A stretch of 64,000 nucleotides of DNA, taken from positions 16,737 to 80,736 of the forward strand of contig CAVXOL010000022.1 of NCBI GenBank assembly GCA_963763325.1. The letters run 5' to 3'. This document shows, piece after piece, positions 1 through 64,000 of this stretch; position 1 is the stretch's first letter; the number at the start of each line of letters is the position of its first letter. The stretch is from an uncultured Chloroflexia bacterium (GTDB taxonomy: Bacteria > Chloroflexota > Chloroflexia > Thermomicrobiales > CFX8). The position numbers were made by a program, and so were the translations under genes. The notes below the pieces were generated by a model. That model did no database searches. It was given only the letters and a program-made list of their open reading frames with translations, and was not told the DNA's origin.

Positions 1-1581
1 ACTGCAACGCTGATGACCGACCGCTTGAGGTTTTCGCTCGACGTGAACTTGTGGACTTCCTCGTCGCTGACTGGTGCTTTCGTCAGGATCGCGTTGCCCC
101 AGAGTGCCGTCGTCGGAAGCGGCCCCGAAGTAGAAGGGCATCTCGAGCCGCTGGCTGAGCCAGAGCACCTCGTCGATGCCGCTCAGCACCAGCCAGCCAC
201 GTCCGACTTCCTGAAGGATGACGATGTCCGGGTCGTTCAGCTCGATCGTCTGGGCAGTCTGCTCCAGGTCGAAGATGTTCTCGCGCGAGAAGCCGGCCTG
301 GATGTTGTAGGTCATGACGGTGACGGCCGCCGGCAGCGGGTTGATCTCTTTCGGCTTGGACCACGTGAGCGCTTGCAGGGCGCTGACGGTGACGAGGAAG
401 ACGGCCGCGATCGTGACCCAGATCCGCAGCGACGGCGGCTGCCAGGCAGGGTTGACTGTCGCTCGTGATCCGTTCACGAAGGCCCCGGCCAGCAACAATA
501 CCCAGGCAACGACGATCAGGACCGGCGGGCCGGTGTAGGTGTAGTAGGCGAACAGCAGGACAGCGTGCAGCAGCATCCCAACTGTCAGCCAGATAGACGG
601 GCCGCCGCGCATCTTCCAACGGCCCGGTTCGCTACCGAGCAGGGCCAGCGATAACAGGACATAATTCCCAGCGATTCCAAAAATCAGGGCGATCGCGCTG
701 ATGCCCGGCTGTTGCCACGAGACCCAGACGCTGAAGATCCCGATCGCAACCAGGATGAAGACAGCGGCCGGACTCTCGACCCTCAGCGACCGGAGCCAGT
801 CTCTTGTCCCGGCGATCGACGGCGGCGCGACCGCCAGCCAGCTGATCAACAGGCCCAGCAGTGTCCCGGCTGCGAGGACGCTCGCTGCGGCCGGGAAGTC
901 TGTCTCAAGCATCGTCTGCGCCAGCCCGAGGTTGCCGGTCATCAGGTGGAAGATCGCCAGCCCAGGGCCGAGCGCGATCAGCGATATGGCCGGCTCGTTC
1001 GTGACCCGTGGCGGGTCGAGGGAGATGACCATGATCAGCGCCGCGACGAGGATGAGGGCGACGACGATCGTTGTCGCGTGTGCCTGTGCGTTCGGCATCC
1101 AGGGCAGATCGACCGTCTCGAACCAGATTCGGATTCCAACATCCAGCGCCATGCCAAGCAGGACACCGAGGGCTGACGGATCGCGCAGCGACTGGAACAT
1201 CAGCGTCAGCAGCCAGCCCCAGCAGATGATGACGATTGCGCCGAGGATGACCCGCGCTTCCGGCGATTGCCAGAATTGCAGCACCAGCCGGGCAACTGCC
1301 AGCCCGACCGCTGCAATGCTGAGCGACAGCCGCCAACCGGCAGTCTTCCGTAGCAGCCCACCGAGGCCAATCGCCAGGAAGACTCCGAGGGCAATCGCCC
1401 CAAGCTCCAGCCGCCGGCTCTGATCAACGGTGAAGATGAGGTAGGCGACGAACACGCGCGTCGCTTCAAGCATCAGGACGGTTGCGGTTGCCGCCAGCAT
1501 GACGGCGTAGCCAGTCCAGGTTCCGGGCGCCTCAGGGGCCGGTAGTGGTTCCCTGGGCCGCGCTCTGGTCCTCGTCGCCAC
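1..1581 (-). CDS. Polytopic membrane protein with C-terminal endonuclease/exonuclease/phosphatase (EEP) domain; 3' end lies outside the window; one apparent frameshift near 95-120
   Basis: My own minus-strand translation from GTG 1581 (or ATG 1500/1473) stays open to position 1, so it is absent from the ORF track. It gives about 9 hydrophobic helices (e.g. 'GAIALGVFLAIGLGGLL', 'GAIVIICWGWLLTLMF'), then EEP-like motifs 'VTVMTYNIQAGF' and 'DPDIVILQEVGRGW'. After a 1-nt frame change it reads 'LWGNAILTKAPVSDEEV'. Confidence 0.6.
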   Translation of the reverse strand, partial: MATRTRARPREPLPAPEAPGTWTGYAVMLAATATVLMLEATRVFVAYLIFTVDQSRRLELGAIALGVFLAIGLGGLLRKTAGWRLSLSIAAVGLAVARLVLQFWQSPEARVILGAIVIICWGWLLTLMFQSLRDPSALGVLLGMALDVGIRIWFETVDLPWMPNAQAHATTIVVALILVAALIMVISLDPPRVTNEPAISLIALGPGLAIFHLMTGNLGLAQTMLETDFPAAASVLAAGTLLGLLISWLAVAPPSIAGTRDWLRSLRVESPAAVFILVAIGIFSVWVSWQQPGISAIALIFGIAGNYVLLSLALLGSEPGRWKMRGGPSIWLTVGMLLHAVLLFAYYTYTGPPVLIVVAWVLLLAGAFVNGSRATVNPAWQPPSLRIWVTIAAVFLVTVSALQALTWSKPKEINPLPAAVTVMTYNIQAGFSRENIFDLEQTAQTIELNDPDIVILQEVGRGWLVLSGIDEVLWLSQRLEMPFYFGAASDDGTLGQRDPDESTSQRRGSPQVHVERKPQAVGHQRCS

Positions 1582-1770
1582 CGTTCCCCCTCAGCTCCGA
1601 CTCGATCTATCGTGTCTGGCAAGGATTGTACGGGACGCCGGTACGTCGAGATGTCGGGAATCGAGGATCGGGAACAGGAAGTTACTAACCACCGATTCCC
1701 GATCCCCGACGCCAACGCATATGCGATGCTATGCAGGAATTGAGCCTGAAATCGGGAGGGGAACCAACAG

Positions 1771-3424
<1,654 letters not shown>

Positions 3425-3477
3425 GCGCGAAGATTGACACCTGTTGCGGAGGTCCATCGAACCCTACGGGAATCTAA

Positions 3478-6278
<2,801 letters not shown>

Positions 6279-6364
6279 GACGGCGTCGAACGGGCGGCCC
6301 TGCCAGGAGGGACCACGTCGATCCACCGATTCCTAATCTCCGTTTTGTTGGACAGTGCCTACGA

Positions 6365-8759
6365 TCAGTAGCCGTGTCGCGCCGCAGGGCGTCTGTCAAG
6401 GCCGTTGGAGCCGACACCATGGCGGCAGGCTTCGCGACCTGGGGGTGGCGAGACAGGTGGCCGGGCCGGCAGGGGTGGGTAGGAACACGTCTGCGGCGAA
6501 TCGAGCGCAATCGTGATCGGCTCGCCGTGGTGGAGCAGATCGAGCGGCTCGCCGGATAGCAGTTCGTAGCGAGCGTGGTCGCTGTTAACATCGACATGCA
6601 GGCGGCGGTCGCGATACATCAGTCGGAAGGACAGGCCGGTAAGCGTCTCAGGCAGGCGCGGAGAAAATGCCAGGGTCTCGCCATAGTCGCGCAGACCGCC
6701 GAACCCGGCGACCGCAACCAGCCAGGCACCTGCCAGCGAGGCGAGGTGGAGGCCGTCGGATGTGTTGCCGGCCAGATCGTGCAGATCGACGAAGGCGGTC
6801 TCACGGAAGTATCCGTAGGCCAGATCGAGATGCCCGACTTCGGCGGCAACGATGGCCTGGATCGCGGCTGAGAGCGTCGAGTCTCGAACGGTGATCGCCT
6901 CGTAGTACTCGAAGTCGCGTGCCTTCTGCTCCGGCGTCGAAGTGGTCGCCGCAGAGATAGAGGGCGAGGACGAGGTCGGCCTGCTTGATGACCTGGCTTG
7001 AATAAAGCAGGTAGTACGGATAGTTCAGCAGCAGCGGATATTCCTCGTCGCCGGTCGCGCTGAAGTCCCAGGGCCGATAGCGCGTGAACCCTTCCGACTG
7101 GGCCGTCACGCCAATCTCATGGTCGAACGGCACGACCATCGCGCTGGCCGCCTTCAGCCAACTCGTGACCTCACGCTGATCGACGTGGACCTCAGCGGCG
7201 CGATCCGGATAGCGAGTCACGACATCAGCGGCGACGCGCAGGTTCCGCGCCGCCATCAGATTGGTGAAGACGTTATTGTCAACCAGCGCGGTGTATTCGT
7301 CCGGTCCGGTGACGCCGTCGATACGAAAGCACCCTTCCGCATCGTGGTGACCGACCGCCAGCCAGAGACGTGCCGTTTCAACCAGCAGCTCAAGACCGGG
7401 ACCGCGCTCGAACTCGGTGTCGCCGGTTGCGGCGACGTAGCGGCGGACGGCGTCGGCGATGTCGGCGTTGATGTGGAGCGAGGCCGTGCCGGCCGGCCAG
7501 TAGCCCGAGCACTCGTCGCCGCGTATCGTCCGCCACGGAAAGGTTGCCCCGGCCAGGCGCAGTTCGCGCGCCCGTGCACGAGCCAGGTCGAGCGTCGAGT
7601 GTCGCCAGCAGAGCGCATCGCGGGCCGCTTTGGGAGCGGTGTAGGTCAACACCGGCAATGTGTAGGTTTCGGTGTCCCAGAACGAATGACCGTCGTAGCC
7701 GCGGCCGGTGAGCCCCTTGGCGGGAATCGCGCGTTGCTCCGCCCGTGCGCCTGCCTGAATGACCTGGAAGAGCGCGTATCGCACGGCTTGCTGGAGCTCA
7801 TCATCGCCGCCGACAACGACATCGGCACGGTCCCAGATGTCATCGAGGTACTCACGTTGCCCGGAGAGGAGCCCGTCCCATCCGACGCGTTTCGCTGCTG
7901 AAAGCGCAGCATCGACCTGATCGCGCAGGGCCGGCATCGAACGCTCGCTCGACCAGCCGTAGGCCAGCAGCTTGATGACCGTCAGCTTCTGACCCGGCGC
8001 CAGTTCGGTGCTGATCGTGACACGCGCCAGGTCCTGCTCACTCTCCGACTCGGTGACCGTCCCCGCCGGTCCGTCGATCAGGTGGTCGATTCCGGCAGCC
8101 ATCCGGAGCCCACTGCTGCGGGTGTGGTGGCCGAGTGCCGCGCTGAGCTCGTTGTGAGTGTGATACTCGCTCACCAGTGGAGCACGGAGCGCGGCGGCGG
8201 CGCGTGGATCACCCTCGTTCTCCGGTAGCGGTTCGTTGGTGACCAGCGACGACTGGAGAACGATTCGGGCGGGCTCGTCGACCGCCTCGACCTCGTAGTA
8301 GATGGCTGCCACCGCGCGCTGGACGAACGAGACCAGCCGCGTCGAGCGAATGCGGACCGCCTTCCCGGCCGGCGATACCCATTCCACCTCGCGCCGCAGG
8401 ACGCCATCGCGCAGGTCGAGCACGCGCTCGTGGCGCACGAGCGTCCCATAGCGCACGTCGAACGGTTCGTCGTCGACCAGCAGCCGCATGAGCTTGCCGT
8501 TGGTCACGTCGATCAGCGACTGCCCCTCTTCGGGGTAGCCGTAGCCGCCCTCCGCGTATGGCAGCGGTAGCGTTTCGAAGAACCCGTTCAGGTACGATCC
8601 GGGAGTGTCGTGTGGCTCGCCTTCGTCGAGGTTGCCACGCAGCCCGATGTGTCCATTGGAGAGCGCGAAGATCGACTCTGTCTCGGCCAGCAAATCAAGT
8701 CGCAGGTTGGGTTCGGTGACGGACCACGGCTCGACCTTGAACACGCCTGGATCGATCAT
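6365..8759 (-). pseudogene. Glycoside hydrolase family 65 disaccharide phosphorylase (kojibiose/trehalose/maltose phosphorylase type); single 1-nt frameshift near 6937
   Basis: The 652-aa ORF 6801..8759 has the GH65 architecture. After 'LYLCGDHF' the natural continuation 'TPEQKARDFEYYEAITVRDSTLSAAIQAI...' lies in another frame, which runs on into ORF 6365..6619 ('MYRDRRLHVDVNSDHARYEL'). The start overlaps the pgmB stop by 4 nt. Confidence 0.8.
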
Positions 8760-9523
8760 CGCTCCTCCAGCAGCTCGCTCAGATCGGTGACAACGATGTC
8801 GGCGCCGTTGCGCCGCAGCGCTTCCGCGTGTCCGACGCGGTCAACTCCGACAACCCAGCCGAATGAACCAGCACGCCCGGCCGCGACACCGGCGACGGCG
8901 TCTTCGAAGACCGCACAGCCTGCCGGCTCGACGCCAAGGCTGGCGGCGGCAGCCAGAAACGTGTCGGGCTCGGGTTTGCCCGGCAGACCCGCCTCGCTGG
9001 CGACGATGCCATCGATGCGGACTTCGAACAGATGCTCGATCCCGGCTGCGATCAGCACCTCGCGACAATTCCGGCTGGCCGAGACGACCGCCGTCCGCAT
9101 CCCGACCGCGCGGACAGCCTCGACGAACCGCACCGAGCCCTCGTAGACCTCGACGCCATTGCGCCGGATGATCTCGTGGACGAGGTTGTTCTTACGCGTC
9201 CCGAGGCCGTGGACGGTCTCTGCCGTCGGTGGATCGTCGAGCGAGCCTTCCGGCAGAACGACCCCACGCGATGCCAGGAACGACCGGACGCCATCCTGCC
9301 GGAGCTTACCGTCGACATAGAGGGTGTAATCGGTCGCGATCTCGAAGGGGACGAACGGCTCAACGGTTTCCGTTGAGCGTTCGAGCAGGTACGTGTCGAA
9401 CATCTCTTTCCAGGCGGCAGCATGAACCTTCGCCGTCTGGGTCAGGACACCGTCGAGGTCGAACAGGCAGGCGCTGATGCCATCAGGCAACACTGGAACG
9501 TACCGCGTGTTCGTCGCTGTCAC
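8756..9523 (-). CDS. pgmB: beta-phosphoglucomutase (HAD superfamily)
   Basis: HAD motif I 'CLFDLDGVLTQTAKVHAAAWKEMF', 255 aa. It sits immediately upstream of, and is translationally coupled to, the GH65 phosphorylase, which is the classic pairing. Confidence 0.85.
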   Translation of the reverse strand: MTATNTRYVPVLPDGISACLFDLDGVLTQTAKVHAAAWKEMFDTYLLERSTETVEPFVPFEIATDYTLYVDGKLRQDGVRSFLASRGVVLPEGSLDDPPTAETVHGLGTRKNNLVHEIIRRNGVEVYEGSVRFVEAVRAVGMRTAVVSASRNCREVLIAAGIEHLFEVRIDGIVASEAGLPGKPEPDTFLAAAASLGVEPAGCAVFEDAVAGVAAGRAGSFGWVVGVDRVGHAEALRRNGADIVVTDLSELLEER

Positions 9524-9626
9524 TGCCAGGAACCCGCTTCCGTCATCAGACCCCGTCCAGGTGGTGGATGGGTCTACTGACTTCGCATTCTAACAACCTT
9601 CCCGGCGATGAGGACGGGGATAGCGG

Positions 9627-10292
9627 CTATGCCTGCGATGGCACCATTCTGCGGCGGACCCAGCTCAGGCTGCGGCGCAGGTTGGCAATCAGCCGTGGCA
9701 GATCGACGCGGAAGAGCAGGAAGACGCCAGCGACGCTGGCGACCTGGGTCGCGATCAGGATCGGCCCGCCGACCGGCGAGGTGATCACCTCGCTTAGCGA
9801 CGATGCCGCCTGGCTGGTTGCGGTCAGTGCAACGCCATAGATGGCTGCGCGGGCAAATCCGTAGACAATCGCGCCCGGCGCCAGCGGGATGCGCGCCATC
9901 CCGGCCGCCATGAAGAGCAGCGACTTCGGGACCGGGCCAACCGCGAACAAGCCCAGTAGCGGGATGCTCAGCCGCTTCTCGTCCCTGATCCTCGTTATCG
10001 CTCGTTCGACATCGGCCTGTCGTCGCGCCGGAATCAGCCGCGTGCCAAACCTCCGGCTCGCGAGAGCGAGTAACACACGCCCAACCGTCGCCCCGAAAGC
10101 GCCGATGATGGTGGCTGGAAGAATCGCCACATCCTGCTGGACGTGGAAGTAGGCGAGCATCGCCCACGTCGGCGGCGCCAGGATCGGCGTGATGTTGAAG
10201 AGGATCGACAGGAGTCCGACGAGGAGCAGGTTCCAGACGTGATCGAGCATGTGCGGTTCGTGCCTCCATACTGTGTGGAAGCAGACGGCCAC
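9627..10292 (-). CDS. DedA/VTT (SNARE-associated) family membrane protein
   Basis: 221-aa multi-TM ORF with a DedA-like core ('ILAPPTWAMLAYF', 'GAFGATVGRVLLALASRRFG'). The true start may be the internal 'MLDHVWN' near 10250. Confidence 0.7.
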   Translation of the reverse strand: MAVCFHTVWRHEPHMLDHVWNLLLVGLLSILFNITPILAPPTWAMLAYFHVQQDVAILPATIIGAFGATVGRVLLALASRRFGTRLIPARRQADVERAITRIRDEKRLSIPLLGLFAVGPVPKSLLFMAAGMARIPLAPGAIVYGFARAAIYGVALTATSQAASSLSEVITSPVGGPILIATQVASVAGVFLLFRVDLPRLIANLRRSLSWVRRRMVPSQA

Positions 10293-10401
10293 GCTTCCCG
10301 TGGCCTTCTCTCATCACACGCTCTAATAGTAATCGCATTCTTGCGGTTCCGTTACACCGCATCTGTCCGACCGCTCAATCTGCGTCACCTGCTGACACAA
10401 C

Positions 10402-11721
10402 TCATGGCTGGACGCGTAGCCGCACCGAGAGGAAATCGAACAGGACCCGAATGACCGCCAGGAGAGGGACCGCAAAGACCGCGCCGCGCAAGCCGTCGAT
10501 CTCGCTGAGCGCGATGACTGTCAGCAGGACGAGGATTGGATGGACGCGAACAGCCTGCCCCTGGATGCGTGGCGTCAGCACATTGCTCTCCAACTGCTGG
10601 ATGACGATGTAGACCACGATTGTCAGGATCCCGATCGTCGGCGACTGGTAGAAGCCGAGCAGGACGGCGGGGATCGCGCCGAGATAGGCGCCCAGGTACG
10701 GGATGATCGCCGTCATGGCGACCCAGAGGCCAAGCAGCACCGGGTAGGGGATGCCCAGCGCCCAGACGGCGAGGCCGGAGAGGATACCCTGTAACAAGCA
10801 TGACATCGCAAGCCCGCCCAGATAGCGCGACAACGACGATCCAAAGTCCTCCCACAACACCTGCGCGTCGCGACGGTACTTCGCTGGAGCAGCGCGGATG
10901 AACGTCGCCTTCATCCGTCGTGCGTCGAGGAGGAGATAGACCGCGACGAACACGATCCCGAACACCTTGACGAGAATGTCGAAGATGCCGGTGACGGCTC
11001 CCAGGAGATCATCGAGGAAACCCTCGGCTACCTGACTGGCGCGCTCGATCGCGCCCGTCCGAAGATCGTCGATGACGGCGTCCGAATCGTCCGAGACCAT
11101 CCCTCGTTCCTGCAACGGTCTGAGAGTGTCGCGCAGGAGCCGATCCCCCTCGTCGGCCAGGTCCGGGATCGCTTCGATCAGGCTGCTGATCTGGTTGATG
11201 AGCACCGGGATCGCGACAAAGATCGCGACGGCGAGGATGATGAAGGTGCTCAGCAGTGTCAGGACAATTGCGACGCCACGCCGCATGAAGCGGGACAGCA
11301 GCCGAACCGGGAACGACAGGATCAGCGCCAGCAGCGCACCGCCGAGGCTGATCGTCAGGATGACCGGCGCTGCCCGGATCAGCAGAATCAGCCCGATGAC
11401 GGCAGCCAGAATCAGCAGGTTTCGAGTCCGGGGCGAGATTGGTATCGGAGTCGGCGCGCCCCGCAGGACCATCTCCGGAGTGACTGGGAATTGGCCTGCG
11501 TCGTCGCCATCGACAGTCCGCTTGTCGTTACTGTTGCTATTACCGTCGTACATCGCGTCGCCTTGTCCTGCCACCTGGCGAGTATCCGTATCGAGACGCT
11601 CATCGATGGCGCTGAGCGGTGGTCCAGTATAGATTTGATTCGCCGTGATGGAGATGGTGGTTTCGACGGATCGGGCCAACGACCGGGGGATGTGCTGAAG
11701 ACGAGACGAAGGTGACGACAT
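10402..11721 (-). CDS. AI-2E family transporter (PerM/UPF0118)
   Basis: C-terminal half is typical of the family: 'AIIPYLGAYLGAIPAVLLGF', 'VVYIVIQQLESNVLTPRIQGQAVRVHPILVLL'. The start is possibly the internal Met at about 11553, because 11721 overlaps the divergent neighbour. Confidence 0.85.
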   Translation of the reverse strand: MSSPSSRLQHIPRSLARSVETTISITANQIYTGPPLSAIDERLDTDTRQVAGQGDAMYDGNSNSNDKRTVDGDDAGQFPVTPEMVLRGAPTPIPISPRTRNLLILAAVIGLILLIRAAPVILTISLGGALLALILSFPVRLLSRFMRRGVAIVLTLLSTFIILAVAIFVAIPVLINQISSLIEAIPDLADEGDRLLRDTLRPLQERGMVSDDSDAVIDDLRTGAIERASQVAEGFLDDLLGAVTGIFDILVKVFGIVFVAVYLLLDARRMKATFIRAAPAKYRRDAQVLWEDFGSSLSRYLGGLAMSCLLQGILSGLAVWALGIPYPVLLGLWVAMTAIIPYLGAYLGAIPAVLLGFYQSPTIGILTIVVYIVIQQLESNVLTPRIQGQAVRVHPILVLLTVIALSEIDGLRGAVFAVPLLAVIRVLFDFLSVRLRVQP

Positions 11722-12317
11722 TCCTGCTGGTGCTCGATCTGGCCGGGACGTTCGTGTTCGCGATCAGCGGTGGGATGGCCGGTGTCCGGTACAAGCTCGA
11801 CCTCTTCGGCGTCCTCGTCGTGTCGATCGTGGCGGCAACGGCCGGCGGCATCCTTCGGGATGTGCTGATCGGCGCCGTCCCACCGGCCGCGATCAACGAC
11901 TGGCGCTACATCGTCGTGTCGTGTATCGCTGGGTTGATGGCGTTCCAGTGGCACGCGCTGATCGACAAGCTGCAGAATCCCGTCTCGGTGTTCGACGGCG
12001 CGGGGCTGGCGCTCTTCGCCGTCACCGGCACGTCAAAGGCCCTGGCCTATGACCTCGATCCGGTCGGCGCGATCCTGCTCGGCATCCTGTCGGGAACTGG
12101 AGGGGGCGCGTTACGCGACGTGCTGGTCGCACGGCCACCGACGGTGTTGCGCTCCGAGCTGTATGCCGTGACCGCGATGGCTGCCGCAATCGTCGTCGTT
12201 GGCGGCGATCTCCTGGACCTTCCACCCAGACCGGTCGCTCTGGCTGGAGCCGCGCTCTGCTTCGGGCTGCGCCTCGCGGCGATCCGGCGCGGATGGGGGC
12301 TGCCGTCTGCCAGGTAA
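11712..12317 (+). CDS. TRIC/UPF0126 (YadS/YicG-like) trimeric cation channel family membrane protein
   Basis: Two UPF0126 repeats: 'LDLAGTFVFAISGGMAG...GGILRDVLIG' and 'DGAGLALFAVTGTSKA...GGGALRDVLV'. Confidence 0.8.
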   Translation: MTTFLLVLDLAGTFVFAISGGMAGVRYKLDLFGVLVVSIVAATAGGILRDVLIGAVPPAAINDWRYIVVSCIAGLMAFQWHALIDKLQNPVSVFDGAGLALFAVTGTSKALAYDLDPVGAILLGILSGTGGGALRDVLVARPPTVLRSELYAVTAMAAAIVVVGGDLLDLPPRPVALAGAALCFGLRLAAIRRGWGLPSAR

Positions 12318-12451
12318 GAGACGGGGGACGGGGCACGGGGCACGAGGGTGAGGATGGCCCCTACACGGGGATCGTCCCGCGTCCTGCGACCCCTCATTCT
12401 CCATGCCTCATCCATGGGAGCTGTTGCAAACGAGGTTTCATTATGCTGTCG

Positions 12452-14209
12452 TCAGGCCGTCTCCGCTTCGTTTGGCGGCAGCCACGCTCTGAGCAGGAAG
12501 TACCCAATCCCACCGGCTGCAAGCGATCCAACCAGAATGCCGATCCGGGCAGAGTCCGCGAGCGGATCGTCACCGAAGGCCAGCTCTGAGATGAAGAGTG
12601 ACATTGTGAAGCCGATGCCGCCGAGCCAGGCGACGCCGAAGACGTGCTTCCACTCGACTGCTGTGTGCAGGACGGCGATCCCACTTCGAACGGCCAGCCA
12701 CGCGAACAGCGTAATGCCGATCGGCTTGCCAATCATCAGCCCGGCAATCACGCCCCAGGTGACGGTGCTGCCGATCGCATCACCAAAGCCATCGACGAGG
12801 GGGATGCCTGCATTTGCGAACGCAAAGAGCGGGACGACCCCGTAGGAGACGGATGGATGGAGCCGGTGGAGGAAGTGTGTCAGTGGTGCTTCCACCTGCT
12901 CCGTGAGGCGCGCCAGTGACTGGGTCGCTTGCTGCTGTTTCTCATTGGAGAGCATGTTCAGTGTCGAGTAGGACGCCTGCTCGAAGTCACCCATGATCCG
13001 GCGGCCACGGGCCAGAAACTCGCTTGGGTTGATCCATGCTCGGGTTGGCACGGTCATCGCAACCAGGACGCCCGCCAGCGTCCCGTGAATGCCCGACTCG
13101 AAGACGGCCAGCCAGAGGCCAACACCGAGGACGGCGTAGACCGGCCAGCGGTAGATTCCGGCGCGGTTGACGACGATCAGGACCAGGAGCAGAAGTCCTG
13201 CTGCTCCGACCGCGTCCCACGCGATCTCGTCGGTATAGAAGACGGCGATGACGCCGACGGCCAGGATGTCGTCGATGATCGCGAAGGCGGTCAGGAAGAC
13301 GAGCAGCTGTGGGCGAACGCGACCGCCAAACAGGCTGATGATCCCCAGCGAGAAGGCGGTGTCGGTCCCGATTGGGATGCCCCAGCCGTGCGCTCCCTCT
13401 CCTCCCAGCACGAGCAGCGAGAAGATCAGCGCCGGGCCGATCGCGCCGCCTACCGCTGCCGCGATCGGCAGGGCTGCCTGGCGCGGGTAGCGTAGCTCGC
13501 CAACCAGCACCTCGCGCTTGATCTCCAATCCGACGATGAAGAAGAAGAGCGCCATCAGCCCGTCATTGACCCAGTGCCGCAACGTCTCGGTGATCGCGAA
13601 GCGTTCGACACCGATCGTCAATTCCGTGTTCCAGAAGTTCGCATACGTGTCCGATAGCGGCGAGTTGGCAAACACGAGCGCCAGGCCGGTGCCGATCAGG
13701 AGCAGTCCGATACTTGAGACGTTGGATTGGACGTACTGATTGAGTGGTGTGCGGGCCAGTGCGAGTGGACTGGCCTGGGCGGTTCCGGTGATGTTGCTCA
13801 ACAGCGGCGGCGCCTCAGCGAACTCCTCACCGCGCTCGTACCAGAGTTGTCGTTCCTCCGACTCGGTCCAGCGTCTGAGATTGGCTTCGCTGTCGAATCT
13901 CAGCAGAATCCGATACCGATTGTCTCCACGCGAGGGGCGGAACAAACGAGCGCCGATGTAACCTGGAAATTTCGATGACGCTTCGTTGAACCCCCGCAGG
14001 TAGTCCTCGAAGTCCTGCTCGCGTCCCGGACGAACCGGGATGAAGATGCTGAGTGTGATCTCGGAATCGTCTGCACCGGTGCTGTCGAGTGATCGTCGTT
14101 CCTGCGTCGACTCCGCCGCACGTGCCGGCAGCAGTTCTTCGCCAGCGTCGCTAACCGAACGGACTGGCGGGCTGCCCAGCTCGTGCTCGTCGCCTCTACT
14201 CATTGCCAA
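12452..14209 (-). CDS. nhaA: Na+/H+ antiporter NhaA with N-terminal ABM/ferredoxin-like domain
   Basis: NhaA core: 'LALVFANSPL', 'HWVNDGLMALFFFIVGLEIKREVLVGEL', 'VPLFAFANAGIPL'. It is preceded by about 100 aa that are ABM-like: 'ITLSIFIPVRPGREQDFEDYLRGF...YRILLRFDSEANLRRWTESEER'. Confidence 0.85.
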   Translation of the reverse strand: MAMSRGDEHELGSPPVRSVSDAGEELLPARAAESTQERRSLDSTGADDSEITLSIFIPVRPGREQDFEDYLRGFNEASSKFPGYIGARLFRPSRGDNRYRILLRFDSEANLRRWTESEERQLWYERGEEFAEAPPLLSNITGTAQASPLALARTPLNQYVQSNVSSIGLLLIGTGLALVFANSPLSDTYANFWNTELTIGVERFAITETLRHWVNDGLMALFFFIVGLEIKREVLVGELRYPRQAALPIAAAVGGAIGPALIFSLLVLGGEGAHGWGIPIGTDTAFSLGIISLFGGRVRPQLLVFLTAFAIIDDILAVGVIAVFYTDEIAWDAVGAAGLLLLVLIVVNRAGIYRWPVYAVLGVGLWLAVFESGIHGTLAGVLVAMTVPTRAWINPSEFLARGRRIMGDFEQASYSTLNMLSNEKQQQATQSLARLTEQVEAPLTHFLHRLHPSVSYGVVPLFAFANAGIPLVDGFGDAIGSTVTWGVIAGLMIGKPIGITLFAWLAVRSGIAVLHTAVEWKHVFGVAWLGGIGFTMSLFISELAFGDDPLADSARIGILVGSLAAGGIGYFLLRAWLPPNEAETA

Positions 14210-14363
14210 CCGCTTCCTGTCGTTGCTCGCGGACGCTCTCAGACCGTCGCACGGCTAGCGCGTTGATCAGATTCCCCTTGAGCCTGCTTCCTCATTTCCG
14301 GATATCTCGCCGGCACGGCTGTGGCACAACGTATTGCGAACGTGCTGGGGCTGACGTGATCAA

Positions 14364-15449
14364 TCAGCCCCGAATGGCTGCCAGCACCTTCGCGATGAAT
14401 TCGTCGAAGCGGTCGGCGTCGGTCCAGCGGACGACGGTTAGCATGTCGTGGTCTGGATCGACCCAGATGACATTGCGGCCGTAGCCGAGCGCGAAGAAGC
14501 TCGACTCCGGCGCGCTCGGGAAGAGTTGGCGGTCCGGGTTGAGCCACCACATGTAGCCGTAGGTCGGGTTGACGTCGCCCGGGGTTGTGGCCCGGTCGAT
14601 CCACGCTTCGGAGAGCAGTTGCCTGCCGCCCCAGTGGCCGCGCCGCAGGTAGAGCAGGCCGAAGCGGGCGTGGTCGCGGGTGCTGGCCCAGACGCCGCCA
14701 CCGTAGTGGCCGCCGCCGGCCACCGACTGGACCTTGAGGCCATCGAGCGTGATCCACGAGGTGTCGTAGCCGTGCCACTCCCAGGTGTGGCTGGCGCCGA
14801 TCGGGTCCATGATCTGCTCGCGGAGGACAACAGGCAGCGGGCGACGGAGCGCGCGCAGGACGGAGTAGGCGGCCAGATTGACGCGGACATCGTTGTACTC
14901 GTAGAAGGTTCCGGGTGTGTTCAGCGTCCGCTCGCGGCCCTGACGGCGGTCGGCCAGGTCGGGCTTCTGCCAGAGGGTGCCCTCCCACTCGCTGGTCTGT
15001 TGCAGCAGGTGATGCCAGGTGATCTGCTCGTTGTTGTCGCCGTCAAAGGTGCCGTCGGTAACGTAATCGCGGACCGGATCGTTGAAGTCGCGGATCAACC
15101 CGGCATCCCAGGCAACGCCGGCCATCGTCGCGACGTAGCTCTTGGCGACCGAGAAGGTCATGTCGACTCGCGCCGTGTCGCCCCACTCAGCAACGATGTA
15201 GCCGTTGCGGGTGATCATCCCATTCGTCGGTCCACGGTCGCGATAGGGGCCAACCGGCTCCTCCCAGGGGTCCTCGGCCACCCGCTGCTCGTAGAACTCA
15301 GCCAGCCGGTATGGCATCGACTGGTTCTCGCTGTCGGCGCTGAAAGCGGCTGCCTCGGCGATCCCGTCCACATCGAGGCCGACCTCGATCGGGTCGCGCC
15401 ACTGCCACTCCCAGCGTCCCGGTTCGTATGCTGTTGCCACGGTCCTCAC
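14364..15449 (-). CDS. Serine hydrolase, beta-lactamase/transpeptidase-like family
   Basis: 361-aa ORF with an SxxK motif 'FSVAKSYVATMAGVAW'. Length and pattern are typical of class C-like esterases/PBP-like hydrolases. Confidence 0.75.
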   Translation of the reverse strand: MRTVATAYEPGRWEWQWRDPIEVGLDVDGIAEAAAFSADSENQSMPYRLAEFYEQRVAEDPWEEPVGPYRDRGPTNGMITRNGYIVAEWGDTARVDMTFSVAKSYVATMAGVAWDAGLIRDFNDPVRDYVTDGTFDGDNNEQITWHHLLQQTSEWEGTLWQKPDLADRRQGRERTLNTPGTFYEYNDVRVNLAAYSVLRALRRPLPVVLREQIMDPIGASHTWEWHGYDTSWITLDGLKVQSVAGGGHYGGGVWASTRDHARFGLLYLRRGHWGGRQLLSEAWIDRATTPGDVNPTYGYMWWLNPDRQLFPSAPESSFFALGYGRNVIWVDPDHDMLTVVRWTDADRFDEFIAKVLAAIRG

Positions 15450-15517
15450 TCCTCAACCGTCCTCGTGCATCCATCGGCGCATCGTCGCCGCTGGCTGGAG
15501 ATCTGTCCAGCGACTGG

Positions 15518-15811
15518 TCAGGATGCGTTCTGGGCGGCTTCGCGCCGTTCGCGCTGGTACTGCTGGAGCAGTGACCGTGCGTTCGTCAACGTTGCGAGGT
15601 CGTCGCGACCCTCCGCGACGGTCGCGAAGGCGTCGCCGAGGGCACCCTCGACCGATCGCGCCAGAGGCATAGGCTGAGGTGGCTCCTCCTTCTGGCGTTC
15701 CTGTTTGTTGCCGGTCGGCGCGAGGATCAGGTAGAGGAAGATCGCCATCACGAGGCTCAGGATCAGTTCGATGCTGATCGTCAGGGCATAGAGGACGAAG
15801 AAGGCGCTCAT
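15518..15811 (-). CDS. Small single-pass membrane protein, unknown function
   Basis: 97-aa ORF with N-terminal TM 'FFVLYALTISIELILSLVMAIFLYLIL' followed by a charged helical tail. It starts 4 nt after the upstream ORF stop. Confidence 0.4.
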   Translation of the reverse strand: MSAFFVLYALTISIELILSLVMAIFLYLILAPTGNKQERQKEEPPQPMPLARSVEGALGDAFATVAEGRDDLATLTNARSLLQQYQRERREAAQNAS

Positions 15812-15815
15812 CCGC

Positions 15816-16136
15816 TTACCGCCGCTCGTTGACGAGGGTCAGGGCGTAGCGGTCGATGGCGTCGATGGCGCGCTCGATACCCGGCCCGGATCTCCCCATC
15901 GCGACTTCGTCCATCGCGGCCCGCAGCCCGGTCAGCGTCGGGTCGAGCAGGAACTCACGCTGGGCGCGGGATGGTGCCGACTGCAACGAACGGCGCGCCA
16001 GCCCTTCGTCCTCGCCCTGCCGGCGCAACGCACGGCTCTCCAGCAAGTGGACGAGCACGTAGGTCGTCATCCCGATCCGCACCACTTCAAGAATGCAGAC
16101 GATGACGACGATTCCGATCCAGAGTGTTGTGGACAT
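15816..16136 (-). CDS. Small single-pass membrane protein, unknown function
   Basis: 106-aa ORF with N-terminal TM 'LWIGIVVIVCILEVVRIGM' followed by a soluble helical region. Confidence 0.45.
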   Translation of the reverse strand: MSTTLWIGIVVIVCILEVVRIGMTTYVLVHLLESRALRRQGEDEGLARRSLQSAPSRAQREFLLDPTLTGLRAAMDEVAMGRSGPGIERAIDAIDRYALTLVNERR

Positions 16137-16151
16137 GCGATAACAGGATTC

Positions 16152-16581
16152 CTAATTGACGTGGGCAGGAACTGATACGAGGCGATAGATTCCTTCATCT
16201 TCGGCCTGCAAATCGATCCTTGCTGGCTGGAAATCGCGAGGGCCACGGATCAGCAGCCTCAGGAGCAAGGCCGTGCTGATTATAGATGCCGACGGCCTTG
16301 CGTGTTTCTCGGTTGGCTGGCACGAAGCCGTCTCTATCGATTGAAAACAGCGTATCCGGCTGAACAATCCCGTACCGTCTTCCACTGATCGTTAGCGTTT
16401 CGCCTATTCGAATGGCCTCTCCCGTATTGATCGACCGGACATCGGATGCAACATCAATGCCCGGAAGTATGATCGTATTCTGAGGGCGGGGGCGACTCCG
16501 GGGTGTTATCAGCCGCAGATCGTGACGCCTTGCAGGTGGGCGCAGTGGTGCTCGTGGTTTATTCCCATTGAGTTTGACCAT
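16152..16581 (-). CDS. Hypothetical protein in a low-GC islet, possibly frameshifted near its 3' end
   Basis: ORF from ATG 16581: 'MVKLNGNKPRAPL...GEAIRIGETLTISGRRYGIVQPDTLFSIDRDGFVP'. A second frame ('LLIRGPRDFQPARIDLQAEDEGIYRLVSVPAHVN*') ends at 16152, just upstream of the next gene. I recognise no family. Confidence 0.3.
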
Positions 16582-16669
16582 TCCCTGCCGTTCTCTGCTC
16601 TTCTTGACGACAACGCCACAGCGTGACAGACTAGCCCATGCGCTGGGCAACCGGCGTGACAACCCAGAA

Positions 16670-16875
16670 TCCGGCAGCGGGTACTCGTCTTTGGGCGAGG
16701 TCACAGGGGGAAACCGGTGCGAGACCGGTGCTGTGCCGCAACTGTAACGCGCGTCGTGCGCGGAGCCAGGTCACCTGCCGTTGCCGTTCCGGTTCGCTTC
16801 GAGCACGAGTGAGCTGGGATGGTCAGGAAACCGACCTCCCTCTCTCACCCGCTCGAAGGCGGGTTTTTGTTTTGT
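16670..16875 (+). promoter_or_regulatory. Cobalamin (B12) riboswitch with terminator-type expression platform
   Basis: Core matches the cobalamin riboswitch consensus: 'GGTCACAGGGGGAAACCGGTGCGAGACCGGTGCTGTGCCGCAACTGTAAC'. The B12 box is 'GGAGCCAGGTCACCTGCC'. It is followed by hairpin CCCGC-TCGAAG-GCGGG (16848-16863) plus 'TTTTTGTTTTGT'. Confidence 0.8.
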
Positions 16876-16923
16876 GCCGCCTCGCCCCGGACCAGGGCGC
16901 GGCCGGATCGAGAGGGGGACCCC

Positions 16924-18465
16924 GTGGTCTACCACCGTGGGCGCTCGTTGCCCGTTGCCCTGCTCCTCGTCGTGCTCCTGGCGTTCTCTGCTGGACCAGC
17001 CCTGATCCAACCCGCACAGGCTGCCGTTCCACAACCAGACGCGGCCGACGCTGCACTTGACTGGCTGCGGACCCAGCAGATGTCGGATGGTGGGTTCGCG
17101 GCCTTCAGCGAGGTCAGCGATGCCAGTGTCAGCGCCGATGCCGCGTACGCGTTCGCCGCGGCAGGGGTGCACCCGGACAATGTCGTGTCGGCATCTGATG
17201 CCAGCTTGCTGGGCTACCTGCGCTCGGTCGCTGGCCAGGAAGTGGCAAATCCGGGCCGGGCTGCCAAGCTTGTGCTGGCGTTGCACGTTGCCGGTGACGA
17301 CCCGCGTGATGTGGGCGGCACCGACCTCGTCAGCGCCATTGAGCTTGGCCTGAATGGCGAGACCGGCTGGTATGGCGATTCGTTCTTTGGCCACTTGCTG
17401 GCTCTACTCGCGCTTGCCTCACAGGATGCAGCAATTCCAGACGCGGCTATCGACGCGATCGTGACCGCCCAGACGCCGGAAGGCTCGTGGGGCTTTAACG
17501 GCGACCCAACGGCGGGAACCGGCGACTCGAACACGACGTCGATGGCGATTCAGGCGCTGGTCGCGATTGATGGCGATCCCGCTGCGATTGACGCGGGACT
17601 CGACTACCTGCGCTCATTGCAGAACGCCGAAGACGGCACGATCTCCTACGACTCGCTCTCGGTCGGCGATCCGGGCGGCGACGCCAACTCGACGGCGCTG
17701 GCGATCCAGGCGTTCGTTGCAGCCGGTGAGGACCCGGCGACGCTGGAGCACGGCGACCTGCTGACGGCGTTGCTGACCTTCCAGAACGAGAGCGGCGCGT
17801 TCCAGTTCCAGCCGGCTTTCCCTGACGACTCGCTGCTGGCGACGGCGCAGGCTGTTCCGGCGCTCCTCCTAAAAGCGTTCCCGTATGACCAGCTGCCGGT
17901 GAGAAACCCACTTAGCGACGCAATGGCGCCGGCCGCACCAATCGACGGCTGCATGTACCACGAGATTACGCAACATAACGTCTGTGCGCCGTTCGCGACG
18001 TATTGGGAGGCGAATGGTGGGCTGGCGAACTTCGGCTATCCGCTGACGGAGGAGGTTGAGTACAACGGCCAGGTCGTCCAGTACTTCGAGCGCGCGATCT
18101 TTGAGTTGCATCCCGAGAACGCCGGGACGCCGTACGAGGTGCTGCTGACGCGCGTTGGCTGGGACGCCTACCTGCTGGCCCACAGCGGCGGAATGACTGC
18201 TGCCGACCCGATTGGAGGCGGGTGTCACTACTTCAATGAAACGACTCACAACCTCTGCGGTGGTTTCGCGGCTTTCTGGGAGAACTTCGGTGGGCTGGCT
18301 GTCTTCGGCTACCCGATCAGTGAGGAGATCCAGGAAGATGGGATGACGGTCCAGTACTTCGAGCGAGCGCGCTTCGAGTGGCATTCCGGCGCATGGCCGG
18401 AGCGCTACGACGTGCTACTCGGGCGGCTGGCGGCGGATGCGCTCGACCGTGAACTCAACCAATAG
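16924..18465 (+). CDS. Secreted alpha/alpha-toroid (prenyltransferase/terpene-cyclase-like repeat) protein with two C-terminal ~75-aa repeats
   Basis: SD 'gagaggggga' precedes in-frame GTG 16924. Signal peptide 'RSLPVALLLVVLLAFSAGPALIQPAQA'. Repeated Q-x2-DGG-type motifs: 'QQMSDGGFA', 'QTPEEGSWG'-like 'QTPEGSWG', 'QNAEDGTISY', 'QNESGAFQF'. The ORF-track start 16819 lies inside the riboswitch terminator and is rejected. Confidence 0.75.
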   Translation: MVYHRGRSLPVALLLVVLLAFSAGPALIQPAQAAVPQPDAADAALDWLRTQQMSDGGFAAFSEVSDASVSADAAYAFAAAGVHPDNVVSASDASLLGYLRSVAGQEVANPGRAAKLVLALHVAGDDPRDVGGTDLVSAIELGLNGETGWYGDSFFGHLLALLALASQDAAIPDAAIDAIVTAQTPEGSWGFNGDPTAGTGDSNTTSMAIQALVAIDGDPAAIDAGLDYLRSLQNAEDGTISYDSLSVGDPGGDANSTALAIQAFVAAGEDPATLEHGDLLTALLTFQNESGAFQFQPAFPDDSLLATAQAVPALLLKAFPYDQLPVRNPLSDAMAPAAPIDGCMYHEITQHNVCAPFATYWEANGGLANFGYPLTEEVEYNGQVVQYFERAIFELHPENAGTPYEVLLTRVGWDAYLLAHSGGMTAADPIGGGCHYFNETTHNLCGGFAAFWENFGGLAVFGYPISEEIQEDGMTVQYFERARFEWHSGAWPERYDVLLGRLAADALDRELNQ

Positions 18466-18466
18466 A

Positions 18467-19438
18467 ATGCCAGGAGCGCGGCGGTTCATCGTCGCGCTCC
18501 TCATTCTCTCGGCGATCGCGCTGGCCGGCATCCTGCCGGTGGCGGCCCAGCGTCCGAATGGGGCCGGGCTTGTCGTTCGTTTCGGCGACGGGTCGCTGAT
18601 CTACGCCTACGTCCAGTTCGAGGAAGAGACGATCACCAGCGAAGAACTGCTCTACCGCTCAGGGCTGGCGGTGGCGATCGCGCCGTACAGTGGTCTTGGG
18701 GCAGGCGTCTGTATGATCAACGGCGAGGGTTGCCCGTCCGACGACTGCTTCTGCCAGTCGTACACGACACCGGCCTACTTCTGGCACTTCTACGCTCACG
18801 ATAGCGGCTGGCGCGAACTGCTCCAGGGCGCGTCGAGCCGCAGTGTCGGTGACGGCGACATCGACGGCTGGTCGTGGACGGCTGGCGAGTCCGGCTTGCC
18901 CGCCGTCACGATCGACGAGATCGCGCTGATGAACGGTGTCGATCGCAACCCCCCCGAAATCCCTCCGACTGAGACGCCGACGCCGGAGCCGACCAGCACC
19001 CCGACGATCAGCCCAACCAACACGCCACTCCCCACGCCGACGCAGCCACCACCCACCAGCACGCCGGAGCGCATCTCGACAGCAATTGCCGAGCCGTCCG
19101 TGACCGTCACTCAATCCGCGTCAACGACATCCGGAACAACGCCGACATCTGGGATTGGGCAGGTTGCTGCGACCACATCGTCAACGCGCGAGTCGAGCCC
19201 AACCGCGACCGTCGCACGGACATCAACGCCGATTGCACCATCTCCGACGCTGACGCTGATTGCCAGCGCGACAACGGTCGCCGTCCTCGTCCAGCCTGAT
19301 GGGACGACGGTTCCGGTCGAGGTTGTTCAGGCAGACGACGGCACGTCATCGACGAACCTGATGCTCTTTAGCGGGCTTGTGGTCGTCGCGGCCGGGGCGG
19401 GTGCGTTTGTCTGGGTACGGGGGAGGCGGGCGGCGTGA
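18467..19438 (+). CDS. DUF4430 (transcobalamin-like C-terminal domain) protein with Pro/Thr-rich linker and C-terminal TM anchor
   Basis: ATG 18467 lies 1 nt after the upstream stop. Signal peptide 'FIVALLILSAIALAGILPVAAQ'. DUF4430-like pattern 'YFWHFYAHDSGWRELLQGASSRSVGDGDIDGWSW'. PT-rich 'PPTETPTPEPTSTPTISPTNTPLPTPTQPPPTSTP'. TM 'LMLFSGLVVVAAGAGAFVWV'. Confidence 0.7.
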   Translation: MPGARRFIVALLILSAIALAGILPVAAQRPNGAGLVVRFGDGSLIYAYVQFEEETITSEELLYRSGLAVAIAPYSGLGAGVCMINGEGCPSDDCFCQSYTTPAYFWHFYAHDSGWRELLQGASSRSVGDGDIDGWSWTAGESGLPAVTIDEIALMNGVDRNPPEIPPTETPTPEPTSTPTISPTNTPLPTPTQPPPTSTPERISTAIAEPSVTVTQSASTTSGTTPTSGIGQVAATTSSTRESSPTATVARTSTPIAPSPTLTLIASATTVAVLVQPDGTTVPVEVVQADDGTSSTNLMLFSGLVVVAAGAGAFVWVRGRRAA

Positions 19439-20439
19439 TCAACCCTCTCGCCTGGCTGCTCTGGTTCGTCGGCGTCACCAGCGTGCCAGTCGTCAGCCGG
19501 AATCCGTTCTACCTGGTGCTTGATTTGCTGGTCGTGCTGGTCGTCTACCTCTCGCTGCCGCGCGCGAGCGGGGCAGCCCGCGCCTGGCGGCTCTTCGCGC
19601 TGGTTGGATCGACTCTGGCGCTGTTGTCGGTCGGGTTCAACGTTCTGACCGTCCATGTTGGTGACAAGGTCTTCGCGACCCTGCCGGATTCGTTGCCGAT
19701 CGTTGGCGGAAACCTGACGTGGAATGCGTTCGTTTACGGGATGCTTTCTGCGCTGGCGATCGCGACGTTGCTGATCGCGGCGGCGACGTTCAATACGGCT
19801 GTCCGGCAGGGCGATATCATCCGACTCGTGCCGGGTAGCTTCGCGGGGCTGGGGATCGCCGGCAGCATCGCGATGACGATGGTGCCGCAGACGATCGCGG
19901 CTGGACGCGACATCTACGATGCGCAGCGCTCGCGCGGACATCGGTTTCGGGGGTTGCGCGATGCGCGGAGCCTGATCGTCCCGCTACTGGGGAGCGGGCT
20001 GGAGCGGGCGGTGACACTCTCGGAGGCGCTGGAGGCGCGGGGTTTCGGGGCCAGTGTTGCGGTTGCCGAGCCCTCCGGCACCCGACGGTTGCCGCTTCTG
20101 GCCGCCGTCTGCCTGCTGACGTTGTCGCTGCTGGCGATTGCGAGCGGTCGGTTGGCAGTCGGGCTGGCACTGATGGCGGGAGCAGTCGCCTGTGTCCTAC
20201 GGGCGACTCCATCTCGTAACCGGCGCACGCGCTTTCGACCGCTCGACTGGAACATGGCCTCGCTGACGGTGGCAGGGGCTGGCGTCGCGGTCGCGCTCGT
20301 CTTCGTGGGTCTGCTGACGCTGACCGGCACGACCATCTCGTATGATCCGTTCCCGCGCCTCACAATGCCCCCGTTCGAGCCGTTGGCGGGCGCGACGATA
20401 CTGTTGCTGCTGGCGCCGATCTTCTGGACCCAGCCATGA
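19435..20439 (+). CDS. ecfT: ECF transporter transmembrane (T) component, CbiQ/EcfT family, with extra C-terminal TM segments
   Basis: GTGA overlap with the upstream gene. Multi-TM, with the conserved coupling helices 'DIYDAQRSRGHRF' and 'RAVTLSEALEARGFG'. Confidence 0.8.
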   Translation: MINPLAWLLWFVGVTSVPVVSRNPFYLVLDLLVVLVVYLSLPRASGAARAWRLFALVGSTLALLSVGFNVLTVHVGDKVFATLPDSLPIVGGNLTWNAFVYGMLSALAIATLLIAAATFNTAVRQGDIIRLVPGSFAGLGIAGSIAMTMVPQTIAAGRDIYDAQRSRGHRFRGLRDARSLIVPLLGSGLERAVTLSEALEARGFGASVAVAEPSGTRRLPLLAAVCLLTLSLLAIASGRLAVGLALMAGAVACVLRATPSRNRRTRFRPLDWNMASLTVAGAGVAVALVFVGLLTLTGTTISYDPFPRLTMPPFEPLAGATILLLLAPIFWTQP

Positions 20440-22106
20440 CCGCCGTCGTCGCCGATCGGTTGTCGTATCGCTTCCCGAAGGCGACGGTTGATGCGCTGCG
20501 CGAGGTGTCGTGGGCCGTCGAGGACGGATCGGTGACGCTCGTGACCGGACCGTCGGGTTCCGGCAAGACGACGCTGTTGCGCTGCCTGAACGGGCTGATC
20601 CCGCACTTTCACGGGGGGATGTTCGGCGGCGATGTCTCGGTCCTCGGCGTCAACACGCGCGCGGCCGGGCCGCGTGATCTGGCGCGTGAGGTCGGGATGG
20701 TCTTCCAGGACCCGGAGGCGCAGTTCGTCACCGACCGGGTTGAGGACGAAATCGTCTTCGGGATGGAGAACCTCGGCTACGACCGCCGGACGATGCGAGT
20801 CCGGCTCGAAGAGACGCTCGATCTGCTCGGCATCAACCATCTGCGGCAGCGTGAGGTCGCAACCCTCTCCGGCGGTGAGCGGCAGCGGGTGGCGATCGCT
20901 GCCGCATTGGCGACCCGCCCTGCTGTGCTTGTCCTCGACGAACCGACCTCGCAGCTCGACCCGCTGGCGGCCCACGATGTTCTGGCCGCCGCACAGCGTC
21001 TCAACAGCGACCTGGGGATGACGATCGTTATCAGCGAGCACCGGCTCGACCGCGTCCTGCCCTTCGCCGACCGGCTGGTCGCGATTGACTCGGGTTCGTT
21101 CTATGAGGGTCCCGTTCAGGATGTCCTGTCACTGATGGACGATGTGCCGCCGCTGGTTGAGCTGGCGCGGGTTCTTGGCTGGGAGCCGGTTCCATTGACG
21201 GTGCGGGAGGCACGGCGCAAACCCCTCCCCAACCGCCACCCAGAGGGTACCCGGCCTGCGAAGGGAGGGGCTTTAGATTCCGTGCGGCGAAAAGCCCCTC
21301 CCTTCGCAGGCCGGGTACCCTCTGGGTGGCGGTTGGGGAGGGGCTTCTCGAACGCGCCCGGAAACGCCCTCCTCACCTTTGACGCCGTCACCTTCCGCTA
21401 CGACCGCACCACCGCGCTACGCGACATCACGCTCACCGGTCATGCCGGCGAAGTCATCGCATTGATCGGCCGCAACGGCTCCGGAAAGACGACGTTGCTC
21501 AAGCATGTCAACGGTTTGCTGCGCCCGAGTGGCGGGCGAGTGTTGCATGAGGGAATCAATATCGCACGGACGCCCGTCCACGAGGCGGCGCGGACTGCCG
21601 GGTACGTGCCGCAGCATCCGACCTCGATTCTCCATCAGGAGACGGTGCGCGATGAGTTGCGCTTCACGCTCCGGGCGCAAGGGAAAGAGATCACGCCGGG
21701 GCCGTTGCTGGAGCAACTCGGCCTGCTGCATCGGATAGACCGGCACCCGCTGGACCTGAGTGGCGGCGAGCGCCAGAGGTTGGCCCTGGCAGCGATCGCG
21801 ATTGGTGAACCGCATATCCTGCTGCTCGACGAGCCGACACGCGGTCTGCCCGGTAATGATAAGCGGACGCTGGCCACGTTCGTGCGCGAGTACGCTGCTA
21901 AGGGCCGGCTCGTCGTCGTCGCCACCCACGATGTTGAGTTCGTCGCCAACGCTGCCGACCGCGTCATCATGCTCGCCGAGGGGGAGATCGTTGCCGACGG
22001 GACTCCCGCCGAGGTCCTGGCCGGCTCGCTTACCTTCGGTACCCAGATGAACCGGCTGTTTGGTGGCGACGTGCTGACGGTCGAGGATGCGATAGTGAGG
22101 AGATAG
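20436..22106 (+). CDS. ecfA: Fused duplicated ECF/CbiO-type ABC ATPase (EcfA1-EcfA2)
   Basis: Two ABC cassettes. First: Walker A 'GPSGSGKTTLL', signature 'LSGGERQRVAIA', 'VLVLDEPTSQLD'. Second: 'GRNGSGKTTLL', 'LSGGERQRLALA', 'ILLLDEPTRGL'. ATGA overlap with ecfT. The inter-domain linker contains the palindromic insert. Confidence 0.9.
   Translation: MTAVVADRLSYRFPKATVDALREVSWAVEDGSVTLVTGPSGSGKTTLLRCLNGLIPHFHGGMFGGDVSVLGVNTRAAGPRDLAREVGMVFQDPEAQFVTDRVEDEIVFGMENLGYDRRTMRVRLEETLDLLGINHLRQREVATLSGGERQRVAIAAALATRPAVLVLDEPTSQLDPLAAHDVLAAAQRLNSDLGMTIVISEHRLDRVLPFADRLVAIDSGSFYEGPVQDVLSLMDDVPPLVELARVLGWEPVPLTVREARRKPLPNRHPEGTRPAKGGALDSVRRKAPPFAGRVPSGWRLGRGFSNAPGNALLTFDAVTFRYDRTTALRDITLTGHAGEVIALIGRNGSGKTTLLKHVNGLLRPSGGRVLHEGINIARTPVHEAARTAGYVPQHPTSILHQETVRDELRFTLRAQGKEITPGPLLEQLGLLHRIDRHPLDLSGGERQRLALAAIAIGEPHILLLDEPTRGLPGNDKRTLATFVREYAAKGRLVVVATHDVEFVANAADRVIMLAEGEIVADGTPAEVLAGSLTFGTQMNRLFGGDVLTVEDAIVRR
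21222..21343. repeat. Perfect 50-bp inverted repeat (22-nt spacer) of the C4TC4/G4AG4 nested-palindrome family, read in frame inside ecfA
   Basis: Checked base by base. Left arm 21222-21271 is 'cccctccccaaccgccacccagagggtacccggcctgcgaagggaggggc' and equals the reverse complement of right arm 21294-21343. It encodes 'KPLPNRHPEGTRPAKGGALDSVRRKAPPFAGRVPSGWRLGRG'. Confidence 0.9.
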
Positions 22107-22183
22107 TGCTGAGTGCTAAGGCGAGAGGAGTGGTTGACGCGATCGGTCACTAACTCCTTTCGCCTTAGCACTCAGCATTTTTC
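22107..22183 (+). terminator. Intrinsic terminator of the B12/ECF operon (25-bp stem, T-run)
   Basis: Stem 22107-22131 'tgctgagtgctaaggcgagaggagt' pairs with 22153-22177 with one G-U pair. It is followed by 'tttttc' and starts 1 nt after the ecfA stop. Confidence 0.75.
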
Positions 22184-22341
22184 TCGTTCCGTCACTGACG
22201 GGACTGGCATTGGATTGGTAAGATTATCAGCCATGCCCGTTGACCGGCACGGTACGTTCCATCATCCCGATCCCGTGTCGAGCAGGCAAGATCATAATCT
22301 GATCTGCAACGGCTCCGCGTATTTCACTTGAGGACAATTGC

Positions 22342-24906
22342 ATGCCCCGACGCTCCAAGACGGCACCTGAGAACAGTGACGCGCTAACCGATGCCGAGGA
22401 CCTGGGCGATGCCTATGTCGCCGCGCCGGAGCGGGTCAAGCCGGACGACGAATCGACCTACCTGACGCTGCCGACGCTGATCCTGCCGCAGACGTTGTTG
22501 CTGCCGCGGATGTCGCTGCCCTACCCGCTCGATGACGAGGAAGAGACCCAGGCAGTTGATGACGCCATTAAGCACGATCGGCTGATCCTTGTTCTGGCCG
22601 CCAGGGACCAGGACGAAGATGACGATGACCTCGATGACGACGAGGAGGATGAGGACGCCGACAGCGTTTCTCTCGATGAGTCGCGTGCCGGTGTCGTGAC
22701 GAGCTACGGGTCACTGGTCGCCGATGACGAGCTCTGCACGGTTGGCGTGATCGCTGAGGTTGGCCACAAGATTACACGGCCCGGTGGGCCGGCCCATGTC
22801 ATCCTCCAGGGTGTCGCCCGTGGTGTTGTCAAGGAGATCGAGCAGCGCCGGCCGTTCACGCTGGCGAAGGTCAAGCGGATCGATGACGCGAACGTTGAGA
22901 CGCTTGAGGCGAAGGCGGTCATGTCGCACGTCCTTGAGCAGGTCGAGTCGTACATCGCGATGCTGCCGAACGTGCCGGAAGAAGTCGTCACGATGGTGCG
23001 CAGCGTCGATGAGCCGGGCTGGCTGGCCGACCTGATCGCCTTCTCGCCCGAGTTCGAGTCGGCCAAGAGGCAGGAGGCCCTGGAGAGCTCGATCCGGTCG
23101 AGCGGTTGCGCCACATCTCCGTCATCCTCCAGGAGCGGCTGGAGTATCTGACGCTGCGGCACCAGATCCAGTCGGAGGCACAAGCCGGGCTGGACCGCCA
23201 GCAGCGTGAATACCTGCTGCGTGAGCAGATGCGCACGATCCAGCGCGAGCTGGGCGATGTGGCCGCGCGAAGAGGCGCTCGTCCAGGAGTTCCGCGACAA
23301 AATCGAAGCGGCCGGGATGCCGGATGAGGTCAAGACCAAGGCGCTCCTCCAGGTCTCACCGGCTGGAGCACCAGCACCCGTTCTCCCCGGAGATCGGCGT
23401 GATCCGTTCCTACCTGGAATGGCTGACCGAGCTGCCGTGGTCGATCGAGACTGAGGATAAGCTCGATCTCGAGGAGGCTGCGAGGATCCTTGATGAGGAC
23501 CACTACGGTCTGCCGAGAAGGTCAAGGAGCGTATCCTCGAGTTCATCGCTGTCCGCAAGCTTGCCGGCAATCGGATGAAGGCGCCGATCATCTGCTTCGT
23601 CGGCCCGCCCGGCGTCGGCAAGACCAGCCTGGGCCGCTCGATTGCCCGTGCGCTGGGCCGCTCCTACGTGCGAATGTCGCTCGGTGGTGTCCGCGACGAA
23701 GCCGAGATGCGTGGCCATCGGCGCACCTACGTCGGCGCGATGCCGGGCCGCGTCATCAAGGCGCTGCGAGACGCGAAGACGCAGAACCCGGTCATGGTGC
23801 TGGACGAAGTCGACAAGGTCGGCTCGGATGCGTTCCGTGGCGACCCATCATCGGCGCTGCTGGAAGTGCTCGACCCCGAGCAGAACCATTCGTTCTCTGA
23901 CCACTACCTGGAGGTTCCGTTCGACCTGTCACAGGTGATCTTCATCACGACCGCTAACCTGCTCGACCCGATCCCGGCGCCGCTGCGAGACCGGATGGAG
24001 ATCATCGAGGTTTCCGGCTACACCGAGGTCGAGAAGCTGGAGATCGCCCGCAAGTTCCTGTTGCCGAAGGCGCTCTACTCGCACGGCCTGGAAGAATCGC
24101 AACTGATCATGCCGGACGAGGCGCTGCTGCGGCTGATCCGTGAGTACACGCACGAGTCGGGCGTGCGCAATCTCGATCGAGAGGTTGGCGCGCTCTGCCG
24201 CAAGGTGGCGCGACGGGTGGCCGAGGACGCCGGAGCGCGAGAGCTGGCTGGTCGATGCGCGAGGATCTGCCGTCGTTCCTGGGTATCCCGCGCTTCGAGT
24301 TCGGGCTGGCCGAGGAGAACGACGAAATCGGCGTCGCGACTGGCGCCGCCGTCACGAGTGCTGGGGGCGACCTGCTCTCGGTCGAAGACGACGGTGATGG
24401 CCGGGAAGTCGGAACTGACGCTGACGGGCCAGCTCGGTGATGTCATGCAGGAGTCGGCGCGGGCCGCGATCTCCTACGCGCGCTCACGCTCGCAGGAGCT
24501 TGGCATCCCGGTCGGCTTCTTTGACAGCCACACGATCCACATCCATGTTCCGGCCGGTGCGATCCCGAAGGATGGCCCCTCGGCCGGCGTGACGCTGGCG
24601 ACCTCGCTCATCTCGGCCGTGACCGGCAACAAGGTCCGCAAGGATGTCGCGATGACGGGCGAGGTGACATTGCGTGGCAAGGTGCTACCGATCGGAGGCA
24701 CCCGCGAGAAGGCGCTGGCTGCCCACCGCGGCGGGATCACGACCTTCATCATCCCGAAGCGCAACGAGAAGGACCTCGACGACCTGCCCGCCACCGTCCG
24801 CGATGAGCTCGATATCCACCTCGTCTCGCACATGGACGAGGTGCTGGCGATCGCGTTCGTGGCTGCTCCACGCGCCGTCAAGGAGCTGGCCGCCGTCGGC
24901 GACTGA
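22342..24906 (+). pseudogene. lon: ATP-dependent Lon protease, multiply frameshifted as assembled
   Basis: N-domain 'LPTLILPQTLLLPRMSLPYPL'. Coiled region '[39 protein letters not shown]'. '[19 protein letters not shown]'. Walker A 'FVGPPGVGKTSLGRSIA'. 'HRRTYVGAMPGRVI'. Protease 'LTGQLGDVMQESARAA' and 'PKDGPSAGVTLATSLISA'. At least 6 frame changes, including a compensating pair at about 24240 and 24395. Confidence 0.9.
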
Positions 24907-25031
24907 GTCGACAGCCGTCAGCCGTCAGTGATCAGCCTGTTGGTCGAATGCCAGTATTCTCTCCACGGGTCAGGCGCTCAGCCTCCTGAGCCTGGCTGAT
25001 TACTGGTGACTGACGGCTGACGGCTGTCGAC
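24907..25031. repeat. Long inverted repeat/hairpin directly after the lon stop (23-bp perfect outer stem plus extension)
   Basis: Checked: 24907-24929 'gtcgacagccgtcagccgtcagt' is the reverse complement of 25009-25031. An extra pairing 'atcagcc/ggctgat' extends it. The arms contain tandem 'cagccgt'. Confidence 0.8.
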
Positions 25032-25098
25032 TCCTTGCTATACTCCGATGGCCGGACATACCCGCCGGGCCGTAACCACAGCCATCCAGGAGGACACC

Positions 25099-25428
25099 AT
25101 GAAGCTGATCTTCGCGATCGTTCAGGACGAGGACGCCGACAACCTGACCGATGCGCTCGTCAGTGAGGGGTTTCGGATCACCCGGATCGGCAGCACCGGC
25201 TCGTTCCTGCGGATGGGCAACAGCAGCATCATGGTTGGCGTCGAGGAAAGTCAGGTGCCACAGGTCATCTCGATCATCCGCCGCGTCTGCCGCCGCCGCA
25301 AGCAGATGGCGGTCCCCTACTCACCGGCGCTCGAGCCGGGGCTCCTCTACATGCCCGAGAACTTCGAGGTCGAAGTCGGCGGCGCCGTCATCTTCACCCA
25401 CAACGTCGTCCGCTTCGAGCGGCTCTGA
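25099..25428 (+). CDS. darA: Cyclic-di-AMP receptor, PII-like DarA/PstA (YaaQ, DUF970)
   Basis: SD 'caggagga' before ATG 25099. 'MKLIFAIVQDEDADNLTDALVSEGFRITRIGSTGSFLRMGNSSIMVGVEE...EVEVGGAVIF' is colinear with B. subtilis YaaQ/DarA as I recall it. Confidence 0.85.
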   Translation: MKLIFAIVQDEDADNLTDALVSEGFRITRIGSTGSFLRMGNSSIMVGVEESQVPQVISIIRRVCRRRKQMAVPYSPALEPGLLYMPENFEVEVGGAVIFTHNVVRFERL

Positions 25429-25445
25429 TACTAGAGGGATGCGGA

Positions 25446-25775
25446 TTACTCCGACGCTTCGCCGCGTGACGAGGTCTCAACCTGATCGTGGGCTGCGACG
25501 ACAAGCCGCATTACTTCGATCATGGATTCCTTCACCATGTAGTACATACCCGGGCCATTCTGGACGAACGATCCGCCTTCATCCAGATTCTCCTCTACTC
25601 CGACGATTTCTCCGAGTGGGACCTCAAACGGCTCACCTGTGGAGAGACCTGTAAACGTAACGTTCAATGTGCAGCCTCCGATGTTGCTCGACTGAGTACC
25701 GAATACGCGCGAGTTGTACTTGATAACAGACTGGTCCATCGAATCAGGTCCATCAATATAGCGTGAGACGCCCAC
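25446..25775 (-). CDS. Hypothetical small protein in a low-GC islet
   Basis: 109-aa ORF in a visibly lower-GC intergenic islet between darA and the M20 gene. No recognisable motif. A possible start is the internal 'MDQSVIKY'. Confidence 0.3.
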   Translation of the reverse strand: MGVSRYIDGPDSMDQSVIKYNSRVFGTQSSNIGGCTLNVTFTGLSTGEPFEVPLGEIVGVEENLDEGGSFVQNGPGMYYMVKESMIEVMRLVVAAHDQVETSSRGEASE

Positions 25776-25837
25776 TTCTGAGATACGAGGATCTTCCCGA
25801 ATCGTTCCTGTCCGGTACCCTCTAGCGGATCTTCAAT

Positions 25838-27061
25838 TTGGGCGATCGGATTCATTGGGACGGAAGATGGAAACAGGTGGATCATGTCGCAAGTGTCCCG
25901 CAGGTCGACCGGGAGCGGTTGATCGAAATTGTCACGGAACTGGTTGGTATTCCGAGTGTCTCGGGCGATGAGCTGGCTATCATGCAGCATGTCGCCGGGT
26001 TCTTCGAAGGCGCCGGTGTCAAGCATATTGTCACAGCGAAGGATCCACAGCGGCCGAACGTCGTCGCGTCGATCGGCAACGGCAACGGGCCGGTGATCGC
26101 GATGAACGGGCATCTGGATACGGTTCCGGTCTCCGACATCGACCGCTGGAAGACTGACCCGTTCAAGGGCGTCCTGAGCGAGGACGGCAAGCGCATCTTC
26201 GGGCGCGGGTCGTCCGACATGAAGGGCGCTGTCGGCGTCATGCTGTACGTCATGACGGCGCTGAAGGACGTGCCACTGAATGGCACGCTTCAGGTCCACG
26301 TCGTCTCCGACGAGGAGCGTGGGGCCGATTACGGGACGAAGCACCTGCTGGCCGAGATTGAGGCCGGGAATCTGCCGAGGCCGGACTATGTCCTGATCGG
26401 CGAGGGAAGCCAGCTCAAGGTTCGCAACGCCGAGCGGGGCATCTTCGGCTTCCGGGTGCGCTTCATCGGGCGGGCGTCGCACACGGCGGCCGCGCGAGTA
26501 TCCGGCATCAACGCGATCATGCTGGCCGCGAAGGGCATTCTCGCGTTGGAAGGCGACATCGACCGCGAGCACCCGGCCATCGGCAAGCCGGTCATCTCGG
26601 TCAACAAGATCGAGGGCGGGATCGTCTCCAACATCGTGCCGGGTGAGTGCATCATCACCGTTGACCGGCGGACGATCCCCGGCGAGACGCGCGAGAGCGT
26701 CCTGGCCGAGGTGCGCGAGAAGCTGGACGCCGTCAAGGCGGAGGACCCGAACTTCAACTACGAGATCCTTGCCTCCGACGAGGAGGAGGGCTACACGCCG
26801 GCCAACATCACCGACGAGTCGTCACCAATCGTCCGTGCCTTGCAGGATAGCGTCGAGACGGTACTGGGCCGCGAGCCGGAGTTCTTCAAGACCTGGGCCG
26901 GCGCGACCGATGGTCGGCTCTACCGCTTTGCCGGGATCGACACGGTCGGTTTCGGCCCGAGCGGCGAGGCCGCCCACGGCGCGAACGAGGCCGTCTACGT
27001 CGACGACCTCGTGACGCAGGCGCAGGTCTACATCGCGACCGTCCGCAACCTGCTGGCGTAA
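25838..27061 (+). CDS. M20 family metallopeptidase (ArgE/DapE/ACY1-type deacylase)
   Basis: 'VTELVGIPSVSGDE', 'AMNGHLDTVPV', 'GRGSSDMKGAVGVML', 'HVVSDEERG'. The likely true start is the in-frame GTG at about 25877. Confidence 0.8.
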   Translation: MGDRIHWDGRWKQVDHVASVPQVDRERLIEIVTELVGIPSVSGDELAIMQHVAGFFEGAGVKHIVTAKDPQRPNVVASIGNGNGPVIAMNGHLDTVPVSDIDRWKTDPFKGVLSEDGKRIFGRGSSDMKGAVGVMLYVMTALKDVPLNGTLQVHVVSDEERGADYGTKHLLAEIEAGNLPRPDYVLIGEGSQLKVRNAERGIFGFRVRFIGRASHTAAARVSGINAIMLAAKGILALEGDIDREHPAIGKPVISVNKIEGGIVSNIVPGECIITVDRRTIPGETRESVLAEVREKLDAVKAEDPNFNYEILASDEEEGYTPANITDESSPIVRALQDSVETVLGREPEFFKTWAGATDGRLYRFAGIDTVGFGPSGEAAHGANEAVYVDDLVTQAQVYIATVRNLLA

Positions 27062-27064
27062 GCC

Positions 27065-27996
27065 GCTCGCATTGCCCGAACGCCTGGCATCAGTCCGCTG
27101 ATCCAGCTGGCCGTCGTCGTCAGCGCGTCCGCCAAGCGCGGCGACGACGCCGTCCAGCCCGCGGCTCTGGTCGCGGTTCTCCGGGGACTCCTTGCCGATC
27201 GGGGTGTCGGCGACGAAGCGGTAGAGGTCGGCGGCGCCCTGCAGGATGAGCGGGGTCAGGCCGACATCGGCGAAGGTCGTCGCGATCTCCTCCATCTCGC
27301 CGACCCAGCGGTAGGCTTTCGGCGGCATCGTCGGGACGGATCGCTCCAGCCAGGCGAGGACATCGGGGACGCTGTGCTGCTGCTCGGCGCGAGCGCCTCT
27401 TCGAGTCCGAGGGCGCGGGCCGCCACCAGCAACTCGACGCCGAGCGCCTGAAGTCCCTTGGTCAGCGCGCCGTAGCACATCTTCAGGCCGGACGCCTGGC
27501 CCATCTCGTCGCCGATGACGCGCACGTCCAGGCCGTAGTGCGGCCAACGCTGCCGCCTCGTCTGCGCCGGGGCCGGAGGCATAGAAGCGTGTGCCGGGCC
27601 GGCGCGGTGGCGCGCCGATGATGCCGATGTCGGCCACCCGTCCGCCTGCCGCAGCTGACAACCTCGCCGACCTCTCGTACCGTGCGCGGCGCGATCGCGT
27701 TGCAGTCGACGTAGAACAGATCGGCCCCGGTTGCGCGCAGCGCGTCCGCCACCTTCGTGGCCGTCTCCAGCGCGACGGCCGGGACCAGGACCGAGAGGAA
27801 CACGTCCGCCGCCTCGACCAGTTCTTCAAGGCTTGGCACATCCTCGATACCCGCCTCGGCAGCCAGCGCCCGCGAGCGCTCGCTGCGTCCGGTCAGGCAG
27901 GTGAGCACGCGCAGGCCGTTGTTGTGCAGCACCGCGCCAATCGAGTGTCCCATGTCGCCAGGGCTGAGCAGGCCGATTGTGGTAATGGACATGGGT
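27065..27996 (-). pseudogene. NAD(P)-binding 6-phosphogluconate-dehydrogenase-like oxidoreductase (DUF1932-type C-terminus), frameshifted; 3' end uncertain
   Basis: N-terminus 'MSITTIGLLSPGDMGHSIGAVL' is a Rossmann GxGxxG-like motif. Continuation pieces lie in other minus frames: 'AAGGRVADIGIIGAPP', 'GLKMCYGALTKGLQALGVELLVAARALGLEEAL', 'AYRWVGEMEEIATTFADVGLTPLILQGAADLY'. At least 3 frame changes. Confidence 0.65.
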
Positions 27997-28094
27997 GATC
28001 CTTTCATGATGTCTGAACTGAGTCCGTTGCGCTTCGCAATCATGACACGCTTCCGCCTGGTACGATGCAGCACTCGCTTCAGGAGGTAATGTCG

Positions 28095-28505
28095 ATGCCG
28101 GCTCCTCGTTGGTTAGCGCGCTCGAACCGCTATGTCCTGAATCCGATCCTCGGACGGCTCGCACGGCACCTGCCCGGCTTCGGCGTCGTCATTCACACCG
28201 GCCGGAAGTCGGGCCGGACCTATCGAACGCCGGTCAACATCTTCACTCGCGACGGCGGCTATGTCGTCGCGCTGACCTACGGGCGCGAGTCGGAGTGGGT
28301 GCGGAACGTTCTCGCCAGCAGAGGTTGTCGGCTGGAGACGCGTGGACGCTCGCTGCAACTAATCGAGCCGCGACTCGTCCACGACGAAGACCGTCGCGCT
28401 GTTCCGGCTCCAGTTGGGTTCGTCCTTGGTCTGTTGCGGGTGAAGGATTTCCTTGAACTCAATCGGGAAGACAATTCTGCAGGTTCGTCGTCACCATCCG
28501 CGTAG
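28095..28505 (+). CDS. Deazaflavin (F420)-dependent nitroreductase-family oxidoreductase (DUF385)
   Basis: SD 'aggagg' upstream. 'NRYVLNPILGRLARHLPGFGVVIHTGRKSGRTYRTPVNIFTRDGGYVVALTYGRESEWVRNV' is typical of the family. Confidence 0.75.
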   Translation: MPAPRWLARSNRYVLNPILGRLARHLPGFGVVIHTGRKSGRTYRTPVNIFTRDGGYVVALTYGRESEWVRNVLASRGCRLETRGRSLQLIEPRLVHDEDRRAVPAPVGFVLGLLRVKDFLELNREDNSAGSSSPSA

Positions 28506-28563
28506 GGACAAGTCTCAGACATGTCCGCGCCGTGAGGCGGCCACGCGGATGGTGACGACGAAC
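28483..28563. repeat. Composite hairpin: degenerate REP-like palindrome (28501-28532) nested in an outer 20-bp inverted repeat
   Basis: 'cgtagggacaagtctcagacatgtccgcgccg' resembles the REP family found at 54.4-56.0 kb. The outer arms are 'gttcgtcgtcaccatccgcg' (28483-28502) and 'cgcggatggtgacgacgaac' (28544-28563). Confidence 0.6.
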
Positions 28564-28665
28564 CATTGGGGTTGCGGAACGCGGTAGGATAATCACTGTT
28601 ACGCCAGACAACCGACGTACCACGTCAGATCGCGACCGTACGCACGGTTTCTGGGCATCCAGCAA

Positions 28666-28694
28666 TTGACCGGGACGGGCAAAAGGGGTAGAAT
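28666..28694 (+). promoter_or_regulatory. Sigma70-type promoter candidate for recA (TTGACC-17 nt-TAGAAT)
   Basis: TTGACC at 28666-28671, a 17-nt spacer, then TAGAAT at 28689-28694, about 70 nt upstream of the recA start. Confidence 0.55.
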
Positions 28695-28706
28695 ACGACA
28701 AGGATT

Positions 28707-28722
28707 TAGAACATCCATTCTA
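28707..28722 (+). promoter_or_regulatory. SOS-box-like site (GAAC-N4-ATTC; one mismatch to the Gram-positive type GAAC-N4-GTTC)
   Basis: 'TAGAACATCCATTCTA' lies immediately downstream of the -10 element of the recA promoter candidate. Confidence 0.45.
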
Positions 28723-28762
28723 CTTTTCGGTGCGACCGTTCCGCCAGATGAGAGGTACCGCA

Positions 28763-29830
28763 GTGAGCGAACGCGACAAGGCTATCGAGGTCGCTCTGGC
28801 GACGATCGAGCGTCAGTTCGGCAAGGGCTCGATCATGAAGATGAGCGAGTCGACCCGGCTGCCAATCGAGGGGATCCCGACCGGCTCGATCGCGCTGGAC
28901 ATGGCGCTCGGCATCGGCGGTGTCCCGCGCGGCCGGATCATCGAGATCTATGGCCCGGAGTCGTCCGGTAAGACGACGCTGGCCCAGCACATCATCGCCG
29001 AGGCGCAGAAGATGGGCGGCGTGGCCGCCTACATCGATGCCGAGCACGCGCTCGACCCGCTCTACGCCGAGCGGTGCGGCGTCAACCTCGACAACCTGCT
29101 CATCTCGCAGCCGGACACCGGCGAGCAGGCGCTGGAGATCACCGAGACGCTGGTCCGCTCCGGCGCGATCGACATCATCGTGGTCGACTCGGTCGCCGCG
29201 CTCGTGCCGCGCGCCGAGATCGAAGGCGACATGGGCGACTCGCACGTCGGCCTCCAGGCGCGACTGATGAGCCAGGCGCTGCGCAAGCTGACCGGCGCGA
29301 TCTCCCGCTCGCGGACCTCGGTCATCTTCATCAACCAGCTCCGGATGAAGATCGGCGTCATGTTCGGCAGCCCGGAGACGACGACCGGCGGCCAGGCGCT
29401 CAAGTTCTACTCCTCGGTGCGGATGGACATCCGCCGGATCGAGACGATCAAGCAGGGCACCGACTCGATCGGCAGCCGCGTCCGCGTCAAGGTCGTCAAG
29501 AACAAGGTCGCGCCGCCGTTCCGCCAGGCCGAGTTCGACATCATGTACAACGAGGGCATCTCGAAGGCCGGCAGCGTCCTCGATGTCGGCGTCGAGCTGG
29601 GCATCGTCCGCAAGAGCGGCGCCTGGTTCTACCTCGAAGAGGACCGGCTCGGCCAGGGGCGTGAGAACGCCAAGGAGTTCCTCAACAACAACCCCGACAT
29701 CCTGAACACGATCGAGTACCGCATCCGCGCGACCTCGCCGGAGTTCGCCGGCCACGACGCGCCGCAGGACGAGGTGCTGGCGATGGCCGGCGCCACCAAC
29801 GGCCTGATCGAGGACGACGAGATCGTCTAA
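28763..29830 (+). CDS. recA: Recombinase RecA
   Basis: '[24 protein letters not shown]', Walker A '[11 protein letters not shown]', '[11 protein letters not shown]', '[22 protein letters not shown]', '[22 protein letters not shown]'. Start taken at GTG 28763 after SD 'gagagg'. ATG 28748 or GTG 28730 are alternatives. Confidence 0.95.
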
Positions 29831-29851
29831 CCGGTTACGACACGAAGACGT

Positions 29852-29888
29852 ACGACGGGCGCTCAATCGGGTGCCCGTTGTCGTTTTC
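29852..29888 (+). terminator. Intrinsic terminator candidate downstream of recA
   Basis: Stem 'acgacgggc' (29852-29860) pairs with 'gcccgttgt' (29873-29881) with one G-T pair. It is followed by 'cgttttct'. Confidence 0.55.
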
Positions 29889-29935
29889 TGTCATCAATGT
29901 GGTGGCTGCCTCGTCGAGATGCGAGCAGTCGAAAA

Positions 29936-29998
29936 CCCCTCCCCAACCGCTCCCCTGCGAAGGGAAGGGCTTTTCGCAGGGGAGCGGTTGGGGAGGGG
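29936..29998. repeat. C4TC4/G4AG4 nested-palindrome family copy (26-bp perfect arms, 11-nt spacer)
   Basis: Checked: 'cccctccccaaccgctcccctgcgaa' (29936-29961) is the reverse complement of 29973-29998. Confidence 0.85.
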
Positions 29999-30002
29999 TT
30001 TC

Positions 30003-30765
30003 TTACACCTCGATCGTTTCGCCATCTCCTGGAACGAGCACTCGCTCGCTCAAACCCAGCATCTGCGACAGCCTGCGACAGCATCTCGCGCGTTAGCAGG
30101 CAGTGGTTGATCGTGTCCATGTGGACGGCGATGATCTTCGCGTTCGGGGCTGCTTCGGCGACGCGGATGACCTCGTCGGCTGTCATCGTGATCGGGTCAC
30201 CCTTCAGGAACTGGGCCGCGCCAGCGTTAAGGACGATCACGTCAGGCGTGTGCGCGTTCAGGGCTGCTTCGACCTCCGGACACCAGACGGTGTCACCCGC
30301 AATATAGAGGGTCGGCTCGCTGGACGCGCGGAAGACGAAGCCGGAGACGTGGCCCATCAGCGCACCGATCTCGCCGGTGCCGTGCTGGCCACCGGTGCGG
30401 GTGACCTCGAAGCCATGCCAGCGTTCTCTCTCGTCAATTGTGATCAGGTTGCTGTAGCCCTCGGCGGTGAGCTTGTCGACGTCCGGCGGCTGGCAGACCA
30501 TCGGTGTCTCGTGCGGGATCAACTCACCCGCGCGGGCGTCCCAGTGGTCGCGGTGTGTGTGCGTCACGAAGACGCCATCGACGCTGGCGATGAGCTGCTG
30601 GAGCTCGTCGTCATCGATCGGCAGGGGCAGCATCGGGATGCGATGGGTGTTGGCTGCGTTACCGATCGGGTCCAGGGACTCCTTCTCGGCCAACATCGGG
30701 ATCGACCAGGATACTGATGTCGCCCCAGTCAACGACGATCGTCGCATGGCGCAGCAATCGAATCT
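30003..30765 (-). pseudogene. MBL-fold metallo-hydrolase, frameshifted near both ends as assembled
   Basis: Core 'VFVTHTHRDHWD' is the HxHxDH-type motif. The N-terminus 'VKIRLLRHATIVVDWGDISILVDP' is in another frame (shift near 30700). The natural C-terminus 'VLVPGDGETIEV*' (stop 30003-30005) is reached only after a shift near 30040; otherwise the ORF reads through into the palindromic repeat. Confidence 0.7.
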
Positions 30766-30784
30766 TCACGAACGTCCTGTTCTG

Positions 30785-31378
30785 CTAATAGTTGAAGAAG
30801 ACCGTTTCGCCCGGCCCCTGGAGGATAATATCGAAGTGATAGACGGCGGTCGCGCCATCGTCATCGACGCGGGTAGCGATCAGCGTCCCGCGCCGGTCGG
30901 CGGGCACCAGTTGCAGGATCGGATCGTTGGCATTGGCCGGCTCGTCGGCGAAGTAGATGCGCGTGTAGAGGTGGGTGAGCAGACCGCGGCCAAAGACGGT
31001 GACGGCGAGATGTGGGGCTTGTAACCGCTCACGGTCGAACGCGACCGGCCCCGGCAGGATCGTTTCGAACCAGAAGCGGCCGTCGTCGTCGGCTCCTGCG
31101 CGGCCGAAGCCGGTGAACTCCGGGTCGAGCGGCGCGTCACTGTCGTCGTTCGGATGGTTGTAGCGGCCATAGGCGTTGGCCTGCCAGATCTCGATCATTG
31201 CGTCCGGAACAGGAACACCTTCGCCGTCGTAGACCTGGCCTTCGATCCTGATCCGCTGTCCCTCGGTGTTGGGACCGGTCAGGACATGTTGAGTGGCATC
31301 ATCGCGAACCAGGGACGGCCCAAAGAACGGGCCGACGGTTTGCGATGAGGTGAGTCCGTTGGCGCGTGTCTGTGTCAC
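30785..31378 (-). CDS. pcaG: Protocatechuate 3,4-dioxygenase alpha subunit
   Basis: 197 aa: 'TSSQTVGPFFGPSL', 'IEIWQANAYGRYNHPND', 'PHLAVTVFGRGLLTHLYTRIYF'. Confidence 0.85.
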   Translation of the reverse strand: MTQTRANGLTSSQTVGPFFGPSLVRDDATQHVLTGPNTEGQRIRIEGQVYDGEGVPVPDAMIEIWQANAYGRYNHPNDDSDAPLDPEFTGFGRAGADDDGRFWFETILPGPVAFDRERLQAPHLAVTVFGRGLLTHLYTRIYFADEPANANDPILQLVPADRRGTLIATRVDDDGATAVYHFDIILQGPGETVFFNY

Positions 31379-32114
31379 GATGGCTGCTCTCTCGGTGGCT
31401 CGAACGGCGTTGCATTCGGGCCGCGCAGGACGATGTCGAACCGATAGCCGAGCGCCCAGTGTGGCTCGGTGACATCGTGGTCGTAGGCGGCGATCAATCG
31501 CTCGCGTGCGGGTTCTGGGACGGCCATATAGATCGGGTCAAGCGCGAGGAGCGGGTCTCCGGGGAAGTACATCTGTGTCACGAGCCGCGAGCGCATCGAC
31601 TGCCCGAAGAGCGAGAAGTGGATATGCGATGGTCGCCAGGCGTTCGGATGGTTCCCCCATGGGTAGGCGCCGGGATGGATCGAGAGGAAGCGGTAGACGC
31701 CTTCGGCATCAGTCAGGCAGCGGCCCATCCCGAGGAAGTTGGGATCGAGTGGCCCCGGCCAGCTATCGCGCCGGTGGAGATAACGCCCGGCTGAGTTGGC
31801 CTGCCAGACCTCGATCAGCGTGTTCGGCGCGGGAGTACCCTCTTCGTCAAGACCCGGCCAGTAACGATGATGCGTTGCCCAATCGCTTCGCCGCCGGTCC
31901 CGGCGTTGCGGGTCAGGTCGGCGTCTTCGGTGGAGACGGCCGCGACCGCGCTGTAGGCCGGCCCCGGCCCGGTTGTCTCGGAGAGCGTCAGCGGAACGTT
32001 GATGAGCGGGAGTCCGGGCGAGCGGAGGATCGTCGAGCGGTAGGCCGCGTACAGGTATGGCGGGAAGACGTCGCGGTCGCCGAGGACGATCTCTCCAATC
32101 GTTGTGTCTACCAC
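31375..32114 (-). pseudogene. pcaH: Protocatechuate 3,4-dioxygenase beta subunit, single frameshift near 31847
   Basis: N-terminal ORF 31815..32114 ('PPYLYAAYRSTILRSP'). It continues after a 1-nt shift as 'DEEGTPAPNTLIEVWQANSAGRYLH...' into ORF 31375..31728 ('AWRPSHIHFSLFG', 'QMYFPGDPL'). 4-nt overlap with pcaG. Confidence 0.85.
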
Positions 32115-32200
32115 GGGTTGCTCCTCAGTTCTCGTCGTTATCGTTCCTGGTCTAGCGATTGAGACCGCGCCACTATACTACCAGTGGAGACGGTCGATGG

Positions 32201-32626
32201 ATGCGGACGGGGGGAGTGTGGCTGGTGGATGACGCGCGCTACGAGACTGGGATGCAGGTACGCCGCGAGGTGCTCGGTGACGAGCACGTCGAACGAGCCA
32301 GGCAGCGTGAAACCCCGCTGGACGCACACTTTCAGCGCTTCATCACCGAGACGGCCTGGGGCGCGGTCTGGTCCCGGCCCGACCTCGACCGGCGGACGAG
32401 GAGCCTGATCACGATCGCGATCCTGGCGGCGCTGGGCCGCGAGCACGAGCTGGCGCTGCATATGCGCGCTAGCCGCAACACTGGTGTCAGCGATGCTGAG
32501 ATTGCCGAGATGTTGTTGCACGTCGCGCTCTACGCCGGGATACCGGCCGCCAACACCGCCTTCGCGATTGCGAAAGCCGAACTGGGGTCAGCCATGACTG
32601 ATGATCCGTCGGGCATACCGACATGA
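32201..32626 (+). CDS. pcaC: 4-carboxymuconolactone decarboxylase
   Basis: 'MQVRREVLGDEHVERA', 'RFITETAWGAVWSRPDLDRRTRSLITIAILAALGREHELALHMRAS', 'EMLLHVALYAGIPAANTAF'. The start is uncertain (32159-32225). Confidence 0.8.
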   Translation: MRTGGVWLVDDARYETGMQVRREVLGDEHVERARQRETPLDAHFQRFITETAWGAVWSRPDLDRRTRSLITIAILAALGREHELALHMRASRNTGVSDAEIAEMLLHVALYAGIPAANTAFAIAKAELGSAMTDDPSGIPT

Positions 32627-32664
32627 ACGAGGAGACGGACGTGCCGCATCTGGTAGGGGCCACA

Positions 32665-32799
32665 TCCTGTACCGGCCCATGCCGTGAGGCATCCTCGGTG
32701 GGACATGGTGCGTTTGGCGAGAATCATCAACGTCTGCGCCCGTTTGGGAACCATGCCATCGTCTTACAACGATGCCTCACGGCATGGGCCGGTACAGGA
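32665..32799. repeat. 29-bp perfect inverted repeat with 77-nt spacer between pcaC and pcaB
   Basis: Checked: 'tcctgtaccggcccatgccgtgaggcatc' (32665-32693) is the reverse complement of 32771-32799. The spacer has its own smaller inverted repeat ('catggt...accatg'). Confidence 0.85.
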
Positions 32800-32844
32800 C
32801 ACGGCCACTACGTGGGTGTCGGCCAATATGGTCCGGTGTCTGAC

Positions 32845-34198
32845 ATGGACCAGGACCAGACACTGTTTGGGACGCCGGAGATGGCGGCTATCTTCTCGGC
32901 CGAGGCGCACGTGCGTGCGCTGCTGACGTTCGAGGCAGGGCTGGCACGGGCGCAGGCGCGCGCGGGTGTAATCCCAGTTGGGGCAGCGGACGCCATCGCG
33001 GCGGCTTGTCGGTCGGAGTCGTTCGATGTGCCTTTGTTGTATCGCGATGCTGTTCCGGCTGGGACGCTGGCGATACCGCTCGTCAAGGCACTGACCGCGA
33101 AGGTGGCCGGTGACGATGGGCGCTACGTCCACTGGGGCGCAACCAGTCAGGACGCCGATCGACAGCGCGCTGATGCTGCAAATGCGGCTCGGGCTGGATC
33201 TGCTGATCGACGGCTTGTTGGAGATCGGCGCCGCAGCGGCGGGGCTGGCCGAGCGGCACCGGCAGACGCCGATGATGGGACGCACGTTGCTCCAGCAGGC
33301 GCTACCGATCACGTTCGGGCTGAAGGCGGCGCACTGGCTGGCACTGGTGAGTCGCCTGGCGCGGCGGCTGCATCGCTTGCGATCGGAATCCCTGTTCGTC
33401 CAGTATGGCGGAGCGGTGGGGTCACTGGCAGTGCTTGGCGACGATGGGCTGCCTGTCATGCAGTGCCTTGCCGAAGAGCTTGGCCTGCAGGTTCCCGACC
33501 TTCCCTGGCACACCGAGCGCGACGGTATTGCTGAGATCGCCTCCGCTGTTGGTGTTGTCGCCGGAGCGATGAGCAAGATCGCCGGGGACGTGCTGCTGCT
33601 GGCACAGACGGAAGTTGGCGAGGTCTCGGAGGCGAGTGTGCCGGGAAAGGGCGGGTCGTCCGCAATGCCGCATAAGCGCAATCCGGTCGACGCCACCTTC
33701 GCGGTCGCGTCGGCACGGCTGGCGCTTGGCGGCGTGCCGATCATTCTCAACGCGATGGCAAATGAGCACGAGCGCGCCGCTGGTGGCTGGCAGACAGAGT
33801 GGTCGGTGCTGCCAGATCTCTTCAGTCACACCGCCGGCGCGGTCGAACGTGTCCGATCCGTTCTCGACGGGCTTGTCGTCGATCCCGCTCGGATGCAGGC
33901 AAACATGGAGCTGACTGGCGGGCTGATGATGGCCGAGCCACTGACGACGGCGCTGGCAGCGTCGATCGGCAGACCAGCAGCGTTCCGGCTGGTCGAAGCG
34001 GTGACGAGGAGCGCCAGCGATGCGCGACAGTCGCTCCGCGATGCGGCGCTTGCAGACGACCAGATTCGAGCATCGCTCTCGCTTGAGGAGATCGAGCGGG
34101 CGCTCGATCCGGCGAACTATCTCGGCAGCACCGATCTGTTCATCGACCGTGCGCTTTCGGCGTATCGCGACGTGCTGGTATTGCTCGGCGGCGCGTGA
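32845..34198 (+). pseudogene. pcaB: 3-carboxy-cis,cis-muconate cycloisomerase (fumarate-lyase superfamily), single frameshift near 33150
   Basis: 'MDQDQTLFGTPEMAAIFSAEAHVRALLTFEAGLARAQA...YVHWGATSQD', then after a 1-nt insertion 'AIDSALMLQM...'. Lyase signature 'GSSAMPHKRNP'. Confidence 0.85.
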
Positions 34199-34405
34199 TC
34201 TTGTTGGGCGGGGATATGGGCAGGTCACGCCGTGAAGTGTGTCACGTCGGCGTGGTGGGGAGCCAGACGGGTCTCCCCTCTCCGCCAACGTGATCTGGAA
34301 CCGATCCGTGGGATCGCCCAGTCCCCACCCGCCAACGAAACTCGCATCGACAGCCCGAACACCAACCTCGGCGCCACCACACCAGCGAATATCACTGCAT
34401 GACAA

Positions 34406-34439
34406 CACAACGCGCCGGCATCATCGCCGGCGCGTTGTG
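34406..34439 (-). terminator. Hairpin (14-bp perfect stem, 6-nt loop) between convergent pcaB and phoX
   Basis: 'cacaacgcgccggc' (34406-34419) pairs with 'gccggcgcgttgtg' (34426-34439). It lies about 20 nt downstream of the phoX stop. The U-tract is weak. Confidence 0.45.
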
Positions 34440-34461
34440 CTCCTGAGGAGAAGAGTGGTGG

Positions 34462-36472
34462 TTAGCTGTTGATCCGGCCGCCGTCGTTCTTCCAGACCTG
34501 GATGACGGTTGGGCGAACGAGCGCTCCACCGTCCGGCCAGGCAGTGATCGGCTCAGCGACGGTGCCGCCTTCGCCGGGATGCTGAACGGCGACGACCAGG
34601 TTGTGGAAGTCGTGGACGAACTCGAAGCTGGCGCACTCGGCGCCGGTGACGACGCTCAGAAACTGAGCCGCGTAGCCGCGCTGTGGTCCATCGGTCGGGA
34701 CGGCGTAGAGGCCGTCTGCGATGCCGAGTGGGGCCGGCTGGCCGTCGGTCGAGATCCAGAGGTTGCCCTCGTGGTCGAAGTTGACGTTGTCAGGGCAGGC
34801 GATCGGGCTGACCTGATCCTTCGGGAAGCCGGCGAAGTAGGTCGACTCGTCGTTGGGGTCGCCGCAGAGCAGGAAGATGTCCCAGGTGAAGGTCGTCGAG
34901 GCGGCATCGCCGTCGGCCTCTGCGATCTCGATGACCTGGCCGCTGCGATTGTCCGGGCGCGGGTTGGCGGCGTCGACATCCTCTTCGGTGCGCTGGTTAT
35001 TGTTGGTCATCGCCGCGTAGATCTTGTGGTTGACCGGGTTCTGCTGGATGTCCTCCGGGCGATCCATCTTGGTCGCGCCGAGCAGGTCGGCGGCGATGCG
35101 GGTCTTGACGAGGACGTCGCCCTGTGAGGTGAAGCCGTTGGACTCGTCGAGGCCGTTCTCGCCGTAGACGAGCGGCATCCACTCGCCGCTGCCATCATCG
35201 CTGAACTTGGCAACGTAGAGGACGCCTTCATCGAGCAGGCCCTGGGCCATACCGCGCTTGATCGGGTCGTATGCGTTGTCGGAGACGTACTTGTAGACGT
35301 AGTCGAAACGCTGGTCATCGCCCGAGTAGAAGACGACGCGACCGCTTGGAGAATAGCCGAAGGTGGCACCCTCATGGCGGAAGCGGCCGAGAGCGGTTCG
35401 CTTGATGGGTGTCGAATCCGGATCGTAGGGATCGATCTCGACCACCCAACCGAAGCGGAACGGCTCGTTCGGCTCGTTGGTGACGGCGAAGCGGCCGTAG
35501 TGGTGTTCCCAGCCGTAGCCGGAGGTTTCGCCGGAGATGCCGTAGCGGGCGTGGACCTCGGCGCGCGGGTCTTCAGGGTCCATCAGGTCGAGGTTGCCGA
35601 AGTAGCCCTGGAAGTTCTCTTCGCAGGTCAGGACCGTACCCCACGGTGTGAAGCCGCCGGCGCAGTTGTTGAGGGTGCCGATCACCCATGCGCCGGTCGG
35701 GTCGTCCTGCGTCTTGAGCCAGTCGTGTCCTGCGGCCGGGCCACTGACACGCATCGGCGTCGTGGCCGTGATGCGGCGGTTGTAGGGCGAATACATATCG
35801 ATAGCGAGGCGGCCATCCTCGCCACGGATCACTTCGAGGACTGAGCCGCCGTGGGCGGCCAACTCGACATCGGCCTGTTCCTTGGTCGGGTTCTGGCTCT
35901 CGTAGTCGGCCCACATCAGCTCGCCGTTGGTGTACTCGTGGTTGATCCAGAGCAGGCCGCGACGGGACTGCTTGTCGTAGAACGGGAGCGGGTGGTAGCC
36001 GATGTAGTCGCAGTTGTAGCCGACCTGCTGCTCCTGCGCCCAGGCGCTGAGGTTGCCTGGGTCATAGGCGGGAGCGCCGGAACGGATCGGATCGCCCCAT
36101 TTGGCGAATGGTGCCCAGGAGTAGCCATTCGCAACCATCACCTGCTGCGCGTCCTCTGGCTGCGGCGGGATTGGCGCGTACTTGACCGATCCCGCCATGC
36201 GACTGCGCCTCTGCCGCGATCGCTGTCCCAACGTTGGTCTTGCCGGTCAGCGGGTTGACGACGACCATCGCGCCAGCTGCGAGACCGGCCTTCAGGACGC
36301 CACGGCGGCTGATGCGCCGTTGCAGCAGGTTCGCGAACGTCTCGCCGGTCCCGCGTTGCGACAGGACGACATCGGCGCGATCGAGCAGTTCCTCACGAGT
36401 TGGCTGTTTCTTGCCCGGCTTCGAATCACTTTGCACCAACTGGTGTTCCTTCCCCACATCGACGCAGCACAA
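34462..36472 (-). pseudogene. phoX: PhoX-family (DUF839) alkaline phosphatase with Tat signal; single frameshift near 36195
   Basis: The 589-aa ORF carries 'GYSWAPFAKWGDPI', 'NCAGGFTPWGTVLTCEEN', 'RFRHEGATF' and 'CPDNVNFDHEGNLWISTDG'. The Tat leader 'FANLLQRRISRRGVLKAGLAAGA' is in the adjacent frame (ORF 36062..36472). Confidence 0.8.
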
Positions 36473-36695
36473 CGTCGCGCTGCGATTCCGGGGACAGCGT
36501 CGTCTACCAGCCAGTGGGGTTCGTTAAGCCCGTATGAAAGTTGCGTTAAGGTCATGTTGGATGATCCGGGATGCGAACAAGATGAACAGCGTAGCCGAGG
36601 TCCCCACCCCGTCACCCGTGTCACGCGCTGGCAACAACAAACGGGCGGCTCAGCTTGAGCCGCCCATTGCGTGTGTCCCGAGATGTTCGCCGTCG

Positions 36696-38081
36696 TTAGA
36701 CGACGCGGCGTGCGGTGTAGTAGCGCTGGCCCCAGTAGCTGTCCCAGATGTCGGCGATGGCGACGCCGACGCGTTCGCTCTGGGCGTTGACCATCTGGCC
36801 GCCGCCGATGTAGATACCGACGTGGGAGAGGCCCCACTTGTAGGTATTCTGCTGGAAGACCAGATCACCCGGCTGGAGGTTCTCCGGGCTGACGTACGAG
36901 CCGGAGGACGCCTGCACTTCGAGCGATCGCGAAATGTTGACACCGGCGACGCTGTTGAAGATGAAGTAGGTGAAGCCCGAGCAATCGAAGCCGCCCGGCG
37001 TCGTGCCACCCCAGACATACGGGACACCGATGTAATTGAGCGCTTCCGAGACGACGATCGCGCCGATGCCTGTCTCCGGTGCGACCGGTTCCGGTTCCTC
37101 GACGACAACCGGCTCTTCAGCTACGGGCGCCGGCTGCTCGGCCGGCTGTTCGACAACCGGCTCGTCGACTGAGCCGAGGGTCGGGTCACTGGATGGCGCC
37201 TGGTCCGACCAGGCGAGGTAGCCACCGTGGACCCAGCCGGTCATGCTGGAGTAGTCAACCATGTACCAGCCGTTGCCATCGCCGTCCCAGTACGGGCCGT
37301 CGAGGACGGTCACGACGACGCCTTCGGCGAGGATCGTGACGATTCCGGCGTTGTAGCTGCCTTCGTCGCGGAGGTTGAGTCCGCCGCCGCCGGTGCCAAC
37401 GACCGACGCGCGATCGCCGATGGCGAGGCCGCCGGAAGTTGCCGGCTCTTCAGCGACCGGCTGTGCTGGTGGCGCCGCGCCACCGCCGATCGAGAGATAG
37501 GCCGCGGCTGCGTAGCCGGTCATGCCGTCCCAGGAGACCTGAGCCCAGCTGGTGCCGGCCGCGTCGTAGATATCGGTAGCGAGGACGCCGACGGATGCGC
37601 CTTCCGGCATGACGGTGATCGTGCCGGCGTCGGTCGTTGCGCCGTCACGCAGCCGCAGGCCGTAACCATCGGTGCCGACGACGGTTGCTGTCGTGCCTTC
37701 TGCAACGGATGTGCTGGTATCGGCTGTCTCGCGGTAGGCAGGCTCAACGTACTCACCGGACAGGTAGTCGGCGACGACCCATCCTTCGATATAGCCATCC
37801 CATACTTCGACACCAACGAGGAACCAGGCGGAGCCGTCATCAAGCCACATCGGACCTTCGATGACGGTAACGGAGACACCCTCATGCAGGGTGTTGATGA
37901 TCGATCCACTGAAGCCGGGATAGTCCCGGACGTTTACCCCATCGCCATTTGTATAGGCGATATGCGCTGACTCACCTGGAACGAGATTGAGATCTGCAGC
38001 GACAGGGATTCCGAGAGCTAGCGTCATTGTCGCCGCTACTACTACTGCCAGTAGTGTGCGACTCTGGCTCATGCGTCTCAA
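36696..38081 (-). CDS. Secreted cell-wall hydrolase: multiple SH3b-like repeats plus a C-terminal NlpC/P60 domain
   Basis: SD 'ggaggg' before TTG 38081. Signal peptide 'TLLAVVVAATMTLALGIPVAA'. Repeated 'LNLRDG/VNVRDYPG...G' SH3b-like units. NlpC/P60 region 'YIGVPYVWGGTTPGGFDCSGFTYF' ... 'HVGIYIGGGQMVNA'. Confidence 0.9.
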   Translation of the reverse strand: MRRMSQSRTLLAVVVAATMTLALGIPVAADLNLVPGESAHIAYTNGDGVNVRDYPGFSGSIINTLHEGVSVTVIEGPMWLDDGSAWFLVGVEVWDGYIEGWVVADYLSGEYVEPAYRETADTSTSVAEGTTATVVGTDGYGLRLRDGATTDAGTITVMPEGASVGVLATDIYDAAGTSWAQVSWDGMTGYAAAAYLSIGGGAAPPAQPVAEEPATSGGLAIGDRASVVGTGGGGLNLRDEGSYNAGIVTILAEGVVVTVLDGPYWDGDGNGWYMVDYSSMTGWVHGGYLAWSDQAPSSDPTLGSVDEPVVEQPAEQPAPVAEEPVVVEEPEPVAPETGIGAIVVSEALNYIGVPYVWGGTTPGGFDCSGFTYFIFNSVAGVNISRSLEVQASSGSYVSPENLQPGDLVFQQNTYKWGLSHVGIYIGGGQMVNAQSERVGVAIADIWDSYWGQRYYTARRVV

Positions 38082-38555
38082 CGAGTTTCCCTCCTACGAC
38101 ACCCCGTGAGGGAACCCGATTCCTGCCGAACCAACGCGGCAGACGCATTGCAATACTGAAGCGCATGCAACACGACGGATCCACCCCAGAGCAGATACCC
38201 ATCGCATCCCCAATAGCGACGGATACGGAACTGCTCAAACCCTCCCGAAGCTGTCCAACTGACGTACTCTCGACGGCATTCGGCCCCACTTGCGATACCC
38301 CTATCGCAGTGCCGAATGACCTGGCCACATAGTCGTGGCCGAACGGTTCACGATACCGCGCCGGCTTATACCCCACAGTACAGCCGAAACATGTCTCGTT
38401 GCCGCCAGACGATCTCATCGTCTCTCAGGTCTGCTGGCGTCTCCAGTTCAGCCCTCGAGACGTCTTTGTCTCAGGACGGGTGCACCTTAGCACACGCGCA
38501 AAGATCATGTCAACCATTTCATATATAGTGTACGTACACCTGTCGTGGTGTCACA

Positions 38556-39035
38556 CTACCAATCTTCGCGACTCATCCGGTCGATTCTGCGTGAAACGTA
38601 GTCTTCTCCTCGGCCAATCCCCAATGCAATAAGCCCTGCCAGTCCAATGACAATTCCGGCATAGAGCAGTGCGTAGAGTGCGGCGACGATCAGGTCACGA
38701 GTCCACGACGTTGATGAGTCCGAGATGCTTGCCAGTATGACACACGAAGTCAATGCCGTGAATACTGATCCGAGAATGGAAAGTAGAATTCGACGCGTTC
38801 CCCGACCGTGACGAATGAAAAACGCATCTCCGACACCGATTCCGAATGCGACAAACGGCGCACAGATCCATGTCAGTGCCGGTAGCAGTCCGCCGAGCGC
38901 ACCGTGCAGGAGCTGGCTTGCGACGACGAGCAGCGTGAGGGCAAGCAGCACAAGCCACGACCAGCGTCGTAGCTGGACTGGATCGGCGGTCAACCTGGCG
39001 ATCAGGCCTGGCTTACGCTGCGGGCCGTCATCCAT
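38556..39035 (-). CDS. Hypothetical 4-TM membrane protein (low-GC islet)
   Basis: 159-aa ORF with four clear hydrophobic segments (e.g. 'WSWLVLLALTLLVVASQLL', 'LIVAALYALLYAGIVIGLAGLIALGI'). No family recognised. Confidence 0.5.
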   Translation of the reverse strand: MDDGPQRKPGLIARLTADPVQLRRWSWLVLLALTLLVVASQLLHGALGGLLPALTWICAPFVAFGIGVGDAFFIRHGRGTRRILLSILGSVFTALTSCVILASISDSSTSWTRDLIVAALYALLYAGIVIGLAGLIALGIGRGEDYVSRRIDRMSREDW

Positions 39036-39422
39036 TGCTTGCCCGTGTGACTCGGTTCATGCTCTCGCGTTCTGACAATGGTCCTCTTCTTTATAGGAAG
39101 GATGGTCAAGACAAATGGTACAGCGCGGTCAGTCGGTGCGGTGGATGACGTGTCCTGGTTGCTGGCTATCGTGGCAGTTCTACCGGCGGCACGTTCGGCA
39201 CGTTGGCCCGTCGGGTTACGACGTGAAGACGATTTACGCCAGGGCATCGAGAGTTCTGGCTGCGAAACGATGGTTGAGACGGTTTTGTGACTCGTGCAGC
39301 GCTCCGATGTGATCTCCGATGTGAGAGGTGCAGCCTGCAAGCGTGACGGCGGCGCGATGGCGTACCCTATCTGCAGCGCGTCGTGACGGCGCGGTGGCTG
39401 GACTCACGATTGGCACGGCTGG

Positions 39423-39965
39423 ATGCAATCGATCGACGACGCGGGAGACGGCGATAGCCGGGTGGTTGGGCACGTCGAGTTGCCGGTTGCGCGGCCTGCG
39501 CCGCACGAACGGCTCGACCCACGGGCGCTGACGGCATGGCGGATCTCGGGGTTGCTGTCGTCGCTGGTGACGCTGGCGATCGCCGGTGCGATCAGCTGGT
39601 TGCTCTGGTATCTGGACCAGCCGTCGTGGCTGGTGGCGTTGCCGCTGGTGGTCGCGCTGGTGGTTGGGGTTGTGTCAACCTGGGTTGCGCCATCGATCCA
39701 GTGGCGACGCTGGCGTTATGCGGTGACCGAGCGCGATATCGAATTGCAGCGCGGCGTCATCATCATTACGCGGACACTGATCCCGATCGTGCGGGTCCAG
39801 CATGTCGATACGCACCAGGGGCCGATTCTGCGGCGCTTCGGCCTGGCCGGGATCGCGATCGCGACGGCGGCCGGGACCGAGGAGATTCCAGCGCTGGCGG
39901 TCGATGTCGCAGACGATTTGCGCAACCGTATCTCCGATCTGGCAGGCATTGCCGACGATGTCTGA
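39423..39965 (+). CDS. Bacterial PH-domain (bPH_2/DUF304) membrane protein, YdbS-like
   Basis: Two TM helices, then 'WRRWRYAVTERDIELQRGVIIITRTLIPIVRVQHVDTHQGPILRRFGLAGIAIATAAG'. Confidence 0.75.
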   Translation: MQSIDDAGDGDSRVVGHVELPVARPAPHERLDPRALTAWRISGLLSSLVTLAIAGAISWLLWYLDQPSWLVALPLVVALVVGVVSTWVAPSIQWRRWRYAVTERDIELQRGVIIITRTLIPIVRVQHVDTHQGPILRRFGLAGIAIATAAGTEEIPALAVDVADDLRNRISDLAGIADDV

Positions 39966-41424
39966 GCCACACCGCCTGCACCCGGCGGCGATTGTCCTGA
40001 TGGGTTTGCAGATCGTGCGTCAGTTCGCGATCCCGGCGCTGATCCCGCTTGCGCTGCAACTGATCAACAACGGGTTTGGCGCGGTCAGTCTCCAGACGGC
40101 GGTCTTCACGATCGTGATCCTGCTGGCGCTGCTGATGCTGTCGTCGGCGTATGGCGTGCTGGCGTGGCACCGCTTCACCTATCGGGTCGAATCCGGTGAA
40201 TTGCGGATCGAGCAGGGGATCTTCAACCACCAGCGACGCTTCATTCCGATCGAGCGGATTCAGACCTTCGATTCCAGCCAGGGACTGCTCCAACGGCTGC
40301 TGGGTGTCGTCAGTGTCCGGGTCGAGACGGCCGGCGGCGGCGGGGCGTCACCGGAGGTATCGCTGCCGGGTGTCTCGCAGGCGGACAGCGAACGGCTGCG
40401 GCAGGCGCTGGCGGCAGGCCGGGCCGGGGTTGCGCTACCAGTGCCGGGCGTGAGCTCGCCTGACTCTGTCGAAGAGCTCACGCCGCCGGCCAACGTCTGG
40501 AAGCTGAGCGCGAACGACCTGCTGCTGGCTGGGAGTACCGGCGGCCGGGCCGGGGTGGCGCTTTCCATTATTGTGGCGGCGATCTCGCTGGCCGATAACC
40601 TGATCCCGTACGACCGTCTCGGAGGACTGGCAGAGCGGGTGACGGGCTTCGTCGTCGTGGTTGGGTTGGCGGTCGCGCTGGCGGTCGTGACCTGGTTGCT
40701 GGGCGTGGCCGGGACGATCCTGGCCCATGCCGGGTTCACGATCACCCAGCAGGGCGACCACCTGCTGATCGAGCGTGGGTTGCTGGAGCGGCGGCGGGCG
40801 ACGATCCCGATCGAGCGAATCCAGGCGATCCGGATTCTTGAGGGGGTCGTGCGCCAGCCGTTCGGGCTGGTCGAGCTGCGAGTCGAGAGCGCCGGGTACG
40901 GGCCAAAGGCGGGCGAATCGACGGTGCTCTGCCCGCTGTTGCGCCGGAAGGATGTCCGGCCGTTCCTGGAGCGGATGGCGCCGGCACTGGCGGTCGAGGG
41001 GGCATTCGAGCCACTGCCGGAGCGCGCGCGGCGTCGCTATCTGTTCCAGTTTTCGGTCCTGTTGCAGCCGTTGCTGCTGATCGTGCCGGTCATCTACTTC
41101 TTTTATCCACTGGGGCTGTTCAGTCTGGTGCTCCTGCCCGCGCTCGTTCTGCTGGGGTATTGGCAGTATCCGCGACGCCGGCTGGGCGGTGGTTGGCGAG
41201 ACGCTGCTGCTGCGCTGGCGCTCGGTCTCGCGGACGACGGTGATTGTGCCGCGTCGTCGGGTGCAGGTTGGCGAGACGCATGCCAACCCGTTCCAGCGAC
41301 GGGCGAAGTTGTCGAACCTGTCGATCCGGGTGCCGTCCGGGTCCGGCGGCGCGTCGTTCGGATTGATGCACATGGACCACGAAACGGCGCTGCGGCTGCT
41401 GGCCTGGCTCGGGCCGCGACGGTA
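39958..41424 (+). pseudogene. Triple bPH_2-domain membrane protein, YdbT-like; single frameshift near 41172
   Basis: ATG 39958 overlaps the ydbS-like stop. Three repeats of the 'F/HRFTYRVE...LRIEQGIFNHQRRFIPIERIQ' type. The C-terminus 'AVVGETLLLRWRSVSRTTVIVPRRRVQVGETHANPFQRRAKLSNLSIRV...' lies in the frame of ORF 41189..41425. Confidence 0.75.
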
Positions 41425-41485
41425 ACAGGCCTTCCAATATCAAATACTCGAACGGTTAGCGGGCGGAAATGTGTGCCAGGGGTGG

Positions 41486-41694
41486 TCAAGTGGCTCAAGT
41501 GGCTCAAGCTCATTGTGCGAGCCAGTTGGGGCCATCTGGTGATCCCTTCTGGCCGAGGGGTTCAAGGTGCTCAAGGTGCTCATGCTCATCGGTAGGAGTG
41601 AGTCGAATTGAGTCATGTTGATCATGCTCATTGTGTGAGCGAGTTGAATGAGCCACATGAACCAGATGGCCAAGGGGACCAAGGGGGCCAAGGC
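41486..41694. repeat. Non-coding region with short tandem 9-mers and an imperfect large dyad
   Basis: 'tcaagtggc' x2+ (41486-41510). 'tcaaggtgc' x2 (41562-41582). 'ccaagggg(a/g)' x3 (41668-41694). Direct 'gctcattgtg(c/t)gagc' at about 41506 and 41624. Inverted 'ggccatctggt/accagatggcc'. Confidence 0.5.
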
Positions 41695-41761
41695 GTTCAG
41701 TGATCCGGTTGGACGGGCTTAGGGCGGTGTGCAGACGTTATGCCGTTCCGTATCGACGCGT

Positions 41762-41804
41762 CGGCCTGCGGGCCGCGGACCGGTCTGAGACCGGTCCCTA
41801 CGAG
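41762..41804. repeat. REP-like palindromic element (same family as 54.4-56.0 kb)
   Basis: 'cggcctgcgggccgcggaccggtctgagaccggtccctacgag' shares the head 'cggcctgcgggccgcggac', the palindromic core and the 'ccctacgag' tail with the copy at 54545-54592. Confidence 0.8.
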
Positions 41805-41937
41805 TGTGGGGCCATCCTTCTGCACACCGAAGGCGTATAGACCTTAAAGGCGTTCATGGTTGGTGGGTGACCGCCTTTGATTGGTGGTGGGTTTGTGCGG
41901 ATTGTGGGGATTGGCGAGCGGCCGGATCTGATCGCAA

Positions 41938-42366
41938 GTGGTGGCTGGCTGGCAGTTTGCCGAGTGGGGGCATCTGGAGCCGGGTGATTCCTTCGCGGCG
42001 CGAGTGGCCGATCTGGAGCGGCAGGCGGCCAGCCGGGGTGGGGTGGTGGGGAGTTGTGGCGTGGAGGGGGACGAGCCGCTCGGGTGTGCGGGGGTGATGG
42101 AGCAGACCTGGGAGGTCTATCGCGCCTCGCCGGGGCAACGCGATCTCTCGCCATGGCTGGCGAGCGTCTATGTTCGGCCGGAGGCGCGCGGTCGTGGGGT
42201 GGCGACGGGTCTGGTCCGGCACGCGACGGCGCAGGTGGCGAAACTGGGTATCCGGCGCTTCTACCTGTTTACGGACAGTGCGCGGGGGCTGTACGAGACG
42301 TGCGGCTGGAGGGTGATCGGGATCAGACCTGCACGGCGGACTGGAGATCACGATCATGGCGATTGA
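41938..42366 (+). CDS. GNAT family N-acetyltransferase (possible N-terminal extension from GTG 41896 via a frameshift)
   Basis: 'WLASVYVRPEARGRGVATGLVRHATAQVAKLGIRRFYLFT...GLYETCGWRV' is the acetyl-CoA binding motif A region. Upstream, 'VRIVGIGERPDLIA' in another frame may be the true N-terminus. Confidence 0.7.
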   Translation: MVAGWQFAEWGHLEPGDSFAARVADLERQAASRGGVVGSCGVEGDEPLGCAGVMEQTWEVYRASPGQRDLSPWLASVYVRPEARGRGVATGLVRHATAQVAKLGIRRFYLFTDSARGLYETCGWRVIGIRPARRTGDHDHGD

Positions 42367-42456
42367 CCTTGCGTGATCCGCGACAGTGAATCTGCAGCTT
42401 CGAATCGTGTCACCGTGAACGGAGCCGTATTGCCTGTCATCGTGGATCGGGACGAA

Positions 42457-44037
42457 TCATGCCTGGCCGGACTTCGTGCGGCGCGGAGGTGTCCATTTGG
42501 GGGTCAGTTGCCGGCGTCGACGGCCGTTGTCGTCGCGCTGTGATTCGTAGCGGTTCATCAGGGGCGTGACAGAGACGCCGTGAACGACGACCGAGACGGT
42601 GATGACGCTCAGGGTCAGCGCGATCAGTGTTTCGGCGTGCTGTGGTTCGAGGCCGTGCTCGATGGCGTACATCAGGTAGTAGATCGAGCCGATGCCGCGG
42701 ACGCCGAACCACGAGATGTAGTGGCGCTGCTGGGCGTCGGTGTGGCTGCCGAAGAGTCCGGCCCAGACTGACGCGGGGCGGATGACGAGCAGCAGCAGCG
42801 GGACGAACCAGATGACATCGCGGGTGAAGAACTCGGGCGAGAGCATCGCGCCGACGAGGACGACCATCCCGAGCGCGCCGATGCGGTCGATCTGCTCGTT
42901 GAACGCGAGGACGGCGGCCGTCATATAGGCCGGTGCCTTTTCAGGATGCGTTGCGTGCTCTTCATCCTCAGCGCGGATGGATACTTGCACGTCTTCGGGT
43001 GCATCTTCGGAGGTAGAGTGGGTGCGTCGATTGACGGCCTCGATCCGCCGGACGGCGAGGCCGGCGGCAAAGACGGCCAGGAAGCCATAGCTGTGCGCCA
43101 GCAGCGCGCCGCCGTAGGAGAGGGCAATCAGGCCGAGCGCCAGAAAATCGTCGGTTCCGACGGCTTCGCGATGGGTCTGACGAAGATAGATGACGAGCCG
43201 TCCGACGAGGGTGCCCGCCAGCGCGCCGATCGCGAGGCCGACCGTGACGGCCCAGACCAGATCGACGGTGACCCAGCGCCAGCCGCCATCGCCCAGCTCG
43301 TGGAGTCCGAGGAGGCCGAGGCCGAGCATGACGAACGGGAAGGCGGTGCCGTCGTTGAGGCCGGCTTCGCTGGTGAGGCTGAAGCGCAGGCGGTCGCGGT
43401 CGCCGGGTTCGCGAACCTGGACATCGGAGGCCAGGACAGGATCGGTTGGGGCGAGGATGGCGCCGAGCAGGATGGCGGCGCCGATGGGCAGACCCAGCCC
43501 AACGACGCCTGCCAGCGCGACCAGCCCGACCGAGATGCTCATCGAGATAAATGCCAGCCGGAGCGGGAGGCGCCACTGCGGATCGCGCAATGGCACGCGT
43601 AGCTTCAGCCCGGCCGTGAAGAGCGAGATGATGATGGCGATCTCGGCGACGCGTTCCAGCAGCGCGGCGTCGTCGATCGGGTCGAGGTCGATCACGCCGA
43701 TGACAGCCGGACCAAGCAGGATGCCGCCGAGGACGTACAGCATCGACGCTGAGAGGGGAATGCGTGACACGATCGAGTTGGTCAGTGCCATACCGACCAG
43801 CAGCAGACCGAGCACGACGAATCCAATACTGACGGTGATGTCCACAATGGCCCTTTGGGACTTCGAATCCATCACGGCGTCGGCGCGTGATGTTTCAGTC
43901 GTGGCGCTCAACGGTGCAGCAGCCGACGTCAGAACGCAGGAATGGTGCCGGGCGGGCATCACGAAGGGCCACGCGGCGATCGCGCGAGTAGCCGCGTGGC
44001 TTTTCCGCGTAGGCGTGGAGCGTGGTTCGCCGTACAT
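42457..44037 (-). CDS. Cation:proton antiporter, CPA1 (NhaP-type Na+/H+ exchanger)
   Basis: 12-13 TM segments. 'FSLTSEAGLNDGTAFPFVMLGL'. The likely true start is the internal 'MDSKSQRAIVDI' at about 43872. Confidence 0.85.
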   Translation of the reverse strand: MYGEPRSTPTRKSHAATRAIAAWPFVMPARHHSCVLTSAAAPLSATTETSRADAVMDSKSQRAIVDITVSIGFVVLGLLLVGMALTNSIVSRIPLSASMLYVLGGILLGPAVIGVIDLDPIDDAALLERVAEIAIIISLFTAGLKLRVPLRDPQWRLPLRLAFISMSISVGLVALAGVVGLGLPIGAAILLGAILAPTDPVLASDVQVREPGDRDRLRFSLTSEAGLNDGTAFPFVMLGLGLLGLHELGDGGWRWVTVDLVWAVTVGLAIGALAGTLVGRLVIYLRQTHREAVGTDDFLALGLIALSYGGALLAHSYGFLAVFAAGLAVRRIEAVNRRTHSTSEDAPEDVQVSIRAEDEEHATHPEKAPAYMTAAVLAFNEQIDRIGALGMVVLVGAMLSPEFFTRDVIWFVPLLLLVIRPASVWAGLFGSHTDAQQRHYISWFGVRGIGSIYYLMYAIEHGLEPQHAETLIALTLSVITVSVVVHGVSVTPLMNRYESQRDDNGRRRRQLTPKWTPPRRTKSGQA

Positions 44038-44049
44038 GATTAAGCGGGT

Positions 44050-45022
44050 CTAGCGCCTCAACAGTTCCCCAGGGCGTGTCGTTAAAATTGACTCTGCCTC
44101 AGCAACGATGCGTCGGACAATGTCGGCGGCTGGCTCGATGCCGTGGACGAGACCGGCGCTGGAGCCTGCCAGAACGCGGGCGGAAGTGGTGTCGCCAGCG
44201 GCAGCGGCGGCGTCGAGTTGTGCGCGTAGCTCCTGCTTCTGTGCGACGACTTCGTCCTCGCGGCCATGCCAGGTTGCGGTGAACTGGTTACGCAGGATGC
44301 GTTCGGCAATCTCTTCGGGGAACGGCGCATCCCGGATGATGTCGTAGACGCGTGTCAGGACGAAGTCATCGGTCCCGGCCTGGACGATCTGCTGCTTGTC
44401 CCATTCCTGGCCGGTGGATTCGACGCTGGCGACAAAGCGGGTTCCCATCCAGACGCCATCGGCGCCGAGCATCAGCATGGCCGCCAGGCCGCGGCCATCG
44501 GCGATGCCACCTGCCGCGACGACGGGGATACCGCCGACGGCATCGATGACGGCTGGAACGAGCGGCAGGGTCGCGCTGACCATGCCGGTGTGGCCGCCTG
44601 CTTCCATCCCCTGGGCCGCGATGACAGCCGCGCCGGCTTGCGCGGCGGCCCGTGCCTGGGCGACGGTCTGTACCTGGACCATCGTCTTGATGCCGAGCGG
44701 CTGCCTCGCGGATGTGCTCGGTGGCGTCCGCGAAGGCATGGCTGATGACCGGGACGCGATGTTCGAGCGCGACATTCATCAGCATGGCGGTATCGGGCGC
44801 GGATGTGATGAATCCGACGCCAAAGGGCCGGTCGGTGTGCTGCCGGACACGGTCGATCTGCTCGCGCAGCCACTCCGGACTCTGCAGGCTTGCGCCGATC
44901 ATGCCGAGACCACCGGCGGCGGAGACGGCCGCAGCGAGGGTGGCGTCGGTACTGCCCGCCATCGGCGCGCTGATGATCGGATACTCGATCCCGAGCAGGT
45001 CACAGAGTCGCGTATGCAGCAT
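44050..45022 (-). pseudogene. Nitronate monooxygenase (NMO/2-nitropropane dioxygenase-like FMN enzyme), single frameshift near 44710
   Basis: 'MLHTRLCDLLGIEYPIISAPMAGSTDATLAAAVSAAGGLGMIG' is in one frame. 'GIKTMVQVQTVAQARAAAQAGAAVIAAQGMEAGGHTG...PVVAAGGIADGRG' is in the next. Confidence 0.8.
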
Positions 45023-45185
45023 GGAATCCTCCTGGCTCGTGTGGTGGCGACGGTTACGGCGCACAATACCACGAGCGGCTCTGGGAGAAGGTGACGGCGC
45101 TACGATAGGGATATTGGCACAGCGGGATGGCGGGGTTGGAGTGCTACACTGGGCGGTAGGAAATACGCGTGGCGAGGGAGCTTCA

Positions 45186-45580
45186 ATGACGCACAATCGC
45201 ATTGCTCCAACTGATCTGGTGTTCGCATTCAGTGCGGAACAGGTGCGGACGCTGACTGGCCTGAGCGATCGGCAGTTGCGCTACTGGGACAAGACGGGCT
45301 TTTTCTCGCCGAGTTATGGGGAGGCCAACCGGCGGCGACCGTTCAGCCGTGTGTACTCATTTCGGGATGTCGTTGGACTACGGACGATAGCGTTGCTGCG
45401 GTCCAGTTGCCGTTGCAGCAGTTGCGAAAGATTGGTGCCTGGCTGGCTGAGAACTACGATGAGCCGTGGTCGAGTTTGCGTTTCACCGTTGCCAGCCGAG
45501 AAGTGTTCTTTCGTGATCCTCAGAGTGGTCGATGGGTGTCAACCCGACCACCCGGCCAAGCGGTCTTGACGACGTACTAA
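45186..45580 (+). pseudogene. MerR-type HTH DNA-binding protein, frameshift near 45405
   Basis: SD 'gagggag' before ATG 45186. 'FSAEQVRTLTGLSDRQLRYWDKTGFFSPSY...RVYSFRDVVGLRTIALLR'. The continuation 'VQLPLQQLRKIGAWLAENYDEPWSSLRFTVASREVFFRDPQSGRW' is in another frame. Confidence 0.55.
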
Positions 45581-46021
45581 TCGGGCGACGAGATGCGGAA
45601 TCGTTTGATAGTACGATGGCGAGTTCGAAGTTCTCCTCGAAGGTATCGATTAGAAGTTGCGTCGCGAGATCGACGTCTGAACCCTTTTCTTCGGTTCGAA
45701 GTACCTCGCGAAGTTGGGGCCACCGGGCGGCTGAGGATTCGCGGGACGCATCCAGTTGGATGTGTCTGGAATGAGCCCGAGGTGGATCGTCAGGTTCGGC
45801 AACGTCCGGATCGCCCGGAAGTAGGTTTCCTGGCGCGCAGCGATGAATGCGTCGTTCGGACGAGGCTTGGCTCGCGCCGTAAAGTAGTGGATCGCCTGAA
45901 TATCGGCATCTTTGACAACGAGTTCAGCCAGTTGCCTGACTTTGAGCCATTTATACGGAGTGTTTCGGACGAGGCAGTGGTAGAGGTGGAATCCATCGAC
46001 ATAGAGGATCGTCTTGCGCAT
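45490..46021 (-). pseudogene. NYN (PIN-like RNase) domain protein, frameshifted; 3' end uncertain
   Basis: ATG 46021: 'MRKTILYVDGFHLYHCLVRNTPYKWLKVRQL...IHYFTARAKP...RQETYFRAIRTLPNLTIHLG'. After a shift it reads 'EKGSDVDLATQLLIDTFEENFELAIVLSNDS'. It sits in a low-GC islet. Confidence 0.65.
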
Positions 46022-46272
46022 CGGTGTTTGAGATGCGGAGCGTCGATGACGGGGGAGTGGCGTGACAAGCTGAGACCGCCTTCCGTAGAAGGCGGTCTCG
46101 CGGCCGGCCGTCGACGCGGCTGGGGTGGTATGACCACATTCTACCATTTTCAAGAATCGTTGACAACTATCTACGCCAAATTTTACCCGATTCTTGTGGG
46201 AGAACGCGGCATCCGCACCGCCGTCGAAGTGCGCGGACGTTTGAGATCGTGTCAGCACTTTGGTGGCGGAAA

Positions 46273-47027
<755 letters not shown>

Positions 47028-47031
<4 letters not shown>

Positions 47032-48159
47032 GAGCTGCCTCCGGCGCGTTCGCTGCGCTCGGTCGTGATATCCAGCTCGGCGGCGCGGCGGGCATCGCTG
47101 ACGGCTTCGACCTCGGCCTGGGCCTGGTCGAGGTGCATCCGCGAGCGTTGCTCGTGGAGGTGCCAGACCTCGCGGCGCAGCTTGGTCCAGAGTTCGCGCA
47201 CCTCTTCGATCCTCATGTCGATCACGTTCAGGCGGTAGGTCAGCTCACGGTCGACATCGATCTGACCGTCGACCCGGCCGTTGATGTGCTCGTAGCGTTG
47301 CTCGGCGATCTGGCGCAGGTCGCGGACCTGGACATCGAGTTGGCGGCGGATCTCGTCGATCCGCTCGCCGAGCAGGTCGTCGCGCTCGTCGGCCTGGACG
47401 ACGTAGCGGTCTATCTCGACCTTGATCGCGCCGTCGATCTCGGCCAGTTGCTCCAGCGCCGGGTCGATGTGGACGATCGAGGCGCGGACATCTTCGATCT
47501 GGCCCTGGAGCTGGTCGAAGACGCCCTTGAAGTCGTCGATCCGGACCGAGAGGTTACGCGTGTCCTGGGTGACTTCGGTGCTACGGCGGCGGACCTCCTG
47601 CTCGAGGATCTTGACGCTGTCCTCGGCCAGTTGCAGCTCGCGGCGCAGCGTTTCGAGGTCGGTGCGCAGCCCCTCGATCGACTCACGGGTGACCTGGGTG
47701 ACGCCGGTGTTGCGCTCGGCGACGGCGGCGATGTGCTCGATGATCGACTTCAGTTCGTCGTAGCGACGCTGCTCGTCGTCGAGTCTCGTCGCGGCCTCGC
47801 CGCAGCGTTTCGATGATCTCGGCGATGTGGGCCTGGAGCGAGCGGATCGGGCGGCTGGTTTCCTCGATCTTGCTGTCCAGCTCGGTCAGTTGCTGGCGGA
47901 CGCGAGAATCCTCGAGGCCGCGCGCCTGGAGCGACTGTGAGACTTCGTGGCGGTGCTGCTCGGTCGAGGTGCGCAGTTGGGAAAGCGCCAGCTCGTACTG
48001 CTTGAAGCCTTCTTCGTTGCGGCTCTGGCGCGCGACGACCTCACGGACCATGCTGCGCATCTCGTCGAGTTGCTGCTGCAGGGTGTTGATCTTCGCCTCG
48101 TCGCGGCGGCGGCGCTCCTCGTCACGGACGTTGTCGCGCATATCGATTCGTCCGCTCAC
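47028..48159 (-). pseudogene. ~376-aa all-coiled-coil protein of unknown function embedded between hisA and hisF; one frameshift near 47800
   Basis: ORF 47683..48159 ('...INTLQQQLDEMRSMVREV...LQAHIAEIIETLR') continues after a 1-nt shift in a frame that is open down to 47028 and contains no ATG/GTG/TTG. That absence explains why the track shows only 47028..47225. 4-nt overlaps with the hisA stop and the hisF start. Confidence 0.6.
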
Positions 48160-48868
48160 GGCTCAATCTGCCATTCATCGCCAGTCAGGACAACATCGCC
48201 GGTGTAGAGCGCCCGGCCGACGATCGCTTCATCGACGCCGGGGATCGTCGCCAGTTGCCGTAGATGCTCCCGCGTCGCGACGCCGCCGGATGCGACGACA
48301 GCCACGCCGAGCGTGCCGATCCGGGCGATCGCGTCGAAGTTGGGCGAGACAAGTGTGCCATCACGGTCGATATCGGTGTAGACGACGCGCCGGATGCCCC
48401 GCTCGCGCATCCCCTCGATCAGCGCCTCGGCGGTGACATCGGATGTCTCGGTCCAGCCGCGGGTGGCGACCAGCCCGTTGCGCGCATCGACGCCGAGGAC
48501 GACTCGCTCCGCCCCGTAGTCCGCCAGCAGGCTATCCGACCAGCTCCGGCTGCTCGATCGCGGCCGTCCCGAGCACGACGCGCTGGACACCGGCGTTGTA
48601 GAGCGCCGCGCCGTGCTCAAGGTGCGGACCCCGCCGCCGACCTGGACCGGGATGTCGAGCGCGGCGACGATTGCGCCGATGACATCGCGCTGGGCTCGGA
48701 CGCCGTCCCGCGCGCCGTCGAGATCGACGACGTGCAGCATCCGCGCACCAGCCGCCTGCCAGCCGCGCGCGACCTCGACCGGATCGTCGGAGAAGACGGT
48801 CTCGCGAGCGTAGTCACCCTGGACGAGGCGGACACAGCGCCCGCCGCGCAGGTCGATGGCGGGGACGA
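48156..48868 (-). pseudogene. hisA: ProFAR isomerase HisA; two compensating frameshifts (~48535 and ~48622) and no canonical start codon as assembled
   Basis: 'VVPAIDLRGGRCVRLVQGDYARETVFSDDPVEVARGWQAAGARMLHVVDLDGA', 'IPVQVGGGVRTL'. Another frame then gives 'EHGAALYNAGVQRVVLGTAAIEQPELV'. Then 'GAERVVLGVDARNG...VVYTDIDRDGT...VVASGGV'. The codon before 'VVPAIDL' is ACG. Confidence 0.85.
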
Positions 48869-48873
48869 CCGTT

Positions 48874-48976
48874 AAACCCCGACCGCCCAGCCCCCTCCCC
48901 TGAAAGGGAGGGGGGCTTGGCCGTAGCGTTGCTCACGCCCCCTCCCTGTAGGGGAGGGGGCTGGGGGGTGGGGTTA
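48874..48976. repeat. C4TC4/G4AG4 nested-palindrome family copy between hisH and hisA
   Basis: Two internal hairpins ('gccccctccc-ctgaaa-gggaggggggc' and 'gccccctccc-tgta-ggggagggggc') sit inside imperfect outer arms 'aaccccgaccgcccagcccc' and 'ggggctggggggtggggtt'. Confidence 0.75.
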
Positions 48977-48984
48977 CTCACGAC

Positions 48985-49658
48985 CTACACCACGACCCGC
49001 GCCGCGCTGGTGCGTTCGACGCCGCCAGCCTCGACGATGCGGGCGAAGTTGGCCAGCAGCCGGAGGCCGAAGGCGCCGCTCTTCTCCGGGTGGAACTGGG
49101 TCGCGATCATGTTGCCGCGTCCGACGACGCAGGCGAAGGGACCGTCGTAGTCGGTCTCGGCCAGGACGTAGGCGGGGTCGGTTGGCGCGCAGTAATAGGA
49201 ATGGACGAAGTAGAACTCGGCGCCGTCGGGGATGTCGTCGAAGAGCGGGTGGTCCTGCGCCGTGGGGCGTCCGCGTGACCTGGTTCCAGCCCATGTGCGG
49301 GACCGGCAGCGTCGTCTCGAAGCGGCGGCCAACGCCGGGGATGACGTCCAGGCAGGGCTGGCCGCCGTTCTCGTCCGACTGAGGACATCAGCGCCTGCAT
49401 GCCCATGCAGATGCCGAGGTAGGGTACGTCACGGGCGATGATGTCAAGGACCGGCTCGACCAGCCCGCGCCGTTCGAGGTTCGTGATCGTGTCCTGGGCC
49501 GCGCCGACTCCCGGCACGATGATGCCGTCCGCACGCCGGACGACGGCGGCGTCGCTCGTCAGCTCAGCCGGGATGCCGAGCGCATCGAGCGCATTGACGA
49601 CGCTCTGGACATTGCCGGCGCCGTAATCGACCACAACGATGTGTGTCTCTGGATTCAT
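48985..49658 (-). pseudogene. hisH: Imidazole glycerol phosphate synthase glutamine amidotransferase subunit HisH, multiply frameshifted
   Basis: 'IVVVDYGAGNVQSVVNALDALG...IIVPGVGAAQDT...[12 protein letters not shown]' is in one frame, 'PHMGWNQV' in a second, and '[20 protein letters not shown]...[20 protein letters not shown]' in a third. Confidence 0.85.
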
Positions 49659-49774
49659 GGAGGTTCAGCCGTCCAATGGTTCGCTGTCACGCGGCGACCG
49701 TGTACGGAGGTAATTGAATCAGGTTTTGGGCTGGGATGTCTCAATCGATCCTTCTTGCGATTTCGTGTGTCGCA

Positions 49775-49869
49775 AACCCCTCCCCACCCCCCCCTGCGAG
49801 GAGAGGGGCTTTGCGCCGCACGACGTCTGATAGCCCCTTCCTTCTCAGGGGAGGGGTTGGGGAGGGGTC
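49775..49869. repeat. C4TC4/G4AG4 nested-palindrome family copy (imperfect arms) between hisH and the deacetylase gene
   Basis: 'aaacccctccccacccccccctgcgaggagaggggcttt' against 'tagccccttccttctcaggggaggggttggggaggggtct'. Confidence 0.75.
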
Positions 49870-49886
49870 TGCGACACATCAAATGT

Positions 49887-50852
49887 TCACGAGGACCGTA
49901 CCGCTGATCCCTCGTCCAACGCCCGCAACACCGCGACAACGCTCTCGCCGAGGGCGCGCAGGTTGTAGCCGCCTTCGAGGATGAGGGCCATCCGGCCGTC
50001 GCAGAGATCTGAGGCCGCATCTTTCAGCAGGCGTGCCCAGGTGGCGAAGGCGTCGGTCGTGACGCGCATCATGGCGAGGGGGTCGTCGGTGTGGGCGTCG
50101 AAGCCGGCTGAGACGAGGATGAGTTGGGGCGCGAAGGCGTGGAGGGCGGGGATGACGGTGTCGGTGAAGCGGGCGAGGTAGACCTCGTCGTTGCTGCCGG
50201 CCGGGAGCGGGATGTTGAGGGTGTAGCCCTCGCCAGAACCGGCGCCACGTTCGGCAGCCGAGCCGCTGCCGGGGTAGAACGGATACTGGTGGAGCGAGAT
50301 GAAGAAGACATCCGGACGACGCCAGAAGGCGGCCTGGGTGCCGTTGCCGTGGTGGACGTCCCAGTCGACGATCGCGACGCGTTCGAGGCCGTGGGTGTTC
50401 AGCGCGTGCTCGGCGGCGATGGCGATGTTGTTGAACAGGCAGAAGCCCATCGACTGGTCTGGTTCGGCATGGTGGCCGGGTGGGCGGACGAAGGCGAACG
50501 CGCGTGGGGCAGCACCGGTCATGACGGTGTCAACCGCCTGGCAGGCGCCACCGGCCGCCAGCAACGCCACCTCATAGGAGTCAGCCGAGACGTAAGTGTC
50601 GGGGTCGAGCCAGGCCCCGCCCTGCCGTGCCGCTCGCTGGACGAGGTCGATGACGTGGGATGCGTGGACGGTGCGGATGGTGTCGAGGTCGGCCGGCTCG
50701 GGAGTCAGGACGGTGCGATCGTCGAACATGCCTGCGGCACGCAGCGCTCGGCCAAGCGCGGCGATTCGCTCCGGCGATTCGGGGTGGGAGCCGGTGTCGT
50801 GGTCCTGATACGTGTCGGACCAGATGATGGCGGTGCGCGCGTCGTAGTTCAT
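49887..50852 (-). CDS. Histone deacetylase-family (AcuC/AphA-like) deacetylase/amidohydrolase
   Basis: 'HPESPERI', 'FAFVRPPGHHA', 'GFCLFNNIAIAA', 'VAIVDWDVHHGNGTQ', 'SAGFDAH', 'EGGYNL'. Confidence 0.85.
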   Translation of the reverse strand: MNYDARTAIIWSDTYQDHDTGSHPESPERIAALGRALRAAGMFDDRTVLTPEPADLDTIRTVHASHVIDLVQRAARQGGAWLDPDTYVSADSYEVALLAAGGACQAVDTVMTGAAPRAFAFVRPPGHHAEPDQSMGFCLFNNIAIAAEHALNTHGLERVAIVDWDVHHGNGTQAAFWRRPDVFFISLHQYPFYPGSGSAAERGAGSGEGYTLNIPLPAGSNDEVYLARFTDTVIPALHAFAPQLILVSAGFDAHTDDPLAMMRVTTDAFATWARLLKDAASDLCDGRMALILEGGYNLRALGESVVAVLRALDEGSAVRSS

Positions 50853-51128
50853 CTGGCGAGTATACGCGCTGATTGGATCGATGCGGCCGGAGACGTGCCA
50901 ACGGCCCCGCAGGTGCGGGACCGCTGGCGTTCGATACGCGCTCTGTGCGAAGTCAGCTGAGCGACTCGGAGAGTTGCTGCGCCTGCTGGATGAGTTGGTC
51001 AGCCGCGTCGCCGTCGATCAGTCCGAAGGCGTCGTAGAGACGGACGTGGAGGATGTACTTTCGTTGCCCAACCGGCGCGGCGCCGGGAAAACAGTGTCGT
51101 GTCAGCTGCGCGTGTTAAGCATCCTAGA

Positions 51129-51971
51129 CTACTTGCCGGTGTTTACGTACTGGATGCAGTCGCCCTGGTTCTTGAAGGCAGACCCATCCGCGCGGACGAC
51201 ATTCTGCCAGCCGCCGTGCTTGCAATCGTCCTTGGTCGTCGCGACCTTGTACGGTTCGAAGTCGTAGGTGACTGAATCGCCGTTCGTCGTTCCGAGGCTG
51301 AGGGCGTCGACCGACGCGGTGAGTGCCGGGTTGCCACTGCCCTGGTTGACACCGAAACCGCCGAGGATTGTCGCATCTGGATTGTTCGCGATGATCTCAT
51401 CCCATGTCTTGTCACAGGATGCGGTCGCACCGGCACATTGGCCGTTGATCGGTTGCGTTGACCACCAGACGCCGGTACCGGAAGCAATCCAATCCTGCCA
51501 TTCGCCGCTGACGACCGGTCCCTGGTCGGTGTTATAGACCGGCTCGAAGACGAGCGTGGAGAAACCACCAGCTGCGTCACCGTTGTAGTCGATCTGGATG
51601 TTCAGCGCGGTTACCTGCTGAGCATTGCCGCTCGTTCGATATGTTGAGTAGCTCATAGCATTGATGTCTGCGAGCAGCGTGCCAACGTGGTCGTAGTTGA
51701 AGAGGAAGACTTTCTCTCCACCTGTAACCGTCGTGAGCTGAAGGCTGCCGACTCCAAGCGGAGGTGTATCAGGGCCGACAATGAATTCGCCAGCAGTTGG
51801 CGGCGTGCCGGTACGGGTGTAGAGCACCCAGTCGTTGGTTGGCGGCGTGTTCTCGACTTGCCGGTCGACGTCGTCTTCGGTGACGACTTCGGGCGTGTTG
51901 GCAGCGGCGACGCTGAGGACGGTCATGCCGAGCAGACCGATGAGGACGAGACTGGTGAAGAGTCGCTTCAC
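51129..51971 (-). CDS. Secreted hypothetical protein with Cys-containing C-terminal motif (low-GC islet)
   Basis: Signal peptide 'MKRLFTSLVLIGLLGMTVLSVAAA'. C-terminus 'KDDCKHGGWQNVVRADGSAFKNQGDCIQYVNTGK'. No enzymatic motif recognised. Confidence 0.6.
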   Translation of the reverse strand: MKRLFTSLVLIGLLGMTVLSVAAANTPEVVTEDDVDRQVENTPPTNDWVLYTRTGTPPTAGEFIVGPDTPPLGVGSLQLTTVTGGEKVFLFNYDHVGTLLADINAMSYSTYRTSGNAQQVTALNIQIDYNGDAAGGFSTLVFEPVYNTDQGPVVSGEWQDWIASGTGVWWSTQPINGQCAGATASCDKTWDEIIANNPDATILGGFGVNQGSGNPALTASVDALSLGTTNGDSVTYDFEPYKVATTKDDCKHGGWQNVVRADGSAFKNQGDCIQYVNTGK

Positions 51972-52252
51972 GTATTCCCCCTACCCCGAATGCGTGGTTC
52001 ACGACACGATGTCGTGGACCTGCACTGGATGCGTACGCGGTCAACCGCAGGTGAGCGTGCAAGCACTCGCTCACCGGTGCACCGCGTGCCGCAGGTACCA
52101 GTACGTTGTTCCTATACCAGGGATCTTACGTCATGCGATCCAGTAATGTCCAGGCGCCATCGTGTGCGAGTAGCAAAGTTGCCAGAGACACGTAATGTGG
52201 GACAAATGGTTTGTGTGAACGACGAAGGACAGGTCGCTCCGAGGCGATCGCT

Positions 52253-53017
52253 TCAGCGGGCTTCGATCAAGCCGCGTTCGATGAGATCGTCGGCCATGCT
52301 GATGGCTCGGTCAGTATCGAGGCCGGCGGCTGCAGCGATGTCAGCGATCGTCGTTGGGCAGGAGATGGCGGCGAGGAAGGTGAACTCTTCCGGGCTGATG
52401 ATGATGTCGCCGCGCGCCCAGACACCGCCGGAGAGGACGACGCTGGTCTCGGCTGCGATCGCGCCGCGCTTGCGACGGAGGCCAGGGTCGAAGAGCAGCC
52501 GCTCACCGACGTTGGCGAGTCGTGATGCGGCTGAATAGAGGGCTGACTCCATGTCGGAGCGGACATCTCCGGCGAACTCGATGACGCCAATCAGTCGGTC
52601 CTGGCAGACGATCGGGATGCCGAGGTAGCTCTTGAGGGCGATTGGCCGCAGCCCGCTGCCGTCGATCTTCGAGATTCTCGGGCGGGTGACGATCAGCGGC
52701 TGACGGCTGAGCCCGACCGTGTATGCCATCGCGATCTCGGCCTGGTCGGCCATGTGGGTCAGGACCGAGCCGCTCTGGCGGGTGTAGATGATCCAGGCTC
52801 CGGTTTCGAGCGGGCGGATGAAGCGCGCTCGGGAAGCGCCGAACAGCTCAGCGCACCAGTTGAGCGTCTGGGCGATGAACTCTTCCTGGGTCTCGGCAAG
52901 ATCCTGGTCGAAGGCGGGCATCGCATCGCCGAGGTGGGTCGGGCCGAACGCGAACTCGAACGGCTGGATCTCCGCCTCCGGGGGCTCCGGCAGGTTGGTT
53001 GTCAGCGGCTTGCTCAT
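52253..53017 (-). CDS. GAF-like domain protein with C-terminal winged-helix-like segment
   Basis: Central 'LKSYLGIPIVCQDRLIGVIEFAG' is a GAF-like core. C-terminus 'SPEEFTFLAAISCPTTIADIAAAAGLDTDRAISMADDLIERGLIEA' resembles a wHTH/DUF742-type tail. Confidence 0.6.
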   Translation of the reverse strand: MSKPLTTNLPEPPEAEIQPFEFAFGPTHLGDAMPAFDQDLAETQEEFIAQTLNWCAELFGASRARFIRPLETGAWIIYTRQSGSVLTHMADQAEIAMAYTVGLSRQPLIVTRPRISKIDGSGLRPIALKSYLGIPIVCQDRLIGVIEFAGDVRSDMESALYSAASRLANVGERLLFDPGLRRKRGAIAAETSVVLSGGVWARGDIIISPEEFTFLAAISCPTTIADIAAAAGLDTDRAISMADDLIERGLIEAR

Positions 53018-53057
53018 GCCGGTTGTCGCTCCATGCGCTCGGTCCGCGAACGCTCGG

Positions 53058-53528
53058 TTATCGCGGCCGCTGCCAGATCGTGCGCGTCGTGTCGCCGCGG
53101 ATAATCGCCCTGACCAGTTGGCGTTCGTTGCGTTCGAGAGTCTGGAACGCGTCGCGGCAGTCCTGGACGACGTCGGCGTTGCCGGTCTGCTCGCAGCGCT
53201 CGATCATCGCATCGTAGACGCCGGTGTCCTGCAACGAGCGGACGAAGCCGACCCAGGGCGCGAGCCGCACCTCATCGGGCATCGGGAACTCGGGCCGCAT
53301 CCGTTGCAGGCTCTCCAGCCGCTCGCGGGCGTTGGAGACCATATTGTCGATCATGATGGCCGGTGGTGTCTCAATCGACTGCCGCAGGTCAAGGATAAGC
53401 GTCTTCCCGAGGCGGGGGAAGAAGATGCAGATGACATCACCCTCTCGAATTGCTTCGATGATGCGCTCATGGTAGGTATCGAAGACGTTGTCCATCGCCA
53501 CGCGCTCCAGAGTCTGGGTCAGAGTCAT
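53058..53528 (-). CDS. Hypothetical protein, likely co-transcribed with the GAF-like gene
   Basis: 156-aa ORF with typical codon bias. It lies 40 nt upstream of the GAF gene on the same strand. No family recognised. Confidence 0.5.
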   Translation of the reverse strand: MTLTQTLERVAMDNVFDTYHERIIEAIREGDVICIFFPRLGKTLILDLRQSIETPPAIMIDNMVSNARERLESLQRMRPEFPMPDEVRLAPWVGFVRSLQDTGVYDAMIERCEQTGNADVVQDCRDAFQTLERNERQLVRAIIRGDTTRTIWQRPR

Positions 53529-53561
53529 GGAAACCAGTTCGTACCGGGCAGTGCCTCGGGA

Positions 53562-54395
53562 TCAGGTGAAGTTTACCCCGTGCGGCAACCGATCTGGTTG
53601 ATCCGCATCAACCCCGGCAATGATATCGAGCATTGCCTGCTGGATCCGACCGTTGCTGGCGACGATCTCACGCGCGAACGGGTCAAACGGCTGGCCAGTG
53701 TATCCGGAGACGATACCGCCAGATTCGGTCAGCATCAACGCCGCAGCCGCGATATCCCAGGCAACGATCCCGCGTTCCCAGTAGCCGTCGTAGCGACCGG
53801 CCGCGACGTAGGCCAGATCGAGCGCCGCCGAGCCATCACGGCGGACGGCCTGGGTCGCGTCGGTGAAGCGCGCGAAGGCGGCCAGATTCTCGGCCCGCCA
53901 CTGGACATCGTAAGCGAAGCCGGTCACCAGCATCGAGCGCAGGAGTTCGGAGGTGTCTGAAACGTGGATCGGCTCGTCATTGAGCGTCGCACCGTGGCCG
54001 CGTTGGGCTGCGAACAGCTCGTCGCGAAGCGGATCGTAGACGACGCCAACGACCGTTTCGTCCTCGGCGCGGAAGGCGATGCTGACGGCGAACATCGGAT
54101 AGCCGTGCATGAAGTTGACGGTGCCATCGAGCGGGTCGACGATCCAGAGGCGGTCGCTGCCGGAGTTCTCACCGGCCCCGCTGCCCTCCTCGGCCAGCAG
54201 CCGGTCATCGGGGAACGCAGCCAGCAACCGCTCGGCGATCAGTGCCTCGGCGGCCTTGTCGGCCTCGGTGACTGGGTCGACGGCGCTCTTGTACTGGATG
54301 TTGCGGACATGGCCGAACTTCTCGCGCAGGATCTGGCCGGCTTCGCGGGCGGTTGCGGTGGCGATGGTGAGTTCGTGGTGGTAGGAGGTATTCAT
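53562..54395 (-). CDS. Inositol monophosphatase family protein (SuhB/CysQ-like)
   Basis: Start taken at the internal ATG 54395 ('MNTSYHHELTIATATAREAG'). Motifs 'LAEEGSG', 'WIVDPLDGTVNFMHG', 'WDIAAAALML'. Confidence 0.85.
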   Translation of the reverse strand: MNTSYHHELTIATATAREAGQILREKFGHVRNIQYKSAVDPVTEADKAAEALIAERLLAAFPDDRLLAEEGSGAGENSGSDRLWIVDPLDGTVNFMHGYPMFAVSIAFRAEDETVVGVVYDPLRDELFAAQRGHGATLNDEPIHVSDTSELLRSMLVTGFAYDVQWRAENLAAFARFTDATQAVRRDGSAALDLAYVAAGRYDGYWERGIVAWDIAAAALMLTESGGIVSGYTGQPFDPFAREIVASNGRIQQAMLDIIAGVDADQPDRLPHGVNFT

Positions 54396-54423
54396 ATTCA
54401 ATGTGGTTGCCCTGAGCCGCAAC

Positions 54424-54592
54424 CTCGTAGGGACCGATCTAAGATCGGTCCGCGGCCCGCAGGCCGAGGTGCGACACGGTCCGCGTGACATCGAAGAAGA
54501 TGCGCAACGCCTGCGCCCGTGGTCGGGTGCCGAGCATGTGTCGAACCTTCGGCCTGCGGGCCGCGGACCGATCTTAGATCGGTCCCTACGAG
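54424..54592. repeat. REPIN-like doublet: two inverted 47/48-nt REP units separated by ~75 nt
   Basis: 'ctcgtagggaccgatctaagatcggtccgcggcccgcaggccgaggt' (54424-54470) is the reverse complement of 54545-54592, apart from one extra T in the latter. Each unit holds the palindrome GGACCGATCT-N-AGATCGGTCC. Confidence 0.85.
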
Positions 54593-54662
54593 ATGGTTTC
54601 AAGTCCTCGCTCCAGGTATTGATACTCGCTGAATCCTCGCCCGGTTACTCGTTGGATTGTCG

Positions 54663-55140
54663 CTATCGTACTGCCAGTTGCTCTGGATTCGCCTCGATGT
54701 ACCCTCGTACTCGTTCGAGATCTCGGTCATCGCGGATGATGTGATCGTAAAACGACCGCTGCCACACGGAGGCGCCAGGCGTCCCGCGCAATTCGTTGAT
54801 GCGTCGTGTCGAGAACGACTTCAACACCCGTATGATCTCGGAGAGGTCATAGTCTGGTTTCTCGTTGCATCTCCTTCCGAAGAAGGAAGAGAATTCCGTG
54901 AACGTGATTTGGCATGATGACAAATGCGTCCAGTTCAACGAGTGGGTAGTGCTGCGGCAGTGCGTTCCAGCACTCGTCAACAGCCTCGCCAAAGGCGCTT
55001 TGGTTCATCACGCCATCGACGACATCTCCCAGGAGAAAGGCACCATCTCGCGTGCGGATCGTAAAAAAGTACGATCCTGGAGTCGAGTAGTCGTAACCCT
55101 CTGCGCGTGGTGATGAACGTCGCGTAATTTTCTCTACCAT
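54663..55140 (-). mobile_element. REP-associated tyrosine transposase (RAYT; IS200/Y1_Tnp family), frameshifted near 54870
   Basis: ORF 54847..55140: 'GYDYSTPGSYFFTIRTRDG...LDAFVIMPNHVHGILFL', with the HUH motif HVH. ORF 54663..54992: 'IIRVLKSFSTRRINELRG...SVWQRSFYDHIIRDDRDLERVRGYIEANP', with the catalytic Tyr region. REP units in opposite orientation flank it on both sides. Confidence 0.85.
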
Positions 55141-55176
55141 CGTCGTCTCATTGGCGAGGAAGCGTCCTCAGAATCC

Positions 55177-55203
55177 CGTAGGGACAGGTCTGAGACCTGT
55201 CCG
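55177..55203. repeat. REP palindrome (left bracket of the G/A-rich segment; upstream flank of the RAYT gene)
   Basis: 'cgtagggacaggtctgagacctgtccg'. Confidence 0.8.
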
Positions 55204-55240
55204 AGGGTGAAAACAAGCTTGGGGAGAGTACGTGGTGTGA

Positions 55241-55830
55241 AGGACGCAGAAGGAGGAGAGGAGAAGGAGGGGGGGAGGGAGTGGGGAGGAGGGGGGAGAG
55301 GAGGAGGGAGAGGAGGGAGAGGGGGGGGAGAGGAGGGGGGGGGAGGGGAGGGGGGAGGGGGGAGAAGGAGGGAAAAGGGGGGCGCGGGAGGAGGAGGGAG
55401 GAAGGGAGCGCGGAAAGGAAGAAGGAGGAGAGGAAGGAGGGGGGGGAGGGGAGGCGGGGGGGAGCTGAGGGGGAGGGGGGGGGGGAAGGAGCGGGGAGAG
55501 GGGGGAGCAGGGGAGGGGGGGGAGGGGCGCGGCCGCGGCTGGCGACCGTCGGGAGGGGAGGGACGCGAACGAGACGCAGAGGAGGAGCGGTGGGCAGGCC
55601 CGTGCGTGGAGCAGGGAGACCACGTGGTACGTCGTTCGTGGGCTCGGAACGCCTGCGCCCGGTTTCGGGAGCGCTCCTGGAGGTGCCGAGACGGCGCGAG
55701 GCGCGCGGGACGCGGCCGCAGGCGGGGGGGGGGGGGGGGGGGGGAGGCGGGAGGGGGGGGGGGGGGAGGGGCGGAGCGGGTGAGCGGAGCGCGGGGTAGC
55801 GGACGGGGGGCGGGTGCGGCGGGGGACGGC
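55241..55830 (+). repeat. Strand-pure polypurine (G>>A) low-complexity tract with very long G runs
   Basis: On the + strand, 55241-55527 is almost only G/A with a handful of C/T. A second block at 55720-55830 contains G21 (55724-55744) and G14 (55753-55766). G9 and G11 runs occur at about 55335 and 55475. Confidence 0.9.
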
Positions 55831-56001
55831 CGGAGTTGGTAAGCTGGCGCAGGTCGTGCGTGCCAGTCATGGGGTGCACAGTTTGACCGCGCCAGCGCAC
55901 GTGGTACGCGTGCTCACCACCGTGCAACGCTGCCTGACATCAGGGACCCGGATGAATCGCCGCAGCACCATCCAATACCTATCAAGTCCTCCTCGATCCG
56001 C

Positions 56002-56038
56002 GCGGGCCGCGGACAGGTCTCAGACCTGTCCCTACGAG
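56002..56038. repeat. REP palindrome (right bracket; immediately downstream of the tsaD stop)
   Basis: 'gcgggccgcggacaggtctcagacctgtccctacgag', inverted relative to 55177-55203. Confidence 0.8.
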
Positions 56039-56052
56039 GTTGGGGCGAAGCG

Positions 56053-57198
56053 TTACCCACGCGCGCGCTCGATCACGCGGACGCCTGGCAGCGACGACCA
56101 CGGGAGTTGGGCGTGGACATCGAGTTCCCAGCCGGCCAGCGCGCCACGGCGGAGGACCTGATGGGCGGCGGCGGCGATCATGGCGGCGTTGTCGGTGCAG
56201 AACTGAAGGTCGGGGACGAAGAGCGGGATGTCCTTGCCGCGCAGCTTGCTTTCCAGACGGTGGCGCAGGAGGGCGTTGGCGGCGACACCACCGGAGAGGA
56301 GGACGCTGGCGGCCCGTTCGAGCTCCGCAGCGCGGACGGTCTTCTCGACCAGGACATCGACAATCGCGTCCTGATAGGAGGCGGCCAGGTCTCCGACCGG
56401 CATGTTGGGAGAATAGACCGGCGGTGTGTGCTCCGGGAACGGTCCGGGAGCCGGTGCGGGCCGCTTGCGGGTTGTCCGGTCTGGATGATGCTCGAGCTTG
56501 CGGTACTGCTCGGCGGCGCGTAAGAGCGCGGTCTTGAGGCCGGAGAACGAGAAGTCGTAGCTGTCTCCCAGCCAGGCGCGTGGGAGCTGCTCGACGGCGC
56601 GATGCCCCTCGGCAGCCTGCTGGATAGCCGGTCCACCGGGGTAGCCGAGGCCGAGGATGCGGGCGCCTTTGTCGAATGCCTCTCCAGCCGCGTCGTCGAG
56701 CGTCCGGCCGAGGATCTCATAGACGCCGTGCTTGTGGATCAGCAGCAGGTCGGTGTGGCCGCCGGAGACGATCAGGCAGACGGCGGGAAAGACCGGCGCT
56801 GGCGGGAGCGGTTCGTCCTCGTGGCCGGGAGCGACGAGCCAGTTCGCGTAGACGTGCCCTTCGAGGTGGTTGACCGGCACGAGCGGCTTCTTCCAGGCGA
56901 AGGCGAGCGTCTTGGCGATGTTGACGCCGACCAGCAGCGATCCGGCCAACCCCGGCCCTTCAGTGACAGCGATCGCGTCGATGTCGGCGCGGGTGACGCC
57001 GGCTGTTTCGAGTGCTTCCTGGAGGACCGGCATGATGGCGGTGATGTGCTGGCGTGAGGCGAGTTCCGGGACGACGCCGCCGTACTTCTGATGGAGCGCG
57101 ATCTGGGAGGCGACGACGTTGGAACGCACCCAGCGACCCTCGTGGACGACGGCGGCGGCGGTTTCATCGCAGGATGTCTCAATCGCGAGGATGTTCAT
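56053..57198 (-). CDS. tsaD: tRNA N6-adenosine threonylcarbamoyltransferase TsaD (Kae1/Gcp family)
   Basis: 'ILAIETSCDETAAAVV', 'YGGVVPELASRQH', 'IAVTEGPGLAGSLLVG', 'NHLEGHVYA', 'SGGHTDL', 'LLSGGVAAN', 'CTDNAAMIA'. It carries a ~40-aa Pro-rich insertion ('HPDRTTRKRPAPAPGPFPEHTPPVY'). Confidence 0.9.
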   Translation of the reverse strand: MNILAIETSCDETAAAVVHEGRWVRSNVVASQIALHQKYGGVVPELASRQHITAIMPVLQEALETAGVTRADIDAIAVTEGPGLAGSLLVGVNIAKTLAFAWKKPLVPVNHLEGHVYANWLVAPGHEDEPLPPAPVFPAVCLIVSGGHTDLLLIHKHGVYEILGRTLDDAAGEAFDKGARILGLGYPGGPAIQQAAEGHRAVEQLPRAWLGDSYDFSFSGLKTALLRAAEQYRKLEHHPDRTTRKRPAPAPGPFPEHTPPVYSPNMPVGDLAASYQDAIVDVLVEKTVRAAELERAASVLLSGGVAANALLRHRLESKLRGKDIPLFVPDLQFCTDNAAMIAAAAHQVLRRGALAGWELDVHAQLPWSSLPGVRVIERARG

Positions 57199-57860
57199 TG
57201 GGCGCCCTGACTGCTGGCGGATTCGAGCGACGTGGATGGCTCATTATGGAGGAGCGTGCCGTCCAGCCGCTGCTGGATGCCCTCGCGCAATGACGCGAAG
57301 CGCTGCTCGAACTCGGCCGAATGGAGCGACGGCGACCACATGATGTAGGCATCTTCGCCGTTGTCGCTGTAGTAGCGGCGGCGGACGCCCTGCCGGCTGA
57401 AACCGTACTTGTGGTAGAGCGCCTGGGCCGAGTCGTTGGAGACACGGACTTCAAGCGTCAGCCACTCGGCCTTCCGCTCCCAGGCGCGCTCGAAGAGATC
57501 GACCAGTAGCAACTCACCAAGCCCGCGGCCACGGTGGCTTGGCGCGACGCCGATTGTTGTGACGTGCGCCTCGTCGTAGAGGACCCACATACCGCCGAAG
57601 CCAACGACCTGGTCGGTCGAGCGTGGATCGTTGCGACGGACGAACGGCAGCAGGTTGCTCAAGCCACCACGCGACTCGTGGCGGACGGAATCGTTGGGAT
57701 TGTCGGGCCGGTACCAGAGCACAACATAATAGTTGTTGGAGAGGTTACGTAGCTCGCGCCGGTAGGCCGATTGCGGCCACGGGTTGCTGAAGCATTGGCG
57801 CTCCACACGTGACACCTCGGCGATATCTTCCAGACGCATCGGGGCCAGGTAGTAGCTCAC
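57195..57860 (-). CDS. rimI: Ribosomal-protein-alanine N-acetyltransferase RimI (GNAT) with an internal insertion
   Basis: 'MRLEDIAEVSRVERQCFSNPWPQSAYRREL', 'IGVAPSHRGRGLGELLL', 'LTLEVRVSNDSAQALYHKYGF'. Overlaps tsaD and tsaB by 4 nt each. Confidence 0.8.
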   Translation of the reverse strand: MSYYLAPMRLEDIAEVSRVERQCFSNPWPQSAYRRELRNLSNNYYVVLWYRPDNPNDSVRHESRGGLSNLLPFVRRNDPRSTDQVVGFGGMWVLYDEAHVTTIGVAPSHRGRGLGELLLVDLFERAWERKAEWLTLEVRVSNDSAQALYHKYGFSRQGVRRRYYSDNGEDAYIMWSPSLHSAEFEQRFASLREGIQQRLDGTLLHNEPSTSLESASSQGAQ

Positions 57861-58600
57861 AAAGTCGAATCCGATCCAATGTTTCCGGAGGCCACCTCCG
57901 GCCGCTGCTGGTGCAGATAGAGTGGTTCGAGTGTCGTCAGGTCATCGACATCGCCAGCCAGGAGTCGCGGCAGCGCCATCTCGATCATGATAGACGCGCG
58001 GCGCCTGCGCATTCCGGCGCCCGGCAGCACGACGTTGGGAAGCTCGCGCAGCGCCCGTTCGTCGGCAACGCTCAGGTCACCGGTAAGCACGGTCGGGGCC
58101 AGCAGATCGGCGGCAAGGTCGGCGGCTTCGCGATTGACGATCTCGCTTTGCCGCGTGAGGCTCCCGTTGCTGTGGCGGTAGTCAGCATAGACGACCCGGC
58201 GACGGCCTGCCGGGACGAACGCGCGCACCGGTAGTCCCCAATCGGCGACTGCGCGTGCTGCGATATCGAGCGTGGGAATACCGACGATCGGGATCGCTCC
58301 GGCGAAGGCAAACCCCTTCGCAACGCTCATGCCGACCCGCAACGCGTTGAACCCACCCGGCCCGGTCGCGATGACGACTGCGGCGAAGTCGTCGCTCTCG
58401 ATACCAGTCAGGCGGCAGAGGTGGTCGATCTCGGTCAGCAGGGTGGCGGTCTGATTGCGCGCTGCTTCCCAGGCGATCTCGGCGCCGAAGACTTCGTTGT
58501 CGGCCAGCGGCGCGAGCGCCAGCGAGGCGACATCGGATGAGGTGTCGATCCCCAATATCCAGCCGGTTCGGTTCTGCGTCACAGGCGCGTCCTCACCCAC
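57857..58600 (-). CDS. tsaB: tRNA threonylcarbamoyladenosine biosynthesis protein TsaB (YeaZ)
   Basis: 'ILGIDTSSDVASLAL', 'AVVIATGPGGFNALRVGMSVAKGFA'. Confidence 0.85.
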   Translation of the reverse strand: MGEDAPVTQNRTGWILGIDTSSDVASLALAPLADNEVFGAEIAWEAARNQTATLLTEIDHLCRLTGIESDDFAAVVIATGPGGFNALRVGMSVAKGFAFAGAIPIVGIPTLDIAARAVADWGLPVRAFVPAGRRRVVYADYRHSNGSLTRQSEIVNREAADLAADLLAPTVLTGDLSVADERALRELPNVVLPGAGMRRRRASIMIEMALPRLLAGDVDDLTTLEPLYLHQQRPEVASGNIGSDSTL

Positions 58601-59111
58601 GGTTGCCCAGCACTTCCGCCTTGAACTGCTTGACGATCTCGACGTAGCAGGCGCCGCGAGGGATCATCCGCAGGTTGCGCTTCGAATCGGACACCGTTTG
58701 GAGGTCGATCAGCAGGTACTCCTTTGGCATCCAGTCGCGTCCACGCTCCGGCCATTCGATGACAGTGACACCGTTGGGGTCGCTCAGATACTCGTCCAGC
58801 CCAATCGAGTCGAGGTCGCTGTCGCCTTCGATCCGGTAGAGGTCGATGTGGTAGAGGCGCAGCGGCTTGCCGTCCGCGCCGGTACCGGCATGTTCGGCGA
58901 CGATCGTAAAGGTCGGAGACTGGATCTGGTCGCCGGTTTGCAAGGGCCGGGCAAGGCCCTGGACGAACGTCGTCTTGCCAGCTCCGATATCGCCGGAGAG
59001 GAGCAGGAGGCTGCCACGCTGGACAACCTTGCCCAGATGCGCACCGATTGCGCGCGTCTGGTCGGGGCTGTGGCTGATGATGTCGAAGGCAGGTCTACGT
59101 GAGGCGCTCAA
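58593..59111 (-). CDS. tsaE: tRNA threonylcarbamoyladenosine biosynthesis ATPase TsaE (YjeE)
   Basis: SD 'aaggag', 6 nt, then TTG 59111. 'LLLSGDIGAGKTTFVQGLA', 'SPTFTIV', 'LYHIDLYRI'. Confidence 0.85.
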   Translation of the reverse strand: MSASRRPAFDIISHSPDQTRAIGAHLGKVVQRGSLLLLSGDIGAGKTTFVQGLARPLQTGDQIQSPTFTIVAEHAGTGADGKPLRLYHIDLYRIEGDSDLDSIGLDEYLSDPNGVTVIEWPERGRDWMPKEYLLIDLQTVSDSKRNLRMIPRGACYVEIVKQFKAEVLGNRG

Positions 59112-59290
59112 ATACCGCTCCTTATGGGTGGGAATGATAACCGAAGGAGCGAGTGCAGCGTGCTGGGTGTTGACGGAAGGGCGGAGTCGTCCGCGCGTTG
59201 TCCGGGGCAACAGCAAAGAACCTCTCCGGGATCGCCCGACACGGTGTCAGGGTGGAGAGGTCCTTCGCTGCTGCCCAGCGTAACGGGAAA

Positions 59291-60250
59291 TCAGGTTGAG
59301 CCGGTGAGGATCGCCGGTTCGCGTGACGGCCTGGGATCGGGGGAGGCAGAGCGTTGGACGAGGACGAAGATTGCTGAGAGCATGATCAGGCAGCCAACCG
59401 CCTGGATCGGCGCGATTGTCGTTCCCAGGATCATCCAGTTGCCGAAGATGGCTGCTGCCGGGTAGGTAAACTCGGCCAGCGTCGCGCACGACGCGTTTGT
59501 GCCACTCAATCCGCGATAGAACAACAGGACGCCGAATAAGCCAGGGATCAGCGCCGCACTGAGCAGGCGTGCCGGCGATGTTGCAATGCCGGTAACGACC
59601 TGACCGACTGAGCCGTCATAGACGGCAACGACGAAGAGGAACGGGAGCGCGATCGAGATTCTTGTGGCCGTGAGCGTGACGTATGAGATGTCGCGCAGGA
59701 CGAGCCGCGCCAGGACCGTTCCAGCGGCCCAGAGTCCAGCGGCGCCGATGGCATATCCTGCCGCGTGGAGCTCTCCGAACTGTAGCCATGGAACTGGCTG
59801 AACGGTTGCGAAAGTCAAGAGATAGACACCAACGATTGAGGCAACCAGACACGGCCAGTACCCTGCGGGCAGCCGCTCTTTCAACAGGACCAGCGCCAGG
59901 AGCACGACGATGAGGGGCTGCGCGTTCTGAAGGAGGCTGGCGGTGGTTGGGTTTCCGCTGTTCAGCGCCTGGGTGAACAGGAGCGCCGCGCCACCGGAGG
60001 CTCCCCAACCGATGATAAGCAGGACGAGCCAGCTTCGCGCTGAAAGCGCGGCAAGGATTCGCCGCTGGGCGATCAGGACCGGGACCGCGAACGCGCACAA
60101 CAGGACATGCTCGGCCAGGACAATCGATGTTACTGACATGCTATCGAGGAGCGGGCGTCGAATGAGACCTTCGGTTCCCAGCATCGCCGCCGCCGCTGCC
60201 ACGAGCAGGAGACTGATCCTGGGTGACAGCGGCCGAGAAATCTGAGCCAT
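59291..60250 (-). CDS. EamA/DMT-family transporter
   Basis: 319 aa, about 10 TM, with two EamA-like halves ('LLFTQALNSGNPTTASLLQNAQPLIVVLLALVLLKERL'). Confidence 0.8.
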   Translation of the reverse strand: MAQISRPLSPRISLLLVAAAAAMLGTEGLIRRPLLDSMSVTSIVLAEHVLLCAFAVPVLIAQRRILAALSARSWLVLLIIGWGASGGAALLFTQALNSGNPTTASLLQNAQPLIVVLLALVLLKERLPAGYWPCLVASIVGVYLLTFATVQPVPWLQFGELHAAGYAIGAAGLWAAGTVLARLVLRDISYVTLTATRISIALPFLFVVAVYDGSVGQVVTGIATSPARLLSAALIPGLFGVLLFYRGLSGTNASCATLAEFTYPAAAIFGNWMILGTTIAPIQAVGCLIMLSAIFVLVQRSASPDPRPSREPAILTGST

Positions 60251-60725
60251 GATTACATCCGATCTACGCCAGTTTCATAGCATTCCTGCGCCTGAGCTTG
60301 TGCAGGCGCGGCGCGGCCACATCCCGTTGGTTGCGATAGTGGGCGGATGGGCTCGGTTGCATCAAACGGCCATTCCTTCCGACGGCGAATCCTCTGACGC
60401 ATTCCAGAAACATTGACGGCATTGGTCATTGCATTCGTCATTTGTCGTTAGTTTGAGAGACCCGGGGACTGGCTACCATTCGCAACACCCACGCAGTGCC
60501 CACGCAGCGCCCACGCAATGCATGCATGGGCGCCGCTCGCGGGGTCTTTCGCTCGCGAGGGTGCCTGAGGACGCCTGGAAGAGGGCATTGCCCTGCGGTG
60601 AATCGTGAGATCAGGGGATCACAATGACCGGTATGGCGTGCTCACCGATCGAACCTGCGACATTCGATGTCTCCGTGATGAGCGCCGGAGGCTGGGGTGG
60701 AGTTCGCCGGTCGTGAGCAATCCGT

Positions 60726-61949
60726 TCAGCCGAGTGTCACCGGAAGTGTTTTCAGGCTGCGGAACGAGAAGCCATCGTTCCAGTCAGGTGTGTCGCTCGC
60801 GAGCTTCATCTCCGGGCAGCGGGTGATGAGCGTCAGGACGGCAGTCTGGGCAATCGTACGGGCGAGCGAGGTGCCGAGGCAGTAGTGCGGGCCGTGCGCG
60901 AAGGTCAGGTGCCGGTTCGGGCTGCGGTCGATCACGAACTGGTCTGGGTTGGGAAACTGGGACTCGTCGCGGTTGCCGGAAGCCAGCAGGACATGGACGT
61001 TGCTGCCCGGCTCGATCGTCTGGCCGGCGAGGTCGATCGATTCCTTCGCGACGCGACTGGTGGATTGAACGGGGCTTTCGAAGCGCATGATCTCCTCGAT
61101 TGCAGGCCGGATCAGGGTCTGGTCATCGCGCAGGCGAGCGAGGGCATCAGGCTGACGCAGCAACGTCAGAATCGCGTTGCCGATCAGGTGAGCAGTCGAG
61201 TTGTTGCCGCCGACGAGGATCGCGACGACCATGACGACCATCTCGTCGTTCGTGAGCCGGTCGCCGGCTTCCTCGGCCTGGACCAGCGTTGTGATGACAT
61301 CGTCAGCCGGTTCGCGGCGGCGCTGCTCGATAATCTCTTCGAGGTACGCCTTCATCGCCAGCATGCTAGCCTGCCCCTGACGCATGACGGCGACGCGGTC
61401 GTGGACGGTGCCGAGGCGGTCGTAGATGCGGACCTGATCGTGGCTCCAGTCGGAGAACTGCTGCTGGCGCTCGACCGGCACGCCGAGGACATCGCCGGTG
61501 ACCCAGCCTGGTAGCGGCGTCGCGAAGTCGCGCATGATGTCAACGGTTCCGTCGGCGGCCATCCGGTCGATGAAGCCGTCGCAGATCTCCTGGATACGGA
61601 TGCGGCGGCGTTCGCTGGTACGGGCGGCGAAGGCCGGCATGACGAGGTTCTTGAGGCGGGTGTGGGTGGGAGGGTCGGTCAGCAGCATCCGCTGGCTGAG
61701 GACATGGCGTAGCGGTTCCAACTCACGCTGGACGTCATCCGGCAGGACCCGGAAGGTCGCATCCACCCGCGCCGACGAGATGCGCGGGTCGTTCAGAATC
61801 GCGACGATGTCGTCGTAGCGGCTGACGAGCCAGCTGTTGGTCGTCTCGTTCCAGACGACTGGCGTCTCCTCCCGCAACTGCCGGTAGACCGGATACGGGT
61901 CCGCCTGAATCGCGGGATCGCTGAAATCAATCGCGGTTGCGGTGGTCAT
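60726..61949 (-). CDS. Cytochrome P450
   Basis: SD 'ggagagg' before ATG 61949. 'DPYPVYRQLREETPVVW'. I-helix 'ILVGGNNSTAHLI'. 'EEIMRFESP'. Heme loop 'FAHGPHYCLGTSLAR'. Confidence 0.9.
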   Translation of the reverse strand: MTTATAIDFSDPAIQADPYPVYRQLREETPVVWNETTNSWLVSRYDDIVAILNDPRISSARVDATFRVLPDDVQRELEPLRHVLSQRMLLTDPPTHTRLKNLVMPAFAARTSERRRIRIQEICDGFIDRMAADGTVDIMRDFATPLPGWVTGDVLGVPVERQQQFSDWSHDQVRIYDRLGTVHDRVAVMRQGQASMLAMKAYLEEIIEQRRREPADDVITTLVQAEEAGDRLTNDEMVVMVVAILVGGNNSTAHLIGNAILTLLRQPDALARLRDDQTLIRPAIEEIMRFESPVQSTSRVAKESIDLAGQTIEPGSNVHVLLASGNRDESQFPNPDQFVIDRSPNRHLTFAHGPHYCLGTSLARTIAQTAVLTLITRCPEMKLASDTPDWNDGFSFRSLKTLPVTLG

Positions 61950-62151
61950 GAGTAGCCTCTCCACGTTCTCGCCTGCACGCAACGCTCGTTTCCCCTCCAC
62001 GGTAGTCGGTCGCCTGAGGAATAACTCGTGTCTGAGAATCCAGTTATTCGCGATTTGCGTTGCGTCCAACGACGTACATCAGACTGGTCAATGGATTTGC
62101 TGTCGGTAGAATAGGACATAGACGGCGAGTGTCGATAGATGGGTCGAAAAC

Positions 62152-62388
62152 ATGGCAGTACGCAAGCGCACTCGAAAACTTGATGACAGCCTGGTTGAGT
62201 TGAAGTCACCGATCGATGACGAGGGACGCGAACGGCTTCGCAATGACCCCAGCGTCCGGTATCGAAAGCGTGACCCGAATACGCCGCCGCGTGTGGTTGA
62301 GCCGTGGGTGACCGTTATTGAACCAGTCGATGTCCTCTGGCTGCTTGGTCGCCGCACGGAGGATGGCGAACAGTGCCGGATTCGATGA
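62152..62388 (+). CDS. Small ORF upstream of the PIN-like gene (possible antitoxin remnant)
   Basis: The call rests on position only. The 78-aa ORF overlaps the start of the PIN-like reading frame, lies in a low-GC islet, and has no recognisable DNA-binding motif. Confidence 0.25.
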   Translation: MAVRKRTRKLDDSLVELKSPIDDEGRERLRNDPSVRYRKRDPNTPPRVVEPWVTVIEPVDVLWLLGRRTEDGEQCRIR

Positions 62389-62890
62389 GGTGACCGCATC
62401 CATTCGCGATGTGTACCTCGATACGAGCCTCGATTTGTGCGGCAGTCGTCCGGGATAGTCGCCACCATGCCGCTGCACGGGCCTATTGCGAAGCACTCGT
62501 TGCTGGCCGAGTCCGCGTATATATGTCGCAACTACTTCGAATTGAGTTGTTGCAAGCGATGCGCGCACTGGCAACGGTTCCAGAGGGTTTACCCGGCAGT
62601 ATGCGACGCCGATTTCGGCTTGGTCACTGGGGTGATGATCTCGCCGTGCGTGATGGGTGGATGCAAATCGGAATGGCGCAGTTCGACGGACTGGTCGGAT
62701 CAATTCAGCGAAGTCTACGAACTAGCCGTCGATCTTCTCAGCATGGGAGCAGGTAGCGGCGTTGATGACGCGCTATCACCTCAATTCGTAGATGCGCTCC
62801 ATGCCGCAACGGCGATCGAGGCGGGAATCTCAACCCTTGCGACACTGGACGTCGATTTCTGCCCGCGTTACAAGCTTGAATGTCGAAGTC
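62363..62890 (+). pseudogene. PIN-domain (VapC-like) toxin remnant, at least 2 frameshifts
   Basis: 'MANSAGFDEVTASIRDVYLDTS' in frame a. 'ICAAVVRDSRHHAAARAYCEALVAGRVRVYMSQLLRIELLQA' in frame b. 'VDALHAATAIEAGISTLATLDVDF' in frame c. The order and acidic residues (D...E...D...D) fit a PIN fold. Confidence 0.5.
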
Positions 62891-62918
62891 GTTCGCTAGT
62901 TCCCCCGACAACGAGTCG

Positions 62919-64000
62919 CTAGACCGGTCTAATCTGGTAGATGACGCCGCGACCGGTGTCGAGGACGTAGAGAGAGCCGTCGAGGCTGCTGGCCATTGCG
63001 GTTGGGCGGTCGAACCCGGTGATGAAGTCGACGATGGCAGCCGGGCCGGAGGCGCTGGAACCACTCGACGGGGTTGCGACGCCGGGACGATCGTCGGGGC
63101 GGGAGGGCTGGAGGCGGACAATGCGGCTGTCGGCGAGGGCGAGCATGTCCTGATATGGGTCGCCGGAGGTGCCGTCGGGACGGTAGAGGACGAGGTCCCG
63201 GATGGTTGAGAACTGCGAGGCGTCGAGCAGGATTCGCTCAGTCCCGCTCTCTGGCAGGTATTGGGTGAGCTGGCCGGCATCGTCAATCAGCCAGATTGCT
63301 CCGGCGTCGTCGACGACCAGTGATGTGACGGTTCCGGCGTCGCGGCTGGATGATTCGATGTCTTCTTCGTCGAGCGCGTCCGGCCCGATCTCGTAGAGCC
63401 CTGCCGAGCCGGTTGTCGGTGTCGCGGAGCTGGTCGTGGTTGTGCGGTCGCCGGTCAGGTAGAGCGTTGCTTCCGGGCCCGGCGCGAGGTGGACGGATTC
63501 GCGCTCGAAGCTGCCGTCGATGATGGCTTCGCTGCTGTCGGCGACGCCGTTTGCGTCCAGATCGTGGTAACGGTGCAGGCCGCTGTCGTCTACGACATAC
63601 AGGTCGGTCCCGGCCCAGATGAAGCCGGCGGGGTTGGCCAGATGCTCGACGAGGGTGGTCGGTTCGTCGTCGGGCTTGCGTGGGTCGAGCAGCTCGATCC
63701 GACCGTCGCTATAGCCCAGCGCAAGCTTGCCGTCGGGGGTGACGGCAATGTCGTAGACATCGCCGACTTCGGCGAGGGCGACGGCGCGGTAGCCGTCCGG
63801 AAGCGAGAGGCCGGCAGCCTCGTCCATGAGCGGGAGGACCTGGCGCTGCTCGGAAACGGCAGCCTCCGCGCCAGGGTCGTTGCCGTAGCGCCAGTGGTAG
63901 TAGTGGCGTCCGGCGCTGGTCAGGCTGAAGCGTTCGGCCAGCGGCAGATCGGGCGTGTAGACGACGACACGGCGCTCGAAGAGTTGGACAAGGCTGATCC
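62919..64000 (-). CDS. Beta-propeller repeat protein (NHL/SGL/soluble sugar dehydrogenase-like), 5' end outside the window
   Basis: ORF 62919..63827 extends upstream in frame to the window edge ('ISLVQLFERRVVVYTPDLPLAERF...'). Repeated 'G.LYV.D..G.I' blades end in 'SLDGSLYVLDTGRGVIYQIRPV*'. Confidence 0.6.
   Translation of the reverse strand, partial: ISLVQLFERRVVVYTPDLPLAERFSLTSAGRHYYHWRYGNDPGAEAAVSEQRQVLPLMDEAAGLSLPDGYRAVALAEVGDVYDIAVTPDGKLALGYSDGRIELLDPRKPDDEPTTLVEHLANPAGFIWAGTDLYVVDDSGLHRYHDLDANGVADSSEAIIDGSFERESVHLAPGPEATLYLTGDRTTTTSSATPTTGSAGLYEIGPDALDEEDIESSSRDAGTVTSLVVDDAGAIWLIDDAGQLTQYLPESGTERILLDASQFSTIRDLVLYRPDGTSGDPYQDMLALADSRIVRLQPSRPDDRPGVATPSSGSSASGPAAIVDFITGFDRPTAMASSLDGSLYVLDTGRGVIYQIRPV

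Follow-up and report, generated by a model that had tools for sequence, protein, structure and literature searches.

How would an ECF transport module with its own riboswitch acquire its substrate when its operon encodes two surface proteins and no S component? The question is raised by four genes of an uncultured Chloroflexia bacterium (Chloroflexota; Chloroflexia; Thermomicrobiales; CFX8; assembly GCA_963763325.1, contig CAVXOL010000022.1), found in a stretch of 64,000 nt, designated here the window (contig positions 16,737 to 80,736, forward strand), within which all coordinates are counted. We read this operon as a variant of a known, widespread and poorly characterised corrinoid uptake system.

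Organization and control of the operon

The four genes, designated g1 to g4, are co-directional and lie between a leader containing a riboswitch and a terminator, and a strong 3′ terminator:

16662..16795, +, cobalamin riboswitch aptamer, matching the full-length Rfam model RF00174 (Cobalamin)
16847..16874, +, intrinsic terminator of the expression platform: hairpin ACCCGC-TCGA-AGGCGGGT, then TTTTTGTTTTG
16924..18465, +, g1, secreted transcobalamin-alpha-like alpha/alpha toroid plus two C-terminal LGFP-like repeats
18437..19438, +, g2, membrane-tethered transcobalamin-beta-like protein
19435..20439, +, g3, ECF T component, extended at its C-terminus by about 90 aa (roughly three TM helices)
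20436..22106, +, g4, fused double ECF ATPase (A-A′)
21219..21346, near-perfect 128-bp palindrome, inserted without frameshift in the linker that joins the ATPase domains of g4
22107..22182, +, operon terminator: perfect-stem inverted repeat of ~71 nt (22107–22177), then TTTTT, directly after the g4 stop codon

The translational coupling that had been predicted for the four genes is borne out by their three junctions, with overlaps of 29 nt between g1 and g2 (a g2 start at 18467 would leave a 1-nt gap instead), 4 nt between g2 and g3 (GTGA) and 4 nt between g3 and g4 (ATGA). The start of g1 is a GTG behind the ribosome-binding site GAGAGGGGGA; an ATG at 16819, upstream of the platform terminator, was rejected as the start.

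The original prediction of a cobalamin riboswitch with a terminator platform was confirmed with the Rfam covariance model, which the leader matches with 53.5 bits (gathering score 31.5; E 1.7e-10; model positions 1–189), with a B12-box-like GAGCCAGGTCACCTGCC visible in the alignment. The platform terminator is sited between the aptamer and the start of g1 (16924) and has a G+C-rich stem of 7 bp (ACCCGC/GCGGGT) and a 4-nt loop; in the MFE fold, the aptamer's 5′ side is the alternative pairing partner of this region. The order g1-g2-T-AA′ is found in about 80 Chloroflexota species loci, and a cobalamin riboswitch precedes 71 of the 72 distinct Chloroflexota loci for which upstream DNA is present; among the ten weakest of these riboswitches, nine were confirmed by Rfam. 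Linkage of the gene set to the riboswitch, also seen in Streptomyces, thus extends well beyond this genome, as the prediction had required.

The two surface proteins and the transcobalamin fold

The product of g1 (513 aa; identical to database entry P0124) comprises a Sec signal peptide (residues 1–33), a toroid (~38–335) and the LGFP-like repeats (~340–513). Its AF2 model (pLDDT 94.8) is an alpha6/alpha6 toroid which, together with the signal peptide, agrees with the secreted alpha/alpha-toroid protein that had been predicted. Foldseek comparisons of the model retrieved class II terpene cyclases and transcobalamin, all with probability 1.0; the class II cyclases were the best matches and transcobalamin ranked fifth (E 5.9e-6). 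The best sequence matches were squalene-hopene cyclases (E 7.7e-18), and g1 is equally close to terpene cyclases and to transcobalamin, in sequence as well as in fold. The profile families proposed for g1 were recovered in part: SQHop_cyclase_C (3.6e-6) and Prenyltrans (7.8e-6) gave marginal matches, at or below the Pfam cutoffs, whereas Cobalamin_bind (PF01122) gave no match to g1 at E up to 0.01 and is passed by a homolog that is 58% identical (P0230; 27.1 bits vs. 25). The DxDD motif is absent from g1 and present in only 3 of 72 homologs. Pfam LGFP (PF08310) did not match g1 itself, and it matches the C-terminus of another homolog (P0206; 8.8e-10), to whose LGFP region the two C-terminal repeats of g1 are 53% identical, as they are to one another. 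Against the equivalog model NCBIfam SCO2321_fam (NF053823), g1 scored 98.7 bits (E 3.2e-28), with a cutoff of 300; judged by this score, it is related to that family yet no equivalog.

The product of g2 carries a signal peptide, a beta domain of about 130 aa (residues 38–178; 18548–18970), a Thr/Pro-rich stalk of 122 aa (18971–19336) and a C-terminal TM anchor (about 19361–19435) that is universal among its homologs. The first 19 Foldseek matches of its AF2 model (pLDDT 94.0) in the PDB are all beta domains of transcobalamin, haptocorrin or intrinsic factor, or the DUF4430 structure 3U7Z (E from 1.5e-5 to 3e-3, probability 1.0, target-normalised TM up to 0.81). Of the membrane-anchored DUF4430 protein expected at this position, then, the anchor and the fold stand, but membership in the Pfam family does not: DUF4430 (PF14478) gave no match to g2 even at E up to 10, and an hhalign comparison of the g2 family profile with a bona fide DUF4430 protein was not significant (E 0.36). 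The likeness of the modelled domain to DUF4430 is thus at the fold level only. An hhalign comparison with the protein encoded at the SCO2322 position in Streptomyces gave instead a probability of 98% (E 1.3e-13), and precomputed matches to Pfam SCO2322 (PF28005) occur in many g2 homologs (weak where the strength is given) and not on g2 itself; through these homologs and the Streptomyces protein, profile comparisons indicate that g2 belongs to the SCO2322 family.

Toroid and beta domain also occur naturally as single polypeptides (P0366 and P0372), each with one signal peptide and one anchor and in the alpha-then-beta order of eukaryotic transcobalamin, intrinsic factor and haptocorrin. Because the g2 fold matches, the g1 fold matches, which include transcobalamin alpha, the Cobalamin_bind assignment of P0230 and these fusions coincide, the proposal that the two halves of a transcobalamin-like clamp are present as separate extracytoplasmic proteins, g1 and g2, holds at the level of modelled folds. 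In the eukaryotic proteins, too, an alpha6/alpha6 toroid is joined to a small beta domain, and both have the folds seen here, whereas g1 and g2 are two polypeptides that each have a signal peptide and are anchored differently; sequence identity is 10–18%. Eukaryotic transcobalamin and intrinsic factor may descend from prokaryotic alpha and beta proteins such as these, encoded by separate genes.

The ECF motor and the S component

The product of g3 matches Pfam CbiQ (25.9 bits, cutoff 25; residues 3–205), EcfT chains from the PDB align to its residues 129–206, up to position 230 of 266, and the coupling motifs SRG and ARG lie at residues ~165–203. It exceeds solved EcfTs in length by about 90 aa, in keeping with the enlarged EcfT/CbiQ-type T component that had been described, and its extension region (residues ~207–334; 20053–20436) has no match to Pfam or to S families. 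An S component hidden in the T gene, a possibility raised by the original prediction, was accordingly not found. The fused double ATPase was likewise recovered: g4 contains two Pfam ABC_tran domains in one protein and exceeds the NCBIfam cutoffs for both ECF_ATPase_2 (TIGR04521; 333 bits, cutoff 330) and ECF_ATPase_1 (TIGR04520; 330.3 bits, cutoff 315), also matching cobalt ATPase models. The palindrome in its linker has 56-nt arms that are 98% complementary, with a 16-nt spacer, and adds about 36 aa that homologs lack, as a lineage-specific insertion.

Neither the operon nor the remainder of the 64 kb window yielded an S-component gene when screened with tblastn, an S-family HMM (E up to 1) and Pfam scans of multi-TM ORFs, nor was one found in the operon or within 9 kb of it in about 60 related species, where the genes and the riboswitch are otherwise intact. 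Thermomicrobium, Sphaerobacter and Nitrolancea are among the relatives that lack S in this way. The predicted lack of an S component is therefore correct for this operon and the window but not in general: related operons of Chloroflexota, Streptomyces and Lactobacillaceae (among them L. plantarum) have a CbrT-like S gene next to them, and in 11 related genome loci this neighbour was assigned to the Pfam family ECF_trnsprt. Metagenomes contain at least 564 S relatives, and among the best 80 of them about 60 adjoin genes of the cluster, on contigs that are often short; the few orphan S genes have no riboswitch. Compared with the PDB, the S profile had a sole significant match, CbrT (6FNP_A; E 5.9e-7). 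On this comparison of loci, the absence of S here is a lineage-specific feature of the operon, and the S component is probably encoded elsewhere in the genome.

An alternative is that the corrinoid passes straight from the surface clamp to the T-AA′ module and its extended T, no S component existing anywhere in the genome. This would agree with the roughly 60 species-level loci devoid of S, with the approximately three extra TM helices of T and with the scarcity and lack of riboswitches of orphan S genes in metagenomes. However, the extension is equally present in loci with and without S and is therefore no substitute for it, and its lack of similarity to S families points in the same direction. 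Additionally, to our knowledge all characterised ECF transporters require an S component, and scattered S genes are normal in ECF systems. We thus consider this alternative unlikely, and similarly doubt that a clade of at least 50 Thermomicrobiales species has an ECF motor without any S, whose clamp feeds the extended T directly; if true, extracytoplasmic binding proteins would here, for the first time, take the place of an S component in driving an ECF importer. In our assessment, the locus is rather likely to be a B12-repressed operon for corrinoid scavenging and import, of the CbrT-type ECF family and with S probably provided in trans.

Related systems, substrate and proposed mechanism

The transporter ECF-CbrT from Lactobacillus delbrueckii (6FNP) is a proven importer of cobalamin and cobinamide (Santos et al. 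2018, PMC5997447). It shares with the system described here T and A components of ECF type, and the S encoded beside relatives of the operon is a CbrT homolog. ECF-CbrT uses, however, a shared group II ECF module and has no surface capture proteins described, whereas the operon in the window encodes a dedicated, riboswitch-controlled T-AA′ with A and A′ fused and T about 90 aa longer, co-encodes two surface proteins and lacks the S gene. Similar in organization is the SCO2321-SCO2322 type cluster of Streptomyces, for example that of Streptomyces sp. SAT1 (NZ_CP016083.1, 494312–501792), in which a cobalamin riboswitch is followed by a toroid protein, a SCO2322-like protein, T and AA′; it differs in having an S gene at its end and a toroid protein of 911 aa, and g1 is far below the SCO2321 cutoff. 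The neighbouring gene of that cluster is a riboswitch-controlled metE.

A dedicated ECF module together with separately secreted transcobalamin-alpha-like and transcobalamin-beta-like proteins is also found in the L. plantarum pMF1298-5 cluster, at whose copy no riboswitch was detected, and in L. sakei lsa1836-1840, which encodes S, AA′, T, the transcobalamin-beta-like Lsa1839 and the transcobalamin-alpha-like Lsa1840 (bioRxiv 10.1101/864751). The L. sakei operon differs from ours in including the S gene, in its gene order and in that its beta protein is a true member of Pfam DUF4430. The concept of a split transcobalamin alpha/beta pair with an ECF module is consequently not new, having already been published for L. 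sakei; of the uncharacterised corrinoid scavenging system postulated in the original prediction, the riboswitch-linked putative clamp with an ECF module stands and the novelty of the concept does not.

Among homologous operons, only that of L. sakei has been studied experimentally; the authors argued for heme, not B12, as the substrate, reporting phenotypes related to heme and docking results for the homologous alpha and beta proteins (bioRxiv 10.1101/864751). That the substrate here is not a corrinoid but heme or a different tetrapyrrole appears very unlikely, given the cobalamin riboswitch at this locus, at all but one of the 72 distinct related loci and at the Streptomyces cluster, the closeness of the associated S family to CbrT, and the riboswitch-controlled metE that adjoins the Streptomyces cluster.

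B12 riboswitches commonly control cbiMNQO, and the matches of T to Pfam CbiQ and of g4 to cobalt ATPase models could also be explained by a cobalt/nickel module of CbiQO type, with its CbiM/N partner elsewhere and surface proteins unrelated to transport. We give this explanation even less credence: CbiQ is a generic Pfam model for T components, the S adjacent in relatives is of CbrT/ECF_trnsprt and not CbiM type, and g1 and g2 are, from gene order, invariably co-transcribed, and even fused together. Finally, it is hardly credible that g1 acts on envelope lipids as an extracytoplasmic terpene cyclase or prenyltransferase, in an operon that is no capture system, since in spite of its best sequence and fold matches being cyclases g1 lacks the DxDD motif, as do all but three of its 72 homologs, scores only marginally in Pfam, and is a riboswitch-controlled, secreted single toroid with predicted wall-binding repeats that is paired with, and in nature fused to, a transcobalamin-beta-like protein.

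For the corrinoid importer that we favour, the leader sequence suggests that plentiful adenosylcobalamin would bind the aptamer, allowing the terminator at 16847–16874 to form and stopping transcription, whereas under B12 scarcity the four translationally coupled genes would be expressed. The product of g1 would be exported and kept on the cell wall through its two LGFP-like repeats, and that of g2 exported and tethered to the membrane through its C-terminal helix, on the long Thr/Pro stalk. The toroid of g1 and the beta domain of g2 could then clamp a corrinoid as transcobalamin alpha and beta do, a role suggested by their similarity in fold, the constant pairing of their genes and the fusions that occur in nature. 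The pair would pass the corrinoid to a CbrT-like S, putatively encoded elsewhere in the genome in this lineage, which would dock on the T-AA′ module for import driven by ATP hydrolysis. Functional analogues of g1 and g2 are BtuG and BtuH of Bacteroides, riboswitch-linked surface lipoproteins that capture corrinoids for a transporter, although these have unrelated folds and feed the TonB-dependent BtuB in a diderm cell.

Leader, terminators and gene order

A B12 aptamer and a terminator precede four coupled genes in the window, which encode a toroid protein (g1), a beta-domain protein (g2), an EcfT protein (g3, or T) and a fused double ATPase (g4, or AA'):

16662-16795, + strand, cobalamin riboswitch (RF00174; Rfam 53.5 bits, gathering score 31.5, E 1.7e-10, full model covered)
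16847-16874, + strand, G+C-rich terminator hairpin (ACCCGC-TCGA-AGGCGGGT, then TTTTTGTTTTG), 50 bases 3' of the aptamer
16924-18465, + strand, g1
18437-19438, + strand, g2
19435-20439, + strand, g3
20436-22106, + strand, g4
22107-22182, operon terminator (long perfect hairpin plus T-run), which closes the operon

The coordinates and operon anatomy of the original prediction were right, since riboswitch, terminators and four overlapping genes all lie there; the cobalamin covariance model scored above threshold, and the aptamer was the sole Rfam match across the 64 kb. The overlaps amount to 29 nt between g1 and g2, and to 4 nt both between g2 and g3 (GTGA) and between g3 and g4 (ATGA). Gene g1 starts at a GTG at position 16924, preceded by GAGAGGGGGA, and its 513 aa product is identical to the database protein P0124; a mechanically called start at 16819 was ruled out because that ORF runs across the terminator. 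In the minimum-energy fold of the leader, the terminator region is paired alternatively, with the aptamer's 5' side, a behaviour expected of a transcriptional off-switch.

Neither B12 biosynthesis genes nor btuFCD were found near the operon. The two upstream neighbours, a large 8-TM membrane protein (12452-14209, - strand) and a beta-lactamase-fold protein (14364-15449, - strand), are unrelated to B12. Downstream, a Lon protease gene (22342-24906) is split into at least four reading frames around 23100-23600, one ORF carrying the N domain and another the AAA and protease domains, due to either pseudogenization or assembly indel errors; its ortholog in the related locus L003 is a single 855-aa gene in the same position.

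The ECF motor and S components in related loci

The identities of g3 and g4 as ECF T and AA' proteins are established: g3 scores slightly over the Pfam CbiQ cutoff and contains the SRG and ARG coupling motifs, and g4 is a fused A-A' ECF ATPase that exceeds the NCBIfam equivalog cutoffs. Solved EcfT chains align to g3 no further than the second coupling helix, past which g3 has ca. 128 residues vs. ca. 36 in canonical T proteins and, hence, an extension of ca. 90 aa with ca. 3 TM helices.

The absence of a substrate-binding S component, as originally predicted, holds for the operon and the 64 kb window, searched by tblastn, an S-family HMM and Pfam searches of every multi-TM ORF (which returned only VTT, Gly_transporter, EamA, AI-2E and Na/H exchangers), but not for 11 related loci, Streptomyces and Lactiplantibacillus plantarum, which carry S. 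In these 11 loci (L028, L049, L052, L056, L059, L061, L062, L069, L079, L080, and L083), a fifth co-directional gene lies directly 3' of AA' or 5' of T, whereas in around 60 related species there is no S gene within 9 kb of the operon. The fifth-gene products are 7-TM proteins of 263-324 aa that belong to one family, three of them passing the Pfam ECF_trnsprt model. The sole significant PDB match of the family profile, over nearly the whole chain, is chain A of 6FNP (E 5.9e-7), which corresponds to ECF-CbrT, an experimentally proven ECF importer of cobalamin and cobinamide (PMC5997447). Related operons thus contain a gene for a CbrT-like S component.

A metagenome scan with this family retrieved at least 564 relatives. 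Among the best 80, around 60 adjoin cluster genes, often on short contigs, in the orders toroid-beta-S-T-AA' or toroid-beta-T-AA'-S, and 24 of these loci also gave a riboswitch match. Approximately six longer contigs contain S without any cluster gene within ca. 7 kb, in some cases beside a PucR-type regulator, and no riboswitch was found at any of those checked. The high G+C metagenome contigs L146, L150, and L161 bear such an orphan CbrT-like S, without ECF module or riboswitch, adjoining a divergently oriented gene whose N-terminus is conserved; in L146, the one scanned, this gene encodes a PucR-type regulator.

On a quick, rough neighbour-joining tree built from the ATPases, loci with S are spread over three or more branches, the deepest among them, and the window's clade lacks S throughout. 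This distribution fits an ancestral operon with S, which would have been removed from it later; the absence of the S gene from the operon across a large clade is particular to the loci described here. An S component hidden in, or fused to, T was ruled out, because the extension spans no more than ca. 90 aa and is also present where S is encoded next door; it matched neither Pfam nor the S-family HMM. Likewise, a divergent membrane gene upstream of S-lacking loci was discarded as a cryptic S, being TauE/SafE and absent from the window; it lies directly upstream of the riboswitch in L006, L007, L014, L044, L045, L046, L048, L064, and L066. The operon might alternatively encode an importer that operates independently of S, which we consider unlikely. 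The T extension and the membrane anchor of g2 occur irrespective of S and, therefore, are not replacements for it. The S-lacking Thermomicrobiales operons offer a natural test case for whether S acts in trans or is dispensable.

Gene g4 contains a near-perfect palindrome of 128 bp (21219-21346; 56-nt arms, 98% complementary, with a 16-nt spacer), in frame in the linker between the ATPase domains, which results in an insertion of ca. 36 aa with respect to homologs. Both strands consequently encode nearly the same peptide (KPLPNRHPEGTRPAKGGA...). Neither the rest of the window nor 1.7 Mb of related loci yielded another copy, which does not support a repeated mobile element. The S proteins from one clade (L049, L052, L056, L059, and L061) show a variable insertion of 30-50 aa in the same loop; in L049 it includes a perfect palindrome with 15-nt arms (10496-10529), and in L061 it shares the peptides PEGTRP and LSTQHF with the translated palindromes of the window (g4 insert and operon terminator). 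Small palindromic elements may therefore be landing in frame in loops. Additionally, the T and double-ATPase genes are seemingly fused into one ORF of ca. 870-970 aa in L049, L052, L056, L059, L061, L079, L065, L082, and L038.

Riboswitch linkage and the substrate

Scanning one genome from each species retrieved 225 g2 relatives. Of these, the best 80 are from Chloroflexota (Thermomicrobiales, Sphaerobacter, Nitrolancea, and Anaerolineae), except for one MAG labelled Gemmatimonadales, and virtually all of these loci show the order toroid, beta protein, T, AA'. A custom covariance model was built from four leaders, three of them passing the Rfam gathering score and one being a sub-threshold AdoCbl (RF01482) match. 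It gave a full-length match directly 5' of the toroid gene in 73 of 84 sources, which are all those containing that region; the other 11 are either truncated there (10) or lack the toroid (L065). Counted by distinct loci, this model places a cobalamin riboswitch in 71 out of 72, and Rfam at the gathering threshold upheld nine of the ten weakest matches as well as the first loci examined. Riboswitch linkage is then near-universal, and the objection that the g1/g2 pair might not be linked to a riboswitch in other genomes fails decisively.

Linkage to a B12 riboswitch extends to Streptomyces, and the same gene set is found in Lactobacillaceae. Streptomyces sp. SAT1 has a five-gene cluster with a cobalamin riboswitch, S included, beside a riboswitch-controlled metE; in a plasmid from L. 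plantarum, the order is T-AA'-S-(350-aa protein)-DUF4430. The system had been predicted as uncharacterised, and it is indeed poorly characterised: we found no functional literature on the SCO2321, SCO2322 and DUF4430 families, nor anything relevant on SCO2321-2324, CbrS or the combination of riboswitch, prenyltransferase and ECF. However, the concept is already published, because separate secreted proteins resembling transcobalamin alpha and beta are encoded with an ECF transporter in Lactobacillus sakei (lsa1836-1840) and were tied to heme (bioRxiv 10.1101/864751). Both systems share the split alpha/beta proteins and the ECF module, so that heme could be the substrate here as well; nevertheless, the riboswitch evidence points to corrinoids and away from heme, which makes heme very unlikely and calls into question the assignment from this sole experimental paper. 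It is highly improbable that the operon encodes a cobalt CbiQO module.

Two exported proteins with transcobalamin-like folds

For both g1 and g2, the fold, export signal and anchor are established. In the g1 product, a Sec-type signal peptide is followed by an alpha/alpha toroid at residues ca. 38-335 (AlphaFold pLDDT 94.8), with borderline Pfam matches to SQHop_cyclase_C (3.6e-6) and Prenyltrans (7.8e-6) and a match to NCBIfam SCO2321_fam that, in spite of its E-value of 3e-28, is far under the equivalog cutoff. That the toroid is an enzyme is most improbable: class II terpene cyclases lead the Foldseek list against PDB (2e-7; transcobalamin from rank 5, 5.9e-6; probability 1.0 throughout) and are the only matches in sequence-profile searches, but g1 lacks the DxDD motif, is secreted, and its homolog P0230 (58% identical) passes the Pfam model for Eukaryotic cobalamin-binding protein (27.1 bits, cutoff 25), all of which favours a carrier. 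Residues 340-513 comprise two repeats, 53% identical to each other and with one Cys pair each, which are also 53% identical to the Pfam-called LGFP repeat region of the homolog P0206 and could constitute a cell-wall retention module.

Behind its signal peptide, the g2 product has a conserved domain of 130 aa that includes four conserved Cys, then a stalk of 122 residues rich in Thr, Pro and Ser, and finally a C-terminal TM helix and its basic tail. It had been assigned to DUF4430, and this did not stand, because there was no Pfam match at any threshold and the alignment of its family profile to an authentic DUF4430 protein was not significant; the likeness is in the fold. Indeed, Foldseek ranks 1-19 in PDB for the g2 model (pLDDT 94.0) are solely beta domains from transcobalamin, haptocorrin and intrinsic factor and the DUF4430 structure 3U7Z (E 1.5e-5 to 3e-3, probability 1.0). 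By sequence (phmmer and profile search), matches to solved structures were confined to the low-complexity linker. The protein probably belongs with Pfam PF28005 (SCO2322), a label borne by many of its homologs, and hhalign gives a probability of 98% against the Streptomyces protein in the SCO2322 position. The domain family comprises 1,784 representatives at 50% identity (E up to 1e-3), with no homologs in the plasmid database. A beta protein apparently of SCO2322 type, unrecognised by Pfam DUF4430, and a toroid with a putative LGFP-like wall anchor are particular to this system.

The pairing of g1 and g2 is essentially invariant across loci, and the database contains single-polypeptide fusions with a signal peptide, toroid, short linker, beta domain and C-terminal anchor, such as P0366 (54% identical to g1 and 60% to g2) and P0372, as well as a beta-beta-toroid protein, P0387. 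P0366 and P0372 lack an internal signal peptide, indicating genuine fusions instead of read-through artefacts, and have the alpha-then-beta order of transcobalamin. Together, these comparisons argue that g1 and g2 work together.

Little is understood of how monoderm bacteria take up B12 outside the BtuFCD paradigm, and ECF transporters are defined by the absence of soluble binding proteins; to our knowledge, neither the g1 nor the g2 family has a biochemically characterised member. It is likely that the operon serves corrinoid acquisition via an ECF transporter. With somewhat less confidence, we also consider probable a complete pathway in which a corrinoid would be clamped between the toroid on the wall and the beta domain tethered to the membrane, and then passed to a CbrT-like S docking on T-AA', with S supplied from another locus of this genome. 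Because an ECF module is paired here with surface proteins that have both folds of human transcobalamin, three questions can be tested directly: do bacteria scavenge corrinoids with a split clamp resembling transcobalamin, did the animal B12 carriers evolve from this clamp, and how does its cargo reach the S component?

In the Anaerolineae locus L065 (253-4534), the beta protein and T-AA' are preceded by an ABC-2 permease gene, with neither toroid gene nor riboswitch. The Anaerolineales locus L080 (7419-13000) has cobalamin riboswitches at both 7425-7589 and 9876-10066, and in it two pairs of toroid and beta-protein genes precede a single S-T-AA' set.

Follow-up and report, generated by a model that had tools for sequence, protein, structure and literature searches.

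Two questions are raised by the ecfA locus of a Thermomicrobiales genome: how a vitamin-transporter gene comes to carry a long, nearly perfect palindrome within its reading frame, and what keeps the two arms of that palindrome alike. We analysed the locus within a window of 64 kb, which is the whole stretch of DNA under study. The host gene encodes the ATPase of an ECF transporter, as indicated by two ABC_tran domains in a single chain (E = 1.6e-60) and an adjacent gene for EcfT (CbiQ), and its homologs carry the JGI name "energy-coupling factor transport system ATP-binding protein". The features of the locus, and of the related copies elsewhere in the window, are as follows.

19435–20439, + strand: EcfT/CbiQ transmembrane component; overlaps the ecfA start, same operon.
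20436–22106, + strand: host gene ecfA, a fused EcfA1-EcfA2 ATPase of 556 aa with two ABC_tran domains.
21219–21346, + strand: palindromic element, in-frame residues 262–303 (KPLPNRHPEGTRPAKGGALDSVRRKAPPFAGRVPSGWRLGRG), from repeat search, folding and AlphaFold.
21219–21274, + strand: C-rich left arm with outer layer AAACCCCTCCCCAAC, middle layer CGCCACCCAGAGGGTACCCGGCC (21234–21256) and inner layer TGCGAAGGGAGGGGCTTT.
21275–21290, + strand: loop of 16 nt; the asymmetric family motif GTGCGGC at 21282–21288 sets the orientation of the element.
21291–21346, + strand: G-rich right arm, complementing the left arm exactly except at 21344.
22107–22185, + strand: hairpin with 32-nt arms followed by TTTTTCT, directly after the ecfA stop; likely the intrinsic terminator of the operon and separate from the in-gene palindrome.
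29933–30001, unstranded: family copy in short form, with one inner hairpin deleted, between the convergent recA and MBL-fold genes.
48874–48976, unstranded: related subfamily AAACCCCGACCGCCCAGCCCCC...GGGGGCTGGGGGGTGGGGTT, a looser relative that fills the hisH-hisA spacer.
49774–49870, unstranded: family copy with reversed loop, intergenic between a deacetylase gene and hisH.

The inverted-repeat search defines an element of 128 nt with 56-nt arms and a 16-nt loop, and this is the longest inverted repeat of the window. The arms are 98% complementary (21219–21274 against 21291–21346), with a sole mismatch at 21221/21344 that leaves perfect arms of 53 nt (21222–21274 and 21291–21343). An earlier note on this DNA had described a palindrome with 50-nt arms and a 22-nt spacer; the palindrome stands, and the arms were understated, being a subset of those found here. 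The same note placed the element between the two ABC cassettes with the frame unbroken, and the ORF indeed passes through it without a stop or a change of frame and yields exactly the peptide that had been given. Both strands of the element translate to KPLPNRHPEGTRPAKGGA…. RNA folding of 21205–21360 gives -141.2 kcal/mol, compared with -73.2 ± 4.4 kcal/mol for 200 dinucleotide shuffles, none of which is as stable (z = -15.6); the same region folded as DNA gives -84.3 kcal/mol (z = -15.3). In the AlphaFold model of EcfA (mean pLDDT 86), residues 268–305 are the only stretch of at least three residues with pLDDT below 50, and the model places the insert in a disordered tether between two well-folded ABC domains. 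No U-tract is present on the 3' side of the stem (GGGGCTTCTCG): the stem is followed by TTT in canonical copies and by CTTCTC in the ecfA copy, short of the U-run of at least 5 in 8 that marks intrinsic terminators and terminator-like repeats of the SPRITE type. A terminator consensus scan of positions 16000–31000 called neither the ecfA copy nor that at 29933, both of which its requirements for a loop of 3–8 nt and a T-run exclude by design.

The element belongs to a dispersed family with termini AAACCCCTCCCCAACC…GGTTGGGGAGGGGTTT (AAACCCC/GGGGTTT), copy lengths of 69–128 nt, and the loop motif GTGCGGC standing 3–8 nt from the inner stem. Three further copies lie in the window, all intergenic. 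They are the nested C4TC4/G4AG4 palindromes that had previously been located near 29936–29998, 48874–48976 and 49775–49869, and the neighbourhoods then reported (the MBL gene, hisA) hold with the refinements listed above. The ends of 29933–30001 and 49774–49870 share the 16-nt terminus with 0–1 mismatches at both ends, and GCCCCTCCC occurs five times against 0.99 expected. An additional outer stem, GTGTGTCGC/GCGACACA, is found in the 49774–49870 copy. The genome-specific variants AACCGC and TGCGAAGGGAGGGCTTT are common to the 29933–30001 and ecfA copies, and the ecfA copy does not share them with the copy in its ortholog L002. GTGCGGC is invariant in four copies that were not chosen by motif (those at ecfA and 49774 in the window, and those of the orthologs L001 and L002) and is also present in six pattern-selected copies. 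Within the window and 132 fetched loci, the 23-nt middle layer was confined to 21234–21256 (+) and 21309–21331 (-).

Outside the window, a full-length pattern scan of metagenomes returned six loci, every one of them intergenic. Like the other window copies, the metagenome copies L126–L129 have the same 16-nt termini with related inner stems and loop, and the L129 loop (AGATTTCGTGCGGCCAAAAG) differs from that of the window by 2 nt. Candidate in-frame copies at L129 and L125 were rejected because the true start is downstream of the element, and one at L127 because the long frame is Arg-rich antisense noise. In-frame locations number one of four copies in the window and none of six in the metagenomes. 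To these can be added a related case in Sphingomonas CobN: compared with the solved CobN structure 9uk9, this protein has ~46 additional residues between two domains, and they contain a related nested palindrome. Since the three other window copies and the six metagenome copies are intergenic, the family does not appear to insert in frame as a rule. Among 10 copies, 7–8 are open in frame 0 and 5–6 in the other frames, and on that basis we rejected, at the level of the family, the idea that the shared frame arises because frame 0 is the sole open one. A scan of a 596-Gb genome collection used the 15-mer AACCCCTCCCCAACC, a query too generic to be specific (chance alone should give about a thousand matches); among the matches listed, at least 12 loci carry complete paired elements. 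Similar arms were found in several phyla, with look-alikes in rhizobia, cyanobacteria and Deinococcus.

The family is apparently undescribed. No Rfam family covers the element in the window or at nine further loci, and a literature search found no published description of the repeats or their motifs, just as the earlier note knew of no described equivalent. HMMER with the 42-aa insert returned only four large, multi-repeat, low-complexity proteins and gave no evidence for the long variant in other proteins. A profile search with the frame-0 peptides, which make a short and low-complexity query, gave 23 candidates, did not recover even P0001, P0002 or P0005, and is uninformative. At 11 copies there is no direct repeat longer than 2 nt that could be a target-site duplication; five copies have reverse-complementary flanks of 4–8 nt, in part a shared extra outer stem (GTGTCGC/GCGACAC). 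No partner transposase for the element termini was seen in the window. As neither target-site duplication, partner transposase nor empty/filled polymorphism was found, mobility of the family is read from its dispersal only.

Inserts in this linker are not confined to the genome under study: each of the four closest orthologs (76–84% identity) has one, and at identities of 73% or less the insert is absent and the linker is short (17–20 aa), unrelated and non-conserved. The alignment of orthologs that had been proposed as a check on the insertion thus gives a divided answer, with the linker empty in the more distant proteins and filled in the four closest; a linker peptide conserved across lineages, named at the same time as the contrary outcome, is not what the distant orthologs contain. 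The inserts are palindromic in all three orthologs with DNA (L001, L002 and L003); P0004 is represented by its peptide, so palindromy at the DNA level covers the window and these three. The L001–L003 palindromes differ in junction, internal sequence, loop orientation or subfamily. Junctions in the close orthologs follow EARR, EAR, EARRMVGDVRASD or EARTHVAGLARGGE and are offset by 0–14 codons. In L001 the loop is flipped and the copy is decaying, with internal mismatches and a folding energy of -72.6 kcal/mol. L003 belongs to another subfamily and retains only a 50-nt palindrome, which resembles the 48874–48976 type. The window copy and the centre of the L003 palindrome have the 14-mer CGCCACCCA(G/A)AGGG in common, in the same frame. 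The P0004 peptide best matches the 3' part of the window element in a different frame, and the match is weak. The insert peptide is not conserved: its sequence, junction, orientation and apparently frame vary among orthologs. Unrelated repeat-like inserts also occupy the EcfA linkers of other Chloroflexota (P0016, P0019, P0056/68 and P0117). Since the close orthologs are filled, and with palindromes of differing form, the history of this linker site is longer and more dynamic than a single recent insertion.

The perfection of the arms is incompatible with passive decay. Four-fold-degenerate sites in the flanking ecfA codons are 52–69% identical between close orthologs (69% for the nearest). 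Passive inheritance would therefore leave an arm complementarity of 0.52–0.69, for which P(≥55/56) ≤ 2e-8. The near-perfect arms are thus not passive relics, and either recent re-insertion or homogenisation of the arms is required; the choice between recent insertion and active homogenisation that the earlier note had drawn from the perfect arms is borne out and now carries a number (P ~ 2e-8 for passive inheritance). Of 35 stem pairs compared over 10 copies, 12 are altered on both sides yet still paired.

We consider it probable that the ecfA element is a MITE/REP-like selfish palindrome, tolerated as an extra disordered linker of EcfA, with a passenger peptide and a sequence kept near-perfect at the DNA level. 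The family would be a non-autonomous, GC-rich, nested-palindromic one of a Thermomicrobiales lineage, with its usual place between genes. The ecfA copy would sit where alone it is tolerated, in the unstructured tether from nucleotide-binding domain 1 to domain 2, which it would lengthen from ~17–20 to ~50 residues. Read as AAA-CCC-CTC-CCC, it should give a stop-free, Pro/Gly/Arg-rich disordered peptide, and it may survive in ecfA because this frame has no stop codon and the peptide merely lengthens the tether. The peptide itself would be unselected. The near-perfect palindrome would be maintained by a process acting on DNA: the element may have re-inserted very recently or been replaced from copies elsewhere in the genome, or one arm may be corrected against the other by hairpin-templated repair or gene conversion. 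The insert is probably translated, since the frame is intact in four independent assemblies; its neutrality for the transporter, and the choice of homogenising or mobilising mechanism, are matters that we infer. Homopolymer lengths inside the element are uncertain because several apparent frameshifts occur elsewhere in the assembly.

Two points weigh against the tolerated passenger. A 56-bp perfect, GC-rich RNA duplex in the mRNA should be costly, both for ribosome unwinding and as an RNase III substrate, which is hard to square with strict neutrality. Moreover, the insert is present in every member of the P0001–P0005 clade and in no outgroup, and the hairpin could be selected there. It would then be a cis-acting structure of ecfA that has undergone compensatory evolution since the clade ancestor, and could act, for example, as an RNase III or other processing site, as a pause that lets domain 1 fold first, or as an attenuator when translation is uncoupled. 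We regard this as rather unlikely. All five members of the closest clade do carry the insert (four palindromic in DNA, P0004 as peptide only), complementarity far exceeds the neutral expectation, the stem pairs covary, the stability is extreme (-141 kcal/mol), and the in-frame 14-mer of the window and L003 hints at common ancestry. However, equally perfect family copies stand at ordinary intergenic sites, the L001 copy is decaying and that of L003 is down to 50 nt, and position, orientation and subfamily vary among the orthologs. Outgroup orthologs work without an insert, the unrelated inserts in the same linker of other lineages are as expected for a merely permissive site, and the stem lacks a U-tract in an operon that has its own terminator.

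Several independent insertions of different family members at one hotspot, reflecting a target preference for the DNA of this linker, as opposed to a single ancestral insertion followed by turnover, are an unlikely history for the linker. This is a sub-question of the passenger explanation, although the predictions differ. The scattered junctions, the inverted L001 loop and the other subfamily in L003 are in keeping with separate arrivals, as is the finding that each copy is nearer its family consensus than the orthologous copy. Against this, a single ancestral event is the most parsimonious account of five filled clade members and no filled outgroup, the 14-mer stands in the same frame in the window and L003, and the P0004 peptide resembles the middle layer of the window element (weakly). 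Loops enclosed by inverted arms are also known to flip secondarily.

A joint reading, which we think improbable, would combine a transposase-free, self-symmetrising palindrome, an arm module homologous across phyla and a functional ecfA hairpin kept throughout the clade. The palindrome would nest layer by layer and spread or renew itself via hairpin- or cruciform-templated DNA synthesis. The module, C4TC4AAC4TC4…G4AG4TTG4AG4 next to a TGCGGC site, would be homologous in Chloroflexota, Alphaproteobacteria, Cyanobacteria, Deinococcota and Planctomycetota, and the ecfA hairpin would act between the ATPase halves, for instance through control that depends on RNase III or on pausing.

Local inverted duplication of a native low-complexity linker, with no mobile DNA involved, is very unlikely: the middle layer found nowhere else and the failure of HMMER to find the insert in another protein family would fit, but the outer 16 nt, inner stem and loop belong to a dispersed family, and orthologs outside the clade show no trace of the sequence. 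An assembly artefact from a chimeric or fold-back read is scarcely credible, since despite a strange poly-G tract and several apparent frameshifts in conserved genes of the window (Lon, hisH, the MBL-fold gene and RAYT), the reading frame that flanks the element is unbroken, palindromes stand at the same linker in three assemblies produced independently by other projects (JGI 3300047676, NCBI GCA_035629995.1 and JGI 3300063042), and further family copies occur in the window and in unrelated metagenomes.

The survival of selfish palindromes inside genes is a known phenomenon, to which the ecfA element adds a case from a repeat family that is apparently undescribed. If the tolerated-passenger explanation is correct, a free-living, GC-rich, thermophile-related lineage joins the few bacteria with palindromic selfish DNA in functional genes, of which Rickettsia has been the main example so far. 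Across the orthologs, the same linker is seen empty, with a short palindrome, with canonical copies in either orientation and with a perfect copy of three layers. This unusually informative series amounts to a natural experiment on the renewal or symmetrisation of palindromes at one site, and it bears on the length of hairpin that an mRNA can accommodate and the extra tether that a fused ABC ATPase can. If the cross-phylum arm module is homologous, it would be an unrecognised widespread repeat. There would also be a warning for annotation of these genomes, in which translated repeats would account for Pro/Gly/Arg-rich "linkers" and for many of the small hypothetical ORFs.

In-frame fusions of MITEs and Rickettsia palindromic elements (RPE) are an established phenomenon (PMC10969869). 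As summarised there, nearly half of the 44 RPE first reported in R. conorii lie within ORFs (Ogata et al. 2000 Science 290:347; 2002 Genome Res 12:808). RPE are likewise dispersed palindromes of ~100–150 bp that can occur in frame in genes unrelated to one another, where the added surface or loop peptide is tolerated, and their palindromy gives a similar peptide from both orientations, as in the ecfA element. With 128 nt, 56-nt arms and at least three further copies in 64 kb, the ecfA element matches them in size and dispersal. The ecfA family differs in its Chloroflexota host, its extreme GC-richness with C4/G4 runs, the apparent rarity of intragenic copies (one in four in the window, none in six in metagenomes), its near-perfect arms and the lack of a conserved family peptide. 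Homology to RPE is very unlikely given the Thermomicrobiales host and the opposite, GC-rich composition. The RPE comparison made previously is fair as a functional analogy and does not extend to membership.

Other prokaryotic MITEs that make in-frame fusions include intragenic ERIC, Coxiella QMITE1 and Anabaena MITEs (PMC10969869). The ecfA family has the structural features of a MITE, being small, non-coding, multicopy, bounded by terminal inverted repeats and occasionally ORF-preserving within genes. It differs in having no target-site duplication at 11 copies and no partner IS seen in the window, and in being a nested palindrome throughout instead of terminal repeats around unique DNA. REP/BIME are RAYT-mobilised palindromes tagged with GTAG/CGTC (PMC3733652). 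Like the ecfA family, they form intergenic hairpins of high GC content that frequently stand at the ends of genes or inside operons, with a short asymmetric motif beside the hairpin (GTGCGGC in the ecfA family); the latter has no GTAG or CGTC end tag and is 69–128 nt long compared with 20–40 nt. A separate GTAGGG-tagged repeat family adjoins a frameshifted RAYT gene in the window (54424–55140), assigned by eye on the strength of an HUH (HVH) motif and a conserved C-terminal half, as Pfam missed both frameshifted halves. This RAYT/GTAGGG system thus coexists with the ecfA family and is distinct from it.

Repetitive G-quadruplex motifs with an adjacent C-track are described in Methanomicrobiaceae (PMC8044849). 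There, as here, G4-type runs are followed by a complementary C-rich track, and in the ecfA family, too, hairpin and G-quadruplex could compete; those repeats are archaeal, shorter and not reported inside genes. Canonical copies of the ecfA family contain G4AG4TTG4AG4, a textbook four-run motif that may form a G-quadruplex. Under a rule of four runs of at least 3 G with loops of 1–7 nt, a potential G-quadruplex (GGGGAGGGGTTGGGGAGGGG) occurs in L001, L002, L126–L129 and the window at 49848–49867. The right arm of the ecfA copy has G-runs on the mRNA strand (GGG..GGG..GGGG.GGGG) that are separated by 8-nt loops only.

Mobile GC clusters are present in the var1 gene of yeast mitochondria. Coding palindromes are found in the mitochondrial genes of Nematomorpha (PMC6649704). 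Both systems resemble the ecfA element in placing long perfect inverted repeats or GC-rich clusters in frame in functional genes, with a perfection that implies ongoing homogenisation, and both differ from it in being organellar. In Nematomorpha, moreover, the arms encode conserved regions under amino-acid selection, whereas the arms of the ecfA element encode an apparently dispensable disordered linker.

The ecfA element, the inverted repeat inside the fused EcfA1-EcfA2 ATPase gene, is a 128-nt palindrome at 21219-21346 and the longest inverted repeat of the 64-kb window. Its two 56-nt arms (21219-21274 and 21291-21346) are separated by 16 nt and are 98 % complementary; 53 nt of each arm are perfectly paired, and the sole mismatch is 21221/21344. 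The palindrome in the earlier note, with two 50-nt arms around a 22-nt spacer, exists but is a subset of this structure. We folded the segment 21205-21360 against dinucleotide shuffles. The RNA fold, a check proposed in that note, has an MFE of -141.2 kcal/mol (shuffles -73.2 ± 4.4; z = -15.6), and the DNA fold -84.3 kcal/mol (shuffles -35.2 ± 3.2; z = -15.3). The element encodes residues 262-303 of a 556-aa ORF (20436..22106, plus strand), and the in-frame peptide reported earlier is exact. This ORF has two ABC_tran domains, its start overlaps the end of the CbiQ/EcfT gene, and its homologs are named energy-coupling-factor ATPases. Named homolog matches place the source organism in Thermomicrobiales, Chloroflexota. 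In the ecfA copy the outer layer, inner layer and loop follow the canonical form, and both arms carry a 23-nt middle layer, CGCCACCCAGAGGGTACCCGGCC, that is absent elsewhere in the window and in the 132 loci searched. The surrounding operon (16662-22185) probably encodes an ECF-type uptake system under B12 regulation; two of its components are uncharacterised, and no S-component is recognisable within it.

Features of the ecfA operon
16662-16795, cobalamin riboswitch (Rfam RF00174, 53.5 bits), upstream of the operon
16819-18465, 548-aa ORF; only faint prenyltransferase/SQHop-cyclase-like matches in the ortholog at locus L002
18437-19438, 333-aa Pro/Thr-rich protein with no Pfam match
operon tail, in order: EcfT, fused EcfA, terminator hairpin
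22107-22185, TGCTGAGTGCTAAGG-type hairpin with T-run terminator (inverted repeat 22107-22177), after the ecfA stop and separate from the ecfA element

An insert is present at this linker in all four of the closest EcfA orthologs. The insert DNA is represented by three loci, and the ortholog P0004 (76 % identity) by its peptide only.

Inserts at the EcfA linker
window, junction after EARR, 128-nt three-layer copy
L002 (P0005, 84 % identity to the window), junction after EARRMVGDVRASD, 95-nt canonical copy with the loop oriented as in the window
L001 (P0002, 81 % identity), junction after EAR, 97-nt canonical copy with inverted loop and decaying inner stems
L003 (P0003, 80 % identity), junction after EARTHVAGLARGGE, 50-nt palindrome only, of the 48874 subfamily type

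The reading frame AAA-CCC-CTC-CCC is common to these four inserts. In it, the window's middle layer opens with CGCCACCCAGAGGG (RHPEG), to which the central CGCCACCCAAAGGG (RHPKG) of the L003 insert corresponds. The P0004 peptide bears a weak resemblance to the window element, whose 5' end would be read in frame 0 and whose 3' end in frame 2 (PGALWVAG against PGTLWVAVG). Because junctions and forms differ, the insert peptide is not conserved, though the insert DNA is related. At three outgroup loci (L130-L132, about 43 kb) with the same ecfT-ecfA-lon synteny the linker is empty, and a canonical family copy is absent. The expectation that orthologs lack the insert holds at 73 % identity and below, but not among the closest relatives. 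A conserved linker peptide, which would have spoken against an insertion, is not seen: outgroup linkers are empty or non-conserved, and the close peptides differ. Other C/G-run palindromes (e.g. CCCCCCGGCCCCTTCCCCGTGGGGAGAAGGG…) occupy one syntenic intergenic position in L130 (2067-2140) and L131 (2001-2176), which suggests related but diverged palindrome families across the order.

The linker itself appears to be generally permissive, as judged from a low-confidence tether, short non-conserved linkers and unrelated inserts. In an AlphaFold model of EcfA (25-sequence alignment, mean pLDDT 86, pTM 0.78), both ABC domains are confidently modelled, and residues 268-305, corresponding to the insert, form the only stretch of at least 3 residues with pLDDT <50. 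In orthologs at <=73 % identity the tether is a non-conserved 17-20 residues (e.g. RRLLPTSRRDIPSRTRRPIGDRLL). Inserts of 25-60 aa occur at the same position in the Chloroflexota homologs P0016, P0019, P0056, P0068 and P0117; they include …GPTFCHPEPQRRISPRS…, …RAEHYEVLSGLSTGRSVH… and …HNFSIHNSPFSIQ…, and those of P0016 and P0019 contain …HPEPQRRIS… and …GSVAALRMT…. By motif recognition on the peptides, the inserts of P0016, P0019, P0056/P0068 and P0117 look like translated copies of other repeat families, and repeats seem to have inserted into the EcfA linker time and again.

Passive decay does not account for the state of the arms. The ecfA codons on either side of the linker have four-fold sites that are 69 % identical for the window-L002 pair and 52-58 % identical for the other pairs. 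A neutral ancestral insert would be expected to retain ~69 % arm complementarity at best, and the probability of >=55/56 pairs under neutral drift is ~2e-8. This agrees with the original proposal of recent insertion or active homogenisation, and some active process must underlie the near-perfect arms. In ten copies of the family, both partners of 12 of the 35 stem pairs differ, with pairing retained. The ecfA copy has the genome-specific variants AACCGC and TGCGAAGGGAGGGGCTTT in common with the window's copy at 29933 and not with its L002 ortholog. The family's present pool in the genome could keep supplying replacements or new insertions at the ecfA site, the two arms could correct each other, or the hairpin could be under selection. 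That a private 23-nt layer stands symmetrically in the two arms would favour some templating of one arm on the other. The main rival, in which selection maintains an RNA or DNA structure inside the gene, we regard as improbable. We think it rather likely that the element is a passenger tolerated by a permissive linker and that DNA-level renewal or homogenisation keeps the repeat perfect, a reading that supports and extends the earlier interpretation as a whole.

Related elements had also been noted elsewhere in the window, and two of the three carry the 16-nt terminus AAACCCCTCCCCAACC together with its complement.

C4TC4 family members in the window
29933-30001, family copy, 0 mismatches at both ends, between convergent recA (28730-29830) and the MBL-fold gene
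49774-49870, family copy, 1 mismatch per end, between a deacetylase gene and hisH
48874-48976, looser relative with CCCCGACCGCCCAGCCCCC-type arms, filling the hisH-hisA spacer

A full-length pattern of both family termini plus the loop motif GTGCGGC matched six metagenome loci. On sequence grounds L126-L129 obviously belong to the same family as the ecfA element; the loop of L129 is two bases off that of the window. From the outside in, the family consensus runs through AAACCCCTCCCCAAC (outer stem), CCCTCCCC (middle) and TGCGA(A/G)G(G)AGGGGCTTT (inner stem) to an asymmetric loop with GTGCGGC; some copies have a further outer stem, GTGTCGC/GCGACAC. The G-rich arm of canonical copies, GGGGAGGGGTTGGGGAGGGG, is a putative four-run G-quadruplex motif. 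In a census based on the 64-kb window and scattered loci, the other window copies and all metagenome copies are intergenic, so the intragenic site is exceptional for the family. Long frames at L127, L129 and L125 were rejected as in-frame readings: they are antisense noise or merely run open ahead of the true start. The family (window and loci) matches no Rfam entry, and we found no description of it in the searchable literature, in line with the earlier statement that no equivalent was known. The family is apparently undescribed, and the phylum apparently new for in-gene palindromic repeats.

Complete paired elements of the form C4TC4AAC4TC4-ACAA-G5AG4CT … G4AG4TTG4AG4, flanking a variable interior of 60-150 nt, also occur more widely. 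Sharing the outer and middle layers, they are found in Rhizobium, Sinorhizobium, Allorhizobium, a betaproteobacterial MAG, a Gemmataceae MAG and other loci. Arm-length blastn matches (39-47 nt, 84-95 % identity) lie on plasmids of Calothrix, Allocoleopsis, Rhizobium, Sinorhizobium, Pararhizobium, Sphingomonas, Azospirillum and Deinococcus. Only one of the ten falls within an annotated gene, cobN of Sphingomonas parapaucimobilis (L143; plasmid NZ_CP155756.1, cobN 82824-86204, element about 85550-85715), where CobN is annotated intact. This CobN has ~46 extra residues relative to the solved CobN 9uk9 (query 185-246 vs chain 185-200), and the additional DNA forms a nested palindrome with GGGGAGGGGTTGGGGAGGGG at its end, likely a second in-frame repeat insertion in another phylum. 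TGCGGC is present in 7 of 15 elements not picked by that motif, against about 1.5 expected, an excess that is no more than suggestive. The cross-phylum arm modules may be either homologous or convergent low-complexity hairpins.

The ecfA element behaves like a MITE/REP-type selfish palindrome, yet falls outside both classes by their defining tests: there is no direct target-site duplication at the 11 copies examined, no cognate transposase for the family was seen in the window, and the family does not carry the GTAGGG tag. That tag belongs to a system that is separate from the C4TC4 family and, from its motifs, apparently of the classical GTAG-REP/RAYT type. Its RAYT-type (IS200-like, HUH) transposase gene is frameshift-split on the minus strand (~54600-55140), with no Pfam call for either half. 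GTAGGGRC occurs 8 times in the window against 2.1 expected. Distinct palindromic repeat families are unusually numerous in the window, with further long inverted repeats at gene ends.

RAYT gene and other repeats
54847-55140, minus, RAYT N-terminal half with HUH motif …IMPNHVHGIL…
~54600-54850, minus, other frame, RAYT C-terminal half, …VWQRSFYDHIIRDDRDLERVRGYIEANP…
54424-54467 / 54549-54592, perfect 44-nt inverted repeat adjoining the RAYT gene, beginning GTAGGGAC, with the classical GTAGGG tag
55178, 56028, 32653, 28502, 12357, 41794, further GTAGGG-repeat positions
24905-25033, GACAGCCGTCAGCCGTCAG-type inverted repeat directly after lon
28482-28564, perfect 22-nt pair upstream of recA, then GTAGGGAC at 28502-28509
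32653-32811, 41-nt pair tagged GTAGGGGC

Directly upstream of the RAYT gene lies a purine-rich, strand-asymmetric tract of ~650 nt (55150-55800), in which GC skew reaches +0.9 and AT skew +0.96, and G-runs of up to 24 bases are broken by A. It could be coding (a Pro-rich 259-aa ORF, minus strand, 55148-55927, with no Pfam match) or a sequencing or assembly artefact. Several conserved genes also appear frameshifted, through either assembly indel errors or pseudogene formation.

Apparently disrupted genes
22342-24906, lon, at least 3 frames in the window vs a single 844-851-aa ORF in L130 and L131
48985-49658, hisH, Pfam GATase positions 1-93 and 111-187 in different frames
29863-30747, MBL-fold gene, natural-looking C-terminus …LSERVLVPGDGETIEV* out of frame with the body; its stop (30003-30005) abuts the repeat 29933-30001
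48156-48875, hisA, longest ORF starting at Pfam profile position 46, without the N-terminal part

The apparent frameshifts (lon, hisH, MBL-fold, RAYT) and the odd G-rich tract make single-base accuracy in C/G runs uncertain. The in-frame reading of the ecfA element is corroborated by three independent assemblies.

Yeast mitochondrial var1 contains GC clusters and offers a conceptual likeness to the ecfA element. Another conceptual likeness comes from the mitochondria of Nematomorpha, whose coding palindromes are perfect (PMC6649704), and the repetitive G4-plus-C-track motifs of Methanomicrobiaceae (PMC8044849) resemble the C4TC4 family in structure. The Rickettsia palindromic elements, dispersed palindromes tolerated in frame (PMC10969869), are closest in function and are the comparison drawn in the earlier note, but here the intragenic location is exceptional. 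All four are put forward as likenesses rather than as a claim of membership for the ecfA element. Tolerance of palindromic repeats in genes is a known phenomenon, of which the ecfA element is a real in-frame example; what goes beyond routine is the turnover at one site in an ortholog series, a hairpin of extreme perfection and stability, and a possible cross-phylum arm module.

Follow-up and report, generated by a model that had tools for sequence, protein, structure and literature searches.

A RAYT pseudogene between tsaD and an IMPase gene

The window, by which we mean the whole 64-kb stretch of DNA analysed here, carries a 1654-nt insert (54399-56052) between an inositol-monophosphatase (IMPase) gene that starts at 54398 and a tsaD gene whose stop lies at 56053. 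In gene orientation, the insert presents a GTAG-hairpin (56035-56011), a hairpin-CTAC unit (55202-55178), a gene for a REP-associated tyrosine transposase (RAYT), a second GTAG-hairpin (54589-54565) and a second hairpin-CTAC unit (54451-54427). Inverted GTAG REPs therefore lie on both sides of the RAYT, as the first-pass annotation had described with its oppositely oriented palindromes. The host is an uncultured member of the Thermomicrobiales (Chloroflexota), judging from protein identities. Its RecA (28730-29830) is 93-96% identical to proteins named Thermomicrobiales and 100% identical to P0121, which is encoded on a 362-kb contig, and the Thermomicrobiales MAG JTS-RE48 is among the relatives whose TsaD is 90-94% identical. 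The early impression of a non-proteobacterial genome is thus upheld by RecA.

The RAYT is a TnpA_REP-like gene of the Y1/HUH type (54599-55140, minus strand, stop codon at 54599-54601) that has to be read in three frames. The N-terminal segment (55140-54871) contains the HUH motif 'HVH', the middle segment (54875-54684) contains the GTAG-recognition motif WQRSFYDHIIR and a catalytic tyrosine in RGYIEANP, and the C-terminal tail (54679-54602) reads GNWQYDSDNP and onwards; all three lie on the minus strand. Alignment with homologues places two +1 frameshifts, each a 1-nt insertion, near 54871-54875 and near 54680-54684. The first separates HVH from the rest of the protein and had already been noticed near 54870; the second, just past YIEANP, had been missed. 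Neither site is in a homopolymer, and there are no internal stops within any of the three segments.

The reconstructed protein comprises 179 aa and keeps all catalytic and recognition motifs. It scores 73.8-74.4 bits on the NCBIfam model REP_Tyr_transpos, under the curated cutoff of 80, compared with 34 bits on Pfam Y1_Tnp and 26 bits on the IS200 model (cutoff 55). The profile search (74, 34 and 26 bits) thus bears out its initial identification as a RAYT-type Y1/HUH transposase. Since the intact relatives P0001, P0004 and P0036 reach only 67-75 bits on REP_Tyr_transpos, the low score characterises the clade and does not point to decay. It is also an annotation issue, as the NCBIfam cutoff for REP-associated transposases lies slightly above the scores of this whole clade.

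The only PDB match of the RAYT is E. coli TnpA_REP (4ER8). The E value is 0.005 with the sequence alone and 1e-5 with a homologue profile, and in this alignment the HUH, WQ..EH..R and Y-I-x-NP motifs line up. The first-pass annotation correctly read HVH as the HUH motif and took 'FYDHIIR' for the tyrosine region. By this alignment and by Additional file 5 of Di Nocera (PMC3733652), the predicted catalytic tyrosine is the Y of 'RGYIEANP', matching 'VDYIYINP' of E. coli TnpA_REP, and 'FYDHIIR' is part of the predicted GTAG-recognition region W-Q-x4-(E/D)-H-x2-R. In E. coli TnpA_REP, the W-Q...(D/E)-H...R region reads the GTAG foot (PMC6006769). A RAYT fragment of Roseiflexus castenholzii (Di Nocera Additional file 5, PMC3733652) has WQRNYHEHIIRDD...NPARW in common with the RAYT described here.

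The RAYT has a GC content of 53.9% against a window average of 64.7%, and its GC3 is 57-69% against 81-95% in neighbouring host genes. Its closest relative, P0001, shares 75% identity and occurs in a different gene context. Neither a second copy nor a paralogue is found within the 64-kb window, and the insert contains no tnpB-sized ORF. An in-frame REP insert between HUH and Tyr is absent from this copy and from P0001.

We treat the RAYT as a true pseudogene because the genes tsaD, rimI, IMPase and recA are intact at full length, 79% of the window is covered by ORFs of 200 aa or more, and the frameshifts avoid homopolymers. The first frameshift puts HUH and Tyr in different frames, so this copy would be unable to cleave and rejoin DNA. 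Programmed frameshifting was considered and set aside, since it would require two separate +1 events and there is no known slippery context; we know of no precedent for it in the RAYT family. The RAYT of another long-read MAG (L079) also looks frameshifted.

REP hairpins, REPIN-B and the purine-rich interior of REPIN-A

The window contains six matches to GGACNGGTCTNAGACCNGTCCCTACG with at most 3 mismatches (28501, 41777, 54426, 54565, 55177 and 56011), against an expectation of 0.00 from 100 shuffles. All repeat copies that had been picked out by eye are among them. Read on the correct strand, a REP unit has GTAG directly before a stem of 10 bp that is closed by a loop of 1 nt (GTAG-GGACNNNTCT-N-AGANNNGTCC). 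The GTAG foot and the palindrome are present in 6/6 copies in the window, all six of them intergenic. Six copies in 64 kb, with none expected, would be compatible with a high copy number. Most copies also bear a small GC hairpin (GCGGCCCGCAGGCCG) at the end opposite the foot. The unit, first described by a palindromic consensus, is composite: GTAG, the main 10-bp hairpin and then the small GC hairpin.

All REP stems in the window start with GGAC after GTAG, and they fall into three variants (CGG/CCG, CGA/TCG and AGG/CCT) with compensatory differences between them. As single-stranded DNA, the units fold at about -9 to -17 kcal/mol. Every copy lies between same-strand genes, and three copies lie 0-17 nt past a stop codon. 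A role as intrinsic terminators was considered and rejected, because the REP hairpins in the window have no T-tails. Rfam reports no known RNA family at the REPs, its sole match in the window being a cobalamin riboswitch elsewhere. A literature search on the hairpin sequence returned unrelated primers and barcodes only, and a comparison of the REPIN with a plasmid collection returned a single chance-level match, in Chelatococcus.

Two of the units are dispersed away from the RAYT. One (41762-41804, minus strand) occupies the gap between two plus-strand genes, a bPH_2 and a GNAT gene, and its layout on the plus strand is small hairpin, main hairpin and CTAC. The other (28502-28541, plus strand) is slightly degenerate, with one stem mismatch and a variant small hairpin, GCGCCGTGAGGCGGC. 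Within its GTAG, the last three letters (TAG) serve as stop codon for an F420H2-quinone-reductase-like gene upstream, and recA follows downstream.

REPIN-B (54424-54592) is a head-to-head REP doublet with GTAG feet pointing outward, located 6 nt 3' of the RAYT stop and 26 nt 5' of the IMPase start. Its two arms (54424-54467 and 54549-54592) show 100% complementarity along their 44 nt, and the 81 nt between them form a spacer that includes the conserved core AACGCCTGCGCCCG at 54506. A REPIN-like doublet had been recognised here and is indeed present; the 'one extra T' said to distinguish its arms is not seen. Folded as a single strand of DNA, REPIN-B forms one long hairpin (-86 kcal/mol, z = -14). 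The same architecture and spacer core occur at two loci of JTS-RE48 (L055 and L010) and in L190. JTS-RE48, a sister MAG, thus has the REPIN-B type at non-orthologous sites.

The two remaining units form an inverted pair, REPIN-A. A single REP hairpin, GTAGGGACAGGTCTGAGACCTGTCC, is located 37 nt upstream of the RAYT start (55178-55202, plus strand) and is without the small GC hairpin. Its partner (56002-56038, minus strand) consists of a GTAG-hairpin at 56011-56035 and a partial small hairpin, 17 nt past the tsaD stop. The two share an identical stem variant and are ~800 nt apart, rather than ~80 nt. This variant matches the elements of L189 and L190, and the REPIN-A arms are 97% identical to the L190 REPIN.

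The interior of REPIN-A is occupied by a low-complexity, G/A-rich tract (55220-55830, plus strand) made up of two blocks, at about 55230-55540 and 55700-55830. G runs reach 21 nt, and the tract accounts for 96 of the window's 104 plus-strand G4-type motifs. Between the blocks lies a second copy of the 14-mer AACGCCTGCGCCCG (55648-55661). The exact 14-mer occurs at only two places in the window, the REPIN-B spacer and the REPIN-A interior (blastn-short E = 6e-4). Local alignment of the spacer with the interior gives a score of 31, against a maximum of 33 for shuffled spacers, which is not significant. The shared 14-mer is thus only suggestive of kinship between the two. Nothing resembling the tract is found at the orthologous site in relatives, and a comparable purine/pyrimidine stretch occurs in only 2 of 106 REP loci among the matches listed. 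The tract may have arisen by genuine expansion of a REPIN spacer; alternatively, a strong hairpin may have misled assembly or basecalling. The tract adjoins the RAYT, and local assembly problems, if present, could also account for the frameshifts.

The tsaD-IMPase junction and the wider hairpin family

The gene order in sister genomes is tsaE-tsaB-rimI-tsaD-IMPase. The 1654-nt insert is absent from the orthologous junction, where tsaD and IMPase abut or overlap and would be translationally coupled, and the RAYT is missing at 4/4 of the sister loci examined. The junction takes five states among close relatives. In JTS-RE48 (L188), tsaD and IMPase overlap by 8 nt without any insert. In L187, the called IMPase likewise shares 8 nt with tsaD, and the tsaD stop is followed by an unrelated palindrome, of the CCCCTCCCC type. 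L189 carries one double-foot REP, L190 carries a full REPIN at exactly the site of L189, and the window carries the full insert of REP, 800-nt interior, REP, RAYT pseudogene and REPIN-B. The CCCCTCCCC-type palindrome family is also represented in the window, at 21219-21346, 29909-30012, 48878-48973 and 49760-49884.

L189 and L190 encode identical TsaD proteins and differ by a 127-nt indel within flanks that are 99.9-100% identical over ~2.1 kb. The REPIN arms double as 21-nt direct repeats because each hairpin is itself palindromic, and a deletion between the arms would give exactly the double-foot form of L189. Quentin et al. proposed that double-foot REPs arise by such a deletion (PMC6006769).

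As tsaD adjoins IMPase directly in the sister genomes, we conclude from the comparison of these loci that the 1.65-kb REP-RAYT-REPIN block is a lineage-specific insertion. The REPtron was probably acquired horizontally, an outside origin being suggested by its low GC (about 54% versus 65%). By the same comparison, the clade appears to have seen recent gains or losses of REPs and REPINs of the GTAG family, since relatives show the junction empty, with one REP or with a complete REPIN. The first-pass annotation had raised the possibility of an 'orphaned, decaying population', a description that does not fit. The REPIN arms are identical, the REPIN type is common to JTS-RE48 at non-orthologous sites, and the orthologous junction is empty, single-REP or full-REPIN in close relatives. 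The copy of the RAYT seen here would be dead, although its GTAG REP family has apparently been dynamic in recent times.

A scan for the hairpin in one genome per species returned at least 106 loci. Among the matches listed, the motif occurs in more than ten phyla, in taxa that include Chloroflexia, Anaerolineales, Thermomicrobiales, Ktedonobacteraceae, Caldilineaceae and Leptospiraceae, as well as Terriglobia, Opitutae, Omnitrophota, Lentisphaerae, Planctomycetaceae, Gemmatimonadales and others. A RAYT-like ORF is found near the hairpin in only 4 of the 106 fetched stretches among the matches listed and is not found nearby in the other 102, so dispersal of the hairpin is independent of the RAYT. 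Full complementarity at the three variable positions of the stem is seen in 123 of the 148 motif matches listed, against ~60 with shuffled partners, and nine distinct paired stem variants occur among them. A GTAG foot on both sides is seen in 72 of these 148 matches, in which double-foot sites are counted on both strands, and also in L189.

The RAYT relatives are likewise accompanied by hairpins. We collected 80 metagenomic relatives (35-52% identity) and ran a generic search in them for hairpins preceded by GT[AG]G. Such a hairpin lies within 400 nt of the RAYT gene or inside it in 73/80 relatives, against 3-6 in shuffled controls, and inside the gene in 63/80. An in-frame REP insert within the RAYT gene is also present in L093. 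The 'GxGL[KR]PxPT' linker between HUH and Tyr in many homologues is the hairpin in translation. The REP stems of the relatives start with GGGC or GGAC, and the named homologues belong to Chloroflexota, Bacteroidota, Brocadia, KSB1 and Bacillota.

Interpretation and comparison with known REPtrons

We conclude, with a probability of about 0.88, that the region is a REPtron, comprising a RAYT gene of subclass 2.4 / group 4 and the GTAG-footed REPs and REPINs that such enzymes recognise. Its sequence anatomy, family assignment, dispersal, insertion polymorphism and composition are all directly visible. Its cleavage mechanism, direction of transfer and present inactivity are what we infer. By analogy with E. 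coli TnpA_REP, the RAYT would bind the folded REP hairpin in single-stranded DNA, read the 5' GTAG foot through its W-Q...(E/D)-H...R motif, and cut and rejoin the strand via the HUH metal site and one tyrosine. This activity could spread REPs and REPINs into intergenic space. The entire block of REP, spacer, REP, RAYT and REPIN was inserted between tsaD and IMPase, and the RAYT has probably since lost its function through two 1-nt insertions, of which the first divides the HUH motif from the tyrosine. Without a further RAYT acting in trans, the REPs in the window would then no longer move.

The two frameshifts might instead be sequencing or assembly errors, in which case the RAYT would be intact and active in the real genome. 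The adjoining 600-nt G/A tract resembles a possible artefact, the motifs are all preserved, the three segments are free of stops, and the RAYT of the long-read MAG L079 also appears frameshifted. We nonetheless regard errors as an unlikely explanation, given that long ORFs cover 79% of the window, that tsaD, rimI, IMPase and recA are full length, and that two indels in 540 nt, neither in a homopolymer, far exceed the error rate that these genes imply. An autonomous insertion sequence of the IS200/IS605 type, with a TnpA and subterminal hairpins in place of a REP/RAYT system, would have the same Y1/HUH fold and Pfam Y1_Tnp match, and could also show insertion polymorphism against sister genomes and a foreign GC content. 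It is contradicted by the 26 bits on the IS200 model against 74 on the REP transposase model, by the lack of tnpB in the insert and of a second gene copy in 64 kb, by GTAG-footed hairpins without a nearby transposase in 102 of 106 loci among the matches listed, and by the hallmarks of subclass 2.4 REPs in relatives; we give it hardly any weight.

It is also quite improbable, in our view, that the hairpins are mainly structural or RNA elements that serve the host under selection, such as mRNA 3' stabilisers or protein-binding sites, with the proximity of a RAYT being secondary. Such a role would suit hairpins of -9 to -17 kcal/mol that all lie between same-strand genes, three of them right after stop codons, and the literature places REPs mostly 3' of coding regions. 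The hairpins are, however, no intrinsic terminators for want of T-tails. Their presence and absence at one junction, even with 99.9% identical flanks, resembles mobile DNA, and their tight association with RAYTs over 80 loci, including intragenic copies, points to a cognate pair of enzyme and substrate. Service to the host and mobility are not mutually exclusive.

A variant of the REPtron reading holds that the RAYT arrived recently by horizontal transfer in a lineage that already held matching REPs and REPINs. It derives from the RAYT being low in GC and absent at the sister sites, yet the sisters carry the same REPINs: the sister genomes have matching REPINs elsewhere, and also at this very junction without any RAYT. 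We attach a low probability to it. If true, it would together with the near-invariant GTAG-GG(A/G)C hairpin in more than ten phyla imply a clade-wide recognition code, by which incoming RAYTs could 'adopt' and re-mobilise resident REPs, and REPINs would act as landing pads for whole REPtrons. The G/A tract could in that event be a real product of replication slippage at the REPIN cruciform.

The REPtron described here is a textbook case from an under-studied order and by itself adds little to Di Nocera 2013, Bertels 2017 and Quentin 2018. Its value is that of a clean comparative case, with five states of one conserved operon junction (tsaE-tsaB-rimI-tsaD followed by IMPase). The series provides direct sequence evidence that REPINs turn over on short timescales outside Proteobacteria, that a double-foot REP can come from a REPIN by deletion between the hairpins, or the reverse, and that a RAYT and its REPs can appear as a single insertion. 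These three points are mostly inferred in the literature.

REP/RAYT systems outside Proteobacteria are not new, having been published for Chloroflexi and for the multi-phylum group 4 / subclass 2.4 (PMC3733652, PMC5581495, PMC6006769). The catalogue of GTAG-tagged REPs by Di Nocera et al. (2013, PMC3733652) spans eight phyla, Chloroflexi among them. RAYT group 4 was introduced by Bertels et al. (2017, PMC5581495); it is frequent among Cyanobacteria, Chlorobia and Caldilineae and corresponds to TnpA_REP subclass 2.4 of Quentin et al. (2018, PMC6006769). The subclass features long canonical REPs and 'double-foot' GTAG...CTAC REPs, a patchy, HGT-like distribution, and in-frame REP insertions inside the gene that are predominant rather than universal (PMC6006769). 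The RAYT described here appears to belong to this subclass, an assignment made from features shared by its homologues and not from a tree. It is a Y1/HUH protein with the W-Q...(D/E)-H...R motif and is accompanied by long GTAG-footed REPs with a G-rich stem base, of which double-foot forms also occur; its relatives have in-frame REP inserts between HUH and Tyr, and are patchily spread over many phyla, including Chloroflexi (Caldilineae). Unlike the subclass in general, it has no internal REP insert and contains two frameshifts, and its REPs bear the extra small GC hairpin away from the GTAG foot.

GTAG-23 is a REP family of Thermomicrobium roseum and R. castenholzii that is accompanied by small GC palindromes, CCGSSCC(n3-4)GGSSCGG, and whose intragenic copies encode AGLRPAP (PMC3733652). 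Set beside this family by its description, the system in the window likewise has GTAG-footed REPs in Chloroflexi, including Thermomicrobiales, and a small GC palindrome (CGGCC-TGCG-GGCCG here, CCGSSCC(n3-4)GGSSCGG in T. roseum). The AGLRPAP peptide has the same signature as our hairpin (G-x-G-L-R-P-x-P-T). In T. roseum, most GTAG-23 copies are grouped into large blocks at a few loci; the six copies here are instead scattered over 28 kb, some single and some in doublets.

The transposase shares with IS200/IS605 TnpA its superfamily and the recognition of hairpins in single-stranded DNA. It differs in its much lower IS200 score, the lack of tnpB, a gene that is not multi-copy, and hairpins that spread without it. 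The E. coli REPtron (TnpA_REP/YafM with REP/BIME) is reportedly the subject of Ton-Hoang 2012 and Messing 2012 and of PDB entry 4ER8. Like it, the region has one transposase gene between inverted REP pairs, a 5' GTAG foot at the hairpin, and conserved catalytic and recognition residues in the RAYT. The protein is distant from E. coli TnpA_REP (~25% identity over 87 residues), and the REPs have a perfect 10-bp stem with a 1-nt loop, unlike the bulged stem of the E. coli REP, in a different host phylum. The REPtron of this uncultured Thermomicrobiales bacterium is a known and already published kind of system in a new host.

REPIN architecture and the double-foot REP

Two near-identical strains related to the window genome show a 127-nt length difference, an indel, at a single position (L189 7164-7192 vs L190 6148-6303). 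Their flanks are 99.9-100% identical and their TsaD proteins are the same, but L190 carries a full REPIN where L189 has a single 'double-foot' REP (GTAG-hairpin-CTAC). The difference directly demonstrates that a REPIN and a double-foot REP can be converted into each other when the DNA between the paired palindromic hairpins is deleted (or duplicated).

The conserved core of the REPIN spacer (54502-54516, minus strand in the window) folds into a small hairpin, GCGCAGGCGTTGCGC, with a T-rich tail after it. A terminator scan also picked out this hairpin, which shares its strand with the genes around it. A G/A-rich low-complexity tract of 600 nt (55220-55830), whose longest G run reaches 21 nt, is enclosed by an inverted REP pair and flanks a 14-nt REPIN spacer core on either side. 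Of the 104 G4-type motifs that the window has on its + strand, 96 fall within this tract, which is missing from the orthologous site in the sister genomes. It could be a genuine spacer expansion or an assembly artefact.

Gene context of the insertions

The called IMPase gene overlaps tsaD by 8 nt in two sister genomes (L187 and L188; 7139-7146 in L188), which suggests that the two genes are translationally coupled there. In the window, the insert places 1.65 kb between them, and IMPase starts (MNTSYHHELT) at 54398, a different ATG from that in the sister genomes. IMPase expression may therefore be altered in the window genome.

REP hairpins can also lie within coding sequence. In L093, a locus from an AT-rich genome, the same hairpin is inserted in frame and translated as 'VGTGLRPVPTG' (regions 470-2551 and 3018-3674). 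A DNA methyltransferase-like ORF of 693 aa has one such insertion, and a RAYT homologue has two.

Other palindromic repeats in the window

The window also contains palindromic doublets of a second family, unrelated to the REPs and based on CCCCTCCCC/GGGGAGGGG (21219-21346, 29909-30012, 48878-48973 and 49760-49884), exemplified by AAACCCCTCCCCAACC...GGGAGGGGCTTT. This family appears to be likewise mobile, since one copy sits in the tsaD-IMPase junction of the sister genome L187 (about 3417-3460). Another GTAG-footed inverted doublet (32653-32811) differs in its body, where GTAGGGGCCACATCCTGTACCGGCCC precedes the small hairpin ATGCCGTGAGGCAT, and has 41-nt arms that are 90% complementary and a 77-nt spacer. 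It is possibly a second REP family whose own RAYT is located elsewhere. Two further strong inverted repeats have 31-nt arms (94% complementary, 67-nt spacer; 24905-25033) and 32-nt arms (88% complementary, 7-nt spacer; 22107-22177). Separately, a cobalamin riboswitch (Rfam RF00174, 53.5 bits) is located at 16662-16795 on the + strand.

The RAYT pseudogene and its clade

The RAYT pseudogene (54599-55140) is foreign by composition. Its GC content is 53.9% vs 64.7% for the window, and its GC3 is 57-69%, whereas that of tsaD, IMPase and recA is 81-95%. Three intact members of its clade (P0001, P0004 and P0036) score 67-75 bits on the NCBIfam model NF047646, under the cutoff of 80 bits, and automatic annotation thus probably names the clade merely 'transposase' or 'IS200-like'.

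Follow-up and report, generated by a model that had tools for sequence, protein, structure and literature searches.

RAYT transposases (REP-associated tyrosine transposases) flanked by REPs and REPINs form a well-described arrangement (PMC3337134, PMC3733652). The spacers of REPINs are reported to measure 34–110 bp, and every spacer is said to keep a hairpin (PMC3337134). The locus described here lies in a 64-kb window, the whole stretch of DNA that was analysed, and its frame is of this known kind; the phylum is unusual for it, and its transposase has decayed. An earlier note on this DNA had held that no bacterial element of this form was described; this stands for the G-rich interior between two of the REPs but not for the frame. 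Most likely the G-rich tract does not represent a biological feature.

A RAYT pseudogene and its REPs beside tsaD

The genes around the segment all lie on the minus strand, in the order tsaB, rimI, tsaD, the odd segment, RAYT and an inositol-monophosphatase gene. The last gene of the tsaB-rimI-tsaD run, tsaD (56053..57198), has homologues up to 94% identical that carry PF00814. The phosphatase gene is an ORF at 53562..54395 that begins with ATG and, in close relatives, starts 0–200 nt past the tsaD stop. Between the two genes we found, in order, REPIN-1, the RAYT pseudogene, REP-c, 807 nt and REP-d. As the earlier note had placed it, the segment sits between the tsaD stop (56053) and the start of the RAYT gene (55140), whose naming is supported by PF01797: the reconstructed protein matches this family (Y1_Tnp) with E = 1.2e-7 and 32.4 bits versus a cut-off of 23. 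The protein is 75% identical to P0121, named RayT by JGI, its translation contains an HUH motif (HVH) and a Tyr motif (FYDH), and REPs lie on both sides of the gene.

The RAYT reading frame is not intact. At 54663..55140 (minus strand, ATG at 55140) the gene consists of two overlapping ORF fragments, and relative to P0121 it carries two frameshifts, near 54880 and near 54668 (between HGILFL and KPDYDL, and at EANP/NWQYDSDNP), which had escaped the earlier note. Its GC content is 0.53–0.57 versus about 0.65 in the flanks. We conclude that the RAYT gene was horizontally acquired and is now decayed, and that insertion of the block separated tsaD from the inositol-monophosphatase gene. Around the nearest RAYT relative the genes are closely packed, with intergenic gaps of ~80 nt and no 0.8-kb neighbour, which shows that a conserved RAYT unit does not include the 0.8-kb segment.

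A GTAG-tagged hairpin, CGTAG-GGACnnnTCTnAGAnnnGTCC, is present six times in the window, each time outside the long ORFs; that is, the element is multicopy and extragenic. GTAG-tagged REPs are defined as short imperfect palindromes of 20–40 bp in which the tag stays unpaired at one end, and the copies agree with this: they read CGTAG-GGACAGGTC-TGA-GACCTGTCC, with the GTAG tag, a 9-bp stem and a 3-nt loop. REP-c (55177..55203, plus strand) is such a GTAG-tagged hairpin (CGTAGGGACAGGTCTGAGACCTGTCC, confirmed by folding) without the usual GCGGCCCGCAGGCCG extension; REP-d (56002..56038, plus strand) has the canonical GCGGGCCGC extension. The two bracket the segment as inverted copies, as had been claimed: their 35-nt arms are 91% complementary and their stems are exact reverse complements. 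REP-d is also 89% identical over 45 nt to a REP at 41768-41812. REPIN-1 (54422..54591) is a REP doublet as well, in which REP-a (54427-54451) and REP-b (54565-54589), again same-type REPs in inverted orientation with reverse-complement stems, are separated by a spacer of ~113 nt. REP-a is a fourth REP copy, which the earlier note had missed together with the REPIN that it forms. Over its 170 nt, REPIN-1 aligns end to end with the REPIN of a relative (L164, 77%) and folds into a near-perfect hairpin (-86.3 kcal/mol, z = -15.8); Rfam gave sub-threshold matches only, to hairpin-type families. REP-c and REP-d thus share with a REPIN the inverted pair of same-type REPs, but a short, hairpin-forming spacer was found only in REPIN-1: the interval between REP-c and REP-d measures 807 nt and has no hairpin. 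REP-c, REP-d, REPIN-1 and RAYT are genuine.

Comparison of tsaD identifies the organism as one of the Thermomicrobia-like Chloroflexota. TsaD scans of genome and metagenome contig collections gave nothing above 72% identity among the matches listed, and the relatives compared here, contigs with TsaD 90–94% identical, were reached through protein search. All of them keep the order tsaE-tsaB-rimI-tsaD-phosphatase-small ORF-GAF gene, and their phosphatase gene product belongs to PF00459. From tsaD to the phosphatase gene, we found an overlap in L161, L162, L168 and L170, a gap of 98 nt in the P0004 contig, one REP in L163 and a 170-nt REPIN in L164; the same REP occupies the orthologous site in the latter two. 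The L169 contig ends 36 nt past tsaD, and the contigs L165 and L166 stop exactly in the REP loop. The 1.66-kb block of REPIN-1, RAYT and REP-pair segment is absent from six close relatives, so only this strain has the 1,657 nt that separate the phosphatase start (54395) from the tsaD stop (56053). At the orthologous site, the purine tract is absent from L161–L164, the P0004 contig and L168–L170. Native CCCCTCCCC/GGGGAGGGG hairpin elements occur in this lineage, one of them directly after tsaD in the closest relative, L161. Exact copies of the flanking proteins were found only on 1–2 kb contigs of Logan run ERR11592907 and on a single other contig of the 0.2–1 Mb class, which is most likely the NCBI/ENA contig of 362,172 nt. 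The solid result is a GTAG-REP/REPIN/RAYT system in Thermomicrobia-like Chloroflexota, with REP content at the tsaD-phosphatase junction that varies among close relatives.

This variation at one site (L163 versus L164), which speaks for a REP family active here, would fit RAYT-mobilised cargo, that is, a 0.86-kb REP-to-REP non-autonomous unit moved as single-stranded DNA cut at GTAG hairpins. So would the inverted GTAG-tagged REPs at both ends and the adjacent RAYT. However, neither the 64-kb window nor 228 fetched loci contained a second copy of the interior, two frameshifts disrupt the local RAYT, its nearest relative has a compact locus, and 807 nt without a hairpin far exceed the reported spacers (PMC3337134). 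We consider such cargo very unlikely. The earlier note had proposed it along with a structural barrier and a hypermutable tract; none of the three gained positive evidence, given the lack of a second copy, the absence from six relatives and the state of the RAYT gene.

Composition and content of the REP-bracketed segment

The segment owes its appearance to two G-rich tracts on the plus strand, and base counts bear out how they had been described. Tract 1 (55241..55527, 287 nt) comprises 202 G, 73 A, 10 C and 2 T (70%, 25%, 3.5% and 0.7%), hence 96% G+A, with a longest G run of 11. Tract 2 (55720..55830) contains 84 G among 111 nt (76%) and includes an uninterrupted G21 (55724-55744) and G14 (55753-55766). 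Depletion of T reaches well beyond tract 1, which had been overlooked: counted in 50-nt bins, T occurs 5 times in 55250-55599 and twice in 55700-55799, and over the 350 nt of the tract region about 60 T would be expected from the window's 18% T. GC skew rises up to +0.9 at the tract.

There are no sharp junctions. At both edges of the tract T and C thin out and then come back stepwise. The transition zone after REP-c (55204..55240, plus strand) is already purine-rich; T is lost, then C, followed by ~290 nt of G and A only, after which first C and then T are regained. Core 1 (55528..55719) has normal composition only at ~55600-55700, a stretch of ~100 nt that leads into G21, G14 and further G-rich sequence. 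Within tract 2, T and C return gradually toward 55830, and the sequence is normal again by 55831, where core 2 begins (55831..56001; A33 C57 G50 T31). The 11-mer CACGTGGTACG occurs at 55621 and again at 55898, as the earlier note had reported; by itself the recurrence is weak evidence, with ~0.1 chance 11-mer repeats estimated per 860 nt.

Nothing else in the 64-kb window resembles these tracts, which form its sole purine-extreme stretch: no other 100-nt stretch is at least 80% purine or pyrimidine. A comparable purine tract was likewise absent from 1.35 Mb of 160 tsaD loci from other genomes, and the only scan match among them, L005, proved to be a run of Ns.

All six reading frames of the 807-nt interior are open. 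Four ORFs of 151–259 aa cross the tract on both strands, since sequence of only G and A yields no stop codon, whichever frame is read; contrary to the claim in the earlier note, the 259-aa ORF on the minus strand is not the only long one. Pfam gave no match for the tract ORFs, the 259-aa ORF had no protein match among 5.8 billion clusters, and exact-protein look-up found none of six tract ORFs on record. A coding sequence was rejected for want of a Pfam match and a homologue. A structured RNA or long hairpin was rejected as well, since Rfam revealed no family match in the tract and the interior folded no better than shuffles (cores z = -0.01). In a fold of 873 nt only the outer REPs paired, leaving the G/A interior unpaired.

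The tract has the polypurine character of G-quadruplex or H-DNA sequences (at least four G-runs within loop distance, or strand purity) and holds 96 of the window's 104 plus-strand G4-motif (PQS) start positions, with G4Hunter scores up to 3.5. The predicted G-quadruplex potential put forward in the earlier note is therefore real on paper, as judged from motif counts.

Tract 1 showed no convincing internal periodicity. Its self-alignment was not significant (39/200 shuffles scored as well), and G-run lengths were near geometric. TRF reported a marginal 120-nt period (9/200 shuffles as good, p about 0.045). We dropped periodicity as a discriminator, as TRF failed to separate even the natural G/A array of a viral genome (L228, below) from its shuffles. 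A simple two-letter recoding of nearby sequence was rejected too: S/W, K/M and R/Y recodings cross-correlated with the G/A pattern gave noise-level scores. No internal repeat structure goes clearly beyond composition, which counts against a slippage-expanded microsatellite, where one would be expected.

The two cores differ from the tracts that surround them. Core 1 (55585-55718) aligns to positions 22-149 of REPIN-1 with a score of 61 versus 37 ± 6 (max 57) for shuffled queries, and includes a 28-nt match to 54503-54530; the hairpins of the REPIN are absent. It probably represents the genuine, degenerate interior of a REPIN, which lay at this site or was drawn in from another copy by way of the repeat. 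Core 2 is continuous with REP-d and unique, with no copy or homologue in the window, the fetched loci, or the phage and plasmid collections, and is probably genuine local DNA. Neither core had a match in the phage collection, tblastx gave compositional noise only, and the sole match in the plasmid collection (PLSDB) was a junk record, NZ_CP019460.1.

These results bear on a chimeric join, in which real DNA from elsewhere, such as a eukaryotic polypurine microsatellite or library-preparation by-products, would have been joined to the locus in the library or during assembly. The purine tracts are indeed unrelated to host sequence, and the single-record PLSDB match demonstrates that such material gets deposited. 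But core 1 is related to the REPIN family of this very genome, core 2 has host-like GC and runs into REP-d, and apart from that record the cores are without match in the phage or plasmid collections. A chimeric join accordingly strikes us as highly improbable.

Origin of the G-rich tracts

The classic low-signal poly-G artefact is terminal and nearly pure G. To compare the tract with G-rich sequence in public assemblies, we searched 2.9 million contigs of IMG/VR for 50 purines after a G14 run. Among the 56 loci found, 45 had the match within 150 nt of the locus end and 11 were internal. Most examples were terminal with >95% G and runs of 60–250, the terminal tracts being nearly all pure G, and poly-G lengths across the 56 loci showed no peak at common k values. 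In L180 and L206 the terminal tail breaks down into a mixture of G and A alone, for example 'ggggaagaagggggagggaaggaagggg', that resembles tract 1. In L186, L216 and L204, poly-G blocks lie inside contigs at genuinely G-rich sites, with normal sequence on both sides. A further scan, for a G/A-mixed motif plus 60 purines, returned a single natural case, L228 (IMG/VR 638275760), in which ~300 nt of almost only G and A lie in a 150.7-kb isolate viral genome.

The sole PLSDB record matching the tract, NZ_CP019460.1 ('Streptomyces autolyticus CGMCC0516 plasmid unnamed3'), which we take to come from a long-read platform, is unannotated; its 30,888 nt include no more than 14 A but 56% C, in runs of up to 26. 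With practically three letters, the sequence is evidently junk that was deposited as a plasmid. In the literature this plasmid is listed as the one with the highest GC (PMC5989581). Poly-G tails from two-colour Illumina chemistry are the subject of a general statement in PMC13465854.

Taken together, we think it probable that neither G-rich tract (about 55241-55600 and 55700-55830) is genomic and that both are low-signal junk filling a gap between repeats, for which real G-rich DNA may have served as a seed. Several observations support an artefact: the composition signature, the absence from relatives, the lack of a hairpin, copy or homologue, and the same texture in other assemblies. Dropout of T and C with graded edges counts in its favour, as does the occurrence of this texture in known junk, both internal and terminal. 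The same holds for the lack of any conservation, copy, structure or coding signal, and for the implausible length of G21 and G14; in living bacteria, G21 would be highly unstable. The suggestion in the earlier note that low-signal G calls had produced an assembly artefact is thus favoured by composition and by matching junk texture, but the classic form, terminal and nearly pure G, is unlike this tract.

Such an artefact would begin with read junk consisting of G calls with scattered A, from which T and C had dropped out. The assembler would then stitch junk reads into the gap, which lies between repeats at a site that varies among strains. Capture of junk in the assembly graph could be seeded by a short sequence that is truly rich in G, for example a CCCCTCCCC/GGGGAGGGG hairpin element. 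Entry of junk reads into the assembly at this locus is a probable step, their seeding on G-rich sequence a possible one. The usual smallest k of de Bruijn assemblers is 21, the length to which a poly-G node collapses. G21 has exactly this length, a coincidence that we only note.

Several points speak against an artefact. The tract is internal to a ~362-kb contig with syntenic genes on both sides, whereas most poly-G artefacts are terminal and almost pure G; here A amounts to 25% and the longest G run of tract 1 is 11. Two normal-looking stretches, neither found elsewhere in the window, lie between the tracts, and TRF shows a marginal 120-nt period. Random read noise should not give consistent long k-mers, so the mechanism would need low-k paths carried forward or a long-read bridge. 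That the segment ends exactly at two matched REPs gives the impression of a biological boundary. However, since the contigs L165 and L166 of relatives break at the REP, a REP-bounded gap is also where an assembler would need a spurious bridge, and the bracketing cuts both ways.

The main competitor of the artefact is real DNA, a REP doublet beside a RAYT with a G-rich polypurine interior expanded by slippage or error-prone repair, seeded on a REPIN or G-rich hairpin. Such a tract would form G-quadruplex or triplex structures and be hypermutable. Its place within a long contig whose synteny is correct to the left and right, and boundaries that coincide with a perfectly matched REP pair, agree with this origin, and the relation of core 1 to the REPIN interior suggests a decayed local REPIN rather than random junk. 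A G-rich seed is plausible, given the native GGGGAGGGG/CCCCTCCCC hairpin elements and the one that directly follows tsaD in L161. The G4 potential is extreme, TRF hints at a 120-nt period (p about 0.045), and natural, aperiodic-looking G/A arrays of ~300 nt exist at least in one isolate viral genome (L228). On the other hand, no relative carries the tract and there is no second copy, T and C fade gradually without sharp edges, and the two-letter composition matches known junk. G21 is far above typical bacterial homopolymers. The hairpin that every REPIN spacer reportedly keeps is missing as well (PMC3337134). We therefore regard expansion by slippage or repair as unlikely.

That a Thermomicrobia-like Chloroflexota genome truly holds a ~0.8-kb strand-pure, G4-dense insert inside a REP doublet beside a decaying RAYT is, on balance, doubtful. 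A real G-rich insert of any kind, with the cargo variant counted in, stays about as doubtful, and all other readings together appear improbable. If the tract were genuine, it would differ from every described REPIN as a low-complexity element bracketed by REPs, maybe arisen from repair or slippage at RAYT-cut hairpins. It may then act as a hypermutable or replication-blocking structure beside the essential t6A operon and, as a polypurine element dense in G4 motifs and linked to REP/RAYT biology, would be unusual among bacteria. If it is an artefact, as we favour, G/A junk can lie inside long clean contigs at repeat-bounded gaps, where it gives rise to spurious ORFs (four here, of 151–259 aa) and spurious G-quadruplex hotspots. 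Such artefacts would be caught by a screen for stretches that lack T and C.

Likeness to known systems

In phase-variable contingency loci, G tracts typically measure ~8–15 nt, belong to the promoter or the reading frame of a particular gene and are shared by related strains. The long G runs seen here would slip in replication as those do, but G21 and G14 are located outside coding DNA, and no relative has a counterpart of them. The viral stretch in L228 is like the tract in its ~300 nt of G and A with GGGGAGG-type words. It differs by visible repeat units and regularly spaced T landmarks, and it belongs to a large isolate virus, not a bacterial chromosome.

With NZ_CP019460.1, the tract shares one base near-missing, one dominant base, long homopolymer runs and the lack of annotation. 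There, however, the whole record is junk in three letters, whereas here a two-letter insert lies in a good contig. Two-colour poly-G tails show the same G dominance, with A as the main other base, T and C near-missing and the same G/A speckle. Like such artefacts, the tracts are G-dominated, depleted of other bases and devoid of coding or structural signal. Unlike them, the tract is internal rather than at a contig end, has 25% A and G runs of at most 21, and comes with two normal-looking cores.

The frame of the locus finds its closest likeness in the REP/REPIN-RAYT systems (Bertels & Rainey 2011, PMC3116915, PMC3337134; for GTAG-tagged REPs, Di Nocera et al. 2013, PMC3733652). It has the same short GTAG-tagged hairpins, extragenic and multicopy, and the same PF01797 RAYT with HUH and Tyr motifs, flanked by inverted REPs and a REPIN. 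In contrast to those systems, REP-c and REP-d are 807 nt apart (34–110 bp reported) and enclose a unique interior without a hairpin, and the RAYT is frameshifted twice. Finally, most described families are proteobacterial, whereas the host of this one belongs to the Thermomicrobia-like Chloroflexota.

RAYT gene and the tsaD-phosphatase junction

The RAYT gene (REP-associated tyrosine transposase, PF01797) at window positions 54663-55140 carries two frameshifts with reference to P0121, a relative named RayT by JGI with which it shares 75% identity. It is otherwise well conserved, and its GC content lies about 10 points below that of the flanking DNA. Together, the frameshifts, the good conservation and the low GC suggest either a copy that was both acquired and inactivated recently, or a lower consensus quality within a strain-specific block.

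REP content varied among close relatives. The L163 and L164 assemblies encode identical TsaD proteins and differ at the junction with the phosphatase gene: a single REP is present in the former (7155-7203), a full 170-nt REPIN, that is, an inverted REP doublet, in the latter (6139-6314). In addition, two contigs from Logan and JGI (L165 and L166) end exactly in the REP loop. Either the population is polymorphic for the presence of the REPIN, or inverted REPs were collapsed during assembly.

Palindromic elements elsewhere in the window

Two solitary REPs of the same GTAG family as those near the RAYT gene were located at 28502-28526 and 41777-41801, both with compensatory changes in their stems. 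A longer inverted repeat, GTCGTCACCATCCGCG ... CGCGGATGGTGACGAC, encloses the first of them (28480-28570).

Long palindromes of a second family occupy intergenic sites at 29930-30006, 48870-48985 and 49770-49885, and their sequence shows no relationship to that of the GTAG REPs. The arms of these palindromes consist of CCCCTCCCC(AA)CCCCTCCCC and GGGGAGGGG(TT)GGGGAGGGG, and folding z-scores were -11.4, -7.7 and -6.2. In the closest relative (L161), a related copy directly follows the tsaD stop (3417-3460). These elements could serve as terminators or else represent another REP-like family.

The window also contains a cobalamin riboswitch on the + strand (16662-16795; RF00174, 53.5 bits), downstream of which a 548-aa ORF starts at 16819.

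Homopolymer blocks and a three-letter plasmid record

Scanning for poly-G revealed that three IMG/VR viral contigs contain such blocks internally, each about 70-77 nt long and placed where the sequence is rich in G (L186, 4898-4970; L216, 4217-4293; L204, 2490-2557). The L186 block lies within the coding region of a (GGTGGC)n glycine-repeat. All three are probably artefacts of assembly, of a sort that corrupts gene models.

The G/A-only tract between the REPs beside tsaD matched NZ_CP019460.1, which RefSeq and PLSDB list as a 'complete plasmid' of Streptomyces autolyticus CGMCC0516. This record, which bears no annotation, contains 14 A in its entire 30,888 nt and C runs of up to 26; it is three-letter junk. 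A published survey ascribed to it the highest known plasmid G+C (87.5%; PMC5989581). The plasmid ranked second there, unnamed8, comes from the same strain and may be a record of like kind.
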